Shown here one piece after another: positions 1 through 64,000 of a stretch of DNA of 64,000 nucleotides; positions within the stretch are counted from its first letter, which is position 1, and every line of letters starts with the position of its first letter. The position numbers and the translations under genes were made by a program. The notes beneath the pieces are model-generated. The model was not told the origin of the DNA and ran no database searches. It saw only the letters and a program-made list of their open reading frames with translations. The stretch lies in the sequence record SRR16203515_705; one strand, given 5' to 3'.

Positions 1-954
1 CGAAACAATATCCCTGGCCGAAGTCGCCACACCTTCGCCATCGAACGCGGCGCTGCCCATACCGCCCACTATCAGCGGTTGCTCGTGAATTCTTACAAAC
101 TCAGGAAAGATTTTTTTGTCCAGATGATCGAGCAGAAAAGAAGCTTTACGGTATAACGCGCCCCCGCTAATCGCGCTGATAAAATGTCCCAAAAGACTTG
201 AAGCCACCGGTGCCTCGTAAATGACCGGCACCTTGCAGGTAGGTACCCGCCGTGCGCCGAGTCGACGAAGTGTTCGGCGAGCGGCTTGATCACCGACCTG
301 CACTGGCGTATCAAGATCACCGAGCCGTCGAGCTGAACTGTACCAATAATCACGCTGCATCGAATCGCCCACACCCGCAATTACAGAGCAACTAATTCCC
401 TGGCGGCTTTTTTGCGTGTGTCCGATAAAGCCCAGGCTATTTCCATATACCTCAACACCTTGATGCGCATCAACAGATGCGCCTTCGGAATTTACGATAC
501 GCGCATCTGCGCCGAGCGCAGATGCCTCACATTCAAGCGCGAGCGAGGAAGCCTCTTCTACCGAAGGCGTCCACGGATGATACAAGTCCAAATCCATCAC
601 ATCCTTCGCTAATCGTTCTGGATCTGCCAGCCCTATGCATCGATCCTCCTCAGTCCACTTTGCGATGTTGCAGGCAGCAAGCACCGTCTCTTTAACGGCA
701 GCCGGCGAGTAGTCAGAAGTACTTGCGCTCCCGGTTCGCTGCCCAAAATAAACCGAAACGACAAGATTTCGATCGCGGGTATGCTCTACCGTCTCAATCT
801 CGCTTTTTCTTACATTAACCGAGAGTCCCTGGCTAAGACTGGCCGCCGCCTCGGACGATGATGCCCCGCGACCGCCTGCCTCTTCCAAAGCAAGCTGAAC
901 GGCATCACTCAAACCCGCATCCACGCCAGTCGTGTTTTCTTCCGAGTCTTTCAT
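1..954 (-). CDS. pmbA: Metalloprotease PmbA/TldE (3' part runs off the window)
   Basis: Not in the ORF track. Hand translation from ATG 954: [26 protein letters not shown]...[41 protein letters not shown]...LDLYHPW. ATGA overlap with the tldD stop; canonical tldD-pmbA pair. Confidence 0.9.
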
Positions 955-2393
955 ACCTCGACTCCCCCAACCGTCAAGCCATCAATCCGCATCGTGGGTT
1001 GGCCCACTCCGACCGGCACACTCTGCCCATCTTTACCACAAGTACCAATACCGGAATCGAGCGCGAGGTCATTACCCACCATGCTTACTCGGGTTAAAAC
1101 GTCAGGGCCGTTTCCGATTAGTGTTGCGCCCTTCACTGGCGCACCCAATTTTCCCTTCTCTATTCGATAAGCTTCGCTGGCCGAAAACACAAATTTTCCA
1201 GAGGTAATGTCCACTTGACCACCCGAGAAATTCACAGCATAAAGACCTGAATCGACGGAAGACAAAATCTCCGCTGGATCATCTTGTCCCGCCAACATGT
1301 AGGTATTCGTCATTCGCGGCATTGGCAAATGCGCATAGGATTCGCGCCGTCCATTGCCCGTACTGTGAGTTCCCGTCAGCCGAGCGTTTAAAGAATCCTG
1401 CATGTAGCCTTTCAGTATGCCGTTCTCGATTAGAACCGTATTTTGGGAGGCCTCACCCTCATCATCCACACTTAATGAGCCACGCCGGTCAGGAATCGTC
1501 CCGTCGTCCACGATGGTACAAACAGATGATGCGACCCTTTCGCCCACTCGACCCGAAAAAGCAGAGGTCCCTTTTCTATTGAAGTCACCCTCAAGGCCGT
1601 GTCCAATCGCTTCGTGCAATAGGATCCCCGGCCAACCCGAACCTAAAACGACCGTCATTGTTCCTGCCGGTGAATCAATGGCATCCAGATTAACTAACGC
1701 TTGTCGAACTGCCTCCCGCGCGAAAGATTTAGCACGGTCCTCCTCAAGCAGCCATTGATATCCATATCGCCCACCACCACCATAACTCCCCTGTTCGCGT
1801 CGACCCGCCTGTTCAGCAATCACGGTGATATTGAGCCGGATTAAAGGACGCACATCCGCAACCATCTCCCCGTCACTTCGCGCCACCAAGACCACATCGT
1901 GAACCAAAGCAAGGCTTGCCATCACCTGGCTCACCCTCGGATCCGAGGCTCGCGCTTCTGACTCAACAAGCTGGAGCAGTTTGATCTTGTCTTCGCTTGC
2001 GAGGCTCGTCAGTGGATCAGCGGTCGAATACAGCGCCGGAGCGGTTCGCGATTCAAACGCTATTTGGTTGATCCCGCCGCCATGATTTGAGATTGATCGC
2101 GCCGCTTCGGCCGCCTTCTCCAGCGCTGAAAAATTAAGCGCGTCTGAATAAGCAAAACCTGTTTTTTCACCGCTCACCGCGCGGAGGCCCGCACCCTGAT
2201 CCGTGCTTCGACTACCCGATTTCACTTTCCCATCCTCAAGTGACCAGCCTTCTTGGCGGGAATGCTGAAAATAGATATCCGCGTAATCAATCTTATTCCC
2301 CGCTAATCGACCCATTAATTCATCTATATCGGTTAATTGCAGGCCACTTGGCGAAAGCAGAATGTCATTCGCGATATTCAGGGGATCAGTCAT
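951..2393 (-). CDS. tldD: Metalloprotease TldD
   Basis: 480 aa; [48 protein letters not shown] motifs. Confidence 0.96.
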
Positions 2394-2582
2394 TGTTTAT
2401 CCTAATTTGGCAGTCAAAATGTACGTTTTAGTAACTTCTATATTTTAGAGTGTTTGGAAATTAGCACGCCGGATGTTAATCAAAAGTTAATGCTGTGCGC
2501 GGGCACTTATTGAGAGCCGACACGTCTTATGTTCAACAGGACGCAAGTTTTTAAAAAATGCGCTGTCATTAAATCAGTTTTT

Positions 2583-2635
2583 ACTTATTGATAATTTAAT
2601 AATGATAAGTTCGGTAAAACATAAATTGAATTTAT
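2583..2635. promoter_or_regulatory. AT-rich inverted repeats in the divergent tldD/aprM promoter region (candidate operator)
   Basis: Perfect 7-1-7 palindrome ATAAATT-G-AATTTAT (2621-2635) and ACTTAT...ATAAGT (2583-2610). The region is AT-rich, so chance is possible. Confidence 0.3.
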
Positions 2636-2724
2636 TGCCCAAGAGAAAGCATTGGCTTGTGCTTAGGGCCCGGTTCCCTCAGATTCATGCCATCTCTCGA
2701 AGACTACTAAGGAAATACTAACTT

Positions 2725-3510
2725 ATGCTGACCCACAACCCCTTTGCGGATCTATTCCCGGCCGCGCTGATGCAAGGCTACGTCATCCTGATGGTCCTGC
2801 TTGTTCTCGGAAGCACGATCTTCGATACCATCCACAAGAAGAGCGCCAAATATTTTTTCCAGGCAGCTGAGAAATCTAAGAAAAGCCAAACCCGGAGCAT
2901 CTCTGGCGGGGAAAAGACCTCGATCGCGGTAAAGACTGCCGTTAATGAAGTCATGCTCTCGAGTGAATTTTGTAATGCGCGACGTCGGATCGCCCATTTG
3001 CTCGGCATGTATGGCTTTGTGATGTTTTTGATCACCACAATCATCTTAATCTTTTCATACCCCACGTCAGCGACACCTGCCCCAGCGCTGGTAACAGGGC
3101 TTTGGCATATCGGCGCGTTAATGGTCGCCGTGGGAGGCTACTGGTTTTGGTTCTTTATCCGGGTTGATGTCGCCGCAGAGGGAAATGTCTGGTACAAAAT
3201 TATGCGAGCAGACCTTTTCATCCTGGCCCTTTTAGCGACCACAACGTTTGCTCTTATCTGGTCTTATCTTCAGATGAACGCGGGCGGGCTTTGGACACAA
3301 ATCATCCTAGCGCTTTTCATTATTTCAAGCACAACGTTGTTCGGCACCGTGCTGTGGTCCAAGTTTGCTCATATGTTTTTCAAACCCGCCGCTGCATTTC
3401 AGAAGCGGGTCCAGGAAGCCGATGGGTCACGAGCAAACCTTCCGGCGCCAGCCGATAAACCCGCGCAATTTGGCCTCGGAATCAAACGCGAGCCTGCGCG
3501 CCACTACTAA
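2725..3510 (+). CDS. aprM: APS reductase membrane anchor AprM
   Basis: 261 aa multi-TM protein (HKKSAKYFF, RRIAHLLGMYGF, WSKFAHMFFKP) directly upstream of aprBA. Confidence 0.9.
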   Translation: MLTHNPFADLFPAALMQGYVILMVLLVLGSTIFDTIHKKSAKYFFQAAEKSKKSQTRSISGGEKTSIAVKTAVNEVMLSSEFCNARRRIAHLLGMYGFVMFLITTIILIFSYPTSATPAPALVTGLWHIGALMVAVGGYWFWFFIRVDVAAEGNVWYKIMRADLFILALLATTTFALIWSYLQMNAGGLWTQIILALFIISSTTLFGTVLWSKFAHMFFKPAAAFQKRVQEADGSRANLPAPADKPAQFGLGIKREPARHY

Positions 3511-3590
3511 TTAGCAAGAATCACACTGAGGACATTCTTGGCGACCTTGCTAACAAGGGAGCCCGGAAGACTCTAATTAAGGAGAAATAG

Positions 3591-4061
3591 ATGCCTACTT
3601 TTGTTTACATGACTAAATGCGACGGATGCGGCCACTGCGTTGATATCTGTCCATCTGACATCATGCATATCGATAAAACCTATCGTCGCGCCATGAATAT
3701 CGAACCCAATATGTGCTGGGAGTGCTATTCCTGCGTCAAGGCGTGCCCGCAGAACGCCATTGATGCGAGGGGTTACGCAGATTTCGCACCGATGGGCCAT
3801 AGTGTTCGCGTGTTGCGAGAGGAAGAAAAAGGGACCATTTCCTGGAAAATTAAATTCCGGAATGGTGAGGTCAAGGATTTTGTGTCGCCGATCACCACGC
3901 AGCCTTGGGGTGAAAAAATTCCAAAGCTTGCTGAGCTGGCAGAACCCACTCAAGAAGAAGTCGATTCACAGCTTCTCTGGTCTGAGCCGGATGCGCTTAA
4001 TATCGAGCGCGGCCTTCCGGAGATCGACAAAAGCAAATTCAAACAGGGAGTGTATTACTAA
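3591..4061 (+). CDS. aprB: Adenylylsulfate reductase beta subunit
   Basis: MPTFVYMTKCDGCGHCVDICPSD and CWECYSCVKACP (two 4Fe-4S motifs). Confidence 0.97.
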   Translation: MPTFVYMTKCDGCGHCVDICPSDIMHIDKTYRRAMNIEPNMCWECYSCVKACPQNAIDARGYADFAPMGHSVRVLREEEKGTISWKIKFRNGEVKDFVSPITTQPWGEKIPKLAELAEPTQEEVDSQLLWSEPDALNIERGLPEIDKSKFKQGVYY

Positions 4062-5893
4062 TGGGTTTTAAAACCGTATTTGAAGATTGCGACATCCTCG
4101 TCGTTGGTGGCGGGATGGGCGGAACAGGCGCAGCTTACGAGGCACGCCATTGGGGGCGCGACATGAAAATCGTCGTGGCCGAAAAAGCGAATATTGACCG
4201 GAGTGGCGCCGTCGCGCAGGGACTCTACGCGATCAACTGCTACATGGGAATGCAGTGGGACGAAAACCAGCCAGAAGATCATGTGCGCTATGCCCGAAAT
4301 GATCTTATGGGGATGGTCCGTGAAGACCTTGCCTATGATATGGCTCGGCACGTTGATTCCACAGTTCATAAGTTTGAAGAATGGGGCCTGCCCCTAATGC
4401 GTGATCCTGAAACGGGTCGGTATCAGCGAGAAGGCAAATGGCAGATCATGATTCACGGCGAAAGCTATAAGCCAATCGTCGCAGAGGCCGCCAAAAAGTC
4501 CGCAGATAAGATTTATAACCGAATCATGGTCACCCACCTCCTGATGGACGAAAGCAAGGCAAACCGCGTAGGCGGTGCGATTGGCTTCAACGTGAGAACG
4601 GGTGATTTACATGTCTTTAAAGCAAAGGCCACTATTGTCGGCGCGGGCGGCGCGTCGCATATCTACAAACCTCGTTCTGTTGGCGAGGGCATGGGACGCA
4701 CCTGGTATGCCCCCTGGAGTAGTGCTTCTGCCTACGCGTTACCGATCATGGCGGGCGCCAAAATGACACAGATGGAAAACCGTATTGTGCTTTGTCGTTT
4801 CAAAGACGGGTACGGACCTGTGGGCGCCTACTTCCTGCACCTTAAGACGTATACCCAAAACGCTTACGGGGATGAGTACGAGTCAAAGTGGTACGACAAC
4901 ACGAAAGAACTCGTTGGCGATTACATTGATCATCACCCGACACCAACCTGTCTTCGAAACCATGCATTCCTGAAGGAAGTGGCAGCGGGCCGTGGCCCCA
5001 TCCATATGGTCACAAAAGAAGCGTTTCAGGATCCCCACAAAGAAACCGTGGGTTGGGAAAACTTCCTCGGCATGACCGTCTCGCAAGCCGTTGTCTGGGC
5101 CTCCCAAGATATCGATCCTCGGTATACCAACCCTGAGCTGACGACATCAGAGCCTTACGTCATGGGCTCCCATGCAACGTGCTCTGGCGCGTGGGCCAGT
5201 GGGCCAGAAGACGTATCTCCGAGCGAGTATTTCTGGGGCTATAACCGGATGATGACCGTTGAAGGTCTGTTTGGTGCAGGAGATGCGCTGGGCGGAACTG
5301 CGCACGCGTTCTCCTCTGGGTCGTTCACAGAAGGTCGTCTTGCCGCAAAAGCCGCAGTGAAATATGTCCGCGAGCGAGCAAACGAAAAGATTGTTATCTC
5401 TGATAAGCAAATCGAGGAGCGTCGCGAAGAGATCTATCGACCGCTCGAGACCTACGAAGTGGGTCGCAATGAAATCGTGGGCGGAACCGTATCCCCAAGC
5501 TACATCCTTCCGATTCAAGGGCTTCAACGCCTTGAGAAACTGATGGATGAGTATGCCGGGGGTCTTACGGTCAACTACATGACCAATGAACCACTTCTGC
5601 TTAGGGGTCTCGAACTCCTGAAAACAATGCATGAAGATTTTGAATTCCTGGGTGCTGAAGATTTGCATCAGCTACAGCGCGCGTGGGAACTCAAGCATCG
5701 AGCAATCGCTTCCGAGTGTGTTGTGCAGCACACTCTGTTTCGAAAAGAAACGCGGTGGCCGGGTTACTACTATCGCGGTGATGCCATGCAGCTTGATGAT
5801 GAAAACTGGCATGTTCTTACGGTGTCTCATCGGGATCCTGAGTCCGGAGAGTACACAATGGAAAAGGCGCCTGTGTATCATATTGTCGATTAA
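4061..5893 (+). CDS. aprA: Adenylylsulfate reductase alpha subunit
   Basis: 610 aa FAD flavoprotein; RSGAVAQGLYAINCY, WQIMIHGESYKP, ETRWPGYYYR. Confidence 0.97.
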   Translation: MGFKTVFEDCDILVVGGGMGGTGAAYEARHWGRDMKIVVAEKANIDRSGAVAQGLYAINCYMGMQWDENQPEDHVRYARNDLMGMVREDLAYDMARHVDSTVHKFEEWGLPLMRDPETGRYQREGKWQIMIHGESYKPIVAEAAKKSADKIYNRIMVTHLLMDESKANRVGGAIGFNVRTGDLHVFKAKATIVGAGGASHIYKPRSVGEGMGRTWYAPWSSASAYALPIMAGAKMTQMENRIVLCRFKDGYGPVGAYFLHLKTYTQNAYGDEYESKWYDNTKELVGDYIDHHPTPTCLRNHAFLKEVAAGRGPIHMVTKEAFQDPHKETVGWENFLGMTVSQAVVWASQDIDPRYTNPELTTSEPYVMGSHATCSGAWASGPEDVSPSEYFWGYNRMMTVEGLFGAGDALGGTAHAFSSGSFTEGRLAAKAAVKYVRERANEKIVISDKQIEERREEIYRPLETYEVGRNEIVGGTVSPSYILPIQGLQRLEKLMDEYAGGLTVNYMTNEPLLLRGLELLKTMHEDFEFLGAEDLHQLQRAWELKHRAIASECVVQHTLFRKETRWPGYYYRGDAMQLDDENWHVLTVSHRDPESGEYTMEKAPVYHIVD

Positions 5894-5909
5894 TCAGCCG
5901 GTGTTCTTT

Positions 5910-5939
5910 AAAACGGGCCCACATGGGCCCGTTTTTTTT
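5910..5939 (+). terminator. Rho-independent terminator after aprA
   Basis: AAAACGGGCCC-ACAT-GGGCCCGTTTT followed by further Ts. Confidence 0.85.
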
Positions 5940-6033
5940 GCGCCCGTTCTGGCTACCACGAACACCTTATTCACTGAACATAACAACGATCACGTATAGT
6001 TAAATCTCGATCTCAAAATTTTTCGCGTCAAAA

Positions 6034-7539
6034 ATGCCAATAGATTCAAATTTCAGAAACGAACAGCTCGCTGGTGAAACTAACCTTGGTGCTTCCTCCC
6101 AGGAAATTGATGCACTGTTAGCTCCCATCCTGGATCAGGGCGCAACACGAGACCAAATTCCTGAACTCCTTCGCAGTTCGTGGGCCCATCTTCAGAACCT
6201 GCGAGAAACTCTCACAACGATTAGTACCGTTGGCGAGGCAATTCCATCATTGCATCTCGACCAAGCAATATCCCTTACAGCAGCAGACGCCCTTGATCTT
6301 TCGGGTATTGGGACTGCAGTGCAGTCATGTCTGGCAGACCCCGCAAACCAACAACTCGAAAAATCCATCCAAGCCAATCTGCTCTACGCCCTTTCATTAG
6401 CAGCCTTACTTTCCCAGTCTTATCGAGATGGCGCACGATATCTCGAAAAGGCCTCTGAGCTCTGTGAAAGCCATCCACAAGATCGGTGGCGGTATGAAAA
6501 TGCGCGCGCACAAGCGCTGACAGATCTGGGCCGGGAGTTTCTTGACAATCAAGCGCTAACAGAGGCCGTGGATTTATTTGAATCATCAGTGCTTCCTCTT
6601 GTTGATAAAGAAAAAGACTCTCATCAGTGGGCGATCTCAAAAACGCGCCACGGTGTCGCGCTGGGCATTTTAGGGCAGCGTCAAAAAGGCACAAAAATGC
6701 TGGAGCAAGCAATTTGTTCATTTCATGAAGTCATCGACGCTTGCGATAGTGAGTCCGAATCACTGGAGTGGGCAACAGCACAAAACAGCTTAGGCAACGC
6801 ACTGGGTATTTTGGCTCATCGTCAAAATGATCTCGAAATGCTTGAGTCCGCGGCAAATGCTTTTGAAAGAGCCTTATCAGTACGATCACAAGAAACCTGT
6901 CCGTGGGATTGGGCCGCTTCCCAGAATAATCTAGGTGCTGTTCTTCAAAGCCTTGGCCAGCGGAAAAATGATACACAACTCCTAAAACGATCAGTTGATT
7001 GTTACAAACTGGTGTTACTTGCTTGGACCCGCGACCGTGCACCCCTGCATTGGGCAACCACATTCAATAATCTCGGTACTGCACTTCGGGCACTTGGCGA
7101 GAAACGAAAAGGACCTCGAACACTCGAGCAAGCCGTCGCGGCCTATCGAAATGCAATTGCGGAACGCACTCGTGAGCGTGTGCCTCAGCAGTGGGCAATG
7201 ACCCAGAATGATCTCGGCACAGCTCTGCAAAAACTAGGTGAGCGGACTGAAGATATCAAATTCTTTAATGAAGCGATCAACGCTTATCAGAGTGCACTTC
7301 TGGAATGGACGCAAGAAAAAAGTCCCATGACTTGGGCGATGACGGCCGCTAATTTGGCAATTGCTCAAAAAAGTCTGGCGGAACGCTTAGGGGATGCAGG
7401 CACCGCAGGCCTCGCGCTATCGAGCTTTGAGGCTGTCGCCGAGGTTTTTCGAAGCGCGAGTCACGCGAGGTACTATCAGTTCGCCACAGAGCAAATAGCA
7501 AAGACCCGCACCTTGCTTGATAGCCTAGCGGCCTCCTGA
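6034..7539 (+). CDS. Tetratricopeptide-repeat protein
   Basis: 501 aa; about six ~42-aa repeats WAxxQNxLGxALxxLGxR...LxxAxxxYxxAL. Confidence 0.85.
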   Translation: MPIDSNFRNEQLAGETNLGASSQEIDALLAPILDQGATRDQIPELLRSSWAHLQNLRETLTTISTVGEAIPSLHLDQAISLTAADALDLSGIGTAVQSCLADPANQQLEKSIQANLLYALSLAALLSQSYRDGARYLEKASELCESHPQDRWRYENARAQALTDLGREFLDNQALTEAVDLFESSVLPLVDKEKDSHQWAISKTRHGVALGILGQRQKGTKMLEQAICSFHEVIDACDSESESLEWATAQNSLGNALGILAHRQNDLEMLESAANAFERALSVRSQETCPWDWAASQNNLGAVLQSLGQRKNDTQLLKRSVDCYKLVLLAWTRDRAPLHWATTFNNLGTALRALGEKRKGPRTLEQAVAAYRNAIAERTRERVPQQWAMTQNDLGTALQKLGERTEDIKFFNEAINAYQSALLEWTQEKSPMTWAMTAANLAIAQKSLAERLGDAGTAGLALSSFEAVAEVFRSASHARYYQFATEQIAKTRTLLDSLAAS

Positions 7540-8379
7540 ATCGACATGACGCTCTGCATCTTCGCAGAGACCCGTTGCGTTTAACCTAAACAATACGAAC
7601 GTGAGATCGTCAGGTTTAGAGGGTAATCCTTCTTGCACATTGGTCATACGGCTGATCGCCGTTTCGGCAAGCGTCTGGGCAGACGCTTCTAGTTCTCCCG
7701 ACTGAATAATCTCGATGATCTCGGAGACGTAAAGATTATCCCAAAGCCCATCGGACGCAATCAGAACCGTATCTCGAGCAGCAAGCTTGGCCTCATGCTT
7801 TTCAAGCCAAAAAGCCGGATCGCCCAACATATTATTTAGGTAATGGCGCTTTGGATGATGTAACGCCTCTCTTTCATCGATAAGACCGAGCGTTTCGCTG
7901 ACACCAACCGGTGAGTGACTATCCACACGGAGCTTCACTCGCCCTCTTTGGCCCACCACCAACATGAGTGAGTCTCCCGCATGGCTACTCAACACTGAAC
8001 CATCTGGCTTGACTAGCGTTACTGAAAGCGTCGTAGCCGCCCTCGGAATCTCTTTTAGTAGTTCTTTATTCGCATCTTTTATTAAATCTTCAAGGCAAGA
8101 CCTATTCTTGCGTTCAATCCACCTGCCAATCTTTTGAATAACAAATTCAGAGGCTTCACGCCCTTTGGGTAATCCACCCACGCCATCTGCAACCGCAAGG
8201 CACACCTCGCCGGTATCCATCTCAAAAATGCCCATTGCATCCTCATTGACGCCGGGTTGCCCAGGGCAAGGTTGGGTAAAGACAACCGCTTGTCCAGAAT
8301 CCAGAACGACGACATGCGGCGCATCCAGACGTTCGCCGCTCAGGCACATTGGTGTCTGCAAAATCTTAGATTCGGCCAT
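7525..8379 (-). CDS. PP2C/PPM-family Ser/Thr protein phosphatase
   Basis: NEDA, VADGVGG, HAGDS, SDGLWD, DDLT motifs. Confidence 0.88.
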   Translation of the reverse strand: MAESKILQTPMCLSGERLDAPHVVVLDSGQAVVFTQPCPGQPGVNEDAMGIFEMDTGEVCLAVADGVGGLPKGREASEFVIQKIGRWIERKNRSCLEDLIKDANKELLKEIPRAATTLSVTLVKPDGSVLSSHAGDSLMLVVGQRGRVKLRVDSHSPVGVSETLGLIDEREALHHPKRHYLNNMLGDPAFWLEKHEAKLAARDTVLIASDGLWDNLYVSEIIEIIQSGELEASAQTLAETAISRMTNVQEGLPSKPDDLTFVLFRLNATGLCEDAERHVDSGGR

Positions 8380-8391
8380 TGGCTGCGCGAC

Positions 8392-9123
8392 CTATTGCCA
8401 CTCCATAAACTCTAAGTGCTGGCACAGTTGGCCTGCACTTTTGAATTCTTTTGCGATGAGGGAGCGCTTCAAGCCCTTACAGATATCCTTAACTTCCTGT
8501 GGATGACGGCGATACCGGCGGGCCCCTCCAATTGCATCATAAAAAATCCGGATAAGATCAAACACGTCGTGTTGGATATGTTCGGCATTCGGGGCTCCCC
8601 AACTAAACATATCTAACAGTTTAAGATCAAATCCAAGCCCGTGACGAAGCACGATGACATTATCGCTATGTAGATCGCCATGGTACTCCCCAACATTATG
8701 AATCGCCTCTATACCCAGTGCGATCGCATGTAAGAGATGAAGGCCCTGGAATGCACCGAGACATCGGCCCGGCTGCCGTTTCAAGAAATCCGATAGTAAC
8801 TCGCCCTCCACATATTCAGATACTAAAAAAGAAACCGTCGTGTCGTTGAACTGAAAACTGTCGCGGGTGTGGTACTGAATAACCACCGGGCAATGCCGAA
8901 GCTTATGAAGTTTTCGGGCATAAAACCGTAAGGCACGATTACCCGGATTACGATGAGGGAAAAAGATTTTTACGGTGCGCTCGATTCGAGTTCCTTTTTC
9001 TCTGACCAGATAAACTTCGCCTTCCCAGCCGGCGCCCAGACGAGAGACCACTTCATACTTGCCTCCCAATTGACTGCCAGAATGAAGATCAAAACTAGTA
9101 ATGCGGGGAGAGAGCTTTTTCAT
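8392..9123 (-). CDS. Protein kinase-fold protein (atypical Ser/Thr kinase)
   Basis: LGAGWEGEVY Gly loop, TVKIF Lys, YHGDLHSDNV catalytic loop, LKLLDMF in place of DFG; adjacent to the PP2C gene. Confidence 0.8.
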   Translation of the reverse strand: MKKLSPRITSFDLHSGSQLGGKYEVVSRLGAGWEGEVYLVREKGTRIERTVKIFFPHRNPGNRALRFYARKLHKLRHCPVVIQYHTRDSFQFNDTTVSFLVSEYVEGELLSDFLKRQPGRCLGAFQGLHLLHAIALGIEAIHNVGEYHGDLHSDNVIVLRHGLGFDLKLLDMFSWGAPNAEHIQHDVFDLIRIFYDAIGGARRYRRHPQEVKDICKGLKRSLIAKEFKSAGQLCQHLEFMEWQ

Positions 9124-9132
9124 ACGGTCAAA

Positions 9133-9564
9133 TCAATCAGGAGCCAGAAATAATTCCATCATCTGATGATCGATCCCGGCATCCAGAAACACATCGCCAT
9201 AAACCGAAAAACCGGCGCGTTTGTAGAACGAAATAGCGGGTAACTGAGCTCCCAGATAAACTCGCGTCAGATTATGTTTTCGACCCTGCTTAACGAGCTC
9301 GTCCAGCAGCGCTCTTCCGATCCCCTTCTGTCGATAAGCCCTTAACACCGCCATGCGCCCAATTTTTCCACAAATGAGCATTCGGCCCGTCCCGACCACT
9401 TGGGCATGATCGAGAAAGGCAGCCACGTGAATGGCCGTCTCATCTTCGCCATCGACCTCTAACTCAGGGGGAACCCCCTGCTCGTTGACAAACACCTCAT
9501 AGCGAATTCGGCACAGGTCCTGCTCATCAGTGCGCCAGTCAGCCAATCGAGTTGAAAACATCAA
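9133..9564 (-). CDS. GNAT N-acetyltransferase (YjcF/ElaA-like)
   Basis: IRYEVFVNEQGVP, KIGRMAVL, RQKGIG, FYKRAGF. Confidence 0.88.
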   Translation of the reverse strand: MMFSTRLADWRTDEQDLCRIRYEVFVNEQGVPPELEVDGEDETAIHVAAFLDHAQVVGTGRMLICGKIGRMAVLRAYRQKGIGRALLDELVKQGRKHNLTRVYLGAQLPAISFYKRAGFSVYGDVFLDAGIDHQMMELFLAPD

Positions 9565-9591
9565 GAAGAAAATAAAAAGACGGCAGCGCGG

Positions 9592-10446
9592 CTAAGAGCG
9601 CGATGAGGGATCATCGTCATCAAGGCGGTCAAATTCGGCGATACCGGCTTCCATCTCGCGATCAAGCGCCTCGTCCTCAACGCTTGCCGCATCAGCCTGG
9701 GCTCGAGTTTGAGGCTTAATTGATTTAGAGACATAAAGTCCAAGCTCAAAAAGAACCCAAACTGGGATCGCGAGCATCAGTTGAGAAAAAATGTCAGGCG
9801 GTGTCATCAACATGCCGACGACAAAAGCTCCGACAATAATGTAGGGACGCTTCGCGGCAAGACTCTCCGGCGTTGTCATCCCCATGCGAACGAGTAACAC
9901 CGTCGCAACAGGCACCTCGAACGCTAGGCCGAATGCAAAAAAGAGCTTAAGAACAAAACTCAAATATGAACTGATATCAGTCATCACCAGAACACCCTCA
10001 GGCGCGGTGCTGGTGAAGAAAGCAAAAATGACCGGGAACACAACAAAATATGCGAACAAGATCCCAAGATAAAAAAGAACACTGCTAGAGATTAATAAAG
10101 GAACCGTCAAGCGTTTTTCATGATCGTAAAGACCTGGCGCGACAAATGCCCATAATTGATAAAGAAGATAGGGCATTGCCACAGCGGTTGCAAAGGCGAA
10201 TGCAAACTTAAATGGCACAAAAAAGGGGCCATGGGGCTCGGTCGAAATCATCGAGTTCCCCGCTGGCAGAGCCGCCATCAGGGGTTGTGCGAGATATTCA
10301 TAAAGGGTGTTCGCAAATGGTGCGGCGGCGATAAACAAGACCAATACTGCCCCGCCGCCCCGCATCAGGCGATCCCGAAGCTCCAAAAGATGCGACATGA
10401 ATGTCGCGCCCGGCGCATCTGGACGATTCGTAGTTTCGTTCACCAA
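9592..10446 (-). CDS. tatC: Tat translocase subunit TatC
   Basis: HLLELRDRL, YQLWAFVAPGLY, AFGLAFEVP, MTPPDIFSQ. Confidence 0.96.
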   Translation of the reverse strand: MVNETTNRPDAPGATFMSHLLELRDRLMRGGGAVLVLFIAAAPFANTLYEYLAQPLMAALPAGNSMISTEPHGPFFVPFKFAFAFATAVAMPYLLYQLWAFVAPGLYDHEKRLTVPLLISSSVLFYLGILFAYFVVFPVIFAFFTSTAPEGVLVMTDISSYLSFVLKLFFAFGLAFEVPVATVLLVRMGMTTPESLAAKRPYIIVGAFVVGMLMTPPDIFSQLMLAIPVWVLFELGLYVSKSIKPQTRAQADAASVEDEALDREMEAGIAEFDRLDDDDPSSRS

Positions 10447-10454
10447 CTGCTACT

Positions 10455-10799
10455 TTAGTTCGTGCCGGCTTTATCGGCGATATCTTGATTCATCGCGTTG
10501 GCAGACTCTTTAATGGAGTCGACTACATCACCCATCGCATCATCTTTCGCTATCGACTCCGCCGTCTTTGTGAGATCACTCTTGATGCTGGTTACTTCCT
10601 CACCGAGTTTGCGCATGTCGGCTAATTCGCTTTCTCTTATCTCTCGATCGATATCGGTCTTGACCGCCGATACCATGCGGCGCGCACGGCCCACCCACAT
10701 ACCCGCAGTTCTCGCGGCACGCGGCAGTCGCTCCGGACCCAGCACAATTAGTGCGATAGCCGCAATAATGACGATCTCAAGAAAGCCGATATCGAACAT
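10455..10799 (-). CDS. tatB: Tat translocase subunit TatB
   Basis: MFDIGFLE...LGPERLP. Confidence 0.95.
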   Translation of the reverse strand: MFDIGFLEIVIIAAIALIVLGPERLPRAARTAGMWVGRARRMVSAVKTDIDREIRESELADMRKLGEEVTSIKSDLTKTAESIAKDDAMGDVVDSIKESANAMNQDIADKAGTN

Positions 10800-10818
10800 G
10801 ACGCTTCCTCAGAATCAG

Positions 10819-11067
10819 TTAGACTTTCGCGTCGCTTTTTTCCGAATCTGACTCTTCGGACGACTCAGCAAGACTCTCTGTTGATGAGGCTGCATCGCCC
10901 TCGGAGGGTTCATCGCTGGTGGCGCCATCCTTCATCGTACTGCGAAATCCTTTGACCGCACCTCCTAGGTCAGACCCAAGATTTCTTAATTTCTTGGTTC
11001 CAAACAACAGAAGGACGATAACCAACACAATCAGCAACTGCCAAATACTTATACCACCTAATCCCAT
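10819..11067 (-). CDS. tatA: Tat translocase subunit TatA
   Basis: [30 protein letters not shown]. Confidence 0.95.
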
Positions 11068-11266
11068 TACTTTCTCCTATCTGCCGACGAGGTGATGCAT
11101 TATTCTTTCACCTGAAGGACGAATTTCATTTCCAGATCGGCAACGCCGATACCCTCTCATGATAACCGCTTTTAAAAAGCGTGGGAATACTCTGATTTTC
11201 AAAAGAAAACCGAGCAGTAAACCTAGGATGCGGCTGAAAATTTACGCTCCGCCCCAATATCCCTTC

Positions 11267-11647
11267 TCAGCGATACATTTCTTTTGGATCTTTAAGCACT
11301 GGATCGACAGTTTCCCATTGATCGTCTTTGAGCCGCTGATAAAAACAACTATGCCGGCCGGTGTGGCACGCGATACCGCCTTCCTGATCGATTTGCATCA
11401 GAATCACATCGCGGTCACAGTCCAATCGAATTTCACTGATTCTTTGCACATTGCCAGACTCCTCTCCCTTTCGCCACAGTTTTGCCCTGGAACGAGACCA
11501 ATAAACCCCTCGACCGGTTCGAGCCGTTTCTAGCAAGGCCTCTCGATTCATCCATGCAACCATCAACACACGACCACTCTTTGCTTCTTGGGCGATGGCG
11601 GGCACAAGTCCATCGTCTGTCCACTTAATTTGATCTAGCCAGTCCAT
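11267..11647 (-). CDS. hisI: Phosphoribosyl-AMP cyclohydrolase (monofunctional)
   Basis: 126 aa; [29 protein letters not shown]; no HisE domain. Confidence 0.95.
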
Positions 11648-11666
11648 ATCAATTCCTTACTTAACA

Positions 11667-12425
11667 TTAAAGATTCACCTCAATCCCACGCTCACTCATA
11701 TGAGTCTTTGCTTCCCGAATTGTATACTCGCCAAAATGAAAAATGCTCGCTGCAAGTACCGCATCCGCACCCCCCGTGAGCACCCCCTGAGCAAGATGCT
11801 CAAGCGTACCCACACCGCCTGAGGCAATTACGGGAATCGGCACTGCATCACTTACCGTCCGAGTCAGTTCGAGATCAAATCCATCCTTGGTCCCATCGCG
11901 ATCCATGCTGGTCAGGAGGATCTCTCCTGCCCCACGGCGAGCCATCTCCACCGACCATTCACGCGCGTCAATCCCGGTTGTTTTTCGGCCACCATGGGTA
12001 AACACTTCCCAATGGTTACCACAGCGCTTCGCATCGATGGCAACGACAATACATTGCGCACCAAAATACTGGCTTGCCTCGCTGACCAAGTCAGGGCGAT
12101 CAATCGCAGCTGTGTTTATGGAAACCTTATCAGCGCCCGCGAGCAACAATCGATGAATATCATCAATCTCCCGAATTCCGCCGCCGACGGTCAATGGAAT
12201 AAACACTTCAGCTGCGACTTCACGAACAACATCGATCATGGTGTCTCGGGCGGATGAACTTGCCGTAATGTCCAGAAACGTAATTTCATCCGCCATTTGT
12301 TGGTCATATCGTTTTGCAACAGCAACCGGGTCTCCCGCATCCCTGATATCCACAAACTTGACGCCTTTAACCACCCGACCCTCATCAACATCAAGGCACG
12401 GAATAATTCGAGTTGCCAAGCCCAT
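11667..12425 (-). CDS. hisF: Imidazole glycerol phosphate synthase cyclase subunit
   Basis: [32 protein letters not shown]; start placed at ATG 12425. Confidence 0.97.
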
Positions 12426-12427
12426 GA

Positions 12428-13174
12428 TCAAATCCGATCTATGCTTTGGCTCATGGCGGCCGCTTGTCCCTCGCGGAAATCCAGGGTGCCTTCATAAATG
12501 GCTCTGCCGGTAATAACGCCTTCGATCCCCGAATTTTCAACCAAGACCAGTCTTCTTATATCCTCAAGATCAGATACACCACCAGATGCAATCACAGGAA
12601 TTTCGATCGCCTTTGCCAGTTCTGCCGTTGCTTCTACATTTACCCCGCTGAGCATTCCATCACGATCAATATCGGTATACACGATCGCGACCACACCATC
12701 AGCTTCAAAATGTTTGGCCATATCGATCACCTTATGGTCAGATGTTTTTAACCAGCCGTCTGTTGCGACCGCGCCGTTCTTAGCATCAAGCCCAACAATA
12801 ATATGGCCAGGAAACTGTTGACAGAGATCACTGACAAACGCGGGGTTGTTTACCGCTTGCGTTCCAATGATTACGTACCGAACGCCCGCATCGAGATAAG
12901 CCTTCACCGTTTCTACATTTCGAATACCGCCACCCACCTGCAGTGGCACGCCTGGATATGCGTTCGCAATCTTTTGAATAATAGATGCGTTCACCGGTCG
13001 ACCCGCTACAGCGCCATCAAGATCCACAAGATGAAGACGCTTTGCGCCTTGGGAGACCCATCGAGCCGCTGCCTGTATTGGATCACTATCGTAAAGAGTC
13101 TCATCCGATAAGTCGCCTCGTCGCAATCGTACACAGCGACCCTCTTTAATATCGATAGCTGGAATGAGAAGCAT
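12428..13174 (-). CDS. hisA: ProFAR isomerase
   Basis: [37 protein letters not shown]. Confidence 0.97.
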
Positions 13175-13262
13175 AAAAATAAAGCCTTCGAATTTTTAAT
13201 GTAGGGATTAATCCTGCACAACCAGAATGACCGCTGTGCGCTGACTTTTACCTAGATTGCAT

Positions 13263-13901
13263 TCAAGAATCACCGTCCCAACAAACAAAATTTTCGAGCA
13301 ATTTCAAACCTTGCTCATGACTCTTTTCCGGATGAAACTGGACAGCAAAAATATTCGCTCGGGCAATCGCACTCACGAATTCACCTCCATAATCACTTGT
13401 TGCTGCAACAGACGATGACTCCGTTGCGAGCGCGTAATAGCTATGAACAAAATAAAATCGGGAATCCTGCGAAATGCCCCTCCAGACCGGATGATTACTG
13501 CTTTGCCGAACATTGTTCCAGCCCATGTGAGGCACCTTTAACTGCGGCTTGCGATCCACAGATCGGCAAAAACGGCGAACCTCACCATCAAAAAGACCGA
13601 ATCCCTCACATCCACCGTCCTCTTCACTACGATTAAATAAAGCCTGCATACCGACACAAATACCTAACACCGGCTTTGACGAGAGGACGCTCAACACGGG
13701 GTTACGAAACTGACGTTCATCGAGCGCCTTGAACCAGGAGCCAATTGCGCCCTGCCCTGGAAGGACAACCCGATCCGCTTTTTCGAGACGCAATAAATCT
13801 GAGGTCACCTCGACGTGAGCAGAAGGCGCTACTTTTTCAAACGCTTTGGCAACGGAATGCAAATTACCGGTGCCCAGATCAACAACCACAATGCGGTGCA
13901 T
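13263..13901 (-). CDS. hisH: IGP synthase glutamine amidotransferase subunit
   Basis: GNLHSV, GICVGMQ, PHMGWN, YFVHSY, QFHPEKS. Confidence 0.97.
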   Translation of the reverse strand: MHRIVVVDLGTGNLHSVAKAFEKVAPSAHVEVTSDLLRLEKADRVVLPGQGAIGSWFKALDERQFRNPVLSVLSSKPVLGICVGMQALFNRSEEDGGCEGFGLFDGEVRRFCRSVDRKPQLKVPHMGWNNVRQSSNHPVWRGISQDSRFYFVHSYYALATESSSVAATSDYGGEFVSAIARANIFAVQFHPEKSHEQGLKLLENFVCWDGDS

Positions 13902-14501
13902 CTATCCCTGCAAAGACCCTTTCGTGGAGGGGACTGATCCACCCAATCTTGTATCTAACGTTAACGCCATTCTCAAAGCCCGCCCAAATGCTTTGAATAT
14001 CGTTTCAGCCACATGGTGCGTGTTTTGACCCCTCAGGGAATCAATATGAAGGGTGACGTGCGCATGATTACAAAAACCTTGAAAAAACTCATGGAACAAA
14101 TCGACATCAAAATCCCCAACTCTTGCGCGCGGCCAACTGACGGCAAATTCAAGACCCGGGCGCCCCGAGAAATCAGTCACAACCCGACTCAATGCCTCAT
14201 CCAGTGGCACATAAGCGTGCCCATAACGACTGATGCCGCGCGGCTCGCCAACGGCTTGTGTAATTGCCTGACCGAATGAGATGCCGACATCTTCAACGGT
14301 GTGATGTGCATCGACAGCAAGATCACCTTTTGCTTTGATTTCCAAATCAATCAGGCTATGACGAGCAATCTGCTCGAGCATATGATCAAAAAAAGGTAAG
14401 CCGGTATCAAGCTTCGCCGACCCGCTGCCGTCGACATCAAGAGCAACATAAATATCGGTCTCGCGGGTCGTGCGGGTTATTTCTGATGTGCGACTCGACA
14501 T
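13902..14501 (-). CDS. hisB: Imidazoleglycerol-phosphate dehydratase (monofunctional)
   Basis: [20 protein letters not shown]. Confidence 0.97.
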
Positions 14502-14617
14502 AAGATACCTTCCAAAAGAATCAAGCTAAATTTTAACCCAGAGATTGGCGGCGAATTGTAACAAACAAGCGGCTCTAGATTGAATTAGGCCTTTATTTCA
14601 TGGCGATTACTGGAGAA

Positions 14618-15700
14618 TCACCCTAACGCGTCATTCAGCGCATCTACAAAAGCGGCGTTCTCAAGAGGCGTGCTTACGGTAACGCGCAAACTATCCGTCA
14701 GTAATGGGTGGGCGCCGTTCAGGTTTTTAACTAAAACACCCTGACGCTGAAGATCAGTGTGCACCGAATCACCGGCGCCCGCCGGGACTCGAAACAAAAT
14801 GAAGTTTGCCGCGCTTGGGTACGCTGTTATCCCAGATATCTTTTTCAGTGATTCAAAAAGCGTGGCTCTTGCTTCGCAAATTAATCTCGATTTTTCATCA
14901 AACCAGTCAATATGCCGAAGCGCGAATTCGACGCTCACTTGCGTCATTGAATTAATATTGTAAGGTAACCGAACTTTATTTAACGTTTCAATGACATCAC
15001 GGTGGCCCGACAAAAACCCTAATCGCAAGCCAGCAAGTCCCAATTTAGAGAGTGTTCGCATAACCACCACATTGTCATAGGCAGGCGCTTGATCCAAGAA
15101 ACTTTGACCACTAAATGCATGATAGGCCTCATCAACAACTACAATTCCCGAGCACCTTTTTGCAATCTGATCGATGGCATCGTGCGTGCAGACATTTCCG
15201 GTTGGGTTGTTTGGATTAGCAAGAAAAACGCAGCAAGGATCATGTTTGTCAATCGCATCAAGCAGGGCATCCGTGTCAATCGAAAAATCATGATTTCGAG
15301 ATGTCCCAACATAGTCTGAGCCGGTAATCGCCGCAATCACCCGATACATTGAAAAACTCGGCTCAGGTGCCAACATCGTCCGTCCTGAACCCCCGATTGT
15401 CATCGACACCATCTGAATCAGTTCATCCGACCCATTGCCGAGTAATATGTCGAGCGGCCTCGGCACCTCAAAAACCTGGCGGAGAGTCTTTGCCAGTCCC
15501 AATGCTTGCCCGTCGGGGTAGCGATTCAGCGAAACATGGCGTAATTCTTCAAGCCAAGCATCTTTGAGTTCACGATCCCAAACATATGGATTCTCCATTG
15601 CATCAAGCTTGACCAATCCTTCTGCTGGCGCAACCGCGTAGGCACTTAAATTCTGAATCTGTGGGTGCGCCCAACGCTTGATCACCGAGTCGCTAGTCAT
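14618..15700 (-). CDS. hisC: Histidinol-phosphate aminotransferase
   Basis: KLDAMENP, GNGSDE, NPNNPTG, DEAY, RTLSKLGLAGLRLG. Confidence 0.96.
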   Translation of the reverse strand: MTSDSVIKRWAHPQIQNLSAYAVAPAEGLVKLDAMENPYVWDRELKDAWLEELRHVSLNRYPDGQALGLAKTLRQVFEVPRPLDILLGNGSDELIQMVSMTIGGSGRTMLAPEPSFSMYRVIAAITGSDYVGTSRNHDFSIDTDALLDAIDKHDPCCVFLANPNNPTGNVCTHDAIDQIAKRCSGIVVVDEAYHAFSGQSFLDQAPAYDNVVVMRTLSKLGLAGLRLGFLSGHRDVIETLNKVRLPYNINSMTQVSVEFALRHIDWFDEKSRLICEARATLFESLKKISGITAYPSAANFILFRVPAGAGDSVHTDLQRQGVLVKNLNGAHPLLTDSLRVTVSTPLENAAFVDALNDALG

Positions 15701-17018
15701 CTGAATTTACCTTCTGTCGATACCCGCGAAACTCGGCTGATCGCGCATGGGCCGTTAAGCCTTCAGCTCGCGCAATCAAACTGGCGATACGGGAGAGCGT
15801 CGCGGCACCTGCTCGCGAGCAATCAACAACACTCGATCGCTTTTGAAAATCATAAACACCCAAAGGAGAGCTGAAACGCGCAGTTCCCGAAGTCGGAAGC
15901 ACGTGATTGGGGCCCGCACAGTAATCCCCAAGGGACTCTGCGCTGTAGTAGCCACAAAAAATTGCACCCGCATGCCGTATTTTTGGAATCCAATCTCGCG
16001 GCGCTTTTATCATCAATTCCAAATGTTCTGGCGCGATTTTATTTGCTACTGAAATTGCTTCGCTAATAGAGTCGACCTCGATCAGCGCGCCATAATCAGA
16101 TAATGCCTGCTCGATGATTGACCTGCGCTCCATTGTGGGCAGTAAACGATTGATGGCCTGGCTCACCTGAACCCGAATTTCACGCCCGACACAAATCGCA
16201 ATGGATTGCGCCTGCTCATCGTGTTCGGCTTGAGCAAAAAGATCCATCGCTACCCAGTCTGGATCTGCCCCTGCATCACAGATCACAAGCACCTCTGAAG
16301 GACCCGCGATCATATCAATCCCGACCAACCCAAAGACCTGTTTTTTTGCAGTAGCAACGTATTGATTACCCGGACCCACAATCTTATCCACTTTGGGTAC
16401 CGTTTCCGTTCCGTGAGTCAGCGCTGCTACCGCCTGCGCACCGCCGATTCGAAAAACACGGTCAACACCCACGATATCTGCACTCGCAAGGACCGTTTCA
16501 TTAATCCGACCATTTGGCGTGGGAACCACCATGACAACCTCTTCCACCCCGGCGACTTTCGCCGGAATCACATTCATCAACACTGATGACGGATAAGAAG
16601 CCTTCCCTCCAGGGACATAGACCCCTACCCGATCCAAAGGATTTACCTGTTGACCATACCGGCTACCATCCGATCGCTCGCGTTGCCACGAGCTTTCTTT
16701 TTGCGCTTCATGAAACTCCCGAATTCGATCCGCAGCCTCTAGAAGGGCCGTTTCGAGATCTGGATCAATACTTTGACGTGCTACCGCCCAGCGAGATTTT
16801 GGAATCTCTAGATCGTCACCCATTAACGCTGAAAATTGATCAAACTGGCGCGTAAACTCAAGTAACGCTTGATCTCCTCCAAGACGCACTTGATCAATGA
16901 TCCCACGGACTGTTTCGTCAACTTCCGCGCTTGATTCAGTCTGACGATCTAGAAGATTTGATAGAGTGCGATCAAAATTTTTATCCCTGATCGTAAGTTG
17001 CTTTATTTCAGTTGACAT
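15693..17018 (-). CDS. hisD: Histidinol dehydrogenase
   Basis: YVPGGKASYPS, IDMIAGPSE, AQAEHD, APEHLEL, GPNHVLPT. Confidence 0.97.
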   Translation of the reverse strand: MSTEIKQLTIRDKNFDRTLSNLLDRQTESSAEVDETVRGIIDQVRLGGDQALLEFTRQFDQFSALMGDDLEIPKSRWAVARQSIDPDLETALLEAADRIREFHEAQKESSWQRERSDGSRYGQQVNPLDRVGVYVPGGKASYPSSVLMNVIPAKVAGVEEVVMVVPTPNGRINETVLASADIVGVDRVFRIGGAQAVAALTHGTETVPKVDKIVGPGNQYVATAKKQVFGLVGIDMIAGPSEVLVICDAGADPDWVAMDLFAQAEHDEQAQSIAICVGREIRVQVSQAINRLLPTMERRSIIEQALSDYGALIEVDSISEAISVANKIAPEHLELMIKAPRDWIPKIRHAGAIFCGYYSAESLGDYCAGPNHVLPTSGTARFSSPLGVYDFQKRSSVVDCSRAGAATLSRIASLIARAEGLTAHARSAEFRGYRQKVNSDD

Positions 17019-17072
17019 TGAATTAATGAGTTGTCCGTTAACTGTGGCGTTTTAAAAAACGAATAAAATCAG

Positions 17073-18404
<1,332 letters not shown>

Positions 18405-18431
18405 TTAAGGCGGCAAGCGCTTAAGTTTACC

Positions 18432-18478
18432 CGACTAAAAGAAAAAGGCGCCCAAAAGGCGCCTTTTTCTTTTAGTCG
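18432..18478. terminator. 21-bp perfect inverted repeat, probably a bidirectional terminator after grxD
   Basis: CGACTAAAAGAAAAAGGCGCC-CAAAA-GGCGCCTTTTTCTTTTAGTCG. Confidence 0.8.
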
Positions 18479-18487
18479 AAAGCGTCA

Positions 18488-18805
18488 TCAAGACCCAGAT
18501 TTCGCATCCAATTTGGTCTTGAGTTCTCCATTTTGATACATCTCCATCATGATATCGCTACCGCCAACAAATTCCCCGTCAATATAGAGTTGTGGAATGG
18601 TAGGCCAATTGGAATAATCTTTGATCCCTTGACGGATCTCATCGTCAGTCAGGACATCGGCTGTCTCGAATTCAGTGCCCAGTGCCTGAAGAATTTGAAT
18701 CGCCCTCCCTGAAAATCCACACTGTGGGAAGTCTCGATTACCTTTCATAAAAAGCACCACCCGGTTCGCTTCCACTTTGTCTTTGATTCGCTGGTTAGTA
18801 TCCAT
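18488..18805 (-). CDS. grxD: Monothiol glutaredoxin Grx4
   Basis: PQCGFS, WPTIPQLY, GGSDI. Confidence 0.96.
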   Translation of the reverse strand: MDTNQRIKDKVEANRVVLFMKGNRDFPQCGFSGRAIQILQALGTEFETADVLTDDEIRQGIKDYSNWPTIPQLYIDGEFVGGSDIMMEMYQNGELKTKLDAKSGS

Positions 18806-18855
18806 AATATTTATCTCGTCGTTATTCCTTGTTTTAATAAGCCCACGAAAACGCC

Positions 18856-19092
18856 CTATTGCGCGTTTTTCTCTTTCGTCGTTAGCGTGCGCATCGACAG
18901 CGCATGAATCTGTGCTTTCATCCGATCGCCTAAGGCGCCGTACACCATTTGATGCTGCTGGATTCGATTTTTCCCTTCGAACCCATCACAAATTATCTCC
19001 GCTTCGAAATGGTGTCCATCGCCCGTGATTTCAACCCTCGCGCCTTCCAGATTTTCCTCAATCCAGCCCTTTATGTCTTCTGGTGTCACCAT
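18856..19092 (-). CDS. ibaG: BolA/IbaG family protein
   Basis: GDGHHF, QHQMVY, IHAL; located between mlaC and murA. Confidence 0.85.
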   Translation of the reverse strand: MVTPEDIKGWIEENLEGARVEITGDGHHFEAEIICDGFEGKNRIQQHQMVYGALGDRMKAQIHALSMRTLTTKEKNAQ

Positions 19093-19133
19093 CGCGTCAT
19101 CCTTTTTTCACCTGTCGCGTTAAATGCCAATGC

Positions 19134-19775
19134 TCAATTAACTTCCGCAGTCTTTGCTTCTAGGGACTCTATCAGTGCATCCAACCCATTATTCGCAATA
19201 AATTCACCGTATTGGTTTCGATAGCTAATAATTAAACTGATGCCATCGATCTGGATATCGTAGATCTGCCAGCCTGCATCTGCGTCTCTCAAGCAATAAT
19301 AATCAACCTCAACTGATTGTTGTCCAGCCAGGACTAATTCCGAAGGCACTACCGAGATCCGCCCACCGCCACGCACACTGACCTCTCCAAAGCGCATTTC
19401 CTGCTCGCCAGTGTACTCAAACATCGCGCTCGCATAACTCCGCATAATAAGGTCTTTGAAGCTTTCAGAAAAACGCTGGCGCTGAGTCTCACTGGCACTC
19501 TTGGCATAATCGCCCAAAATCAGTCGCGACACTCTGTCGAGGGCGACTCGCGGCACCACAATTCTGTCAACGAGTTCATAAAGCGCGAGACGGTCTGCCT
19601 CTAACTCTGCCCGACGGCTTTCGAGCTCGGCAACGACCTCATTGACGGTATCGCGAATCATCTCATCGGCACTTTTCTCAGCCCACACGAGATTTATCGA
19701 CCCGAGCAAAAGCCCAATAGCCAACATTATTTTGGTGGCCCTGTAACGACGGTGCAAGGTTTTGGAACGCGACAT
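19134..19775 (-). CDS. mlaC: MlaC/Ttg2D periplasmic lipid-binding protein
   Basis: Signal peptide, SRLILG, WQIYDIQIDGISLIISYRNQY, GLDALI. Start uncertain (19727-19835). Confidence 0.88.
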   Translation of the reverse strand: MSRSKTLHRRYRATKIMLAIGLLLGSINLVWAEKSADEMIRDTVNEVVAELESRRAELEADRLALYELVDRIVVPRVALDRVSRLILGDYAKSASETQRQRFSESFKDLIMRSYASAMFEYTGEQEMRFGEVSVRGGGRISVVPSELVLAGQQSVEVDYYCLRDADAGWQIYDIQIDGISLIISYRNQYGEFIANNGLDALIESLEAKTAEVN

Positions 19776-19831
19776 GTAATCGGGGCTTTTCGAAATATCC
19801 AGAGCTGTATTCTCCAGAATTAACCCGCTAA

Positions 19832-22327
19832 TCACAAATGGTGATTTTCTGTCGTTACGCCAAACGGACGGGTCAGCAAGATAAGCTGGGGCAATAAGGT
19901 AAGAGAAGCAAAAAGGGCGATGGCCATTCCGAGCGCGGTTAAAAGGCCGAAAAAGATTGTCGGTAAAAAATTAGATAACACCAAAATTGAAAACCCTACA
20001 ATTATAGTGGTAGCTGTGTAAAAAATTGCCCGGCCAATGTTGGCGTGGCAATAATGGAGTGTCGCCACGTAGTCACCGAGACGTGGCAACTCGGTTCTGA
20101 ATCGATACAGATAATGAATACTGTTGTCCACCGCGATTCCAAGCGTAATTGACGCGATCGTAATCGTCATCATATCCATCGGGATCTTCAACCACCCCAT
20201 CAAACCCAGAATGATTGATGCAGCCAATATATTAGGGACCACGCCAATCAAAGCTAGTTTGATTGATCGAAACAACACAAGCAACATGACCGCGATTCCC
20301 AGCATCACCACGCCCAAACTTTTAATTTGAGAATCAAAAAGGCTCTGAAGCATATTGTTGTATAGAACAACAAGTCCTGAGATCTGAAAATTCTGAGACT
20401 TAAGATCAAGCTCTTTTTCTAACCCCGCCTGAATTTCTTTCAGTAGATCATTGCGCCTCAGGTTTGGTAATGAATCTTTCACTCGGGCCGATAGTCTGAC
20501 TTCATTTCTCTCGATTGATACATAAGGCGTAAGCAAGGCCGCTTTTAAATCAGCAGGCATCCGCTTGTACAGAACGGCCAGCTCAAACGCATCAAACGTC
20601 TGCTGGCTAATTGATTCCCCCACTCGAATCAACGATGCCAATGAGAGCACCTGCCCCACCCCATATTGACGCTGGAGAAAATCGTGAACCGCCGACACCG
20701 TCTCTATTTTTTGCGGCGTAAACCAATAATCGACCGGATCTCCCTGTGACACGCTCCCCAGCAACAAGTCCAGCTCGTCATCTTGATCATCTTGTGCTGT
20801 ATTAATCGACGGCTCAGAATCAAACCGAATCAAGACCTCGAGTGGAGTGGTTCCCCCTAACTCGCGATCGATGAGTTTAAGGCCCTGATAGATCTCTGTT
20901 CCTTTGCCAAAATAATTTATAAAACTATTCTCAACCTGTAATTTCGAAATTCCAACTGCGCCGAATATTCCAAGCAACAGCGAGACAGAAATCACTGACC
21001 GGCCATGTTTCGCCGAGAGGTGGGAAAGCCATCCGGTGACCCATGTACCCGGCGACTGGCGGGTGGCCGTGACCGCAGGCTTTTGTAATACCGCAGCTGC
21101 CGTAGGGAAAAAAAGGAACGAAACAAGAAATGTCACCAATAATCCGATCGACATCATCCAGCCAAAATCAATCACGGGCTTAATGCTGCTCAACACCAGG
21201 GAGCCGAACGCTAAAACGGTGGTTAATGCTGTATAGAAACAAGGCCAAACCATCTTTCGCATCGTGACCCACAATGTCTCCTGATATGACCAGGCTGGAT
21301 TTTCAGCTGCGAGCTGTCGATAACGAACGACGAGATGGACATTCATCGACATCGTCAGAATCAACATCAGAGAAATAAAATTCGAGGAGATAACCGTCAC
21401 TTGCCAGCCCGCCATCCCGAGCAGACCAATCATTATCATTCCTGCATACGCGCAGCTGGCTAATGGCAAAACGACCCACCTTACCGATCGAAAAATCACA
21501 GCAAGCATCACAATCAAAAAAATCATGACACCAGCACCAAATTTAATGAGGTCATTTCGAATAAAAGAAATCATGTCATCCGCGATCATTGAAACACCGC
21601 CCAACATGAGATTGCCCATCGGTCGATATTTGTCGATAACCTGACGGATTGCTGCAATCGTTTCATGATTCAACTGATTTACTTCATCTTTAAGGCGCTG
21701 ATACTCCACAGACACTTCATCCAAGCGCAACTGCTGCTCTTCACTGATGCTGCCTTGACTCATTTTGAGAGAAAGTCTGCGCTTTAGATCTTTGACCTGC
21801 TCAAAATCCGAATTGTCGACCAAATTAAGTTGCAGTGCAGTCGTCATTCCGTCAACGCTGACGACAAGCTCGGAAAATACCGGACTATTAATAAGTTCCA
21901 TTCGCGCGCGATCAAAATCAACGTCCGGATCACGCAATGTTCTAAAGTTACCGGCGAGTTCCGTCAAAGATCCTCCACTCTGTGAAAGCAGAGGGACATC
22001 TAAAATCGAATTAACTGACTCAACACCTGGAATTTCAGTTAACTCTGATGCAAGAGACTGCATCTGATCTAAAGTGACGCGATTAAATAAAGGTGCATCC
22101 GGCACAATGGCAACAACCAAAAAGTTTTTTGATCCATATCGATCAGACAGCTCTCGATAGGTCTTGAGGTCCTGATCATCATCCAGCAGAAGCGAATCAG
22201 CTGACGCGTCCAATCTGAAATCTTGGGCGTGCCACGCAAAGCAACCCAAAATCACGAGCAATACAATAAGCAGCGGCCACGGATTTATGAGTACCCACTT
22301 TTTATATTGTTCAATAAAAACGTTCAT
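19832..22327 (-). CDS. MMPL/RND-family transporter
   Basis: Two repeated TM blocks; LDASADSLL, LGGTTPL, GIAVDNSIHY, IIVGFSIL. ATG 22327 overlaps the DUF72 stop. Confidence 0.88.
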   Translation of the reverse strand: MNVFIEQYKKWVLINPWPLLIVLLVILGCFAWHAQDFRLDASADSLLLDDDQDLKTYRELSDRYGSKNFLVVAIVPDAPLFNRVTLDQMQSLASELTEIPGVESVNSILDVPLLSQSGGSLTELAGNFRTLRDPDVDFDRARMELINSPVFSELVVSVDGMTTALQLNLVDNSDFEQVKDLKRRLSLKMSQGSISEEQQLRLDEVSVEYQRLKDEVNQLNHETIAAIRQVIDKYRPMGNLMLGGVSMIADDMISFIRNDLIKFGAGVMIFLIVMLAVIFRSVRWVVLPLASCAYAGMIMIGLLGMAGWQVTVISSNFISLMLILTMSMNVHLVVRYRQLAAENPAWSYQETLWVTMRKMVWPCFYTALTTVLAFGSLVLSSIKPVIDFGWMMSIGLLVTFLVSFLFFPTAAAVLQKPAVTATRQSPGTWVTGWLSHLSAKHGRSVISVSLLLGIFGAVGISKLQVENSFINYFGKGTEIYQGLKLIDRELGGTTPLEVLIRFDSEPSINTAQDDQDDELDLLLGSVSQGDPVDYWFTPQKIETVSAVHDFLQRQYGVGQVLSLASLIRVGESISQQTFDAFELAVLYKRMPADLKAALLTPYVSIERNEVRLSARVKDSLPNLRRNDLLKEIQAGLEKELDLKSQNFQISGLVVLYNNMLQSLFDSQIKSLGVVMLGIAVMLLVLFRSIKLALIGVVPNILAASIILGLMGWLKIPMDMMTITIASITLGIAVDNSIHYLYRFRTELPRLGDYVATLHYCHANIGRAIFYTATTIIVGFSILVLSNFLPTIFFGLLTALGMAIALFASLTLLPQLILLTRPFGVTTENHHL

Positions 22328-22974
22328 ATGCCACCCATAAGATCGGCCAGGATTCGAGCTTGCGCCGCATGATGATAAGCGGAATCTTGATGATTGAAAA
22401 TCAACGCGCACTTCTTGCGGGTAAAACATTTCATATATTCAAGATTCTCACGGATTAGGGGCAATTGTCCCTGGGAAGAGTACACGATCGCAAAGGGACT
22501 CGACTTCATTTCTGGTAATTGATCATCACTACCACTTCGACCGTATTTTTCAGACACATGATCACACCCGAATGTATTGACGCAAACAATCGCGCGTGAG
22601 AGGCCGGTTTGAACATTTTCATACTCATCATGTTTTATCAGTTTAGCTCTGGTGCTCTTACAAATCACAGCATCTAACTGTCCTTCAAAGTGACTCTCAA
22701 ACATTTGAAACTTGCAGCTCAGCTCGTTTGATCGATTTTGGACAAAAAATTTAGAGTCAATTTCCAAAATAAATCGAAAATCAGGATCGGTATCTTCAAC
22801 CCACTGATCGATCGTATCCACGCTGAGTTTGAGCACCTGTTCGGAAGGTACCACGACGGTCCGAAAATGATTGGCGTACCAGGAGAGCTTCCATTCTTCG
22901 GGAAGATCCGAATCGTAAAAGCGCCCATTCCATCTCGGATTCAGCCAACCATAAGTTCCGATTTGAATCGTCAT
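22324..22974 (-). CDS. DUF72-family protein (divergent)
   Basis: IGTYGW...WNGRFYDSDLPEEWKLSWYANHF N-terminal signature; start moved to ATG 22974. Confidence 0.7.
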   Translation of the reverse strand: MTIQIGTYGWLNPRWNGRFYDSDLPEEWKLSWYANHFRTVVVPSEQVLKLSVDTIDQWVEDTDPDFRFILEIDSKFFVQNRSNELSCKFQMFESHFEGQLDAVICKSTRAKLIKHDEYENVQTGLSRAIVCVNTFGCDHVSEKYGRSGSDDQLPEMKSSPFAIVYSSQGQLPLIRENLEYMKCFTRKKCALIFNHQDSAYHHAAQARILADLMGGI

Positions 22975-23090
22975 TGGCAAGGGATATGAAAAACGGGAAT
23001 TAACCTTTATGTTGAGGCGCTTTCCTTTAGAATAACCCGAAACCGTGTACTTTTTATAAGCGTTTAATTGCGTTATCTCAATACTGAAAC

Positions 23091-24062
23091 ATGACAGAGA
23101 GTTCTTTCCTTTCTGATGCTCGACGCGTAATCGAATGTGAGCGCGAGGCGCTTGACACCGTAAGTCGCCACCTCGATTCGGATTTCTCACGGGCCTGCGA
23201 AGCGATCATCACCTGCGCGGGTCGAATCGTCGTCACCGGCACAGGAAAATCGGGTCAAATCGGAAGCAAAATCGCTTCAACTCTTGCAAGCACAGGCACG
23301 CCCTCCTTTTTTGTGCATTCGGGAGAAGCCAGTCACGGTGATCTTGGCATGATCACACCAGATGACATCGTCATCGCAATTTCGAACTCGGGCGAAACAC
23401 CGGAGATCCAGACGATTGTGCCCATCTTAAAGCGAATGGAAGTGACGCTAATCGCAATGACCGGCAGTTTAACTTCAACGCTCGCACGCGCATCTACGTT
23501 TACCTTGAACATTGGTGTCGATCGTGAAGCCTGTCCTCATGATCTAGCGCCCACGGCAAGCACGACTGCCACACTGGCACTGGGCGACGCACTCGCTGTT
23601 TCTATTTTAAAAGCACGAAATTTTAAGAAAGAAGATTTTGCGCGCTCACACCCGGGCGGAACATTGGGCAAACGTCTTCTGATCTATGTCGAAGACATCA
23701 TGCACACAGATAACGACCTCCCAATCGTCTCACTAGAGGCGACCCTGGTTGATACTATCGCAGAGATGTCTCTAAAACGGCTTGGGATGGTGGGCGTCAT
23801 TGATTCGGACGGATTGCTCGTTGGAATGTTTACCGATGGCGATCTCCGGCGCACGCTCTCTCAAAACATAAACGTGCATGAAAGTTATATCCAAGCGGTC
23901 ATGACTTCCTCTCCTCATAAAATATCAGGGAACATTCTCGCTGTTGAGGCACTCGAGATGATGCAACTTCACTCGATTAATGGTCTTTTCGTGGTCGATC
24001 GTAGTGGACAGCCCATTGGCGCTTTAAATGCTCTCGATCTGATTCGAGCGCGCATCCTCTAA
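23091..24062 (+). CDS. kdsD: Arabinose-5-phosphate isomerase (SIS plus two CBS domains)
   Basis: GKSGQIG, EASHGDLG, APTASTT, HPGGTLG, TDGDLRR. Confidence 0.95.
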   Translation: MTESSFLSDARRVIECEREALDTVSRHLDSDFSRACEAIITCAGRIVVTGTGKSGQIGSKIASTLASTGTPSFFVHSGEASHGDLGMITPDDIVIAISNSGETPEIQTIVPILKRMEVTLIAMTGSLTSTLARASTFTLNIGVDREACPHDLAPTASTTATLALGDALAVSILKARNFKKEDFARSHPGGTLGKRLLIYVEDIMHTDNDLPIVSLEATLVDTIAEMSLKRLGMVGVIDSDGLLVGMFTDGDLRRTLSQNINVHESYIQAVMTSSPHKISGNILAVEALEMMQLHSINGLFVVDRSGQPIGALNALDLIRARIL

Positions 24063-24069
24063 GACTAAG

Positions 24070-24510
24070 ATGAAGCAGTACCTCGATCGGGCGATTCTAG
24101 TTGCCGTACTCTGCGTCATGGCCGCACTGGGAATCTGGATGCAAATTAGTCTTTTGGAGCCCGTAACGACAGAAACCGTATCCGGGCCCGGGCGCGAACC
24201 TGACTATTACATCCAAAATTTCACTGCAACCGGGCGGGACGAGGTGGGTGTTATCTATGTTCTGAAAGCAGAGAGACTGGTGCACTTTCCCGACGACAAC
24301 ACGTCGTTGCTCGATAAGCCTAAACTCGTTCAATATGAAAATGGTCGACCCTCGCGGCGTACCACGAGTGAATCGGGCTGGATGTCAGGAGACGGTAATG
24401 AAATCTTGCTAACGGGCGATGTGGAAGTAGAGCAATTCCGCAGTAACGACGACCCTGGCAACATAACACGCACCCAGCGACTTTTAGTTCATTTGGATCG
24501 AGACAGTTAG
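24070..24510 (+). CDS. lptC: LPS export periplasmic protein LptC (short)
   Basis: N-terminal TM, PDYY, AERLVHFPDD, LTGDV; directly upstream of lptA; only 146 aa. Confidence 0.8.
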   Translation: MKQYLDRAILVAVLCVMAALGIWMQISLLEPVTTETVSGPGREPDYYIQNFTATGRDEVGVIYVLKAERLVHFPDDNTSLLDKPKLVQYENGRPSRRTTSESGWMSGDGNEILLTGDVEVEQFRSNDDPGNITRTQRLLVHLDRDS

Positions 24511-24547
24511 CACATCAACCCAGATTGATTTTTGTTAAAATTTAAAC

Positions 24548-25597
24548 ATGGCCTACGCACCCTTTCTGAGTTTTGTAATACTGCTGCTCTCCCCCTTGAG
24601 CGCGTGGGCGCTTGAGTCTGACCGGAACCAAAGCGTTTTGGTTGAAGCGGACGAGGTAGAGATTGACTTTACCAACGGTAAGCGCATCTATACCGGCAAT
24701 GTTTCAGTCCGCCAAGGCACGATCCGGATCATTGCGGATCAAATCGAACTTTTTTATGATGGAGAGCAGCTCGATCACGCCGTCGCGACTGGAAATCCTG
24801 CCGTGTTCCGTCAACGGCCGGATGGAAAAGAACATGATGTCGTGGGCACAGGTCAGACAATCGAACTGGATGAAGTCAACAATATAGTCACCTTCATTAC
24901 GAGAGCCCAGCTTCGACAGGATCGAGATGCAATTGAGGGCGAAAAAATTGTCTACGACATGGGACGAGACCGAATGATCGTCAGAGGTGGAGACGAGGCG
25001 CCGACTCGCACAACCCGTGCCGGGGAAGATGCCACGACCGCCCTTAAAACAAAAGATAATGAACGCCCGAAAATGGTTCTTCAGCCAGAATCATCTCAGT
25101 CCCAGAATATTGCGCCCCGTACTGACTCGCCCGATGTTGCCACCCGCAACGATACCCAGATCGGATTCATTGGGAATAACGGCGCCCCGGTTTTTTCCAA
25201 GCGTAGTGTAACGAGTACATCGCTTGGCACGCTTCCAAAAGGGACTGCGATCCGCGTATTGAGATCGACTGACGGGTGGGCAGAAATTAGTTCATCCAGA
25301 GCTGTTCAGGTGTGGGTTTATGGCAAATTTGTCTCGACGAGCTCAGGCGTTGGCACGGCGACTGGGTCTAACGTCAGAATTCGATCCACGCCTTCAACGG
25401 GTGAGGACTCGGTCATTCTTGGAGAGTTAAACACGGGACAGCAGGTCCGGGTGCTGGCAACTAAAGGAAGTTGGAAAAAAATCGAAGCGCCGGAGTCGAT
25501 TAAAGTTTGGACACCCTCTAGCCGACTCGAATTCTCAGATGATATGGAGCGTTGGAGTAAAGATTGGCGAGCGCAGACGCAATCGTCTTCTCAATAG
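24548..25597 (+). CDS. lptA: LptA with C-terminal tandem SH3b-like domains
   Basis: ALESDRNQS..EAD, YTGNV..QG, ATGNPAVFRQ, IEGEKIVYD (about residues 20-150); then a low-complexity linker and two SH3b-like units (NVRIRSTPSTG..SVILGEL..GQQVRVL..KGSWKKI). Confidence 0.88.
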   Translation: MAYAPFLSFVILLLSPLSAWALESDRNQSVLVEADEVEIDFTNGKRIYTGNVSVRQGTIRIIADQIELFYDGEQLDHAVATGNPAVFRQRPDGKEHDVVGTGQTIELDEVNNIVTFITRAQLRQDRDAIEGEKIVYDMGRDRMIVRGGDEAPTRTTRAGEDATTALKTKDNERPKMVLQPESSQSQNIAPRTDSPDVATRNDTQIGFIGNNGAPVFSKRSVTSTSLGTLPKGTAIRVLRSTDGWAEISSSRAVQVWVYGKFVSTSSGVGTATGSNVRIRSTPSTGEDSVILGELNTGQQVRVLATKGSWKKIEAPESIKVWTPSSRLEFSDDMERWSKDWRAQTQSSSQ

Positions 25598-25636
25598 TCG
25601 TGCAGATAATGCACTTACTTCTTTTATAAAACCGTC

Positions 25637-26362
25637 ATGAACTCACTTGCCACAAAAGGCCTTGTTAAGCGCTTTGGGCGAACCACAGTCGTGGATAATG
25701 TGGATGTCACCGTCAGCGGTGGCGAAATCGTGGGTCTGTTGGGGCCAAACGGTGCAGGCAAGACAACTTGCTTTTATATGATGTGCGGTCTGATAAGACG
25801 GGATAGTGGTCATATTGTTCTTGATGGTCAGGATATCAGCAATTTGCCCATGCATGAGCGAGCACGCAGAGGCATCGGTTATCTGCCACAAGAAGCTTCC
25901 ATTTTCAAACGTCTCACCGTAAAAGAAAATATCTTAGCCGTCCTCGAGGCTTTGCCGGGACTTGATCAAAATGGTCGACAGGCCCGAGCCACGGAAATGA
26001 TGGAGACTTTCGGCATTTCTCATAAATCGAAAGATTATGGTTACAGTCTTTCCGGGGGGGAGCGGCGGCGGGTTGAGATTGCGCGAGCGGTTTCCCTGAA
26101 ACCTTCCTTTATGTTGCTTGATGAACCCTTTGCGGGTATCGATCCCATTTCAATCATTGATATCCAGAAGTTGATAAGCGACTTAAAAAAAATGGGTATT
26201 GGTGTGCTGATCACTGATCACAACGTGCGGGAGACCTTGGGCATCTGTGACAGAGCCTATATTCTGACGCAAGGTCGTGTACTGACTGAGGGTACATCAG
26301 AACATATTCTTGCCCACGAAGAGGTCCGGTCGGTATACCTTGGATCAGAGTTTCGACTGTAA
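25637..26362 (+). CDS. lptB: LPS export ABC ATPase
   Basis: GPNGAGKT, YLPQEASIF, LSGGERRR, DEPFAG, TDHNVRETL. Confidence 0.96.
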   Translation: MNSLATKGLVKRFGRTTVVDNVDVTVSGGEIVGLLGPNGAGKTTCFYMMCGLIRRDSGHIVLDGQDISNLPMHERARRGIGYLPQEASIFKRLTVKENILAVLEALPGLDQNGRQARATEMMETFGISHKSKDYGYSLSGGERRRVEIARAVSLKPSFMLLDEPFAGIDPISIIDIQKLISDLKKMGIGVLITDHNVRETLGICDRAYILTQGRVLTEGTSEHILAHEEVRSVYLGSEFRL

Positions 26363-26383
26363 CGATCTAAAGTTAGCTCACTT

Positions 26384-27841
26384 ATGAAGCATTCTTTGCA
26401 AATTCGGCAAAGTCGCCGCCTTCAACTTAATGCTCAACTTACCCAATCACTTCGGCTCTTGCAGCTGGGGCGAGTTGACTTGGATTTTGAAATTCAAAAT
26501 AAACTTGAAACAAATCCCTTGCTGGAAGGTGTTGATAGTCTCAATTATGCAGATGACCCAACCCCCTCCCCAGAAGAAATTGAACCCCTCACTCAGGCCG
26601 AATCGGAGCCCATTCAGGAGTCGCCAGACACCGAATCAGAAATGATTTCAACCGACTATGACAGCTTGCATTGGGATGATCGACCTTATCGACCTCACTC
26701 AGAATCTAGCAATGAATTTCGGGCGGAAACTGACCAACCGATGTGGCATGACGCCGGCCAAGATTTAAGAACCCGACTTCTTGAAGAACTTGCCCTGCAT
26801 AGACTGAGTAGACCCGACGAACTCATTGCCCATGCGCTAATTGGCTCCCTCGATGATCGAGGCTATCTCCCCATTAACTACGATGAATTGCGCAGTATTC
26901 TCGATGCTCAGGATAGTCCTTCGGATAAAGAAATAGACTCAGTATTGCATCTCGTCCAAAGCCTATATTTACCCGGCATCGCAGCACGAGACCTCAGAGA
27001 ATGCCTCATGCTGCAACTTGACAGTCTAGATAAACAAACCGCCTACATCGAGGACGCAAAAAAACTTGTCAGCAATCACCTTGATCGCCTTGGAAAACAT
27101 CAGTACACCGCGCTCGGGCAAGCACTTGAAATCGACCAGAGTCGTCTCGCCAAAGTAATCGCCCTGATTCAGTCTTTGAACCCAAAGCCAGGGGAAGAAC
27201 TAACCCCATCTGTCGATCATGCGGTCTCTCCCGATGTGGTTGTCAAGAAAGTTGACCAAGAATGGGTGGTTCGCCTTGTTCGACCAGATGGGTCTGTCAT
27301 TCGAATCAGTCAAGATTATCGAAATTACCAGAATAGTCCTGATAAAAAAACCAGTGAATACATCAAGAATCACCTTCAGGATGCACAGTGGTTTATTCGA
27401 AGTCTTGAGCAGCGTGATCAAACAATTCTCAAGGTCACCCAAACTATTGTGTCGATGCAAGGCAACTTTATGGAGTCAGGCGATATGGGTGTGGTTCCCA
27501 TGACACTGCGCGATATTGCGAATGAACTTGATATTCATGAATCTACTGTCTCGCGGGCAATTGACCAGAAGAATATCCTGACGCCACACGGTTTATTTGC
27601 GCTCAAGCATTTTTTCTCCGCCAGTCTAGGCGGATCAAACGGCTCCCAAACCTCTGCGAGAGCGGCGCAAGCCAAAATCCGTAAAGTGATAGAATCCGAA
27701 TCCGCACAACAGCCCGTAAGTGATAACCAACTCGTTGCAATGCTAAACCAAGATGGCATCACAATCGCTCGGCGGACCGTCGCGAAATATCGTGAACAAA
27801 TGAAAATTCTCCCAGCCGCCCAGCGTCGGAGTATTACCTAG
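26384..27841 (+). CDS. rpoN: RNA polymerase sigma-54 factor
   Basis: NPLLE, HESTVSR, RpoN box ARRTVAKYRE. Confidence 0.95.
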   Translation: MKHSLQIRQSRRLQLNAQLTQSLRLLQLGRVDLDFEIQNKLETNPLLEGVDSLNYADDPTPSPEEIEPLTQAESEPIQESPDTESEMISTDYDSLHWDDRPYRPHSESSNEFRAETDQPMWHDAGQDLRTRLLEELALHRLSRPDELIAHALIGSLDDRGYLPINYDELRSILDAQDSPSDKEIDSVLHLVQSLYLPGIAARDLRECLMLQLDSLDKQTAYIEDAKKLVSNHLDRLGKHQYTALGQALEIDQSRLAKVIALIQSLNPKPGEELTPSVDHAVSPDVVVKKVDQEWVVRLVRPDGSVIRISQDYRNYQNSPDKKTSEYIKNHLQDAQWFIRSLEQRDQTILKVTQTIVSMQGNFMESGDMGVVPMTLRDIANELDIHESTVSRAIDQKNILTPHGLFALKHFFSASLGGSNGSQTSARAAQAKIRKVIESESAQQPVSDNQLVAMLNQDGITIARRTVAKYREQMKILPAAQRRSIT

Positions 27842-27989
27842 ACTACCCTTTCGAGGCCTCGATGAATCCTTGCATTGCTGCGTGTTGCACAGAGCATCCG
27901 CTCATCCAAGACATCGTCAAAAGCCACGTCGCCAATTTTTTAAATTACTCAATAAATCGAAACTCAATCAAAAATCACCGAGGTTCGTT

Positions 27990-28472
27990 ATGAACGAGAC
28001 CATCCAATCCGGGCCAGCAGTCGATTCCGGTCCATTAAAGGCACTTCTGAGTCGAGATCGTGTTGCCGTTAACGTAAAGATCTCGAGCAAAAAGCGTATG
28101 CTTGAGGAAATGGCAGAACTATTGTCTCGACAGTTGCCAGGCATGGATCAACAAACCGTTTTTTCAGTACTTAATGAACGCGAACGTCTGGGCAGTACTG
28201 GCATTGGAGACGGTATTGCGCTGCCGCACGGCAGACTTAATGGCATCTCAAATCCAATTGCAGCGGCAATGAAACTCCATCAACCGCTCGATTTCGATGC
28301 AATTGATGACAGACCGATCACAATTGTCATTGGCCTTCTCGTTCCTGCAGAAGCAACAGACCAGCATCTAAAGGTCCTCAGCGAGCTTGCCGGTGCATTT
28401 TCCAACACGGATTTTCGCAAAACTGTTTTCGAAGCATCCAGTCCAGATGCGCTTTTCAATCTGTTAATCTAG
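27990..28472 (+). CDS. ptsN: PTS IIA(Ntr)-like regulatory protein
   Basis: RERLGSTGIGDGIALPHGR; start placed at ATG 27990. Confidence 0.92.
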   Translation: MNETIQSGPAVDSGPLKALLSRDRVAVNVKISSKKRMLEEMAELLSRQLPGMDQQTVFSVLNERERLGSTGIGDGIALPHGRLNGISNPIAAAMKLHQPLDFDAIDDRPITIVIGLLVPAEATDQHLKVLSELAGAFSNTDFRKTVFEASSPDALFNLLI

Positions 28473-28682
28473 CAATCTCAGGTATTCTTTCCCACAAGTT
28501 AAGCGACCCCAGTTCCGAAAAACAAAAGCACCACTTGTCGCAAAACTTAGGATAGATTTGGTGTTGTCGATTTAGCGAACCTGCTTTCATCTTATTGCGC
28601 TCGTCAATGTTTAAAAATATTGCTATCGCTCTTTTAGCTTAACCCGCTCAATCTCGATCCGTTCTTTTATCCTGCTTAAAAA

Positions 28683-28955
28683 ATGCGTCAACAACTCGAA
28701 ATTGAAATTATCAATCGACTGGGTCTTCACGCGAGAGCTTGTGCCAAACTTGTGAAAACAGCGGGACTGTATTCCAGTGAAATCTGGATTATCAAGGAAG
28801 ATACTCGTGCTGATGCTAAAAGCATTATGAGCCTAATGATGCTCGCAGCATCTCAAGGCGCCCGATTAACCCTAGTCGCGGAAGGTGCCGATGCAGAGCA
28901 GGCGATCGCGGGTGTTCACGAGCTTATCTGTGATCGCTTTGGAGAGGAAGAGTAA
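28683..28955 (+). CDS. ptsH: HPr-family phosphocarrier
   Basis: NRLGLHARA (His15 region), AKSIMSLM (Ser46 region). Confidence 0.92.
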   Translation: MRQQLEIEIINRLGLHARACAKLVKTAGLYSSEIWIIKEDTRADAKSIMSLMMLAASQGARLTLVAEGADAEQAIAGVHELICDRFGEEE

Positions 28956-30706
28956 TGTTCGTACTGACGGGTACCGGAATCGGTCGGGGGATTGCAATCG
29001 GCCGCGCCCTCATATGGGATCGATCCCGTAGTGCAATTCCCAACTACCGCCTTCAGAAAAACGAGATAAACCAGGAGATCAGCCGGTTCAGTCACGCAAT
29101 TGCGCTAGTACGCAGTGAACTCAAACATGTCCAGGATAACTTACCTGACTCAGCGCCTCCGGAAACAGCCGCGTTTATTGATGTGCATCTGATGATGTTA
29201 GATGATCCAGTACTGTCCGAACAACCCATCGCCTCCATTGCAGAACACCAGATTAATGCGGAATGGTCTCTACAGAATCATTCGGATACTTTAATATCTT
29301 TCTTCGACAATATTTCAGACCCCTATCTTCGAACCAAAAGAGAGGATGTCGCCCAAGTCGTTGATCGCATCATGGACATTCTGATCCGCTCCGACTCTGA
29401 TGCTCACAAGCTAACCGATAGCGTTGATCAGGTGCTTAGTGATCAAATCATTGTTGCCCGAGATATCAGTCCTGCGGATGCCATCATGTTAAGACAGCGT
29501 CATTTATCCGCATTCGTTACCAGTTTAGGCGGACCGATCTCACATACCGCTATTCTCGCCCGAAGTCTCGCGATACCGGCTATCGTCGGACTTCATGACG
29601 TGACCGGTTTAATCCGGAACAACGATTATCTAATCGTAGACGCGGCATCTGGCGCACTGATTGTCGCGCCTGATGATGCGACACTCGAATTTTTCAAGTT
29701 AGCTCGGGAAAGTCAGCGACTAAGACAAAGTGAACTGTCTAAGCTTCGAAAAGTCCACCCCGTTACCGCAGATGGCCAGCCTATCAAACTGCTTGCGAAT
29801 ATCGAATTGCCAGAGGATTTGGACACTTTTAAAGATAGCGGCGCATCAGGAGTCGGTCTATACCGAACAGAATTTCTTTTCATGAATCGTGAAAATCTCC
29901 CAAGTGAGGATGAACAATACAAGGCTTATTGCCATATCCTTCAGTCTGTTGAGGATATCGTCACGATCCGCACATTGGATCTTGGCGCCGATAAGCAAGT
30001 CGATGGCGGGCGTAAAGAACCTAAAGTGGGTATGACACCCGCGTTAGGGTTACGGGCGATACGACTGTGTCTTAGTGAGCCTTCACTGTTTAAGCCCCAA
30101 CTAAGAGCCATTTTTCGAGCGGCTCAGTTTGGGCAGGCGCGCATCATGATTCCCATGTTGTCGAGCCTTCAGGAGCTCGAGCAGGCACTTGCGATCATCC
30201 GCGAAGTCTGTGGCGAGCTTGAACGTGACGGTTTATCCTTTAACGCTAATTTACCTATCGGAGGCATGATTGAAGTGCCTGCAGCCGCCATTTCAGCGGA
30301 TCTGTTCGCAAGCAAGCTGGATTTCCTGTCCATCGGTACAAACGATCTGATTCAATACACCTTAGCCATTGATCGCGTCGATGACACTGTGAATTATCTA
30401 TATGATCCGTTGCATCCTTCAGTCCTTCGCCTCATTCAGAATGTAATTCGTGCAGGTGAGGATGCCCAAATTCCGGTCGCCATGTGTGGGGAGATGGCTG
30501 GCGATCCAAATTTCACCCGCCTACTGCTGGGGTTAGGTCTGCGAGAATTCAGCATGGAGCCCTCTCAACTCCTCGAGATTCGACAACAGGTGCTGACCAG
30601 CTGCACAGCTGATCTTGTTGAATTAGCCGGTCAGATTCTGAACTCTTCTGATAGTCATACGTCGCATCGACTCTTGGATACACTTAACACAGGGTCAGGA
30701 GAATGA
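28955..30706 (+). CDS. ptsI: PEP-protein phosphotransferase, enzyme I (no GAF domain)
   Basis: SHTAILAR, GLYRTEFLF, RTLDLGADK, IGTNDLIQY, CGEMAG. Confidence 0.94.
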   Translation: MFVLTGTGIGRGIAIGRALIWDRSRSAIPNYRLQKNEINQEISRFSHAIALVRSELKHVQDNLPDSAPPETAAFIDVHLMMLDDPVLSEQPIASIAEHQINAEWSLQNHSDTLISFFDNISDPYLRTKREDVAQVVDRIMDILIRSDSDAHKLTDSVDQVLSDQIIVARDISPADAIMLRQRHLSAFVTSLGGPISHTAILARSLAIPAIVGLHDVTGLIRNNDYLIVDAASGALIVAPDDATLEFFKLARESQRLRQSELSKLRKVHPVTADGQPIKLLANIELPEDLDTFKDSGASGVGLYRTEFLFMNRENLPSEDEQYKAYCHILQSVEDIVTIRTLDLGADKQVDGGRKEPKVGMTPALGLRAIRLCLSEPSLFKPQLRAIFRAAQFGQARIMIPMLSSLQELEQALAIIREVCGELERDGLSFNANLPIGGMIEVPAAAISADLFASKLDFLSIGTNDLIQYTLAIDRVDDTVNYLYDPLHPSVLRLIQNVIRAGEDAQIPVAMCGEMAGDPNFTRLLLGLGLREFSMEPSQLLEIRQQVLTSCTADLVELAGQILNSSDSHTSHRLLDTLNTGSGE

Positions 30707-31011
30707 GCGGCTGCGCTTCTGCGGAACCTTTTGCCCTTCAAGTGCTAGGCGAAAGCATGTCGCCAGAATTCATTGAAGGATGTGTCGTTATCGTCGATCC
30801 GGGCGCCCCGATTCGTGACGGCGCCTTTGTCGTTGCCGAACATGGGAATGGCGTAATCTTAAGACAACTGGTTATTGAAAATAATGAGTGGTCGCTCCAA
30901 GCGCTGCAAGAAGGTTTCCCCCGCATAAGGATTGGAAGCGCAAACTTGATTCGTGGTGTGGTCACCCAGCGGTCGGGTCGAAAACGAAGCGAGCGAAAAT
31001 CTTATCTTTAA
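30703..31011 (+). CDS. Stand-alone S24/S26 peptidase-like domain protein
   Basis: FALQVLGESMSPEF.EG..VIVDP...DG.FVVA; no HTH; ATGA-coupled to ptsI. Confidence 0.75.
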   Translation: MSGCASAEPFALQVLGESMSPEFIEGCVVIVDPGAPIRDGAFVVAEHGNGVILRQLVIENNEWSLQALQEGFPRIRIGSANLIRGVVTQRSGRKRSERKSYL

Positions 31012-31673
31012 GTCTGCTCACGCACCTCCCGTTTGCAAACGCCCTTCTCAACAGCCATTACAGCGGCCTCTACCCTCGAATGCACGCTTAATTTTCTAAG
31101 AATTGCCTTAACATGAAGTTTGACCGTTCCATCTGAGATATTAAGATTTCGGGCAATAACCTTATTGCTTTGCCCCTCGGAAAGGTGGCAAAGAATTTCA
31201 TGTTCTCTCGGTGTCAGACTACTAAACGGGGCAAAATCATCTTTGCGTTCTCGGCGCTCGCCATATCGCACAAGGTCAGCAAGCACACTGGTTAGGGCTG
31301 GAGCAACAACAATTTTCCCGCCAACTATTTCCTGGAGCGCCACGATCAATTCATCCGGCTCCATATCTTTCAACAGGTAACCTCGAGCGCCATTTCGAAG
31401 TGACTCAGCAAGATCACCCTCATCGGCACTTGTCGTCAACATCACAACCGGTATCTCAAGACCCTCGTCAAGCATCTGGCGCAACACCCCGAGCCCGCTT
31501 AGGTCCGGCATCCGTAGGTCAAGCAGCACCACGTCGGGTTGATGCGCATAGGCAAGCTTGAGGCCCTCCTGTCCATCTGCAGCGGAACCCACAACCGTTA
31601 TGCCTCTACGCTCTAATAATCCCTGCAAGCCCGAACGAAATAATGCATGATCGTCAACAATAAGAATTCGCAA
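31008..31673 (-). CDS. NarL/LuxR-family response regulator
   Basis: DDH, LLDLRMP (phospho-Asp), GYLLK; HTH LTPRE...SNKVIARNLNISDGTVKLHV; TTG start with GGAGA RBS. Confidence 0.93.
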   Translation of the reverse strand: MRILIVDDHALFRSGLQGLLERRGITVVGSAADGQEGLKLAYAHQPDVVLLDLRMPDLSGLGVLRQMLDEGLEIPVVMLTTSADEGDLAESLRNGARGYLLKDMEPDELIVALQEIVGGKIVVAPALTSVLADLVRYGERRERKDDFAPFSSLTPREHEILCHLSEGQSNKVIARNLNISDGTVKLHVKAILRKLSVHSRVEAAVMAVEKGVCKREVREQT

Positions 31674-31683
31674 CCGTGTTCTC

Positions 31684-32751
31684 CTAGAGTGAGCTATCGC
31701 TAGCGTCCTTTAAGTCAAGTTCGAATAGTACTCGCGTACCTTCACCGGCTTCACTTTCGATCGTAAGATTAGCGCCAATCGAATTTGCCCGCTCTTTCAT
31801 GATCGATAATCCAAAGTGATTATCATCTGTTGGATCATGATTAAGCATTCCCTCTCCATCATCCTCAATGATAATGCGGAATTGATTCTTAGCGGGTTCA
31901 TTGAGCAACAATCGAACCATATTGGCGCGACTGTGCTTGCGCACATTAGCAAGAGACTCCTGAACAATGCGCAAAATCTGGGTCTCCTCTTCAGGCGAGA
32001 ATTTTGGCTCTTTTGACTGAGTTTGAAGCACAATCTCCATATCCGTTTCTTTTCGAAATCGCGACATTAAACGCCTGATACCCGGCACAAGCCCTTTGCC
32101 ACTCAGCGGCGCTCGAAAATGGGTAATCAATTCCCGTAACTCAACATTTGCCTCATCAATACTCACTTGGATTCGTTCCATCTCTTGCCATATCGCTTGC
32201 TCGCTATCCTGTCGCAGCGTGTCATCTAGAACCCGAATCTGAAATTTTAAACTTGCAAGGGTCTGCGCGAGTGAGTCATGGAGCTCATTTGCAAAATCTG
32301 CGCGCTGCGCTACTCGCTCTTGCTGTGATCTAAGCTCGAGATCCCGCTCTTGCGCTAGCTTGTCAAGCCACTCGGACAATCGATTGATGTCGTTAACCAG
32401 ATTTTCCAACTGATGTCCCTCTGGGCGCGGTAATCGCGCTGAAAAATCACCCTGCCTGATCTGGGAGGCCCAACGCTGAATCTCGACTAAGGGTGTCAAA
32501 GACCGTTTGGTTATTTTCATAGCCAGTCCGAACACACTAGCAACGAGAACAAATAACGTAGCGGTGAGTATTTCCGGAATAAAAGCATAGTTTGCAGAGT
32601 CAAAAATCAGGAGTGCGCTCAGGACGAGCGAAACAACGGCAAGAATCCCAATTAAGGCAAACCACCAAAACAACCCTTCCCGCAGTCCATATTCAAGACC
32701 GAAGTTTCTGCGAATTGGACGTCCGCTTGAACGATATTGTTTTGGAATCAT
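31684..32751 (-). CDS. HisKA_3 (NarX/NarQ/LiaS-type) sensor histidine kinase with 2 TM and HAMP
   Basis: ANELHDSLAQ H-box, QESLANVRKHS, DDGEG, HFGLSIMKERA; the two TM helices are separated by only ~10 residues. Confidence 0.9.
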   Translation of the reverse strand: MIPKQYRSSGRPIRRNFGLEYGLREGLFWWFALIGILAVVSLVLSALLIFDSANYAFIPEILTATLFVLVASVFGLAMKITKRSLTPLVEIQRWASQIRQGDFSARLPRPEGHQLENLVNDINRLSEWLDKLAQERDLELRSQQERVAQRADFANELHDSLAQTLASLKFQIRVLDDTLRQDSEQAIWQEMERIQVSIDEANVELRELITHFRAPLSGKGLVPGIRRLMSRFRKETDMEIVLQTQSKEPKFSPEEETQILRIVQESLANVRKHSRANMVRLLLNEPAKNQFRIIIEDDGEGMLNHDPTDDNHFGLSIMKERANSIGANLTIESEAGEGTRVLFELDLKDASDSSL

Positions 32752-32891
32752 CGTAGAACGCTTCGAATATTACCCTACCATCGCTACTTTTTAGGAATCA
32801 TATGAGACTCAAGTGATAGCCTGAGAAGAGTTTTTTTAACATAAAAAGAGTATCGGTTTCACCAGCGCTTCAAACAAACTTGATACAGGGC

Positions 32892-33221
32892 CTAGGATTC
32901 GGCCGTTTCAGGTGGAGAAAAATGGGGGTCATTGGGATTCAAGAAAATAAACTGTGATGCTTGCTCTCCTTCTGGTGTATCAAAATCGAGAATCGCCCCA
33001 TTTAAAAGATCCAAACTGGTCGGCGCAATGGCGACTTGAATACCATGTTGGTTCGAAACGGTATCGTTGTCACTTGCATCATCGAAACCCATCGCATATT
33101 CGATAGAGCCATCTGGCCCTCTTTTCGCAGCGATTCGAAGTGCTGTCGTCACTTGGGCATCTAGCGAGTCAATCGAAATTTTTATCTGCTCTGCAGCCTG
33201 TTCTGTTATGCGCAGCAACAT
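32892..33221 (-). CDS. dsrR: DsrR (IscA-like fold without Cys ligands)
   Basis: ITEQAAEQI, LRIAAKR..DGSIEYAMGFD, FIFLNPND; no cysteine; follows dsrN. Confidence 0.88.
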   Translation of the reverse strand: MLLRITEQAAEQIKISIDSLDAQVTTALRIAAKRGPDGSIEYAMGFDDASDNDTVSNQHGIQVAIAPTSLDLLNGAILDFDTPEGEQASQFIFLNPNDPHFSPPETAES

Positions 33222-33263
33222 ATCGCTTCTCCTAAAGTCGGCGCTCAGGGCGCTGATAGTTAA

Positions 33264-34661
33264 TTACTTGCGATGTTCGTGAACAAAATCCACGAAAGCG
33301 TCAACCCAGGGATTGGCTTGCACATGACGCTGATGCGCATAACCCGCCAATAAATTATGAATATGAATGCCATCGCGCGAGCCATCAAGTCCGTGACCCC
33401 GTTCAACGGTGAAAGCCGTAGACCAATTGGCATCAACGGGTTCTAGTAATGAATGATGAAATTCATGGGCCGGAATCAGAGATCTTGCGTTTTCTCCGGT
33501 AGCAGTCCACGGATGATCTGATCGTATGCGAAGTTGCATATATCCTCGACCGACGGGACGGTTAAGCACTTTTGTATGAGCAGGAATAACGCCAACCATC
33601 GGCCCGCTCTGATCACGCCAACTAATCGAACAACTCAAGTACATAAGCCCGCCACACTCCGCGTATGCAGGACCCCCAGACTCAATAAACATCTTTATCT
33701 CGGAACGCATTGTCTTATTTGCAGCTAAGTCCTCGATGAAACACTCCGGAAATCCACCGCCAATAAAGATCCCGTCAACGTCCGGCAGGTACTGATCGGA
33801 AAGTGTATCGAACGGGACGAGCTCTGCCCCCGCACTTTCAAACGCAGCCATGTCATCAGGGTAGTAAAAGCCAAATGCCCGATCGCGTGCGATACCAATC
33901 TTGAGGGGACGAGCAGTTAACCGTCGTACGGTGAGATCGTCACTATTACTTTTCAAGACAGGATTCGGATCCGGGCCGATCTCAGCTGATGTCAATTCGA
34001 GCAACTGATCCAGATCGACCGATTTCTCGATCACATCACTGATTTGGTCTATTTTTACGGTTGCCTCAGATGCCTCATTTTCTGGAACAAGACCAAGATG
34101 TCGCTCATCAATACTGAGGACTGGATCACGACCGATTACACCAATCACAGGCAGACTGGTGTATCTCTCAATTGCCGCCCTGAGCTTGCCTTCCTGGCGG
34201 GGACTGGCAACCCGATTCAAAATTACGCCCACAATTTTCACCTCCGGATCAAAACTAACATAGCCCTTCAACAGAGGCGCGATCCCTCGCGTGATACCCA
34301 CCACATCAATCACCAAAACAACCGGTATATTTAATTTTGAAACTAACGCGGCATTGCAATCTGAACCTTCAACATCCAAGCCATCATAAAGACCTTTATT
34401 TCCCTCAATAATCGTGACATCGGTATTGCGGCGATGCAAATCAAAACACGTCTTGATTTCCTCATGACCCATTGTAAAAAAATCAAGATTCCAGCACTCG
34501 CGGTCACTCGCGTGATGCAGCCATTTGGGGTCAATGTAATCCGGCCCTTTTTTGAAAGTAGCAACCCGCAGGCCGCGCCGCCTTAATGCCCGGGCAATCC
34601 CGATGCTGACAACCGTCTTTCCCGAGGACTTGTGAGCGGCTGAGATATAAAACTGTTTCAC
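33264..34661 (-). CDS. dsrN: Siroheme amidase DsrN (cobyrinate a,c-diamide synthase family)
   Basis: SAAHKSSGKT, FKKGPDYIDP, EGNKGLYDG, YAECGGLMYL, HEFH; in the dsr operon. Confidence 0.93.
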   Translation of the reverse strand: MKQFYISAAHKSSGKTVVSIGIARALRRRGLRVATFKKGPDYIDPKWLHHASDRECWNLDFFTMGHEEIKTCFDLHRRNTDVTIIEGNKGLYDGLDVEGSDCNAALVSKLNIPVVLVIDVVGITRGIAPLLKGYVSFDPEVKIVGVILNRVASPRQEGKLRAAIERYTSLPVIGVIGRDPVLSIDERHLGLVPENEASEATVKIDQISDVIEKSVDLDQLLELTSAEIGPDPNPVLKSNSDDLTVRRLTARPLKIGIARDRAFGFYYPDDMAAFESAGAELVPFDTLSDQYLPDVDGIFIGGGFPECFIEDLAANKTMRSEIKMFIESGGPAYAECGGLMYLSCSISWRDQSGPMVGVIPAHTKVLNRPVGRGYMQLRIRSDHPWTATGENARSLIPAHEFHHSLLEPVDANWSTAFTVERGHGLDGSRDGIHIHNLLAGYAHQRHVQANPWVDAFVDFVHEHRK

Positions 34662-34712
34662 TGTAAAAAACGCCGCGAACCAATATGAAGGTTCAACAAT
34701 TAGCGAAATCGC

Positions 34713-35903
34713 TTAGGAGGATGGGCCGCTATCAAAGGCAGCCGTCGGCAAAAATGCCAGGACCCGCGTCCCTATCAGATACGTCAGTAACGCTAACCCT
34801 ACGCCACCCATACCTAAGCCAAACTCGGCCAAAGACGGATGATATTCGGCAGTAACCCCGTCAAAAAATCCGCTTGTTTCTGTAAATCCGGGCACGATAT
34901 CAATCGGAAATACCTGTCCGCCAATGATCAAAACATATAACTGGCAAAAAGCGCCCACGAGTACCAACGAAGCCGCCACAATGGTGGGCACCAACGTGCT
35001 GCATCGGCGCTGCATAAGCATGACGGCGGGCAATATGGTGCCTAGAAGAATTTGACCTATCCAGAACAACATTGAATAGATCCCGCCTTCGAGCAGGATA
35101 AAGCGCTCCACGGAATAATGTTCCGCCCCGTAGAGGCGGGTCAGATGATCAACTACCACAAAAAAAGCAACGGCGATAATGAAATATGCGAGCAATCGGC
35201 GCAGATTTAACATCAATTCGGTTGGAAGACCATCTCCTCTAATGCTAAAAATCAGGGCGCTTAAAATTAAGGTCAGGGCCGTTCCAAACGATAGAGACAT
35301 CGCGATAAACATGGGCGCAAGCACTGCACTATCGAACGCTTCGCGCGCCGCTAAAAAAGCAAAAATAGAACCCGTACCTGTTGTGAGCATCAAACGCCAG
35401 GCAAATGCGGTAGTCCCTACCCGGCCCACAAAACGATTCATCCGGGGTTCAAACATCATCCAGAGATACACCACCACCAAGACGATAAATCCGGTATAGA
35501 GAAAAATATTCCAGGCAAAAATAGACCTGAAGTTGTAATGCGTCATGGCCACAATCAGTCGATCAGGCCGACCCAGATCAAGCACCAGCACTGTGAGGCC
35601 ACCTACTAATAAAGTAATCGCCATCAAAGCAGACAACCTTGACAAAGGTTTATAGGTTTCCCTGCCGAAGACGGACGCGATCGACGCCACGTTTAATGCC
35701 CCAGATGCCGACACAATTAAGAAAACCGCGAAAACATGCGGGACGCCCCACACTACGCGATTATTCATACCGGTCACCCAGTGACCCGCGCTCTCCATAT
35801 GATGAGCAGACGCAAGACCCGCCACGACAAACGCAGTCGCGATCGCCACGACCGACCAAAACGAGGTCGAGGATGGCATATGTTGAAAAGTAGGCGTCCT
35901 CAT
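34713..35903 (-). CDS. dsrP: DsrP (NrfD/PsrC-family membrane protein)
   Basis: GHWVTGMNNRVVWGVPHVFAVFL, LDLGRPDRL, LTTGTGSIF. Confidence 0.93.
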   Translation of the reverse strand: MRTPTFQHMPSSTSFWSVVAIATAFVVAGLASAHHMESAGHWVTGMNNRVVWGVPHVFAVFLIVSASGALNVASIASVFGRETYKPLSRLSALMAITLLVGGLTVLVLDLGRPDRLIVAMTHYNFRSIFAWNIFLYTGFIVLVVVYLWMMFEPRMNRFVGRVGTTAFAWRLMLTTGTGSIFAFLAAREAFDSAVLAPMFIAMSLSFGTALTLILSALIFSIRGDGLPTELMLNLRRLLAYFIIAVAFFVVVDHLTRLYGAEHYSVERFILLEGGIYSMLFWIGQILLGTILPAVMLMQRRCSTLVPTIVAASLVLVGAFCQLYVLIIGGQVFPIDIVPGFTETSGFFDGVTAEYHPSLAEFGLGMGGVGLALLTYLIGTRVLAFLPTAAFDSGPSS

Positions 35904-35913
35904 GAGATTGCAG

Positions 35914-36681
35914 TCAAAAGCTCGTGTAACGCACGCCCGTATTAAGTTTTAGATCAGGACGTAACTCCCGAGTCGCTGTTTTACTGCTCAAAGAAGCCAG
36001 AGGTCCTGCGGCATCTTCGAGATCGCCAAATACCAAAGCGTCATGGCCCGCCTCACGACAGGCCTCAACGCAAGCCGGCTGTTGATCCTCGTCAACCCGG
36101 TGCACACACAGCGTACAACTCTCGACGGTGCCCTTCCCACGCGGTGAATGCGTCTTTTGACCCGTCAAATCTTCATGGATAAATGATCGAGCCTGAAAAG
36201 GACACGCCATCATGCAGTAGCGACACCCGATACAAATATGCTTATCAACTAAGACAATCCCGTCTGCTCGACGAAAGGATGCGCCCGTTGGACAGACATC
36301 GACACAAGGCGGATCCTCACAGTGTTGGCAAAGAATGGGGATGGACAATTCGTGACCGGTCTGCTCATCTTTTAAGTCAACCTTTCGGATCCACTGTGCA
36401 TCGGTCTCGGGACGACCATGACCGGAAAGGCCGTGTTCACTATTGCAAGCGGATACACACTCATCACATCCACTCTCACACTTGGCCGTGTCGACCAAAA
36501 GACCCCACCGCTTATCATTGCTCGGAGGACTATCCTCACTGTTCGCCACTGCGAGTTCGACGAGACGCACGCCCGGGGCAAGCGCCATCAGCGAAACCCC
36601 GGCCGCAGCCTGGGTAAAAAAAGTTCGACGTTGTTGAGCGAGTGCGGCGCTTTCGTCTTTTTTCATCGGTTTACACGACAT
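35914..36681 (-). CDS. dsrO: DsrO periplasmic Fe-S protein
   Basis: Tat motif RRTFF, CQHCEDPPCVDVCP, CIGCRYCMMACP, CTLCVH. Start 36681 or 36666. Confidence 0.93.
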   Translation of the reverse strand: MSCKPMKKDESAALAQQRRTFFTQAAAGVSLMALAPGVRLVELAVANSEDSPPSNDKRWGLLVDTAKCESGCDECVSACNSEHGLSGHGRPETDAQWIRKVDLKDEQTGHELSIPILCQHCEDPPCVDVCPTGASFRRADGIVLVDKHICIGCRYCMMACPFQARSFIHEDLTGQKTHSPRGKGTVESCTLCVHRVDEDQQPACVEACREAGHDALVFGDLEDAAGPLASLSSKTATRELRPDLKLNTGVRYTSF

Positions 36682-36701
36682 GATGGCAATTGTCCTACTT
36701 T

Positions 36702-37094
36702 CTAATCTGGGACCGTAGCATGACAGGTAAAACAATCAATCTTCACCGCGGCATAGGTATGACAAGTTTGACAGAACTGTCCCTCGGCATTAATCGGTAA
36801 GAATTCTCCGTCAGTGCCTTTTGACGCATGGCAGTCAATACATCCGGCCAAACTATGCCGCGTCCCGCGAATCCCATGATAAACCGTTTGGTCGCGCTGA
36901 TGCTTGATAAATTCAAAATGATCCCGACGCATAATCTCTATCGGTTCAACGCACTGCGCACCACGCCCCATCGGTACTTCCGGCGTGACAACATCCGCTA
37001 CTGCGGCTCCGGTACTCGAGAGAAGAGTCAAAAAAAGCGCGATTAACCCCGCAATTGAATTACGGTCAAGATTAATCACTGTCGTGCGCTTCAA
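36702..37094 (-). CDS. dsrJ: DsrJ triheme cytochrome c
   Basis: Signal peptide; CVE..MRRDH, CIDCH, CQTCH, CFTCH. Confidence 0.93.
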   Translation of the reverse strand: MKRTTVINLDRNSIAGLIALFLTLLSSTGAAVADVVTPEVPMGRGAQCVEPIEIMRRDHFEFIKHQRDQTVYHGIRGTRHSLAGCIDCHASKGTDGEFLPINAEGQFCQTCHTYAAVKIDCFTCHATVPD

Positions 37095-37105
37095 TCACTC
37101 TGGAC

Positions 37106-39058
37106 CTATTCACCCATACCCATGTCAATATAACCGGTTGGGCAAACATCGGCACAAATATGGCATCCAATACATTTAGAGTAGTCAGTATCAACATAGC
37201 GACCGGTCGTATACTGATCTTTTGAGACCTTAAAAACGGCATCCTGCGGGCAAAAAATAATGCAATTGTCGCACTCAAAGCAAAGGCCGCAACTCATACA
37301 TCGCTCAGCCTCGGATTTAGCTGCATCATCATTTAAGCCGTGATGTCGCTCCTCAAAGTGACCCAGCACTTCTTCTGAGTTCGGTACAGTCGTTGCCCGC
37401 ATATTGCGCGGGGTCTCTTCAAAATGCCCAAGAAATAAACCGTCAGACGGGATAATCTCATGAGCAGAACGGTCTTCGTAGTTATGGACTGCAAAATCTG
37501 CCTCCGCGGTACCCCAAGTCTCGCTATGATCATACGCTCCGGGCGCAAGAGACTGCTCGTTAAGTTTGGCCAGCAGGTCAAAATGATAGACATCTACTTT
37601 AGGTCGTCGACCCGGCGCTTCATCTTTTAAATAGTGATCCACACTCTTCGCTGCAATCGTTGCCTGCCCGATCGCCGTCGTCAACAGATGGGGCCGCACA
37701 ATGTCCCCAGCCACAAAATGACCCTCTCGGTCAGGGACCTGGAAAAAATGATCCGCATCAATAAGTTGCCGCTCGTTCCCCATCTCCTCAATGCCTGAAA
37801 GGTCTCCTGCCTGCCCGATCGCTGACACAATTAAATCGGCTTCCACCTCAAACTCGGTGCCCTCCACCGGCATCGGTACTCCTTTATCATTAAATTGACA
37901 CTTCGCGAGCCGAAGCGCTGTCGCTCGACCATGCTCGTTGCGAACAAGACCAATCGGCAGGACACCGTTAATAATCGTCACGCCCTCAGTCAACGCATCA
38001 TCGACTTCTTCTTCGGTTGCTGTCATGTCTGGACGCTCAAATAGCGCCGTGAGGGTGACCTGCGCACCCTGTCGAGCCGCAACCATGGCAGAGTCATGAG
38101 CCGCGTAGCCGCCAATCACTTCTTCCGGCCGGTCTTTATCGCTAATTTTTTCTATCTTTCCTAACCGGCGGGCAACTGACACCACGTCAATAGACGTATC
38201 ACCACCACCGATACAAACAACACGCTCCGCCGTCACTTTCATCGAGCCTTTGTTGAACGCATCGAGGAACGAAACACCCGAGACACAGTTTGGCGTATCT
38301 TCCCAACCCTCAATCGGTAAATCACGGCCACTCTGGCACCCAACCGCCCAGAGAATCGCATCAAATTCAGACTCGAGTTCAGCAATCGATATATCGGTGC
38401 CGACCCGTACTCCGAAACGGACCTCAATATCGCCTAGCTCTAAAATTCGATCAATCTCACGATCCAATCGCTCTCGTGGCGTACGGTATCCCGGAATACC
38501 ATAGCGGAACATACCGCCGAGTTTTTGCTGCGATTCAAAAATGGTTGATGCGTAACCCAATCGGCGAAGTTGATAAGCACCAGCAAGGCCAGCCGGTCCT
38601 CCTCCAATGATTGCCACGCGTTTATCACAAACTTTTGGCGCTGCCTCAAACCGAAACCCCTCCGCAAATGCGGTATCACCAATAAATTGCTCAACAGAGT
38701 TGATGCCCACAAAGTCATCGACGTTATTACGGTTACAACCGCTCTCACAGGGCGCAGGGCAGACTCGACCCATCATCGCCGGGAAGGGATTTGCGTCAGT
38801 CGCTCGCCGAAAAGCATACTCCTGCCAGGTCATTCCCTCAGGCGGACGCTCCATGCCGCGAACAATTTGTAGCCAGCCGCGAATATCTTCCCCAGAGGGG
38901 CAACTGCCCTGACAGGGAGGCGTTCTGTGAACATAAGTCGGACACTTGTGCGAATTATCCTCATTAAATATTTGTTTTTTAAAGTCCTGCCACTGACTGT
39001 CTCCCTCTTCGTATTTTCGGAAGGTCAGTTTCTGCGCTTGTTCTTCGGAGGCTGCCAT
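37106..39058 (-). CDS. dsrL: DsrL iron-sulfur flavoprotein (probably NAD(H)-type DsrL-1)
   Basis: SHKCPTYV..TPPCQGSCP, GGGDTSIDV with no YRR motif, C-terminal ferredoxin CMSCGLCFECDNC and CIGCHICADVCP. Confidence 0.94.
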   Translation of the reverse strand: MAASEEQAQKLTFRKYEEGDSQWQDFKKQIFNEDNSHKCPTYVHRTPPCQGSCPSGEDIRGWLQIVRGMERPPEGMTWQEYAFRRATDANPFPAMMGRVCPAPCESGCNRNNVDDFVGINSVEQFIGDTAFAEGFRFEAAPKVCDKRVAIIGGGPAGLAGAYQLRRLGYASTIFESQQKLGGMFRYGIPGYRTPRERLDREIDRILELGDIEVRFGVRVGTDISIAELESEFDAILWAVGCQSGRDLPIEGWEDTPNCVSGVSFLDAFNKGSMKVTAERVVCIGGGDTSIDVVSVARRLGKIEKISDKDRPEEVIGGYAAHDSAMVAARQGAQVTLTALFERPDMTATEEEVDDALTEGVTIINGVLPIGLVRNEHGRATALRLAKCQFNDKGVPMPVEGTEFEVEADLIVSAIGQAGDLSGIEEMGNERQLIDADHFFQVPDREGHFVAGDIVRPHLLTTAIGQATIAAKSVDHYLKDEAPGRRPKVDVYHFDLLAKLNEQSLAPGAYDHSETWGTAEADFAVHNYEDRSAHEIIPSDGLFLGHFEETPRNMRATTVPNSEEVLGHFEERHHGLNDDAAKSEAERCMSCGLCFECDNCIIFCPQDAVFKVSKDQYTTGRYVDTDYSKCIGCHICADVCPTGYIDMGMGE

Positions 39059-39102
39059 CGCCGTTCCTCTCCTTTTCATATCAGCCGCGGCTTGCGGCTT
39101 TC

Positions 39103-40599
39103 TTAATGGTCGCTATTAAATACGAGTGCATCACCAATTAATTGGTGAACACTAATAATCATGTCCATGCCCATTCCGTAATGGGGTAAGACTTTCGAAA
39201 ACTGGCTTTTGCATATCGCGCAAATCGCCGCCATATGCGTCACGCCATGAGATTCAATCACCTGTTGGAGCGCTTGCGCGCGCGGTAACGCACCCTTCAC
39301 ACGAAGCTCAATCAGATCATCCGTCAGCAAACCCCCGCCGCCGCCGCAACAGAACGTATGTTCGTGGATCGTATCGGGTGCCATGTCTACAAAATGATTA
39401 CATGCTGATCGAATCAGATTCCGGGGAATCGTAAACTGGCCTCCTGGCGTTGAGCCGAGGCGAGAGCCCCGAGACACATTACAAGAGTCATGAAAAGTAA
39501 CGACTTTATCGTCGTTGGCCTCAGGATCGATTTTCAAACCCCCACTTGCAAGAAGGTCATTAGTGAATTCACAAATGTGTTGGGGCACCGGGTAGGCAGG
39601 ATCTAAAAAATCGAAAGGCCCTATAAGCGTATTCCAAAAACTGTAGGCCACCCGCCACGCGTGCCCGCATTCCCCGACCACAATTCGTTTGACACCAAGA
39701 TCCAGCGCTGCCTGCCGAATCCGCTCGGCAACTTTTTGCATATTCTCGTAGTTGCCGATGAAAATCCCGAAATTAGCCGCTTCAGAAGCATAGGAGCTGA
39801 GTGTCCAGCTTATTCCTGCCTGATGAAAAACTTTTGCATAGCCAATCAATCCATCCACATGGGGTTCAGCAAAGAAATCTGCCGAGGGCGTAACAAGCAG
39901 GACATCGGCGCCTTTCTGGTCAAGCGGAAACTTAACGGGGACGTTAATATCTTCTTCAACTTCTTCTTCAAGGCCTTCAAGCGTATCCGCTAGAGCAGGC
40001 TCTGGCAGGCCAAGATTGTTTCCTATCTTATGAACCTTGCCAATGATTTCGTTGGAATATTTCTGACCCACTCCAATTGTCGCAAGAATCTCACGTCCCG
40101 CCATCGTGATCTCAGCTGTATCGATACCATAGGGACAGTAAACTGAACAACGTCGACATTCCGAACACTGATGGTAGTAGCTATACCAGTCGTTGATCAC
40201 ATCCTCAGAGAGTTCTACCGCACCGACCAGTTTGGGGAACCACTTACCGGCAAGCGTAAAATAACGACGATAGACCTTTCGCATCAGATCCTGTCGGGCA
40301 ACTGGCATATTCTTGGGATCACCCGTGCCCAAATAATAATGACACTTATCAGTACATGCCCCACACTTGACGCAGGAATCCATGAAAACCTGGAGCGAGC
40401 GGTAGCGGCCCAGCAAATCACCCATCTTCTCCAGCGCAACTTCCTGCCAGTTGTCGACTAATTCACCCGGGAATCCAAGTGGCTCCTGATGCGCAGGCTT
40501 TGCGACAAAAGGCTTGCTATGCGCCATCGCATCACGCTGCACTGCTGGCGTACTCAACCAATCCTTCAGTGCAGGCGTTTCAAATTCTATTTTTGCCAT
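39103..40599 (-). CDS. dsrK: DsrK (HdrD-like Fe-S protein)
   Basis: CVKCGACTDKC, CSECRRCSVYCP, GECGH, HDSC, CCGGGGG; start placed at ATG 40599. Confidence 0.95.
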   Translation of the reverse strand: MAKIEFETPALKDWLSTPAVQRDAMAHSKPFVAKPAHQEPLGFPGELVDNWQEVALEKMGDLLGRYRSLQVFMDSCVKCGACTDKCHYYLGTGDPKNMPVARQDLMRKVYRRYFTLAGKWFPKLVGAVELSEDVINDWYSYYHQCSECRRCSVYCPYGIDTAEITMAGREILATIGVGQKYSNEIIGKVHKIGNNLGLPEPALADTLEGLEEEVEEDINVPVKFPLDQKGADVLLVTPSADFFAEPHVDGLIGYAKVFHQAGISWTLSSYASEAANFGIFIGNYENMQKVAERIRQAALDLGVKRIVVGECGHAWRVAYSFWNTLIGPFDFLDPAYPVPQHICEFTNDLLASGGLKIDPEANDDKVVTFHDSCNVSRGSRLGSTPGGQFTIPRNLIRSACNHFVDMAPDTIHEHTFCCGGGGGLLTDDLIELRVKGALPRAQALQQVIESHGVTHMAAICAICKSQFSKVLPHYGMGMDMIISVHQLIGDALVFNSDH

Positions 40600-40618
40600 C
40601 GTGCGAGAGCCCTCACCT

Positions 40619-41356
40619 CTATTCGCTACCTGACCGCGGTGGATCATTCGCCCATGGCGCGACATGCCGATGCTCTCGAGGCGTATCGCGCATATTTCGA
40701 GTCGGACTAAAGAAGACCCCGGGTGCATGCAACAGTTTACTGAATGGAAAAATCAGCATGAGCACCAAAACAAAAGACAAGTGCAGAATTAAAAGTCCAT
40801 CAGATGGCAACGGCTGCCAATCGAAACGCACAAGGCCAAGTGCAAACGCTTTGACAGACACGATATCGGTATGTTGACCATACTTCATCGCAAGACCCGA
40901 TCCTGCAATAGCCAGTAATAGCGCGAGCATCAGATGGTCAGACGGCGCACTGATATATCGAATTCGATCGACCATGAGTCGGCGTAACCAAAGTCCAGCA
41001 AGGCCCAGAAACATCGCAATTCCGGCATAAACACCCGCCCACTGAATCAAAATTACCCACGACCATACCGGCTCTGTAAAGTAGCGTAAGTGGCGCATGA
41101 GCGCGACAAGCATTCCAAAATGAAATAGCCATCCAAACAGCCAACTCCACTTACTCCCTTTGAAAAGACTTTCAAAGAACACCACTTCTCGGAACATCCG
41201 AGCGCAGACCCCCGTTCTGGTGGTCGGGGCGGGGGTCGTGGGGATCACCAGCGGGGCTGGCGTGCGCGAGTATCGCAAAATCCGCTCCCCCAAGCCGACA
41301 AGAAATATTACCGTTGCCAGGTAGAAAAGTATTGCAAAAATTGATCCTAGAAGCAC
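40619..41356 (-). CDS. dsrM: DsrM (NarI-like membrane cytochrome b)
   Basis: PTTPAPTT, FHFG..L.RHLRYF, HL..V..L...FPFSKLLH. Confidence 0.94.
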   Translation of the reverse strand: MLLGSIFAILFYLATVIFLVGLGERILRYSRTPAPLVIPTTPAPTTRTGVCARMFREVVFFESLFKGSKWSWLFGWLFHFGMLVALMRHLRYFTEPVWSWVILIQWAGVYAGIAMFLGLAGLWLRRLMVDRIRYISAPSDHLMLALLLAIAGSGLAMKYGQHTDIVSVKAFALGLVRFDWQPLPSDGLLILHLSFVLVLMLIFPFSKLLHAPGVFFSPTRNMRDTPREHRHVAPWANDPPRSGSE

Positions 41357-41384
41357 AAGCGTAGCGTTGCCGGTTCGAGATAAT

Positions 41385-41413
41385 GAGCGCGATGTTGAAC
41401 TAACGCAGCGCTC
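41385..41413 (-). other. Intergenic stem-loop between dsrC and dsrM (no U tract)
   Basis: Minus strand: GAGCGC-TGCGTT-AGTTC-AACATC-GCGCTC; 6-bp outer stem and imperfect inner stem. Confidence 0.4.
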
Positions 41414-41451
41414 TAATACTGAGCATAAAACTCAATTACTCAAAAACGGTA

Positions 41452-41784
41452 TCAGACGCAGCCTGTTGGCTTTGGAAGACCGGCATACTTACAAGCTTGC
41501 TTGGCGGGTCCATAAGGGAACAATTCGTATAAGTACTTGCTGTTTCCTTTATCTTTACCGAGTTTTTTGCCAATTGCTTTGGTCAAGACCCGAACCGCCG
41601 GGGCAATCTGATATTCGTCATAATACTCACGCAAAAAGTTAATGACTTCCCAGTGATTTTCGTCCAAATCACAATCATCTTCCTTCGCCATATAAGCCGC
41701 CACATCAGCGTTCCACTCGCTCAAATCAGCGAGATAACCCTCTTCATCGACTTCATACGTTCTGCCGTCTAATTCAAATGCCAT
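41452..41784 (-). CDS. dsrC: DsrC sulfur carrier
   Basis: HWEVINFLREYY; C-terminus LFPYGPAKQACKYAGLPKPTGCV with both conserved Cys. Confidence 0.97.
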   Translation of the reverse strand: MAFELDGRTYEVDEEGYLADLSEWNADVAAYMAKEDDCDLDENHWEVINFLREYYDEYQIAPAVRVLTKAIGKKLGKDKGNSKYLYELFPYGPAKQACKYAGLPKPTGCV

Positions 41785-41816
41785 TTTCGAACTCCTCTTT
41801 TGGTGCTAAGTAAAAA

Positions 41817-42119
41817 CTAAAGCCAGCTCTGAACTTTATCGTTCACAGTTGCTAGCTCAACAAATCCATCGTAACCCGTCACTTTTATGCCGGAGATCAG
41901 ACGATCTTCTGAAATGCCGCGGGCCTTTAGATCTGGACCCAGCGCGTAGATTGTCACGTTATTTAACGCTTCCGCGATCGTGTCAGAGTGAATGCTTCCC
42001 GATAACGCGCCATAAACGCCATCTTCAATCAATAATAGATCACTCCCTTGCTTTGCCAGCGAGAGGCAGGTCCTGAGACTTGAAGAATCATGCGGAGATT
42101 TGTTCACAGTGTGTAGCAT
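41817..42119 (-). CDS. dsrH: DsrH
   Basis: MLHTVNKSP, LLLIEDGVY, DLKARG, QSWL. Confidence 0.95.
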   Translation of the reverse strand: MLHTVNKSPHDSSSLRTCLSLAKQGSDLLLIEDGVYGALSGSIHSDTIAEALNNVTIYALGPDLKARGISEDRLISGIKVTGYDGFVELATVNDKVQSWL

Positions 42120-42135
42120 CAGTTAAATCCTCGCA

Positions 42136-42543
42136 TCAGAAATTCAAGATCACATCTTGCGCTTCGAGCAAATCCGAGAGTTGTGCCCGACTCACAATGT
42201 GAATAGATTTTTTTTCAGCCCAGTCGTCGTCTTCATCTTCCCAGGTCAAGGGCATCAAATCATCTTCGTTGAGTCCGCGCTCTTCCAGAGACTCGCGCTC
42301 AACATAAAGACGATTAACTTCATAATCTCCCAGCGCTCGATAAGTCGGCGAGAAGTTTTTCATATCAGAATCAACTGTGTCCTGACCCTGCTTAAGCTGA
42401 AAAACGCCGTCACCAATAAACGCCATACTTACCTCTTGCTCAAATGCGGCACCAATGAGTACCACCTCAAGACCTTCAAGCGCATAAACCGTGCCATAGG
42501 GTGCATGACGGTTGACGTACATAAATTTTTTCGTTTCGCTCAT
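42136..42543 (-). CDS. dsrF: DsrF
   Basis: RHAPYGTVYALEGLEVVLIGAAFEQ, GDGVFQL. Confidence 0.95.
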   Translation of the reverse strand: MSETKKFMYVNRHAPYGTVYALEGLEVVLIGAAFEQEVSMAFIGDGVFQLKQGQDTVDSDMKNFSPTYRALGDYEVNRLYVERESLEERGLNEDDLMPLTWEDEDDDWAEKKSIHIVSRAQLSDLLEAQDVILNF

Positions 42544-42554
42544 CGTCAAATCCG

Positions 42555-42947
42555 CTAATCGCCGAAAACCAAAACACGATCTGACTGAATACCTGCTTCA
42601 ATCAGTTGACCCAGTCCAGAGATTCGGAAACCTGGTGCAATGTTGTCGGCATCTTTACCATTTCGCTTAGCCTCATCGGCATCCAAAATACCTCGACGCT
42701 GCGCGGCGGCCACACAGAGCACGAGATCAAGATCGTGTTCGGCCGCCAATGCACTCCAGCGATTGACAATATTCCGGTCATCCTGAGGCGGTGTTGTCAT
42801 GCGCGTGCCGTTATTAACGCCATCGTGATAGAAGAACACGCGAAAGACCTCATGCCCCGCTTTTAACGCCGCATCGATAAAGTGATACGCCGTATCGGCC
42901 GCCTGATGCGTATACGGTCCCTCGTTGACCATCACCGAAAACTTCAT
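42555..42947 (-). CDS. dsrE: DsrE sulfurtransferase
   Basis: EGPYTHQA, VFFYHDGV, LCVAAAQRRG, SGLGQL. Confidence 0.96.
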   Translation of the reverse strand: MKFSVMVNEGPYTHQAADTAYHFIDAALKAGHEVFRVFFYHDGVNNGTRMTTPPQDDRNIVNRWSALAAEHDLDLVLCVAAAQRRGILDADEAKRNGKDADNIAPGFRISGLGQLIEAGIQSDRVLVFGD

Positions 42948-42956
42948 CTGGCGTCC

Positions 42957-44030
42957 CTAGAAACGAATGTGGGTTGACGCATTAAGGCTTTTTCTCGCGC
43001 CACGCCAGTTATCAATATGGAACTTGGTGAACGGTAATCCCGTCGCCTCAAAAAATCGGGGCCAGCCGATACGATCAATCCAGTCATTAATTCGCTCCCA
43101 ATCCCGCGCATCCTCTTTGTAAGCCTGCAATATCCGCTTCACAATCGCCGTCGCCTCCGGCCATCGTGGCGGATTGTTGGGAACCCCTGATGCCACTAAT
43201 TTTTGAAAACTAGGCTTACTCCGGGCATTCGAATGATTGCCACCCACCCAAATCGCAAGTTTGGTGTGCTCCGGGTCGTTAATCTGCATGGGGGGACATG
43301 GGGGATAGCACGCACCACAGCAGATGCACTTCTTCTCATCCACCTCAAGCGTTGGCTTTCCATTGACCTGTGCAGGTCGAATGGCCGCTACGGGGCAGCG
43401 GGCCACAACCGATGGTCGCTCACAAACATTAGCAACGAGATCATGATTGATCTTTGGCGGTTTGGTGTGCTGAACATTTATCGCAATATCACCTTGTCCC
43501 CCGCAGTTAATCTGACAGCATGAAGTCGTGATGTGGACGCGGTTTGGCATATCACAATTTTTGAACTCGTCGATCAACTCATCCATCATTGCTTTAACGA
43601 CGCCAGACGCGTCCGTTCCTGGGATATCACAGTGCAGCCATCCCTGGGTATGGGAAATCATTGCGACAGAGTTAGCAGTGCCGCCAACAACAAACCCTGA
43701 ATCTTCGAGCGCACTAATTAGAGGATCCACCTTCGACGCATCGGACACCATGTACTCAATATTGCTACGAATCGTAAATCGCACGAAACCGTCGGCAAAT
43801 TGATCGCCAATATCGCAGAGTTTCCGAAGCGTGAACACATCGAGAATTCTTTGAGTCGCCGCTTTCACCGTCCATACCTCGTCTCCACTTTTGGATACGT
43901 GGCGCAAGACTCCCGGCCGCGGGTGATCATGCCAGTCCCAGGAACCAAAGTTCTTAACCATCGAGGGATGCATGTATTGGAAGCCATCCGGGCAACCTGA
44001 TTCGATTGGCTTACGCATTTCTTTAGCCAT
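42957..44030 (-). CDS. dsrB: Reverse dissimilatory sulfite reductase beta subunit
   Basis: HTQGWLHCDIP, SCCQINCG, CICCGACYPPCP, NNPPRWPE; start placed at ATG 44030. Confidence 0.97.
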   Translation of the reverse strand: MAKEMRKPIESGCPDGFQYMHPSMVKNFGSWDWHDHPRPGVLRHVSKSGDEVWTVKAATQRILDVFTLRKLCDIGDQFADGFVRFTIRSNIEYMVSDASKVDPLISALEDSGFVVGGTANSVAMISHTQGWLHCDIPGTDASGVVKAMMDELIDEFKNCDMPNRVHITTSCCQINCGGQGDIAINVQHTKPPKINHDLVANVCERPSVVARCPVAAIRPAQVNGKPTLEVDEKKCICCGACYPPCPPMQINDPEHTKLAIWVGGNHSNARSKPSFQKLVASGVPNNPPRWPEATAIVKRILQAYKEDARDWERINDWIDRIGWPRFFEATGLPFTKFHIDNWRGARKSLNASTHIRF

Positions 44031-44063
44031 AGTTCTCTCCAAAAAATTCTTGTATTAAGCGAA

Positions 44064-45338
44064 TCAACCTGCAGCAGATTGACTTTCTGCCTGACGCTCG
44101 AACCACTTCACCGCCTCTTCATCCCAGCCATCCATTCGTACGTAAGAAGACTGTCGGGGATCAGAAATCATATGAGGATCCACCTCAATTTCGATTCCCT
44201 CTAAGAAGTTGACCAAGCCGATTCGCTCAATCATCTCGCCGCAGCGCTCATGTTCAAGGCCGTTCTCGGCCCAAAAATCAATGGTGTTTTCAGCTATTTC
44301 AGTAATCTTTTCGTAATCCTCTTCAGATTCAAGCTTCATAAAGGGAACAATGACTGTACCCATGAGGTCACCAATCTTTAGCGTACGCTTTCCGCCCATC
44401 AAGATGGTAACGCCCTTGTCTTCTCCAGGCGATAACGCTTTTGGCACCACATTCAGACAGTGCATGCAACGCACGCAATTTCGGTTATCCACTTCCAGCG
44501 AATCATCGTCTTTAAGACTCATGCAGCGTGTCGGGCACCGCGTAATAATGTTATCAATCGTGTGCTGGCGGCCTTTTTCAGACACATATGCCTTCCAAGC
44601 CTCCTGGTCCACTTTCATATCGTCACGCCAGGTGCCAATGACGGCCATATCTGCTCGCTCGATGGAGTTCATGCAGTCATTAGGACAGCCCGACACCTTG
44701 AATTTAAATTTATAAGGAAGCGCGGGTCGATGCACATCATCCGTGAAATTATTAACTAGCGTTCTATGAATCTTGTGTTCATTCGCGCAGGACTGCTCAC
44801 ATCGTGCGGCCCCAACACAAGACATCGCGGTGCGAACACAAGACCCTGCGCCGCCCAGATCGAACCCATAATCATTAATCTCATCGAAAAAATGTTGCGT
44901 GTTATCCGTCGACGATCCGATAAACATGATGTTGCCCGTCTGCCCATGGAACGTAACCAGACCAGACCCCCACTTCTCCCAACTATCAGCGAGTTGTCGC
45001 AGAATGTCGGTGCTATAGTGATTACCGGCAGGGGGCTGAACACGCAGCGTGTGAAACTCTTTTGATTCTGGAAACTGCTGACCCACCTCGGAAAAGCGCG
45101 GAATAATACCGCCCCCATAACCATAAACGCTGACCGTGCCGCCTTTCCAATAGCCTTTGCGGGTCTCATAAGAGTGCTCAAGCTGCCCCAGCAGATCATT
45201 GGCAACCCCATTAATGCGCGCCTCTGGGTGCTCGTCACGGAGGCGTTTGATGCCCGATATAAAACTTGGCCAGGGACCATTTTCGAGCTCATCAAGCATC
45301 GGGGTGTCATGTTGCTTTTTATCAGTCATTTTCGTCAC
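44064..45338 (-). CDS. dsrA: Reverse dissimilatory sulfite reductase alpha subunit
   Basis: TPMLDELENGPWPSF, WKGG, CVGAARCE, YKFKFKVSGCPNDC, CVRCMHC. Start GTG 45338 or ATG 45329. Confidence 0.97.
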   Translation of the reverse strand: MTKMTDKKQHDTPMLDELENGPWPSFISGIKRLRDEHPEARINGVANDLLGQLEHSYETRKGYWKGGTVSVYGYGGGIIPRFSEVGQQFPESKEFHTLRVQPPAGNHYSTDILRQLADSWEKWGSGLVTFHGQTGNIMFIGSSTDNTQHFFDEINDYGFDLGGAGSCVRTAMSCVGAARCEQSCANEHKIHRTLVNNFTDDVHRPALPYKFKFKVSGCPNDCMNSIERADMAVIGTWRDDMKVDQEAWKAYVSEKGRQHTIDNIITRCPTRCMSLKDDDSLEVDNRNCVRCMHCLNVVPKALSPGEDKGVTILMGGKRTLKIGDLMGTVIVPFMKLESEEDYEKITEIAENTIDFWAENGLEHERCGEMIERIGLVNFLEGIEIEVDPHMISDPRQSSYVRMDGWDEEAVKWFERQAESQSAAG

Positions 45339-45484
45339 TATTCCCTTTTATTTCCGGTCGGGTTTGGCTGTGCAGACCTCGCACAACAACTTCACTGCCA
45401 TCGACGGGGCGGGTTCGCAATTACAATGCGACTCTCGGGTCTTCCGCATGCCTTGGTGGAGCGATGGTTTTGAATTCGATGTCC

Positions 45485-45562
45485 ATTTTAAGCCTGGTCG
45501 GGGCAGGCGCCATTCCCACAGGGGGTGACCATTAGAAATTCTGATTTACCCAATAAGGGATA
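45485..45562 (-). promoter_or_regulatory. Putative dsrA promoter: -10 TAAAAT plus two 7-2-7 palindromic sites
   Basis: TAAAAT on the minus strand at 45485-45490; TTCCCAC-AG-GGGGTGA (45513-45528) and TACCCAA-TA-AGGGATA (45547-45562). Confidence 0.5.
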
Positions 45563-45718
45563 GGTTTTATTTTGCAATGCAGAAATTCTGCTTGGGGCCA
45601 AAATCCGTAAAACTATTATTTCTCTATATAAACCAATAATTTAACTATTTTCTGCACCGTTCATATTTTTGACGGCTGCCTATAGATCAAAGGCGCGAGC
45701 CCCACAACTTCTGTTGAA

Positions 45719-45763
45719 TCCGTCTTTTGGGAGAGTTTTATAAATTGTCCCCCTCGTTACAAT
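45719..45763 (+). promoter_or_regulatory. Putative promoter of the tauD-cas6 operon
   Basis: -10 TACAAT (45758-45763) with a degenerate site TCCGTCT-TT-TGGGAGA (45719-45734) centred 31.5 bp upstream. Confidence 0.4.
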
Positions 45764-45783
45764 CTTTCCAACCAAAATCCTAA

Positions 45784-46695
45784 ATGTTTGCCCCTTTGAA
45801 CTTAACTGCATATCAATCGACGTTTACACCGCGCAACCCCGAAGAAAATGTCTTTGCAAATGAGCGTCACTGGGATCACTGGCTTTGCAAATATCGGGAA
45901 TCATTAGAGACACTCGTCGTTGATATCGAAACGCCCGCTCATCTCACAACTCAGGAACGCTCGGCCATTCAGGCTCGACTCAGTAGCGCCAATATGGTGG
46001 TTTACCGATGCGGGTCGTCAGAAGCCGTAAATCGCAACCAGATCGCCCAACTCGCAGAACAGTTCGGCTTGCTTAACCCCACCCACAACCTCTTTGCAGC
46101 AGAAGATGGTCTTAGCGAAATCGAAGTGAAAGCCGATGGACCTTCAAGCCAATACATCCCCTACACCAATCGCGCGCTCAACTGGCATACCGATGGCTAC
46201 TATCGTAGTCACAAAAATCCTGTCCGGGCAATGTTGCTTCATTGTGTGAGGCCGGCCCAGAACGGCGGATCGCTTGAAGCCATAGACTCGCGAGCACTGT
46301 ACGGGCTTCTCAAACAAAAAGACCATCGATTCACCGAAGCGCTTCGGATGCCTGATGTCATGTGGATTCCTGAGAACCAAGCACATGGCGCCAATCGCGA
46401 AGCCTCTTTAGGCCCTGTTTTCTTTTTTGAGAATAACTGTCTTCAGATGCGCTATACCGCTCGAAAACACAATGTCGTTTGGAAAAACACCGTTTTGATC
46501 TCGGAAGCAAAAGACGCGCTCGAAGAATATCTTGAGGACCCCAGTATCCGTTTTAGATATCAACTTCAGGCCGGTGAGGGATTGTTAAGTGCGAATGTAC
46601 CGCATCGAAGAGAACCTTTTTTTGATTCAGACGATCGCGCGGGGCGTTTGATATACCGCGGTCGCTATGCGCAACCGATTTCAACTGAGGCTTAA
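45784..46695 (+). CDS. TauD/TfdA-family Fe(II)/2-oxoglutarate dioxygenase
   Basis: LNWHTDGYY (HxD), LLHCVRPA..GG, NVPHRR (distal His), RxxxRGRY; divergent from dsrA. Confidence 0.85.
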   Translation: MFAPLNLTAYQSTFTPRNPEENVFANERHWDHWLCKYRESLETLVVDIETPAHLTTQERSAIQARLSSANMVVYRCGSSEAVNRNQIAQLAEQFGLLNPTHNLFAAEDGLSEIEVKADGPSSQYIPYTNRALNWHTDGYYRSHKNPVRAMLLHCVRPAQNGGSLEAIDSRALYGLLKQKDHRFTEALRMPDVMWIPENQAHGANREASLGPVFFFENNCLQMRYTARKHNVVWKNTVLISEAKDALEEYLEDPSIRFRYQLQAGEGLLSANVPHRREPFFDSDDRAGRLIYRGRYAQPISTEA

Positions 46696-46701
46696 AAGGC
46701 T

Positions 46702-46896
46702 ATGGACAGCGTACTTTGGATCAGCGAGCTGATTCTGCAAAATCAACCCGCGACTTTCGCCGAACTTACCGATCTGGTTCGCGAACGTGCACGGGCAGGG
46801 GATCGGTTTTTACGGATGGACGTTAAACCGCCTTATCCTGATACGCCCGACAACTGGGAATTCCGGCTCGAAGGCGCCTTCACCAGCCCCGTCTAG
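46702..46896 (+). CDS. Small hypothetical protein (64 aa)
   Basis: Clean ORF with GAGG RBS, tightly packed in the operon; MDVKPPYPDTPDNWEFRLE. Confidence 0.7.
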   Translation: MDSVLWISELILQNQPATFAELTDLVRERARAGDRFLRMDVKPPYPDTPDNWEFRLEGAFTSPV

Positions 46897-46922
46897 CACG
46901 AAACCGGATACCAGAATCTCAG

Positions 46923-47627
46923 ATGAAATATCTTAACAACGAATTTGACCTCGGCGCCGAATCTGAGGAGGACGCGTCAACCTCTGTCGAGGCGCTTGAG
47001 GCCCAGCTTGGCGCGGTAAGAGAAAGATTAAATGAGGCCCAGGCTCAAATTGACGCCCCGCAATGGCGCCAGCTCGCGTTACAGGAAGGCCGCCTTCTCG
47101 TCATGCTCGAAAAAGGCGATGAAGCGTGGTCGAGTGCCAAAATTTGCTTTGACCAATTTTGTAATGCAAAGCTCTGGGCAGACACTGTTGAAGCCGCACG
47201 AATAATGTTCCAGTCGGGGCACTCTGATTCACTTATTGCACTCGGTCACGGCGTCTGGCTCGCAGTAACTTTCCCAGTCGATCCAGAGCTTTCAGTAGCA
47301 CTCCTCCAAGATATCATCGACGAAACACCTGATGACTCTGATGGCGCTGCCGTTGCGGCTGCTGTTGCTGCCTATATTGTTGATCTACGCGCAGAAGGAA
47401 AAGAGCACGAATCCTTGTCTTTTTTTACCAACCAAATGTTGGGTGCAGTCGCCCGTCGACACAGCAGTATTGAAAATCAGGAAGCTTTTGATCAATGGAT
47501 CTCTAGACTCGAATTAAACGACCCCACTCGATTCCTACCGCGCCTCCGAAATGTTGTAGACGTATTAGTACAAGACAACTGGTGGATTGATCGAGAGGCA
47601 ATCCAGGCCGCGTTGCCGATACAGTAA
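46923..47627 (+). CDS. Hypothetical alpha-helical protein (234 aa)
   Basis: Acidic, helical composition; operon-packed; GHGVWLAVTFPVDPEL, RLRNVVDVLVQDNWWIDR. Confidence 0.75.
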   Translation: MKYLNNEFDLGAESEEDASTSVEALEAQLGAVRERLNEAQAQIDAPQWRQLALQEGRLLVMLEKGDEAWSSAKICFDQFCNAKLWADTVEAARIMFQSGHSDSLIALGHGVWLAVTFPVDPELSVALLQDIIDETPDDSDGAAVAAAVAAYIVDLRAEGKEHESLSFFTNQMLGAVARRHSSIENQEAFDQWISRLELNDPTRFLPRLRNVVDVLVQDNWWIDREAIQAALPIQ

Positions 47628-47635
47628 GAATCACG

Positions 47636-48334
47636 ATGTCATCTGCCTACTGGACTGAATCTGAGCTTGAAAAAGCGAAACCGGTAAAACCCGTGGTGGT
47701 TGATGTCGTCTTTAAAATTCGAGGTCGGCAGGTAGCGGCTGATCATGCTTTTGCTTTATCGAAAGCGCTCACAAATGAACTCCCATGGCTTGGCACTGAA
47801 CGAGAGGTCAGTATCCATCTGATCCACGGTGCACAATCCGCTAATGGATGGTGCAAGCCTGATGATAGCGGCATTATCGAGCTTTCAGGTCGAACTCGCC
47901 TTATCATCCGAGTGCCGCACACTCGACTTGAAGACGCAAAAGCCTTAATCGGCGCCAGTTTGAATCTTGACGAGCACAAGATTGAAATACTCGATGCAAA
48001 ACCTCGACCACTTTCAGCCAATTCGACCGTTTTTGCCCACCATGTTCGATCACCGGATGGCACAAATAGTGAACCGGCGTTTTTAGCTTCTGCAGCGCAC
48101 TGGCTAGAAGATCTCGCCATTACGCCCAAAAAAATGCTCTGCGGGGGGATGCGTCATCTAAACATGAATGAATCGGTTATCTCGACCCGGAGTCTTTTAA
48201 TTGCGGAACTTAACCCTACCGAATCCATTGCCGTTCAGACGCACGGGCTGGGACCGGACCGATTATTGGGATGCGGCGTTTTTGTCCCCTCCAAGAGTAT
48301 ATCGGCCGTCCACCAACCGGAATCTGACCATTAA
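47636..48334 (+). CDS. cas6: Cas6-family RAMP protein (type I-MYXAN Cas6/Cmx6-like), orphan
   Basis: VDVVFKIRG..VAADHAFALSKAL..LPWL, LSGRTRLIIRVP, L.G..L.L, and the C-terminal Gly-rich loop QTHGLGPDRLLGCGVFVP (GhGxxxxxGhG). Confidence 0.82.
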   Translation: MSSAYWTESELEKAKPVKPVVVDVVFKIRGRQVAADHAFALSKALTNELPWLGTEREVSIHLIHGAQSANGWCKPDDSGIIELSGRTRLIIRVPHTRLEDAKALIGASLNLDEHKIEILDAKPRPLSANSTVFAHHVRSPDGTNSEPAFLASAAHWLEDLAITPKKMLCGGMRHLNMNESVISTRSLLIAELNPTESIAVQTHGLGPDRLLGCGVFVPSKSISAVHQPESDH

Positions 48335-48365
48335 CACTATAGATACGTTGAAATAGGAATTCATC

Positions 48366-48704
48366 ATGCCAATCGAAGTTGACGGAAAATCAGTTGCCAC
48401 CAACGAAAACGGGTTTCTCGAAAACCCAGATGACTGGAGTCAATCAGTCGCTGAGGCGATGGCAGCCACAGAGGATCTCGCCCTGACACAAGAGCATTGG
48501 GATGTGATTCACTATCTACGAGAAGAGTATTTTTCAAACAACGGGAACCAGCCGAACAACCGAACGTTATTAAAAAAAATGGGGTCTCTTTGGGATCGGA
48601 AAGTGAGCAATAAAGAAATGTTCGATTTATTCCCTGGTAATCCGAGCAAGCAAGCTGGCCGTCTGTCCGGCCTACCCGAAAGTATGCGAAAAGGCGGCTA
48701 TTAA
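48366..48704 (+). CDS. DsrC/TusE-family paralogue lacking cysteines (RspA-type)
   Basis: NENGFL..PDDWS..VA..MA....LT.EHWDVI.YLR, LFPGNPSKQAGRLSGLP; ends ESMRKGGY; no Cys in the protein. Confidence 0.88.
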   Translation: MPIEVDGKSVATNENGFLENPDDWSQSVAEAMAATEDLALTQEHWDVIHYLREEYFSNNGNQPNNRTLLKKMGSLWDRKVSNKEMFDLFPGNPSKQAGRLSGLPESMRKGGY

Positions 48705-48764
48705 CTGCCGCGGCTCGCGGACGACAGAAAGTACGAATTCATATTTTTTTTAAAGGAGAGTTTC

Positions 48765-48968
48765 ATGAGTGGAAAGAAAGAGCTGATCGAAAAAATGATC
48801 GCGATGCAAAAAGCGTTTATTGACCAAGAACAGAACGGAGGCATCAATCCAAAAGATTACTTCGCGCCAGAAGATGGCCACGCGTTAGACGGCTATCGAG
48901 AATCATATGAAAAACTTGCGACACAGGTCGTCGACTTAGCTCATGAGGAGAAGGGCTCAAAGCGCTGA
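48765..48968 (+). CDS. Small hypothetical protein (67 aa)
   Basis: Strong AAGGAG RBS; MIAMQKAFID.EQ.GG...KDYF, VDLAHEEKGSKR. Confidence 0.75.
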   Translation: MSGKKELIEKMIAMQKAFIDQEQNGGINPKDYFAPEDGHALDGYRESYEKLATQVVDLAHEEKGSKR

Positions 48969-48976
48969 GCCTTAAT

Positions 48977-50023
48977 CTAAAGGGCAAGCGCTTCTATCGA
49001 ACATCCCTCAAAAACACCATTCTGCGGCTCACCACTGGCTCGATGTCGCGCCAGGAGCCCGGTGGCCTGACGGCGCCAGTGATGACTTCCTTTGCGCACG
49101 ATTTTTCGCAAGGGTTGAAAATCACCTCCATCAACCCAGCGCTGATAAGCGTTAAATAGCGACGGAAACAATTGCCGGCGAATGCCCGCCATGGTCGCAA
49201 AATAAAAGTGTAAAGGAGATTTTTCTTCCTGACTCAATAACGCCGGCAGCACCATCATGCAATCAGCAAGCAGGTCTCGAACCGCCCGAATCAAAATCTC
49301 TTGTGCTCGGTCGCTGGCCGCCATCACCATCTGATTCCAGTCGTCTCCTAGACACTCTCCGCATATTTTTTCTCCCAATTCATGCAGAATCGCGAACTCG
49401 CTAAATTGCTCAGCCATCCGATCAAGGGCGGTCTCTGGATCCTGACCAAATCCATAACCCGCGAGTGTTCGGGCCATCGCATTTTTAGGTTTTTTCCATC
49501 GCCACTCCTCTATCATCTCCCATAAAACCCGACGAAGCGCTTCTTGCCGAATCCATATCGTGGTGCCGCGCGTCATGGCAGGAGGCGCGATCAGTTCACG
49601 AACAACCTCTTCTCCAGTATAAAAAAGTTCGTACCCGTCTCCTTGCTCAAAAGTGGTGAGGCGACCAAGCGAAAACACCGGTTTATCGAATCGACCAATC
49701 CCTGCGCTGTACCCGTAACCTTGCGGTACAAGCCAGCTGTTGATCTGCTCGATATCAAAAGCATCGACTTCACCCGTCGGCAACGGAATCTTGCGGTACG
49801 ACTGACCTTCCAAGGTGTCCCAATATTGCTCGCGCGCCGATACCCACTCTCCTACCATTCCGGCATCCAGCTTCGCATCGTAAGGTAGATTCTGTTCCCA
49901 CCTAAAGTACTCTCTCATGTGCATTAAATAAACGCATAACGAATAATCACCTGCGTGTTCCGCGTCAGAGAGATCGCAGTTGTATTTGACTGACTCAATC
50001 AACAAATTAGGAAGTGACGACAT
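48977..50023 (-). CDS. Hypothetical protein resembling the Sfum_1244 family
   Basis: NCDLSDA.HAG.YSLCVYL..MREYFRWE, ILHELGE, RAVRDLLADC, LHFYFA; family recalled from memory. Confidence 0.7.
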   Translation of the reverse strand: MSSLPNLLIESVKYNCDLSDAEHAGDYSLCVYLMHMREYFRWEQNLPYDAKLDAGMVGEWVSAREQYWDTLEGQSYRKIPLPTGEVDAFDIEQINSWLVPQGYGYSAGIGRFDKPVFSLGRLTTFEQGDGYELFYTGEEVVRELIAPPAMTRGTTIWIRQEALRRVLWEMIEEWRWKKPKNAMARTLAGYGFGQDPETALDRMAEQFSEFAILHELGEKICGECLGDDWNQMVMAASDRAQEILIRAVRDLLADCMMVLPALLSQEEKSPLHFYFATMAGIRRQLFPSLFNAYQRWVDGGDFQPLRKIVRKGSHHWRRQATGLLARHRASGEPQNGVFEGCSIEALAL

Positions 50024-50063
50024 CTGTAAACCTTAAGATAAAATGGTGGTGGGAAGCAATACT

Positions 50064-50657
50064 ATGGCGACAAGAATCCGCGACCGGTGGCGAAATACCG
50101 GACAACCTGTTCCGCTTGAGGAAAATGCAAAAGCGCTGGCTTACGTATGCTGGCAACTCGCATTAACGTCTGCCCGTAATCTTCATGCGGAGGATTACAT
50201 CTATGATGATGACCAACAACGGGTTGGAGTCATTCGAGAGTATCTGATCTTCCTCGTACACGTCGCGGACCGGCTGGCTTTTGATCTTCTCGACGAAGGC
50301 GATCGGCCCGAGTTTGTCTCTGCACTCGCCTACAATTGCGGGTCGCAACTACAACGAAACGCCAGCGAAATCTTGGGTTCCAGGGATTATCGCGATGCGT
50401 TTATAGCCGCACTTAACGATCGCAGTTCTGATTACGGTCAATGCTCGTTTCAAAGCGGTTTACCGGGCTACAGTCTTCTGCGTGTTTTTGGGGATCGCGT
50501 AAAAGCGATAATGGGGGATGACCAAACCAATCGATGGGTAATCGATCAAGTCATGGAGATTGACGGCCCGGATCTTGCTAAAAGACTTTCGAAGTCGTTT
50601 AGCAACTTGGTCAAAGGCTCATCGGTTGACGAGCCTCGCGATGGATTTTCACCCTAA
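50064..50657 (+). CDS. Conserved hypothetical protein
   Basis: About 197 aa; EYLIFLVHVADR, RWVIDQVMEIDGP. Start 50043 or 50064. Confidence 0.7.
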   Translation: MATRIRDRWRNTGQPVPLEENAKALAYVCWQLALTSARNLHAEDYIYDDDQQRVGVIREYLIFLVHVADRLAFDLLDEGDRPEFVSALAYNCGSQLQRNASEILGSRDYRDAFIAALNDRSSDYGQCSFQSGLPGYSLLRVFGDRVKAIMGDDQTNRWVIDQVMEIDGPDLAKRLSKSFSNLVKGSSVDEPRDGFSP

Positions 50658-50665
50658 CGTCGAAA

Positions 50666-50863
50666 TTACGATTTTTTGAAATCCGATGCGCTGTCTGTGT
50701 TGTGATTCTGCCCGTCCTCGTAACCCGCTGAATAGGCCGGGGAAACACGCTGTTCCTCGCGTTCCGGATTACCCAGATAACCCCCTACCCAGCCCTGCAC
50801 GTAGTCGGGATCAACACCCATTTTTTCCAGCGTATCGACGGTTTCATAGTAGACCGAGTCCAT
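50666..50863 (-). CDS. Small protein resembling the Alvin_2107 family (sulfur-globule oxidation associated)
   Basis: 65 aa from ATG 50863 with GGAG RBS: YY.....LEKMGVD.DY.QGW.GGYL.NPEREEQR...AY.AGYEDG; family recalled, not searched. Confidence 0.6.
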   Translation of the reverse strand: MDSVYYETVDTLEKMGVDPDYVQGWVGGYLGNPEREEQRVSPAYSAGYEDGQNHNTDSASDFKKS

Positions 50864-50900
50864 ATTAGTCTCCAGTAATCTTGAAAAAAAAATTTCTTCG

Positions 50901-50945
50901 ATATTACCCTCACCCCAGCTGAACCGGGATATCCCCCTTGGGTGA
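50901..50945 (-). promoter_or_regulatory. Putative promoter with a 7-2-7 site upstream of the Alvin_2107-like gene
   Basis: -10 TAATAT (minus, 50901-50906); TATCCCC-CT-TGGGTGA (50930-50945) centred 31.5 bp upstream. Confidence 0.5.
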
Positions 50946-51018
50946 GAAAGCACTATTTGCGGTATGGTCCTAAAAGCGCCCTAATTAAGAAAAATTGATA
51001 AATATTGAATTTAGATTC

Positions 51019-52131
51019 ATGGATCTCTCGCAAGAAGACAGCCTCAGACTCAACGTTTTGGTCAAAACCTCAGTCGCCATACGGATCGATGAAAATCAAC
51101 TGGTTATTTTTGGTCTCGCCGACAGCAAAGAGCGCAGAATTGATCTCAAACCCTCGGGCAATGCAGGCCAATACCTGCGTCTCATTCGCGAACACCTTTC
51201 GAACCTCGTGCTCGGAACGCCCGGTGGCTACCCGGTGTTTATTCAACGCTGGACCCGAAGTGGCGCGCTTGGCGCTGAACGACTGAGCAAATTACTTTGC
51301 CTCGGTGAAACAGAGGCTGTTGTTGCTGTTGCCGCGTCACCGAACATTACTGACACGTTAGCAGGTCGAGCATGGTGGTGCCTCCCAACTGCAGAAGTGG
51401 CGCGTCTCATGTTGCGTCGAAGTCAAGTCATCAAAGGCCAAACCGGTCCCCCGCTCGCGCAGTTTTTGCTTGAATATCTCCCGTTCGAAATTGAAAGCAC
51501 GGTCATCATTCAAACCGTGCAAATTCTGCTCGTCTCGGAACTGATTGATCAATCTGAAAAAGCCCGACTCTGGGCCAGAGGGCAAAAAAATGCCGCCTAC
51601 CTTATCGGTTTCCTGAGCGCAGGCCCTGAATATATGATTCAAACTGATCATCAAAAATCCGTCGGAATAGCGGACCTGGCCAAACCGTCCAAAACTTTTG
51701 CCCAGCACATTGAACGCGCCCTCTCACAAACAGGGAAACAATATCTTGAGGGTTGCACGCGCGCGCTGCGAACCGCAACCGATATGGACTCTGTCGTCGA
51801 AACGTTGGAAGCGTTGCATCGATTTCTCATGCCAATTGCAGACACCCCACAACTCCCTCGGACACCTCATTTGCTGCGTATTGCCGCTCGCGAGCGTTTT
51901 AATTGAGCCGCCTCTATATTTGATGATGAAGAGTTCGCCTTTATCCTTAGTCGCTATTCTGAATCCGATATCAAAGCGATAATCTTACTCAGCCTTGTCG
52001 GTGAGCCCCTCGTGGCGCCCATATTTGCCATCACTGATGCGAGCGGTAGTCTGATGCGAAAAAAACTCGCCCCCGCGCTCGATCCTGCGTTTGAAGCAAT
52101 CAAAGCGCTCGGCATCGCGGAGAATGACTAG
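51019..52131 (+). pseudogene. dsrS: dsrS interrupted by one in-frame TGA (51904-51906)
   Basis: MDLSQEDSLRLNVL..AIRIDE, LGTPGGYPVFIQRWTR, LGETEAVVAVA..., RAWW. The same frame continues after the TGA (...PIFAITDASGSLMRKKLAP...END*) to TAG 52131. Confidence 0.8.
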
Positions 52132-53876
52132 ATCGGAACGTATCCTGGATTGTTCTTGATACCTTTTACTTTAGGAACATTTGCCACAACGTCTTGAATC
52201 ACTTTTTGGTCGCGCAAGTACTCCGCCAGGACGTCCCAAATATCAGGCAGCTCATCCGGCTGAGGATTCACACTGGCCCATCCCGCCACCTTGTAAAGAC
52301 GAGAGGGATCGATCGGCTTTCCATTAAGTTCAAGATCAGACAAACGCTGCCCCATCGGTGCGGAAGGATTAATTGCGTAGCGTAATCCACCGATCCGAAC
52401 CATGTCGCCGCCCATCTGGTAATAGGGATCCGTATTGAAAAGATTGTCTGCGATATCCTCGAGAACCAGCTTGATGTTTTCGCCCGACAGCTCGTTAAGC
52501 GTCGATTTAGCATAAGTAATACCCGTCTGGTCCATGACTCGCTCGACCGTTATGTCATCTCCCGGAAGCAAACTCGTCCCCCATCTAAAACCGGGCGAGA
52601 ACGCGATATCAGCACCGCGCACCTCCATCAGTGCATCCACAATCACCTGATCAAAAGTACCGGTAAAGTTTCCCCGCCGATACAAAGTGGTCTCGGTTTT
52701 AGCCAAAACAGTCTCGAGCTGCTGTTTAAACGGTTCGCGCACACCCTCGATATACGCTGACATTTCCGGATCAGCGGGCAGCAAATTAGCAAATACAGGC
52801 AGCAGGCGATAGCGAAAATCAGCAACCTTCCCGTCGCGGACGTCAAGATCCATCACCGAGAGAAACTTGCTATTCGACCCTGAATTTGCAACTAACGTTT
52901 TGCCGCGAGCATTCTGAACCACACTCGGCAGCGGCATCCCATCATGCGTATGCCCACCCAGAATGACATCGATTCCCGTAACGCGACTGGCGAGCTTTAA
53001 ATCAACGTCCATTCCATTGTGAGACAGAAGCACAACGACTTGTGCACCTTGGGCCCGAACCTCGTCAACCATCTGTTGACATTGCTCCTCTCGAATACCA
53101 AAACTCCAATCCTCAATTAAATATCGCGGGTTGGCCAGCGTGGTATACGGGAAAGCCTGACCAATAATGCCGACGGGAATGCCGTTCATTTCCCGGAGGG
53201 TATACGGCTTAAAAACCTGTCCTGACTCCTGATCAAAAGCCGGTTTATCGTCAAACGAAGCGTCTTCCGTCAACATAATATTCTGCGCGAGAAATTCAAT
53301 AGGCGAGAGCTGTGTGTCTACGATCTCCCGTACACGATCAATGCCGTACGTGAACTCCCAATGACCAGTCATGATGTCAACACCCAGTAACTTGCAGGCT
53401 TCCACCATGTCCTGACCTTGCGTCCACAGTGCGGTGGCAGAACCTTGCCAGGTATCGCCACCATCCATCAAAAGGCTGTTTGGACGTGAGGCCCTAAGCC
53501 GCTTCACCAATGTCGCCAGATGCGCAAATCCACCGACCTTTCCGTATTTACGTGCGGCAGCCTCGAAGTCCAGGTAGGTAAAAGCATGCGCATTCGCAGA
53601 ATGGGCAGGCACTTTAAAATGATTAAGAAAATGCTCGCCGACAACATGAGGCGGCTTGCCTAGCGCGTTGCCGATACCGATGTTGAAATTTGGCTCCCGA
53701 AAATACACGGGCATTAATTGCGCATGACAGTCGGTAAAGTGTAAAAGGGAAAGATTGCCAAATGTCGGCAAATCGTAGTCGACACTCGCATCAGCAAATA
53801 CTCGGCTATTTACCGCCATTCCCGCAGCACTTGCCATGGCAAGCAACCGCATGAACTCTCGTCGATTGATACCCAT
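52128..53876 (-). CDS. soxB: Thiosulfohydrolase SoxB
   Basis: Tat signal NRREF, TDCHAQL, DGGDTWQGS, HWEFTYG, LSHNG, GGHTHD, SPGFRWG; start placed at ATG 53876. Confidence 0.96.
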   Translation of the reverse strand: MGINRREFMRLLAMASAAGMAVNSRVFADASVDYDLPTFGNLSLLHFTDCHAQLMPVYFREPNFNIGIGNALGKPPHVVGEHFLNHFKVPAHSANAHAFTYLDFEAAARKYGKVGGFAHLATLVKRLRASRPNSLLMDGGDTWQGSATALWTQGQDMVEACKLLGVDIMTGHWEFTYGIDRVREIVDTQLSPIEFLAQNIMLTEDASFDDKPAFDQESGQVFKPYTLREMNGIPVGIIGQAFPYTTLANPRYLIEDWSFGIREEQCQQMVDEVRAQGAQVVVLLSHNGMDVDLKLASRVTGIDVILGGHTHDGMPLPSVVQNARGKTLVANSGSNSKFLSVMDLDVRDGKVADFRYRLLPVFANLLPADPEMSAYIEGVREPFKQQLETVLAKTETTLYRRGNFTGTFDQVIVDALMEVRGADIAFSPGFRWGTSLLPGDDITVERVMDQTGITYAKSTLNELSGENIKLVLEDIADNLFNTDPYYQMGGDMVRIGGLRYAINPSAPMGQRLSDLELNGKPIDPSRLYKVAGWASVNPQPDELPDIWDVLAEYLRDQKVIQDVVANVPKVKGIKNNPGYVPI

Positions 53877-53925
53877 ATCAGCCTTCCTCTCGAGATGATC
53901 AGTATTTAAAAGGAGTTTTAGAGAC

Positions 53926-53956
53926 AAAAAAACCCGGCTCACTCGCCAGGTTTTTT
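53926..53956 (-). terminator. Rho-independent terminator between soxA and soxB
   Basis: Minus strand: CCTGGC-GAGTGA-GCCGGG-TTTTTTT. Confidence 0.65.
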
Positions 53957-53962
53957 AACCCA

Positions 53963-53994
53963 TGATGCCGAAGCGATTGATCGCTTCGGCATCA
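53963..53994. repeat. Perfect 14-bp inverted repeat downstream of soxA
   Basis: TGATGCCGAAGCGA-TTGA-TCGCTTCGGCATCA. Confidence 0.8.
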
Positions 53995-54010
53995 AGCTAA
54001 ATGAGAGAAA

Positions 54011-54865
54011 TTACTGACGCAGACTCGGCACCTTTAATGGAATGCCGGTATTCATCACAGACTCATAAAACTCTAACGCCTTGTACTCCTCGCCCTGTGC
54101 CTTAAAGGGATGCGCGCGAACTTGCTTGGTACAGCCGCCATAACGGCGATGAATTGTGCCCCAGGGTTTGCCCGCAACCTGCCACTTCGTACGCCATACC
54201 GGAAAGCCGACGCCGTGACCAAGACCCGCACTTAACACATCGCCACGAACGCTGTTACCGGAGTTATGGACATGACAATCCGCACATGAAAAATTTAACT
54301 GGCCGCGTTTTGCCCAATAAATCTGTCGTCCCTTGGCATACCAATCCTGAGCGCCCGGATCAGAGTAATCAACCGCCATTCGCTCGCCATTAAACTGCGA
54401 CTTGTAATGAGCGACCAATCTGGCCATCTTGCCACGCTTAACGTTCTTGATGACTTCTTCGCCGTTGGCTTTCAAACACGCGTTGATATCGCCTTCGATA
54501 GTGCGCAAATCCCCGCTAGCCGCGTCAAACACCGGATAGGTATTACCCGGTGCCAGGTCACAATCGGCAAGCGACTTTCCATTCGCAAATGGCGCGCTCC
54601 ACTCAGTAGCTGCCTTGTCCATCTCGGGCTCATACTGAGGAAAATCCATATTGATTTCCCAGTTCGCGCGTCGCGCGGCATATTGCGGCAACGCGTTTAC
54701 CCCGTCTTGGAAATCATCAAGGGTCAGTCCCGGAAAACGTTTCAGAAAAAATCCCTGAAACTCCTCGATATCTTTTGAGATTTCCGCCTCAGAGATCGCT
54801 TGAACGGCTGACGCCCCTGTCATCGCGATACCCGCTGCTAGGGATAGCATTAATAGTCTTTTCAT
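54011..54865 (-). CDS. soxA: SoxA cytochrome c (single CxxCH)
   Basis: KRGQLNFSCADCH; active-site RRYGGCTKQVRA; EYKALEFY. Confidence 0.94.
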   Translation of the reverse strand: MKRLLMLSLAAGIAMTGASAVQAISEAEISKDIEEFQGFFLKRFPGLTLDDFQDGVNALPQYAARRANWEINMDFPQYEPEMDKAATEWSAPFANGKSLADCDLAPGNTYPVFDAASGDLRTIEGDINACLKANGEEVIKNVKRGKMARLVAHYKSQFNGERMAVDYSDPGAQDWYAKGRQIYWAKRGQLNFSCADCHVHNSGNSVRGDVLSAGLGHGVGFPVWRTKWQVAGKPWGTIHRRYGGCTKQVRAHPFKAQGEEYKALEFYESVMNTGIPLKVPSLRQ

Positions 54866-54929
54866 TTGTTCGACTCTCCTTTTAGTGTCGATGCCTTAGG
54901 GCCTGACCGCCCTAGCGCAGGCAAATCAA

Positions 54930-55244
54930 TTACGATACCGTTTTTTCCGCGCTGTCTGATTCGCCCATGTTGTCTACCCAGCTTACCGTGATCGTATCGC
55001 CAGATTTGGAATTAGCCAGATGAATACTAATCAGGGGATTTGTGGAAACGCCTGTCCCGAGATCCGCTTGCGCAACTGCTGTTCCGTTAAGCGCGAACTC
55101 CATGGTTTTAATAAAATGTGCGGGAATCTTTTCCCCCGTTTTTTTATCTTTCCGAAGACCGGTTTCCATGGGATGCTTGGCGAGGACCATCACATCATGG
55201 CCGCCCTCAGCGCTCTTTTTAATTTTCATTTTGGTCGATGCCAT
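54930..55244 (-). CDS. soxZ: SoxZ
   Basis: HPMETGLRKD, IPAHFI, VSTNP, WVDN.G. Confidence 0.96.
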   Translation of the reverse strand: MASTKMKIKKSAEGGHDVMVLAKHPMETGLRKDKKTGEKIPAHFIKTMEFALNGTAVAQADLGTGVSTNPLISIHLANSKSGDTITVSWVDNMGESDSAEKTVS

Positions 55245-55275
55245 TATTTACTCTCCTACTGAATACTGTGAGGGA

Positions 55276-55746
55276 TTAGCCGCCGCAACCGCCGACCGTA
55301 ACTTTAATTTCTTGGGAGGTCATGTAAATCTTGCCGCCCGCTTTCACGTAGCAATTTACCGGTGAAGTCTGTCCCATCTTGATGCGCGCGCTGTACATTG
55401 CGCCGGCACCACCGCCCATCACCTCTAGACCTGTTGTAAAAGGAGCTGGATTTTTCACAACAATCACACCGATTGATTCCACATTGGCGAGGGACGTCAT
55501 CACCTTAATCGGGACAACCGCGCCATTTTCGGCCTGCAGCGGTGCTTTTAATGATACTTCGTCACTTTCAACTACGTCGGATGATCCGAAGAAAGCTTCG
55601 AGCGCCTCGGCTTCGGGGCGCGGTCCAAACGCACTCTCCGGCCAAGCTGCGGCCAAAACTCGAGTTGGGCTCAACAGGCCCGCGCCCGCAGCCACGGCAA
55701 GCGTGCTGGCGGCTACTGATCCTTTCAGAAATATTCTTCGTTTCAT
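55276..55746 (-). CDS. soxY: SoxY
   Basis: Tat signal KRRIFLK, AENGAVVP, C-terminal KVTVGGCGG. Confidence 0.97.
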   Translation of the reverse strand: MKRRIFLKGSVAASTLAVAAGAGLLSPTRVLAAAWPESAFGPRPEAEALEAFFGSSDVVESDEVSLKAPLQAENGAVVPIKVMTSLANVESIGVIVVKNPAPFTTGLEVMGGGAGAMYSARIKMGQTSPVNCYVKAGGKIYMTSQEIKVTVGGCGG

Positions 55747-55822
55747 AATTTATCTCTTCCTCAATTTTTAAACTATTTCAAATAGTAGATCGTGATTTAA
55801 AACCGTACCGGTAAAACCGCTA

Positions 55823-56248
55823 CTAAATTGATAGCAACCAATCAACAAGATTGTCGATATCTTGCTCACTAATCAACTTGTGCTTTCCAAAAGGCGGCAT
55901 GGACGTGTTCGGATTTTTAACCGTTGGATCCCAAATCTGCGCCCTGAGATCCTCGCGATTCGGATAACGCGCTTTCATTGCCACGAGCGGAGGCGCAATA
56001 TTGCCGCCCGTTGGAAAACCTTCAGGCCAGGGGCTCACCATAGCCTGATGACAGGCCAAGCAATTACCTCCACGTCGATTCACCGCAACGCACCATCCTT
56101 TAATGACGCTGTCGGCATCTTTTGCCACCTTTTTACACTCTTTATCAGTCGGCCATTCTCCCGCCTGGGCGACTGGGCTAACGCCAACAGTTAAGATCAT
56201 TGATACCGCTGCCGCGAAAGCAAGCAAACCTGTCTTCAATCTACGCAT
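55823..56248 (-). CDS. soxX: SoxX cytochrome c
   Basis: RGGNCLACH, GNIAPPL, MPPFG; ATG 56248 with GGAGGAG RBS. Confidence 0.94.
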   Translation of the reverse strand: MRRLKTGLLAFAAAVSMILTVGVSPVAQAGEWPTDKECKKVAKDADSVIKGWCVAVNRRGGNCLACHQAMVSPWPEGFPTGGNIAPPLVAMKARYPNREDLRAQIWDPTVKNPNTSMPPFGKHKLISEQDIDNLVDWLLSI

Positions 56249-56491
56249 TTTTCTCCTCCAGTTACTCCGCTTCGCAGTCATGCGGCCTACAAGCGGTTCG
56301 TTGCGATCTAGTTAGCATGCTTCATTAAGCTTCGATATAGATCATTTCATCGACAGAATCTATCGGCATTTTTACCCAAAAAGCATGGATCTCGCAAGCC
56401 TGTTAATTGCCCCTTTAGCTGTATAGGATTTTGAAAGCCGAATAGATCTTTTATTAAAACTGCCTTCCGATCTCTCTTTTTGAAATAAACG

Positions 56492-57946
56492 CTACGGCTT
56501 TGATGGCTGCAACGCCTCTAACTCACTGATTTTTGAAGTAATACTGGCTTCTAAGTAGGCATTATCTGAAACGAGCGTACTGGCGTGCTGAAGCGCCCCG
56601 ATCGCTCTGCTGACCTCATCCTGAAGAAAATAATATTCCGCCAGCGCCTGAAAAGATTGCGGCAGGTTGCCGGCCTCTCCTTCCACTCTTGCCATCAGTC
56701 GGTAAAGAAAAGCGTTTGATGGCGCGGCACGAATCGCACGGCGAAGGACTTTGCGTGACACCTCAAAACGACCTGCTTTCATCAACGCATCCGCAAAATA
56801 GTAGGCCACAACCGTTGATTCAGGCGTCTCAAGTGCCAGGGTCTCGAGGTGGCTAACGGCATCCTCTACCTGCCCACTTTGAAGCAATGCGTCTGCCAAC
56901 GCCAGACGATAAGAAACATCTCCGGGAAAATCTCGATGCAGATCTGAGGCCAACTTAATGGCTTCGTCATAATTGCCAAATCGGATCAAAGTCAGCACCT
57001 GGCCATAACGGGCTGCTCGCGCGTCTATGGTCACCGTTGAGTCAAGATGATGGGTAAAATTCGCGAGCACGCTATCCGCGCCCCCCGCACCATAAAGCGC
57101 TTGAATGCGCACTCGCGCATGATAGAAGTCAAGCGAGGGTGGCTCAGCAAAATCTGGATACTGCCGAATCCGAGACTCAACAAGCGCGATGCGGTTCTGA
57201 GTCAGGGGGTGGGTTCTCAAATATTCTGGTGCGCCAGACGATTGCAATCGGGTCTCCTGATCCAAGCGCTTTAGAAACTGAATAGTGGCAGAGGCCGGAT
57301 AACCGGCATCGGTCAAAATTCTCAAGCCTAGGACGTCGGCTTCACGCTCATACTCTCGGTTGTAGTTCAGTTGATCCGCAACCGCCGCACCACTCGTTGC
57401 GGCCATTGCAGCGGCGCCAACTTGCCCGCCGAGTAAAATTCCGGCCAGCATCGCCGCGGTTGTCGGCAGTTTTCGCTGGCGCGATCGTTCCATCATTCGA
57501 GGTAGATGTCGCTGGGCCACGTGCCCCAATTCGTGTGCAATCACGGACGCCAGCTCCGCCTCAGTCTGGGTCGCAGTTACAAGGCCTGTGAATACAGCCA
57601 TTCGACTGCCCGGACCGGCGAAAGCATTCACCATCGGACTGTCGATCAAAAAAAAGCGAAGGCTGTCCGTATCGCCCACAAGACCCCGTGACAGCCTCTG
57701 GCCCAGCGCGCTCACATATTCCGTGAGGAGCGGATCATCAATGAAAACAAGCTGTTTACGTGCAGCCGCGATGAATTCCCGACCCATCGCCTGCTCTTCC
57801 GGCGAGGTCATAATGCCAGACTGGAGACTGCCCAAGGGCGAATCTTGCTCAGCACTGCCAGCCCCGCAAAATAAGGCTAAGGACAGGCTTAGGCACGCCA
57901 TCGAAGTCTTTAGGGTAAGGTGTCGAGCTGCTCTGGTCATATTCAC
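56492..57946 (-). CDS. bepA: M48 metalloprotease with TPRs (BepA/YfgC)
   Basis: NAFA.PG, AHELGHV, EREAD, YLRTHP; C-terminal TPRs. Confidence 0.88.
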   Translation of the reverse strand: MNMTRAARHLTLKTSMACLSLSLALFCGAGSAEQDSPLGSLQSGIMTSPEEQAMGREFIAAARKQLVFIDDPLLTEYVSALGQRLSRGLVGDTDSLRFFLIDSPMVNAFAGPGSRMAVFTGLVTATQTEAELASVIAHELGHVAQRHLPRMMERSRQRKLPTTAAMLAGILLGGQVGAAAMAATSGAAVADQLNYNREYEREADVLGLRILTDAGYPASATIQFLKRLDQETRLQSSGAPEYLRTHPLTQNRIALVESRIRQYPDFAEPPSLDFYHARVRIQALYGAGGADSVLANFTHHLDSTVTIDARAARYGQVLTLIRFGNYDEAIKLASDLHRDFPGDVSYRLALADALLQSGQVEDAVSHLETLALETPESTVVAYYFADALMKAGRFEVSRKVLRRAIRAAPSNAFLYRLMARVEGEAGNLPQSFQALAEYYFLQDEVSRAIGALQHASTLVSDNAYLEASITSKISELEALQPSKP

Positions 57947-58083
57947 TCCCTAAGTTTATCAGTCACTTTTGCGATTGCTGATTGGATTCATCGTTCCCCG
58001 AAGATAAAATTACGCAGCGCGAGTTGGAATCCTGCCACTCGGCGATGATCAGCAAAAACACGGTGCCACCCCCGGAGAAGGTA

Positions 58084-59349
58084 ATGTTGCAAAAAATGAG
58101 CAAAGATGACCTTACGAATCGAGAGATTGAATTGCGTAACCAATTCAACGCGGCTTGTCAGGCGGGACTAAAACTTGATATGACCCGGGGGAAACCATCG
58201 CCCGAACAGTTGGATCTCGCTAACCCAATGCTATCGCTACCCGGAGATGGGGTATTTACAGATTCGCACGGCGTGGACTGCCGGAACTATGGCGGCATTG
58301 ACGGACTGCCGCAGATGAAAGCGCTTTTCGCTGATATCCTCGGTTGCGAACCCCAAGATGTCATTGTCAGCGGCAACAGCAGTTTGACGATGATGTATGA
58401 CGCGGTTGCTCGCGCAGTCCTATTCGGTGTCCCCGGCGGCGAACAGCCCTGGAGTCAACAGGGCACAGTTCGATTTCTCTGTCCAGCGCCGGGATATGAC
58501 CGGCATTTTGAAATTACGTCTCATTTGGGTTTCGAGTTGCTCAATGTTGAATTGACTGACGCGGGTCCTGATATGGATCGGGTCGAGATGCTTGCCGCGG
58601 ATCACGCCGTAAAAGGCATCTGGTGTGTCCCTCGCTACAGCAATCCGACCGGAATTACCTATACCGATGCGGTTGCGAGACGTTTAGCAACGATGAATGC
58701 CGCGCCAGACTTTCGGATCTTTTGGGATAACGCTTATGCCGAACACCATTTAACAGACGAGCGTCAGGCGGTTCCCGATATTCTGCAAGCCTGTCGTGAC
58801 GCGGGTCACCCCGACCGGGTTCTGATGTTCACATCAACATCTAAAATGACAATGGCAGGTGCGGGTGTATCAGCAATGGCCGCAAGCCCGGACAATATTA
58901 ATGATGCGCGGCGTCATCTTTCAATCCAAACCATCGGTCCCGACAAACTGAATCAACTGCGTCATCTCAATTTTTTCAAAAACATCGAGGGTCTCCGAGC
59001 CCACATGGCGCGGATCAGTGAGATCCTGAAACCCAAGTTTGACTTGGTCAATGAACTTCTTGAGCGCAACCTCGGTGGAAAAGGTATTGCGACATGGTCT
59101 CAGCCGAAGGGCGGCTACTTCGTTAATGTCAACGCGCCTGATGACTGCGCTCGAACCATCATTGATATGGCTGAAAAAGCCGGTGTCAAACTTACGCCCG
59201 CCGGCGCGCCGTTTGCTTATGGACTCGATCCACAAAATCGGGTGATTCGGCTGGCGCCGAGTTTCCCGCCGTTGGAGGATATTCGACAGGCGATGGAGAT
59301 TTTCACGCTTTGCGTCGAACTGGCAGCAGTCCGAAAAGCCTTAAATTAG
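58084..59349 (+). CDS. PLP-dependent class I/II aminotransferase (actinobacterial AspAT-like family)
   Basis: LDMTRGKP, DCRNYGG, PGYDRHF, P.YSNPTG, WDNAY, STSK, PKGGYF; ATG 58084 with RBS. Confidence 0.88.
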   Translation: MLQKMSKDDLTNREIELRNQFNAACQAGLKLDMTRGKPSPEQLDLANPMLSLPGDGVFTDSHGVDCRNYGGIDGLPQMKALFADILGCEPQDVIVSGNSSLTMMYDAVARAVLFGVPGGEQPWSQQGTVRFLCPAPGYDRHFEITSHLGFELLNVELTDAGPDMDRVEMLAADHAVKGIWCVPRYSNPTGITYTDAVARRLATMNAAPDFRIFWDNAYAEHHLTDERQAVPDILQACRDAGHPDRVLMFTSTSKMTMAGAGVSAMAASPDNINDARRHLSIQTIGPDKLNQLRHLNFFKNIEGLRAHMARISEILKPKFDLVNELLERNLGGKGIATWSQPKGGYFVNVNAPDDCARTIIDMAEKAGVKLTPAGAPFAYGLDPQNRVIRLAPSFPPLEDIRQAMEIFTLCVELAAVRKALN

Positions 59350-59433
59350 AAATTTTTGCGCTTTTTAGAGTTTATTTTTATATTTTAAAATTTGATTAAC
59401 TTCTAATATACTATTTATAAATAAAAGGTCTAA

Positions 59434-59478
59434 CCCCCCGTTAGGGTGATTACAACCGTCAACAACGGTGAGTAAAAA
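59434..59478 (+). promoter_or_regulatory. Putative tusA promoter with a 7-2-7 site
   Basis: CCCCCCG-TT-AGGGTGA (59434-59449) centred 31.5 bp upstream of TAAAAA (59473-59478, weak -10). Confidence 0.4.
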
Positions 59479-59557
59479 GGCTAACGAGAAAAATGTTTTG
59501 TTCTTTACGTCCCGTCGACGTTGTCAAAAAATTTAATTAATCAAGAGGAGAAAAATT

Positions 59558-59791
59558 ATGTCCGAGACCGATCAGGAATTAGATGCGCGGGGACTCAACT
59601 GCCCTTTACCTATCCTGCGGGCCAAGAAAACACTCAATGGCATGAGTGCCGGCGAGTTATTGAAAATCATTGCCACTGATCCCGGCTCTGTTAAAGATTT
59701 TCAGGCCTTCGCCACCCAAACGGGAAACGAGCTGATGTCGTCATCTGAAGAAAATGGCGAATTTCATTTTCTATTGAAGAAAGGCGGCTAA
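59558..59791 (+). CDS. tusA: Sulfur carrier TusA
   Basis: LDARGLNCPLPIL, ATDPGSVKDF. Confidence 0.94.
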   Translation: MSETDQELDARGLNCPLPILRAKKTLNGMSAGELLKIIATDPGSVKDFQAFATQTGNELMSSSEENGEFHFLLKKGG

Positions 59792-59842
59792 AACGCCTGC
59801 CGGCAATAAAGCAATGAAACCATAACCCGAAGGAGGCCATGA

Positions 59843-60322
59843 ATGACCGATAAAAGTATGACAATTATCGCGACCAAGGGCACCTTAGACTGGGCCTATC
59901 CGCCATTTATTCTATCGTCAACAGCCGCGGCGCTCGGTTACAACGTCACAATGTTTTTCACCTTCTACGGCCTTCAGTTGCTCAAAAAAGACCTGAGTCT
60001 TTCGGTCAGTCCCCTGGGTAATCCGGGTATGCCCATGCCCATGTCCATGGACAAATGGTTTCCGGTACTCGGTACCGCCATTCCCGGCATGCAGGCGATG
60101 ATGACCGGAATGATGAAAAACACAATCAAGTCTAAGGGGGTGGCGAGCGTTGCCGAACTTCGTGACCTGTGCATAGAAGCCGATGTAAAAATGATCGGCT
60201 GTCAGATGACCATTGATCTTTTTGATTTAAACCCAAAAGATCTGATTGACGAAATTGATCTAGGCGGCGCCGCAACCTATTTAGACCATGCAGGCGGATC
60301 GGACATCAACTTATTTATTTAA
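59843..60322 (+). CDS. dsrE2: DsrE2-type sulfurtransferase
   Basis: TKGTLDWAYPPFIL, FFTFYGL, GCQMT; follows tusA. Confidence 0.88.
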   Translation: MTDKSMTIIATKGTLDWAYPPFILSSTAAALGYNVTMFFTFYGLQLLKKDLSLSVSPLGNPGMPMPMSMDKWFPVLGTAIPGMQAMMTGMMKNTIKSKGVASVAELRDLCIEADVKMIGCQMTIDLFDLNPKDLIDEIDLGGAATYLDHAGGSDINLFI

Positions 60323-60338
60323 GATGACCAAGCTCCTC

Positions 60339-60367
60339 AAAAAAGGCGCCTTTCAGGCGCCTTTTTT
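60339..60367. terminator. Bidirectional terminator between convergent genes
   Basis: AAAAAAGGCGCC-TTTCA-GGCGCCTTTTTT. Confidence 0.85.
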
Positions 60368-60389
60368 GCTGATTCCCTCTAAAGCCGGG

Positions 60390-60983
60390 TCAGGAGAAAC
60401 AAATCCAGGTGGTAGCAATATATTTGTGATGACTCTGAACTTTTTGCCCCTGATGGAGATGTGTCCAAAACGGAGGAAACAACAAAAGGGTGCCCGTCTC
60501 GGGTCTGACACTCACATCCTGATGAAAAAATTCAGTTTGACCCTCCCCATCGGGCAGTGAATTCAGATACCAAATAGCGACGAGCTGTCGCTGACTCAGC
60601 GGGCCAGGACCTGCGTCTACGTGCCATTGGTAAAACTCCCCTTTAGCCGTACGCTGCAGTTGATATCCCATGTCTTTGAATTTATTCGACGCAAAAAATG
60701 GGTGCAGCCCACTTAGCAAAGACAGGCCGAGCTTCAACGACTCGAACAATGCGCCGTCAACATCCTGCCACTCGGGTCGCCCCGAAATTCGAAGATCCGT
60801 TGACTGTTTAATCGATAGATCAAGCGCGGCATCCGGACCGATGAGGCCCCGCTGATGATGTGGGGATGCCTCAAAACGATTCACAATATCCGCACAACAA
60901 TCAGAATCCAGCGCATCAGGTAAACAGTAGATAAAACTGCCGGGCTTTAATTCCCGGAACGCTCCGGTCATGATTTCGCCCAC
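60390..60983 (-). CDS. 2OG-Fe(II) oxygenase (prolyl-hydroxylase-like)
   Basis: YQWHVD (HxD), WYLN, G.TEF, FPPFWTHLH, KYIATTW. Confidence 0.85.
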   Translation of the reverse strand: MGEIMTGAFRELKPGSFIYCLPDALDSDCCADIVNRFEASPHHQRGLIGPDAALDLSIKQSTDLRISGRPEWQDVDGALFESLKLGLSLLSGLHPFFASNKFKDMGYQLQRTAKGEFYQWHVDAGPGPLSQRQLVAIWYLNSLPDGEGQTEFFHQDVSVRPETGTLLLFPPFWTHLHQGQKVQSHHKYIATTWICFS

Positions 60984-61068
60984 CCATAATGATCAATAAA
61001 TTCGAATGGTGAACCCACCGGAAAATAGAGCAGCCGAACACTGTCCATCCTGAAGCGAAGGTTCATGC

Positions 61069-61884
61069 TCACAACCGCCGGTGGGTGAGCGATGGAAATC
61101 GCGCTCTTCTTTGTTTCGCGGCGGCTCGATCAATTGTGGCAAGCACGACGCCGGGCGACTCAGAACACTCGCCGATCAGCTCTCCCCAAGGCCCCACGAT
61201 CAGGCTGTGTCCATAGGTTTCCCGACCGTGCGGGTGGCGCCCGATCTGCGCCGGCGCGATAACCCAGGCCAGGTTTTCTATTGCGCGGGCGCGCAAAAGC
61301 GTATGCCAATGTGCCCGTCCAGTAGGCACTGTAAAAGCGGACGGGATTGAAAATATTTCGGCACCCCGCTGACTTAACGCGCGATAAAGCTCTGGAAAAC
61401 GCATGTCGTAGCAAATCGTCAGCCCAAACATCATCTCCTCAACGGTTGCAGTCACCAAATCTTCTCCCGAGGCAATATAGCTCGACTCGCGATAAGCCTC
61501 CTCTTCGGAGACCTCAACATCAAAAAGATGGATCTTGTCATAACGACACAGACGTCGACCCGTGCGATCAAACATCAAACAGGAGTTGGTCACCAGCTCA
61601 TCAGCTGCGGGAAAAGGGGTAGAACCACCGATGATCACGACGCCCTGGGCTTTTGCCATCTCACTCAAGAACGCCTCTACCTCTGCGACCCTACGCGCGG
61701 CGTCTTGCCGCTGCTCGTTGGTTTCCGCCATTAACGAAAAATTCTCGGGGAGCCCAATCACATCTGCGCCTCGTGCAGCAGCTTCAATAATTAAACCCCG
61801 AGCCGCCTCTAGATTGTCATCCAGAATCTCATGGGAGTTCATTTGAACTGCGGCCAGAACCAGGGAAGAAAGGGAATCAGTCAT
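61069..61884 (-). CDS. Carbon-nitrogen hydrolase (Nit1/YbeM-like)
   Basis: LPENF, YDKIHLFD, ICYDMRFPE, RARAIEN, GHSLIV.PWG. Confidence 0.92.
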   Translation of the reverse strand: MTDSLSSLVLAAVQMNSHEILDDNLEAARGLIIEAAARGADVIGLPENFSLMAETNEQRQDAARRVAEVEAFLSEMAKAQGVVIIGGSTPFPAADELVTNSCLMFDRTGRRLCRYDKIHLFDVEVSEEEAYRESSYIASGEDLVTATVEEMMFGLTICYDMRFPELYRALSQRGAEIFSIPSAFTVPTGRAHWHTLLRARAIENLAWVIAPAQIGRHPHGRETYGHSLIVGPWGELIGECSESPGVVLATIDRAAAKQRRARFPSLTHRRL

Positions 61885-61890
61885 CAGCCG

Positions 61891-62292
61891 CTAATTATCG
61901 AGCCACGTGGCGGCCGGATCGCCAACCAGAATATCGAGCCTCTGTGGCTCGTCTCCGTTTTCTTGTACCCAGATAATCGAGTTCGGTATGCCGAAGGAAA
62001 TAAGCCATGTTCGAAGATCGTCTGCCCATTGTGCCGCACCCGAATCTGCAAAATGACGAATCTTGATCCGGATCATTTCCTCATCATGAACAGAATTCAG
62101 TATCTGGCGAACCGTATCGTTGGCTAAAACCGTCGATGTACTCACAACGGCAGGCCAATCAGAACGATCGAGTGTCATCCGCTGAACCGTTTCTTCATTG
62201 GCGGTACAGTCCGAAGTCGCACTGAAAAGCCCTATAACGAAAAATGTTGGGAGCGACTTACATCGATGAAAAAATCGAATCATCGAGAACAT
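61891..62292 (-). CDS. Hypothetical exported protein
   Basis: 133 aa with hydrophobic N-terminus; WADDLRTWLISFGI; abuts rng and the nitrilase gene. Confidence 0.65.
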   Translation of the reverse strand: MFSMIRFFHRCKSLPTFFVIGLFSATSDCTANEETVQRMTLDRSDWPAVVSTSTVLANDTVRQILNSVHDEEMIRIKIRHFADSGAAQWADDLRTWLISFGIPNSIIWVQENGDEPQRLDILVGDPAATWLDN

Positions 62293-63804
62293 TTACATCA
62301 GCACCACATCATATTTTTCTTGATTTTGGGACGGCTCAACCTGAAGATGAATCGGCTTACCAATAAACTCCTGAAGATCTGCAAGACCCGTTGACTCCTC
62401 GTCCAGCAAAAGATCGATTACCGATTGGGCGGCGACAACAAGATAGCCTTTCGCCCCAAAGGCACGCGCTTCTCGTAAAATTTCGCGAAAAATTTCATAG
62501 CACACCGTTTGGGCGGTTTTCTGGGTACCGCGGCCACTGCAAACGGGACACGTTTCCGAAATGCCGCGCTCCAGACTTTCTCGTGTTCGCTTGCGAGTCA
62601 CTTCTACCAAACCGAGCACCGACATATCAGCAATCTGACAGCGGGTTCGGTCACGAGCCAGCGCACGTTCAAATGCGCTAACAAGCTGATCCCGATGCTC
62701 CTCATCTTGCATATCAATAAAATCAACAATAATAATGCCGCCAATATTGCGAAGCCGGAGTTGGCGCGCAATCGCTTGCGCGGCCTCCATATTGGTTTTA
62801 AAAAGCGTCTCCTCGAGATTTCGTTTACCAACAAACCGACCCGTGTTGACATCAACCGTGGTCATCGCCTCCGTCTGGTCAAATACCAGGGAGCCCCCCG
62901 ACTTGAGATTGACCGTTCGATCGAGGGCTTTTTGAATCTCGTCTTCAACCGAGTAAAGGTCAAAAATCGGCCGCTCTCCCGGGTAAACCTCAATCCGGCT
63001 CGACATTTCAGGCATCAAATCATCGGCAAACTGACGCATCAAGGCGTAGGTTTCATGAGAATCAACCCGGATTTTCTCGACGTCGTCCCGCGCAAGATCA
63101 CGAATGACCCGAAGCGACAGCGGTAAGTCTGCATGAATTAGCTGAGTCCCTTTTGCCCCTGCCATCTTCTGTTCAATTTGCCGCCAACTGCGGCTGAGAA
63201 ACTCAATATCTTTCCCAAATTGAATTTCTTCCTGAAATTCGGCGGCCGTTCGAACAATAAATCCCGCTGCCATGGACTGTTGGTCAATCGCCGCGTCGAG
63301 CGCCTCCAATAATCGCACCCGTTGATCGAGATCTTGAATGCGCTGAGAGATGCCCCGATGCGTAGACCCTGGCAGTAAAACAAGATAGCGTGACGGAATC
63401 GACAGCTGGGTGGTCAGTCGGGCACCCTTACTGCCAATCGGATCTTTCACAACTTGAACCACGATCTCTTGACCCTCATGCACCAGGTCTGCGATATCCG
63501 GTTTTGAGACTTTTGCTTCTGATGCTGTGACTTCAATCCTTTCTACTTCATCACTTAAACCCGTTGCATCAGGACGATGGGAAATAAAATCAGACGCGTG
63601 CAAAAAGGCAGTGCGCTCGATACCAATATCGACAAACGCGGCCTGCATCCCGGGCAATACACGCACGACTTTTCCCTTGTAAATATTGGCCACAATGCCG
63701 CGACTTCGGCTGCGCTCAATGTGCAACTCCTGAAGACTGCCATTCTCAACAACGGCAACGCGTGTCTCCTGTGGCGTCACGTTGACTAATAGTTCTTCGC
63801 TCAT
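62293..63804 (-). CDS. rng: Ribonuclease G
   Basis: [52 protein letters not shown] 63804. Confidence 0.96.
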
Positions 63805-64000
63805 TTTTCGATGCGCCGGTGATGCCAAGTCGGATAAACGTTTGCGTTCTTGAGCAGCCTGAATGTCTCACGAATTGGCAGGCCCATCACGCCATAATAA
63901 CTGCCCCGAAGATTCTCGACGAAAACCGCCGCCCGACCTTGGATCGCATATCCACCCGCCTTATCAAATGGCTCCTTGCTCGCACAATAATCATCAATTA
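63801..64000 (-). CDS. maf: Maf/YhdE nucleotide pyrophosphatase (3' end only)
   Basis: Hand translation: [38 protein letters not shown]...IEK*; ATGA overlap with rng. Confidence 0.9.

Follow-up and report, generated by a model that had tools for sequence, protein, structure and literature searches.

A Cas6-family gene set divergent from dsrA accompanies the oxidative dsr cluster in nearly all gammaproteobacterial sulfur oxidisers examined

The window analysed here is a stretch of 64,000 nucleotides (sequence record SRR16203515_705), whose nearest named record is an Arenicellales bacterium. Six co-directional open reading frames on the + strand, all present at the coordinates listed below, occupy positions 45784-48968 and are separated, from g1 to g6, by gaps of 6, 26, 8, 31 and 60 nt. 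Relative to dsrN/R/S the set is on the other side and is encoded on the other strand. The features discussed are the following.

33264-45338, dsrABEFHCMKLJOPN cluster
41452-41784, true DsrC of the window
44064-45338, - strand, dsrA, first gene of the dsrABEFHCMKLJOPN cluster (TIGR02064, 638 bits)
45339-45783, divergent control region between dsrA and g1, 445 nt
45521-45527, GGGGGTG box before the window's dyad
45547-45562, degenerate dyad of the window, TACCCAATAAGGGATA, with 2 mismatches to TATCCC-N4-GGGATA
45784-46695, + strand, g1, TauD/TfdA-family Fe(II)/2-oxoglutarate oxygenase of dsrQ type, 303 aa, PF02668
46702-46896, + strand, g2, 64-aa protein with no family match, predicted small beta-alpha-alpha-beta-alpha fold
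46923-47627, + strand, g3, 234-aa protein, all-alpha and TPR-like helical-repeat in the predicted model
47636-48334, + strand, g4, Cas6/Cmx6-family RAMP protein with no CRISPR context, 232 aa, PF09559, TIGR02807
48366-48704, + strand, g5, cysteine-free DsrC/TusE-family paralogue, 112 aa, PF04358
48765-48968, + strand, g6, 67-aa protein with no family match
48977-50023, - strand, g7, DUF6866/Sfum_1244 family (family match)
50043-50657, + strand, g8, 204 aa
50666-50953, - strand, g9, Alvin_2107 family (family match)
50995-51906, + strand, g10, 303 aa

The coordinates bear out the preliminary description, which had reported six co-directional genes with gaps of 6-60 nt sharing the intergenic region of dsrA. 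It had also recognised a family in only three of them, and this agrees with the TauD, Cas6 and DsrC matches obtained here, g2, g3 and g6 giving no Pfam or NCBIfam family. Its statement that the six include no named dsr gene does not hold for g1, which corresponds to dsrQ as described in a passage of PMC7596348.

The g1 protein matched PF02668 with an E value of 4e-18 (66.7 bits against a cut-off of 27). H135-x-D137 is retained in 93/98 homologues, H274 in 98/98 and R288 in 97/98, and these four residues are invariant in a 35-row alignment (A7); the metal triad HxD...H is, as judged from the aligned residues, intact. Assignment as the taurine dioxygenase TauD was rejected (NF007104, 17.8 bits against an equivalog cut-off of 313). 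The protein also fell far under the NCBIfam equivalog cut-offs for TmpA, BBOX and TMLD, the closest NCBIfam models being trimethylammonium-substrate hydroxylases at only E 1e-6 to 1e-8. According to PMC7596348, a tauD-like gene divergent from dsrA was named dsrQ by Lenk et al. 2012, and a passage of PMC6018796 lists it as "DsrQ/DsrU (unknown functions)". By family and position g1 fits dsrQ, with the same TauD membership and the same divergent placement from dsrA; the passages concerned name only dsrQ and mention neither the Cas6-like protein, the thiol-less DsrC, the small open reading frames nor the dyad.

The g4 protein matched PF09559 (E 1e-54) and TIGR02807 (113 bits against a cut-off of 98.85), and its profile (A1) matched the solved type I-B Cas6 8fcj_B with an E value of 1.5e-23. 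It is homologous to the Cas6 of types I-B and I-MYXAN (Cmx6) over its whole length, including the G-rich loop, which aligned with that of 8fcj_B. Unlike these proteins, g4 is fixed beside dsrA, with neither a CRISPR array nor cas1. No CRISPR repeat array was found within the 64-kb window, and cas1 was not found in the two nearest complete genomes and two 1.1-Mb genomes (G001, G006, G228 and G387); another genome (G357) has cas1, but elsewhere than the Cas6-like gene. Its reading frame is uninterrupted, and an alignment of 131 homologues drawn from more than 100 families has about 40 columns conserved at 85% or more, G71, W72, R86, R92, G204, G206, G212 and G214 being nearly invariant and H37 retained in 130/131. 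This invariant His37 aligns with an Asn in 8fcj_B, and nuclease activity is therefore not to be assumed. A genuine type I-B locus (G062) reaches only E 1.5e-33, as against 1e-59 or better for proteins of the g4 type; compared with CRISPR Cas6, the dsr-linked proteins form a separate high-scoring subfamily. Seven long Cas6-like frames, considered as fusions, were rejected as upstream read-through with no second domain. Public databases call a protein of this type "type I-MYXAN CRISPR-associated protein Cas6/Cmx6", and our literature search found no paper linking a Cas6 homologue to dsr.

Membership of g5 in the DsrC family is clear from PF04358 (E 8.5e-32, 110 bits) and TIGR03342 (96 bits against a cut-off of 53.5). 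With DsrC of A. vinosum, TusE and RspA (the family name DsrC/TusE/RspA appears in a passage of PMC8477390) it shares the family fold and a flexible arm starting with GLP. In both translation and alignment g5 contains zero cysteines. Relative to the DsrC of the window, both arm cysteine positions are now Gly and Lys/Gly and the C-terminal arm is two residues longer. As the two conserved arm cysteines are absent, assignment as DsrC sensu stricto was rejected, and because both are replaced the protein should be incapable of forming the DsrC trisulfide or persulfide. RspA proteins are reportedly Cys-less, possibly regulatory members of the DsrC family. The arm of g5 reads GLPES(R/M)RKGGY; RKGGY is kept in 26/26 paralogues, and the KGGY tail, which true DsrC lacks, is retained in three distant lineages. 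The gene is absent from two complete genomes (G420 and G053) and from G121.

The remaining proteins gave little by similarity: neither the PDB nor the Atlas, searched with the sequences of g2, g3 and g6, indicated a function, g2 and g6 had no PDB sequence match, and the ESM Atlas matches of g6 were "hypothetical protein" clusters only. The AlphaFold model of g2 has a pLDDT of 93.6, its best structural match reaching only Z 4.4, and S8, L22, D40, P43, P49, W52, E53 and E57 are invariant. The model of g3 (pLDDT 89.7, 11 helices) gave no Foldseek match at E<=0.001 and the sequence no Pfam TPR match. In VIA-align its best matches were TPR proteins with Z about 11, below the value of about 13 needed for helical repeats, so that the likeness is one of generic arrangement only; the Atlas lead for g3 scores only 0.83. 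Small non-catalytic proteins encoded with dsr genes and tuning the pathway have counterparts in dsrR and dsrS of A. vinosum and in dsrD; the first two are said to act post-transcriptionally. DsrD is described, in a passage of PMC8794893, as an allosteric activator of reductive DsrAB. Pfam and NCBIfam searches showed no sequence relation of the module genes to dsrR, dsrS or dsrD.

We determined the distribution of the module in a single draw of 400 gammaproteobacterial genomes, 127 of them dsrA-positive and 273 dsrA-negative. The Cas6-like gene occurred in 120/127 of the former and 5/273 of the latter, and the TauD-like oxygenase gene likewise in 120/127 and 5/273. Of the five genomes that have the Cas6-like gene and lack dsrA, three carry the module at the edge of a contig and in one the gene belongs to a genuine type I-B CRISPR locus, while in six of the seven dsrA-only genomes the contig stops at or inside dsrA. 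Back-to-back placement with dsrA was found in 79 of the 95 loci having enough flank. These counts strongly support the earlier view of an uncharacterised module that accompanies reverse Dsr, and the synteny and co-occurrence check suggested with it showed the genes to be co-conserved with dsrA and not common in genomes without rDsr. A phylum-level draw gave only 5 matches in 401 genomes, because it was dominated by non-sulfur families.

The arrangement was then compared among loci that were all chosen via the Cas6-like gene. The module is divergent from and adjacent to dsrA in 10/10 same-order loci, and most of 119 class-wide loci likewise have its genes next to dsrA, a recurrence that places the grouping far beyond chance. 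In three distant lineages the order is permuted to g4-g5-g8-g1, with g8 placed inside the module, and the divergent adjacency to dsrA is kept in 3/3. Among eligible loci g2 is present in 76/103, g3 in 42/103, g5 in 87/115 and g6 in 52/115; g6 was found in 10/10 same-order loci, and in the class sample g3 and g6 are nearly exclusive of each other. Past the module, g7 occurs in 38/86, g8 in 41/86, g9 in 27/86 and g10 in 16/86 eligible loci. Two 1.1-Mb genomes without cas1 retain the module. The gene set is present in nearly every gammaproteobacterial sulfur oxidiser examined. Its constant core is the Cas6/Cmx6-family protein, with DsrQ, the KGGY-ending DsrC paralogue and small or TPR-like proteins as usual partners, and the six genes of the window are a local, unusually complete version of it. 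Across Gammaproteobacteria the set is almost certainly co-inherited with the oxidative (reverse) dsr cluster.

The intergenic region between dsrA and g1 is 86% identical across five close relatives, with invariant blocks. Rfam gave no family in 30000-58000, and promoter and terminator scans gave nothing above shuffles. New here is a conserved dyad, TATCCC-N4-GGGATA, in the intergenic region shared by dsrA and the module. At no more than 1 mismatch it has 71 copies in 2.16 Mb of related loci, as against 3-7 in shuffles (a 10- to 20-fold enrichment), and 58 of the 71 lie between dsrA and g1, g2 or g4. At no more than 2 mismatches it is found in 78/94 intergenic regions, usually 17 nt after TGGGGTG. 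The window alone has 4 matches at this threshold where 1.67 are expected, which is not significant, so that the signal comes from cross-genome comparison only; the window also lacks the second site, which lies between g5 and g6. In five genomes the exact dyad occurs 1-2 times per genome, the dsrA site always among them, and it is essentially unique per genome. The k-mers downstream of dsrB, dsrA and g4, considered as further signals, were mostly the next coding sequence and were rejected.

In 7/20 double variants of the dyad both halves are changed symmetrically, and a distant lineage carries CTACCC-N4-GGGTAG in place of the dyad. The dyad is a candidate RNA target of g4, and the variants favour RNA no more than DNA: among one-sided variants on the module strand 15 are pair-breaking and 11 wobble-compatible, and that pair-breaking changes are as frequent as compatible ones points away from an RNA hairpin and towards a DNA operator bound by some dimeric regulator encoded elsewhere. 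The dyad persists without g5 (G420, G053 and G121) and without the DsrQ gene, which is missing from G121 and G094, both of which keep the Cas6-like gene. In the loci examined the Cas6-like gene is therefore the only module gene always accompanying the dyad, a statement that is partly circular because the loci were chosen via this gene. In one genome (G280) a perfect dyad precedes dsrA and no Cas6-like gene was found, although completeness of the assembly is only 92%. Residues of the Cas6-like protein co-varying with dyad variants (best P 7e-5 to 3e-4, uncorrected) were rejected, the association being partial and confounded by relatedness.

Additionally, contigs from RNA libraries of three studies cover all six genes. 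These metatranscriptome contigs, which may contain DNA, bridge g1-g2-g3, g3-g4, g4-g5 and g4-g5-g6; since contigs cannot prove a single transcript, the bridging is weak evidence of co-transcription. In a related symbiont, genes of the dsr pathway respond to oxygen, according to a passage of PMC8269255.

Taking these data together, we tentatively favour the reading that the module is a dsr-dedicated control device built around a domesticated Cas6, which we regard as plausible while falling short of probable. The Cas6 homologue would bind the dyad, recognising it either in a leader RNA, folded into a short GC stem-loop in the manner of a CRISPR repeat bound by Cas6, or in the DNA; the binding would determine how abundant or how stable the dsr and module transcripts are. 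The DsrC mimic may dock through its conserved arm on one of the usual partners of DsrC (DsrAB, DsrEFH or DsrMK), carrying no sulfur, and DsrQ may signal oxygen status through a modification that depends on O2 and 2-oxoglutarate. What argues for this is the association with rDsr, the dyad, the G-rich loop, the intact triad of DsrQ and the invariant arm of g5, together with the bridging by RNA contigs and the published oxygen response of dsr genes (in the part of PMC8269255 cited above). It is weakened by the degenerate dyad and missing g5-g6 site of the window, by the pattern of one-sided dyad variants and by the finding that no Cas6-like residue convincingly tracks the dyad variants. Retention in tiny symbiont genomes weakens it further, as it would equally fit structural or assembly factors. 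The earlier proposal, in which O2/2-oxoglutarate status or the occupancy of DsrC partners would feed into the expression or maturation of dsr, is speculation compatible with the dyad and an intact triad.

The assembly or maturation of the rDsr machinery offers an unlikely though serious alternative, in which the proteins build or protect it and do not control it. The DsrC mimic would then be a placeholder in DsrAB or DsrMK while these are assembled, the TPR-like g3 a chaperone holding a C-terminal tail, DsrQ the author of a post-translational or cofactor modification, and the Cas6 fold a mere protein scaffold. The near-obligate co-occurrence suits such a role, as does retention in 1.1-Mb genomes, where regulators usually go first; so do the predicted peptide-binding type of fold of g3, the invariant free C-terminal tail KGGY of g5 and the oxygenase triad. 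It leaves unexplained, however, both the conserved dyad and the retained RNA-binding G-rich loop of Cas6, g3 is missing in 61/103 loci and g5 in complete genomes still oxidising through Dsr genes, and an O2-dependent maturation step would be problematic under anoxia. Still more doubtful is a catalytic feeder, with DsrQ freeing sulfite or processing a sulfonate or another organic sulfur carrier for Dsr while its neighbours assist. TauD/TfdA membership with its metal triad, the speculation published for DsrQ in a passage of PMC7596348 and several solitary Cas6-like loci adjoining sulfur transport genes of the YeeE type and TauE point this way; against them stand the taurine dioxygenase score and the trimethylammonium-substrate models given above for g1, and the retention of the Cas6-like gene and dyad without DsrQ in G121 and G094. 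Sulfonate use is moreover an unlikely need for chemoautotrophs with 1.1-Mb genomes, and this reading has no role for a Cas6 homologue or a thiol-less DsrC. That there is no functional link at all, the Cas6-like gene being a decayed CRISPR remnant and its neighbourhood a frozen accident inherited with dsr, is extremely improbable and close to refuted. The database name and the non-independence of related genomes speak for it, but the intact and conserved g4 frame, the permuted gene order in distant lineages with the linkage kept, the absence of cas1 and the far lower score of a true CRISPR Cas6 (E 1e-33 against 1e-59 or better) argue against it.

Reverse Dsr is the central route of sulfur oxidation in marine Gammaproteobacteria, both free-living and symbiotic, and the gene set follows dsrAB as faithfully as dsrEFH do and survives genome reduction to 1.1 Mb. 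As it travels with dsrAB in nearly all genomes examined, textbook accounts of the Dsr pathway, or of its control, are probably incomplete and lack components. A stronger version of the control-device reading, which we think rather unlikely, is that a Cas6 endoribonuclease was domesticated once and early in gammaproteobacterial sulfur oxidisers as a housekeeping, sequence-specific binder of a stem-loop resembling a CRISPR repeat (the CCC-N4-GGG dyad of the dsr control region) and would form, with a thiol-less DsrC decoy and the O2-dependent DsrQ, a post-transcriptional oxygen/sulfur switch. If true, a Cas protein would here have its first role in core metabolism independent of CRISPR, and the switch would act on the ocean's main sulfur-oxidation pathway. 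Metagenomes could be screened for oxidative-type Dsr with dsrQ, the Cas6-like gene and the DsrC paralogue with its KGGY tail as markers. The function implied by thousands of "CRISPR-associated Cas6/Cmx6" annotations in sulfur oxidisers is probably incorrect, and the conserved dyad gives a concrete handle on the poorly understood regulation of dsr. Too few to make up a regulon, further exact sites of the dyad were seen near a Sel1/porin pair (G203) and before atpI (G085).

The six plus-strand ORFs of the module (g1 to g6) lie at 45784-48968, where the preliminary description had placed them, with gaps of 6, 26, 8, 31 and 60 nt, and a 445-nt spacer separates them from a complete oxidative-type dsr cluster, dsrABEFHCMKLJOPN, on the minus strand (33264-45338). 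Profile searches confirmed that a family can be recognised in three of the six ORFs and gave no family match for g2, g3 and g6.

Recognisable families among the six ORFs (gene, strand, family, profile match)
g1, + strand, TauD/TfdA-family oxygenase, PF02668 with E 4e-18
g4, + strand, Cas6/Cmx6-family protein, PF09559 with E 1e-54 and TIGR02807 with 113 bits (cut-off 98.85)
g5, + strand, DsrC-family protein, PF04358 with E 8.5e-32

Beyond the module follow a DUF6866/Sfum_1244 protein (g7), a 204-aa ORF (g8), an Alvin_2107-family protein (g9) and a 303-aa ORF (g10), then soxB, soxA, soxY and soxX. Past these sox genes, about 11 kb from the module, a DsrE2 sulfur-carrier gene is found at 59843-60322 (NF047629, 283 bits). 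Immediately past dsrN (31008-32751), a histidine kinase resembling NarQ and a response regulator resembling NarL are encoded, whereas in A. vinosum this position is occupied by dsrR and dsrS (gene order, PMC3368242). Among named public records, 'Arenicellales bacterium nBUS_45' comes closest, with a g4 identity of 97%.

Co-occurrence with dsrA was determined in 400 evenly drawn gammaproteobacterial genomes (GTDB class), the same genomes being searched with a Cas6-like profile, the dsrA family model and a g1 profile. The dsrA tally, which gave 127 positives, covers 401 genomes; G288 was unscored for the Cas6-like gene and g1. In these genomes, which are related by descent and thus not independent observations, so that Fisher P values would exaggerate the association, the Cas6-like gene was detected in 125/400 (among them G348, which enters that count only) and accompanied dsrA in 120/127, with five genomes carrying the Cas6-like gene only and seven dsrA only. 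The g1 profile yielded identical figures (125/400 positive, 120/127 with dsrA, five with g1 only and seven with dsrA only). Synteny and phylogenetic profiling against oxidative dsrAB, proposed earlier as a check, therefore reveal a grouping that exceeds chance, the genes being co-conserved and rarely found without dsrA. The suggestion that the module accompanies reverse Dsr (rDsr) was borne out, and we consider this association as good as shown.

The exceptions to the Cas6-like/dsrA pairing mostly vanish when inspected. In three genomes without dsrA (G173, G208 and G298), the contig breaks off beside the module at the point where dsrA would be expected. Another, G062 (locus L145), contains a true type I-B CRISPR locus, in which genes for a WYL regulator, Cas6, Cas3 and Cas8b accompany 21 repeats of 36 nt; its Cas6 matched with an E of 1.5e-33, whereas the full-length dsr-linked proteins reached 1e-59 or lower. 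The contig stops inside dsrA or within about 900 nt upstream in six of the seven dsrA-only genomes, a g1 fragment being visible at the break in one of them; G280 is the sole dsrA-only genome with an intact upstream region and no Cas6-like gene. Additionally, the Cas6-like gene and g6 were divergent from dsrA in 10/10 same-order loci from several families, with g1 present in 8 of these ten, g2 in 9 and g3 in 7; 5 of them contained the thiol-less DsrC.

Flanks of up to 19.7 kb were fetched for 119 of the 125 class-sample Cas6-like matches; those left out were G001 (a near twin of the window), G348 and four fragment matches at contig ends (G068, G172, G204 and G399). The loci were annotated with profiles built for this analysis, and gene counts were restricted to loci with sufficient flank. 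Among the 95 loci whose sequence extends 6 kb or more beyond the Cas6-like gene on its upstream side, dsrA was directly upstream, in divergent orientation, in 79.

Occurrence of the other genes at Cas6-like loci
g1, 75/103 eligible loci
g2, 76/103 eligible loci
g3, 42/103 eligible loci
g5 (thiol-less DsrC), 87/115 eligible loci
g6, 52/115 eligible loci
g7, after the module, 38/86 eligible loci
g8, after the module, 41/86 eligible loci
g9, after the module, 27/86 eligible loci
g10, after the module, 16/86 eligible loci

The commonest arrangement is 1-2-3-4-5 (26 loci), followed by 1-2-4-5-6 (24 loci); g3 and g6 are nearly mutually exclusive, and the window, which carries both, is atypical. A non-adjacent g1 is usually found at another place in the same genome, and g5 is lacking in G121 as well as in two complete genomes, G420 and G053. 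The 1.1-Mb genomes G228 and G387 retain genes 1, 2, 4, 5, 6, 8 and 9 beside dsrA, and cas1 was not found in them. In three further lineages, from the separate phylum draw, the order is dsrA / 4-5-8-1, with the 204-aa g8 within the module; therefore, the linkage of dsrA and module outlives rearrangement.

Some Cas6-like genes are located away from dsrA. In two loci of one family (L136 of G192 and L144 of G358) the gene is divergent from rnc-era (RNase III), and others were found with a SpoU rRNA methylase (L079) or a TauE sulfite exporter (L109). In L120 the Cas6-like gene adjoins Trm112 and a YeeE-type sulfur transporter.

The HxD...H triad and several arginines are retained in 93-98/98 g1 homologues and are invariant in a 35-row alignment. 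The statement that none of the six is a named dsr gene fails for g1, as PMC7596348 and PMC6018796 already list a tauD-like gene divergent from dsrA under the name dsrQ, with function unknown. Assignment of g1 as a taurine dioxygenase was ruled out by NCBIfam (17.8 bits vs a cut-off of 313). The module belongs among the dsr accessory genes, and of its members only dsrQ was found in print. With subscription papers and supplements beyond reach, the search found no paper tying a Cas6 homologue, a KGGY-tailed DsrC or the dyad described below to dsr, a combination of interest to sulfur microbiology and to the exaptation of Cas proteins.

The g4 protein, named 'type I-MYXAN CRISPR-associated protein Cas6/Cmx6' in public sources, aligns throughout its length with 8fcj_B, a type I-B Cas6 of solved structure (E 1.5e-23), G-rich loop included, but its nearly invariant His37 is an Asn in 8fcj_B. 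From this alignment, nucleic-acid binding by g4 is plausible. Among the CRISPR-linked relatives found, the Cas6 of G062 is closest to the dsr-linked family.

In contrast to DsrC, g5 has neither of the two cysteines and its arm is two residues longer. The arm terminates in RKGGY in 26/26 aligned paralogues, and KGGY is retained in g5 of the three distant lineages too. That a flexible tail is conserved to this degree suggests that it still enters the pocket of a partner or is itself modified. The g3 model (pLDDT 89.7) is a TPR-like helical repeat, whose structural matches, at Z about 11, are in the range of generic helical arrangements. The g2 model is confident (pLDDT 93.6), and its structural search gave no relative above Z 4.4. 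For g6, the PDB sequence search returned no match and the ESM Atlas only 'hypothetical protein' clusters.

Metatranscriptomic contigs from three studies span all six genes at 90-100% identity. Bridging contigs connect g1-g2-g3 (46635-47303), g3-g4 (three runs), g4-g5 (48278-48637) and g4-g5-g6 into g7 (48269-49028), and most of the spacer is uncovered in two of four runs. These contigs are compatible with operon expression and prove neither a single transcript nor DNA-free libraries.

K-mer counts over 94 dsrA-module spacers revealed a conserved dyad that the preliminary description does not mention. GGGATA/TATCCC and TGGGGTG were well over the shuffle level, combined in the module direction as TGGGGTG-N17-TATCCC-N4-GGGATA. 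The dyad TATCCC-N4-GGGATA occurs at up to one mismatch in 71 copies in the 2.16 Mb of fetched loci, against 3-7 in shuffles, and 58 of the 71 are situated between dsrA and g1, g2 or g4; at up to two mismatches it is present in 78/94 spacers. Five near-complete genomes contain one or two exact dyads each, the dsrA site always among them, and 0 copies of a reversed control pattern. The window has a degenerate form of the main site, TACCCAATAAGGGATA at 45547-45562, and GGGGGTG stands at 45521-45527. Both halves are changed symmetrically in 7/20 double variants (TATCTC...GAGATA, TACCCC...GGGGTA), and the dsrA to Cas6-like spacer of a distant lineage (L169, G741) has the perfect variant CTACCC-GATC-GGGTAG, with all three outer pairs changed symmetrically and the CCC/GGG core kept. 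One-sided variants comprise 11 that are wobble-compatible and 15 that are pair-breaking. This pattern therefore fits a dimeric DNA binder with half-sites that co-evolve no worse than it fits an RNA stem.

We tentatively prefer to regard the module as a control device dedicated to dsr, a proposal to which we give slightly less than an even chance and whose mechanism we infer as follows. The Cas6 homologue is the one gene always with dsrA and, in the examined loci, with the dyad, a candidate substrate whose short GC stem, four-base loop and conserved flanks match the general shape recognised by Cas6. The thiol-less DsrC might be a decoy for, or a sensor of, a DsrC partner, and the intact Fe/2-oxoglutarate oxygenase could be a natural oxygen reporter; the oxygen response of dsr-pathway genes in a related symbiont, described in PMC8269255, is counted in support. 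The main weaknesses of this proposal are that the choice of loci by Cas6 is circular and that the dyad variants lean towards DNA.

A role of the module proteins in assembly or maturation would account for the retention in reduced genomes and for the pairing of TPR and tail; we consider it rather unlikely. The idea, published in PMC7596348, that DsrQ frees sulfite from sulfonates appears less probable still and would give Cas6 and the DsrC mimic no explanation. A frozen accident is hardly credible.

A weaker, asymmetric copy of the dyad, CCC-N4-GGGATA(TGG), is found in the g5-g6 spacer, mostly along the transcription direction: at up to one mismatch it occurs forward in 11/41 spacers (including L044, L050, L052, L062, L063, L065 and L068), in reverse in 5/41 and after shuffling in 1/41. 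This second site is absent from the g5-g6 spacer of the window. A 2-mismatch copy, TATCCCCCTTGGGTGA, at 50930-50945 is not significant within the window alone; it falls in the gap separating g9 (Alvin_2107 family) from g10 if g9 starts at the internal Met to which its family match (residues 35-91) points. One comparable g9-g10 match was found in the fetched loci. In the dsrA direction, a box 17 nt past GGGATA reads CACCCCAT (spacers of L028-L102, e.g. L032, L045 and L062), which we take to resemble a sigma-32-type -10 element. Exact dyads were also observed outside the dsr locus, in one case separating a Sel1-repeat gene from a porin-like gene (L153, G203) and in the other upstream of atpI, beside parB (L154, G085).
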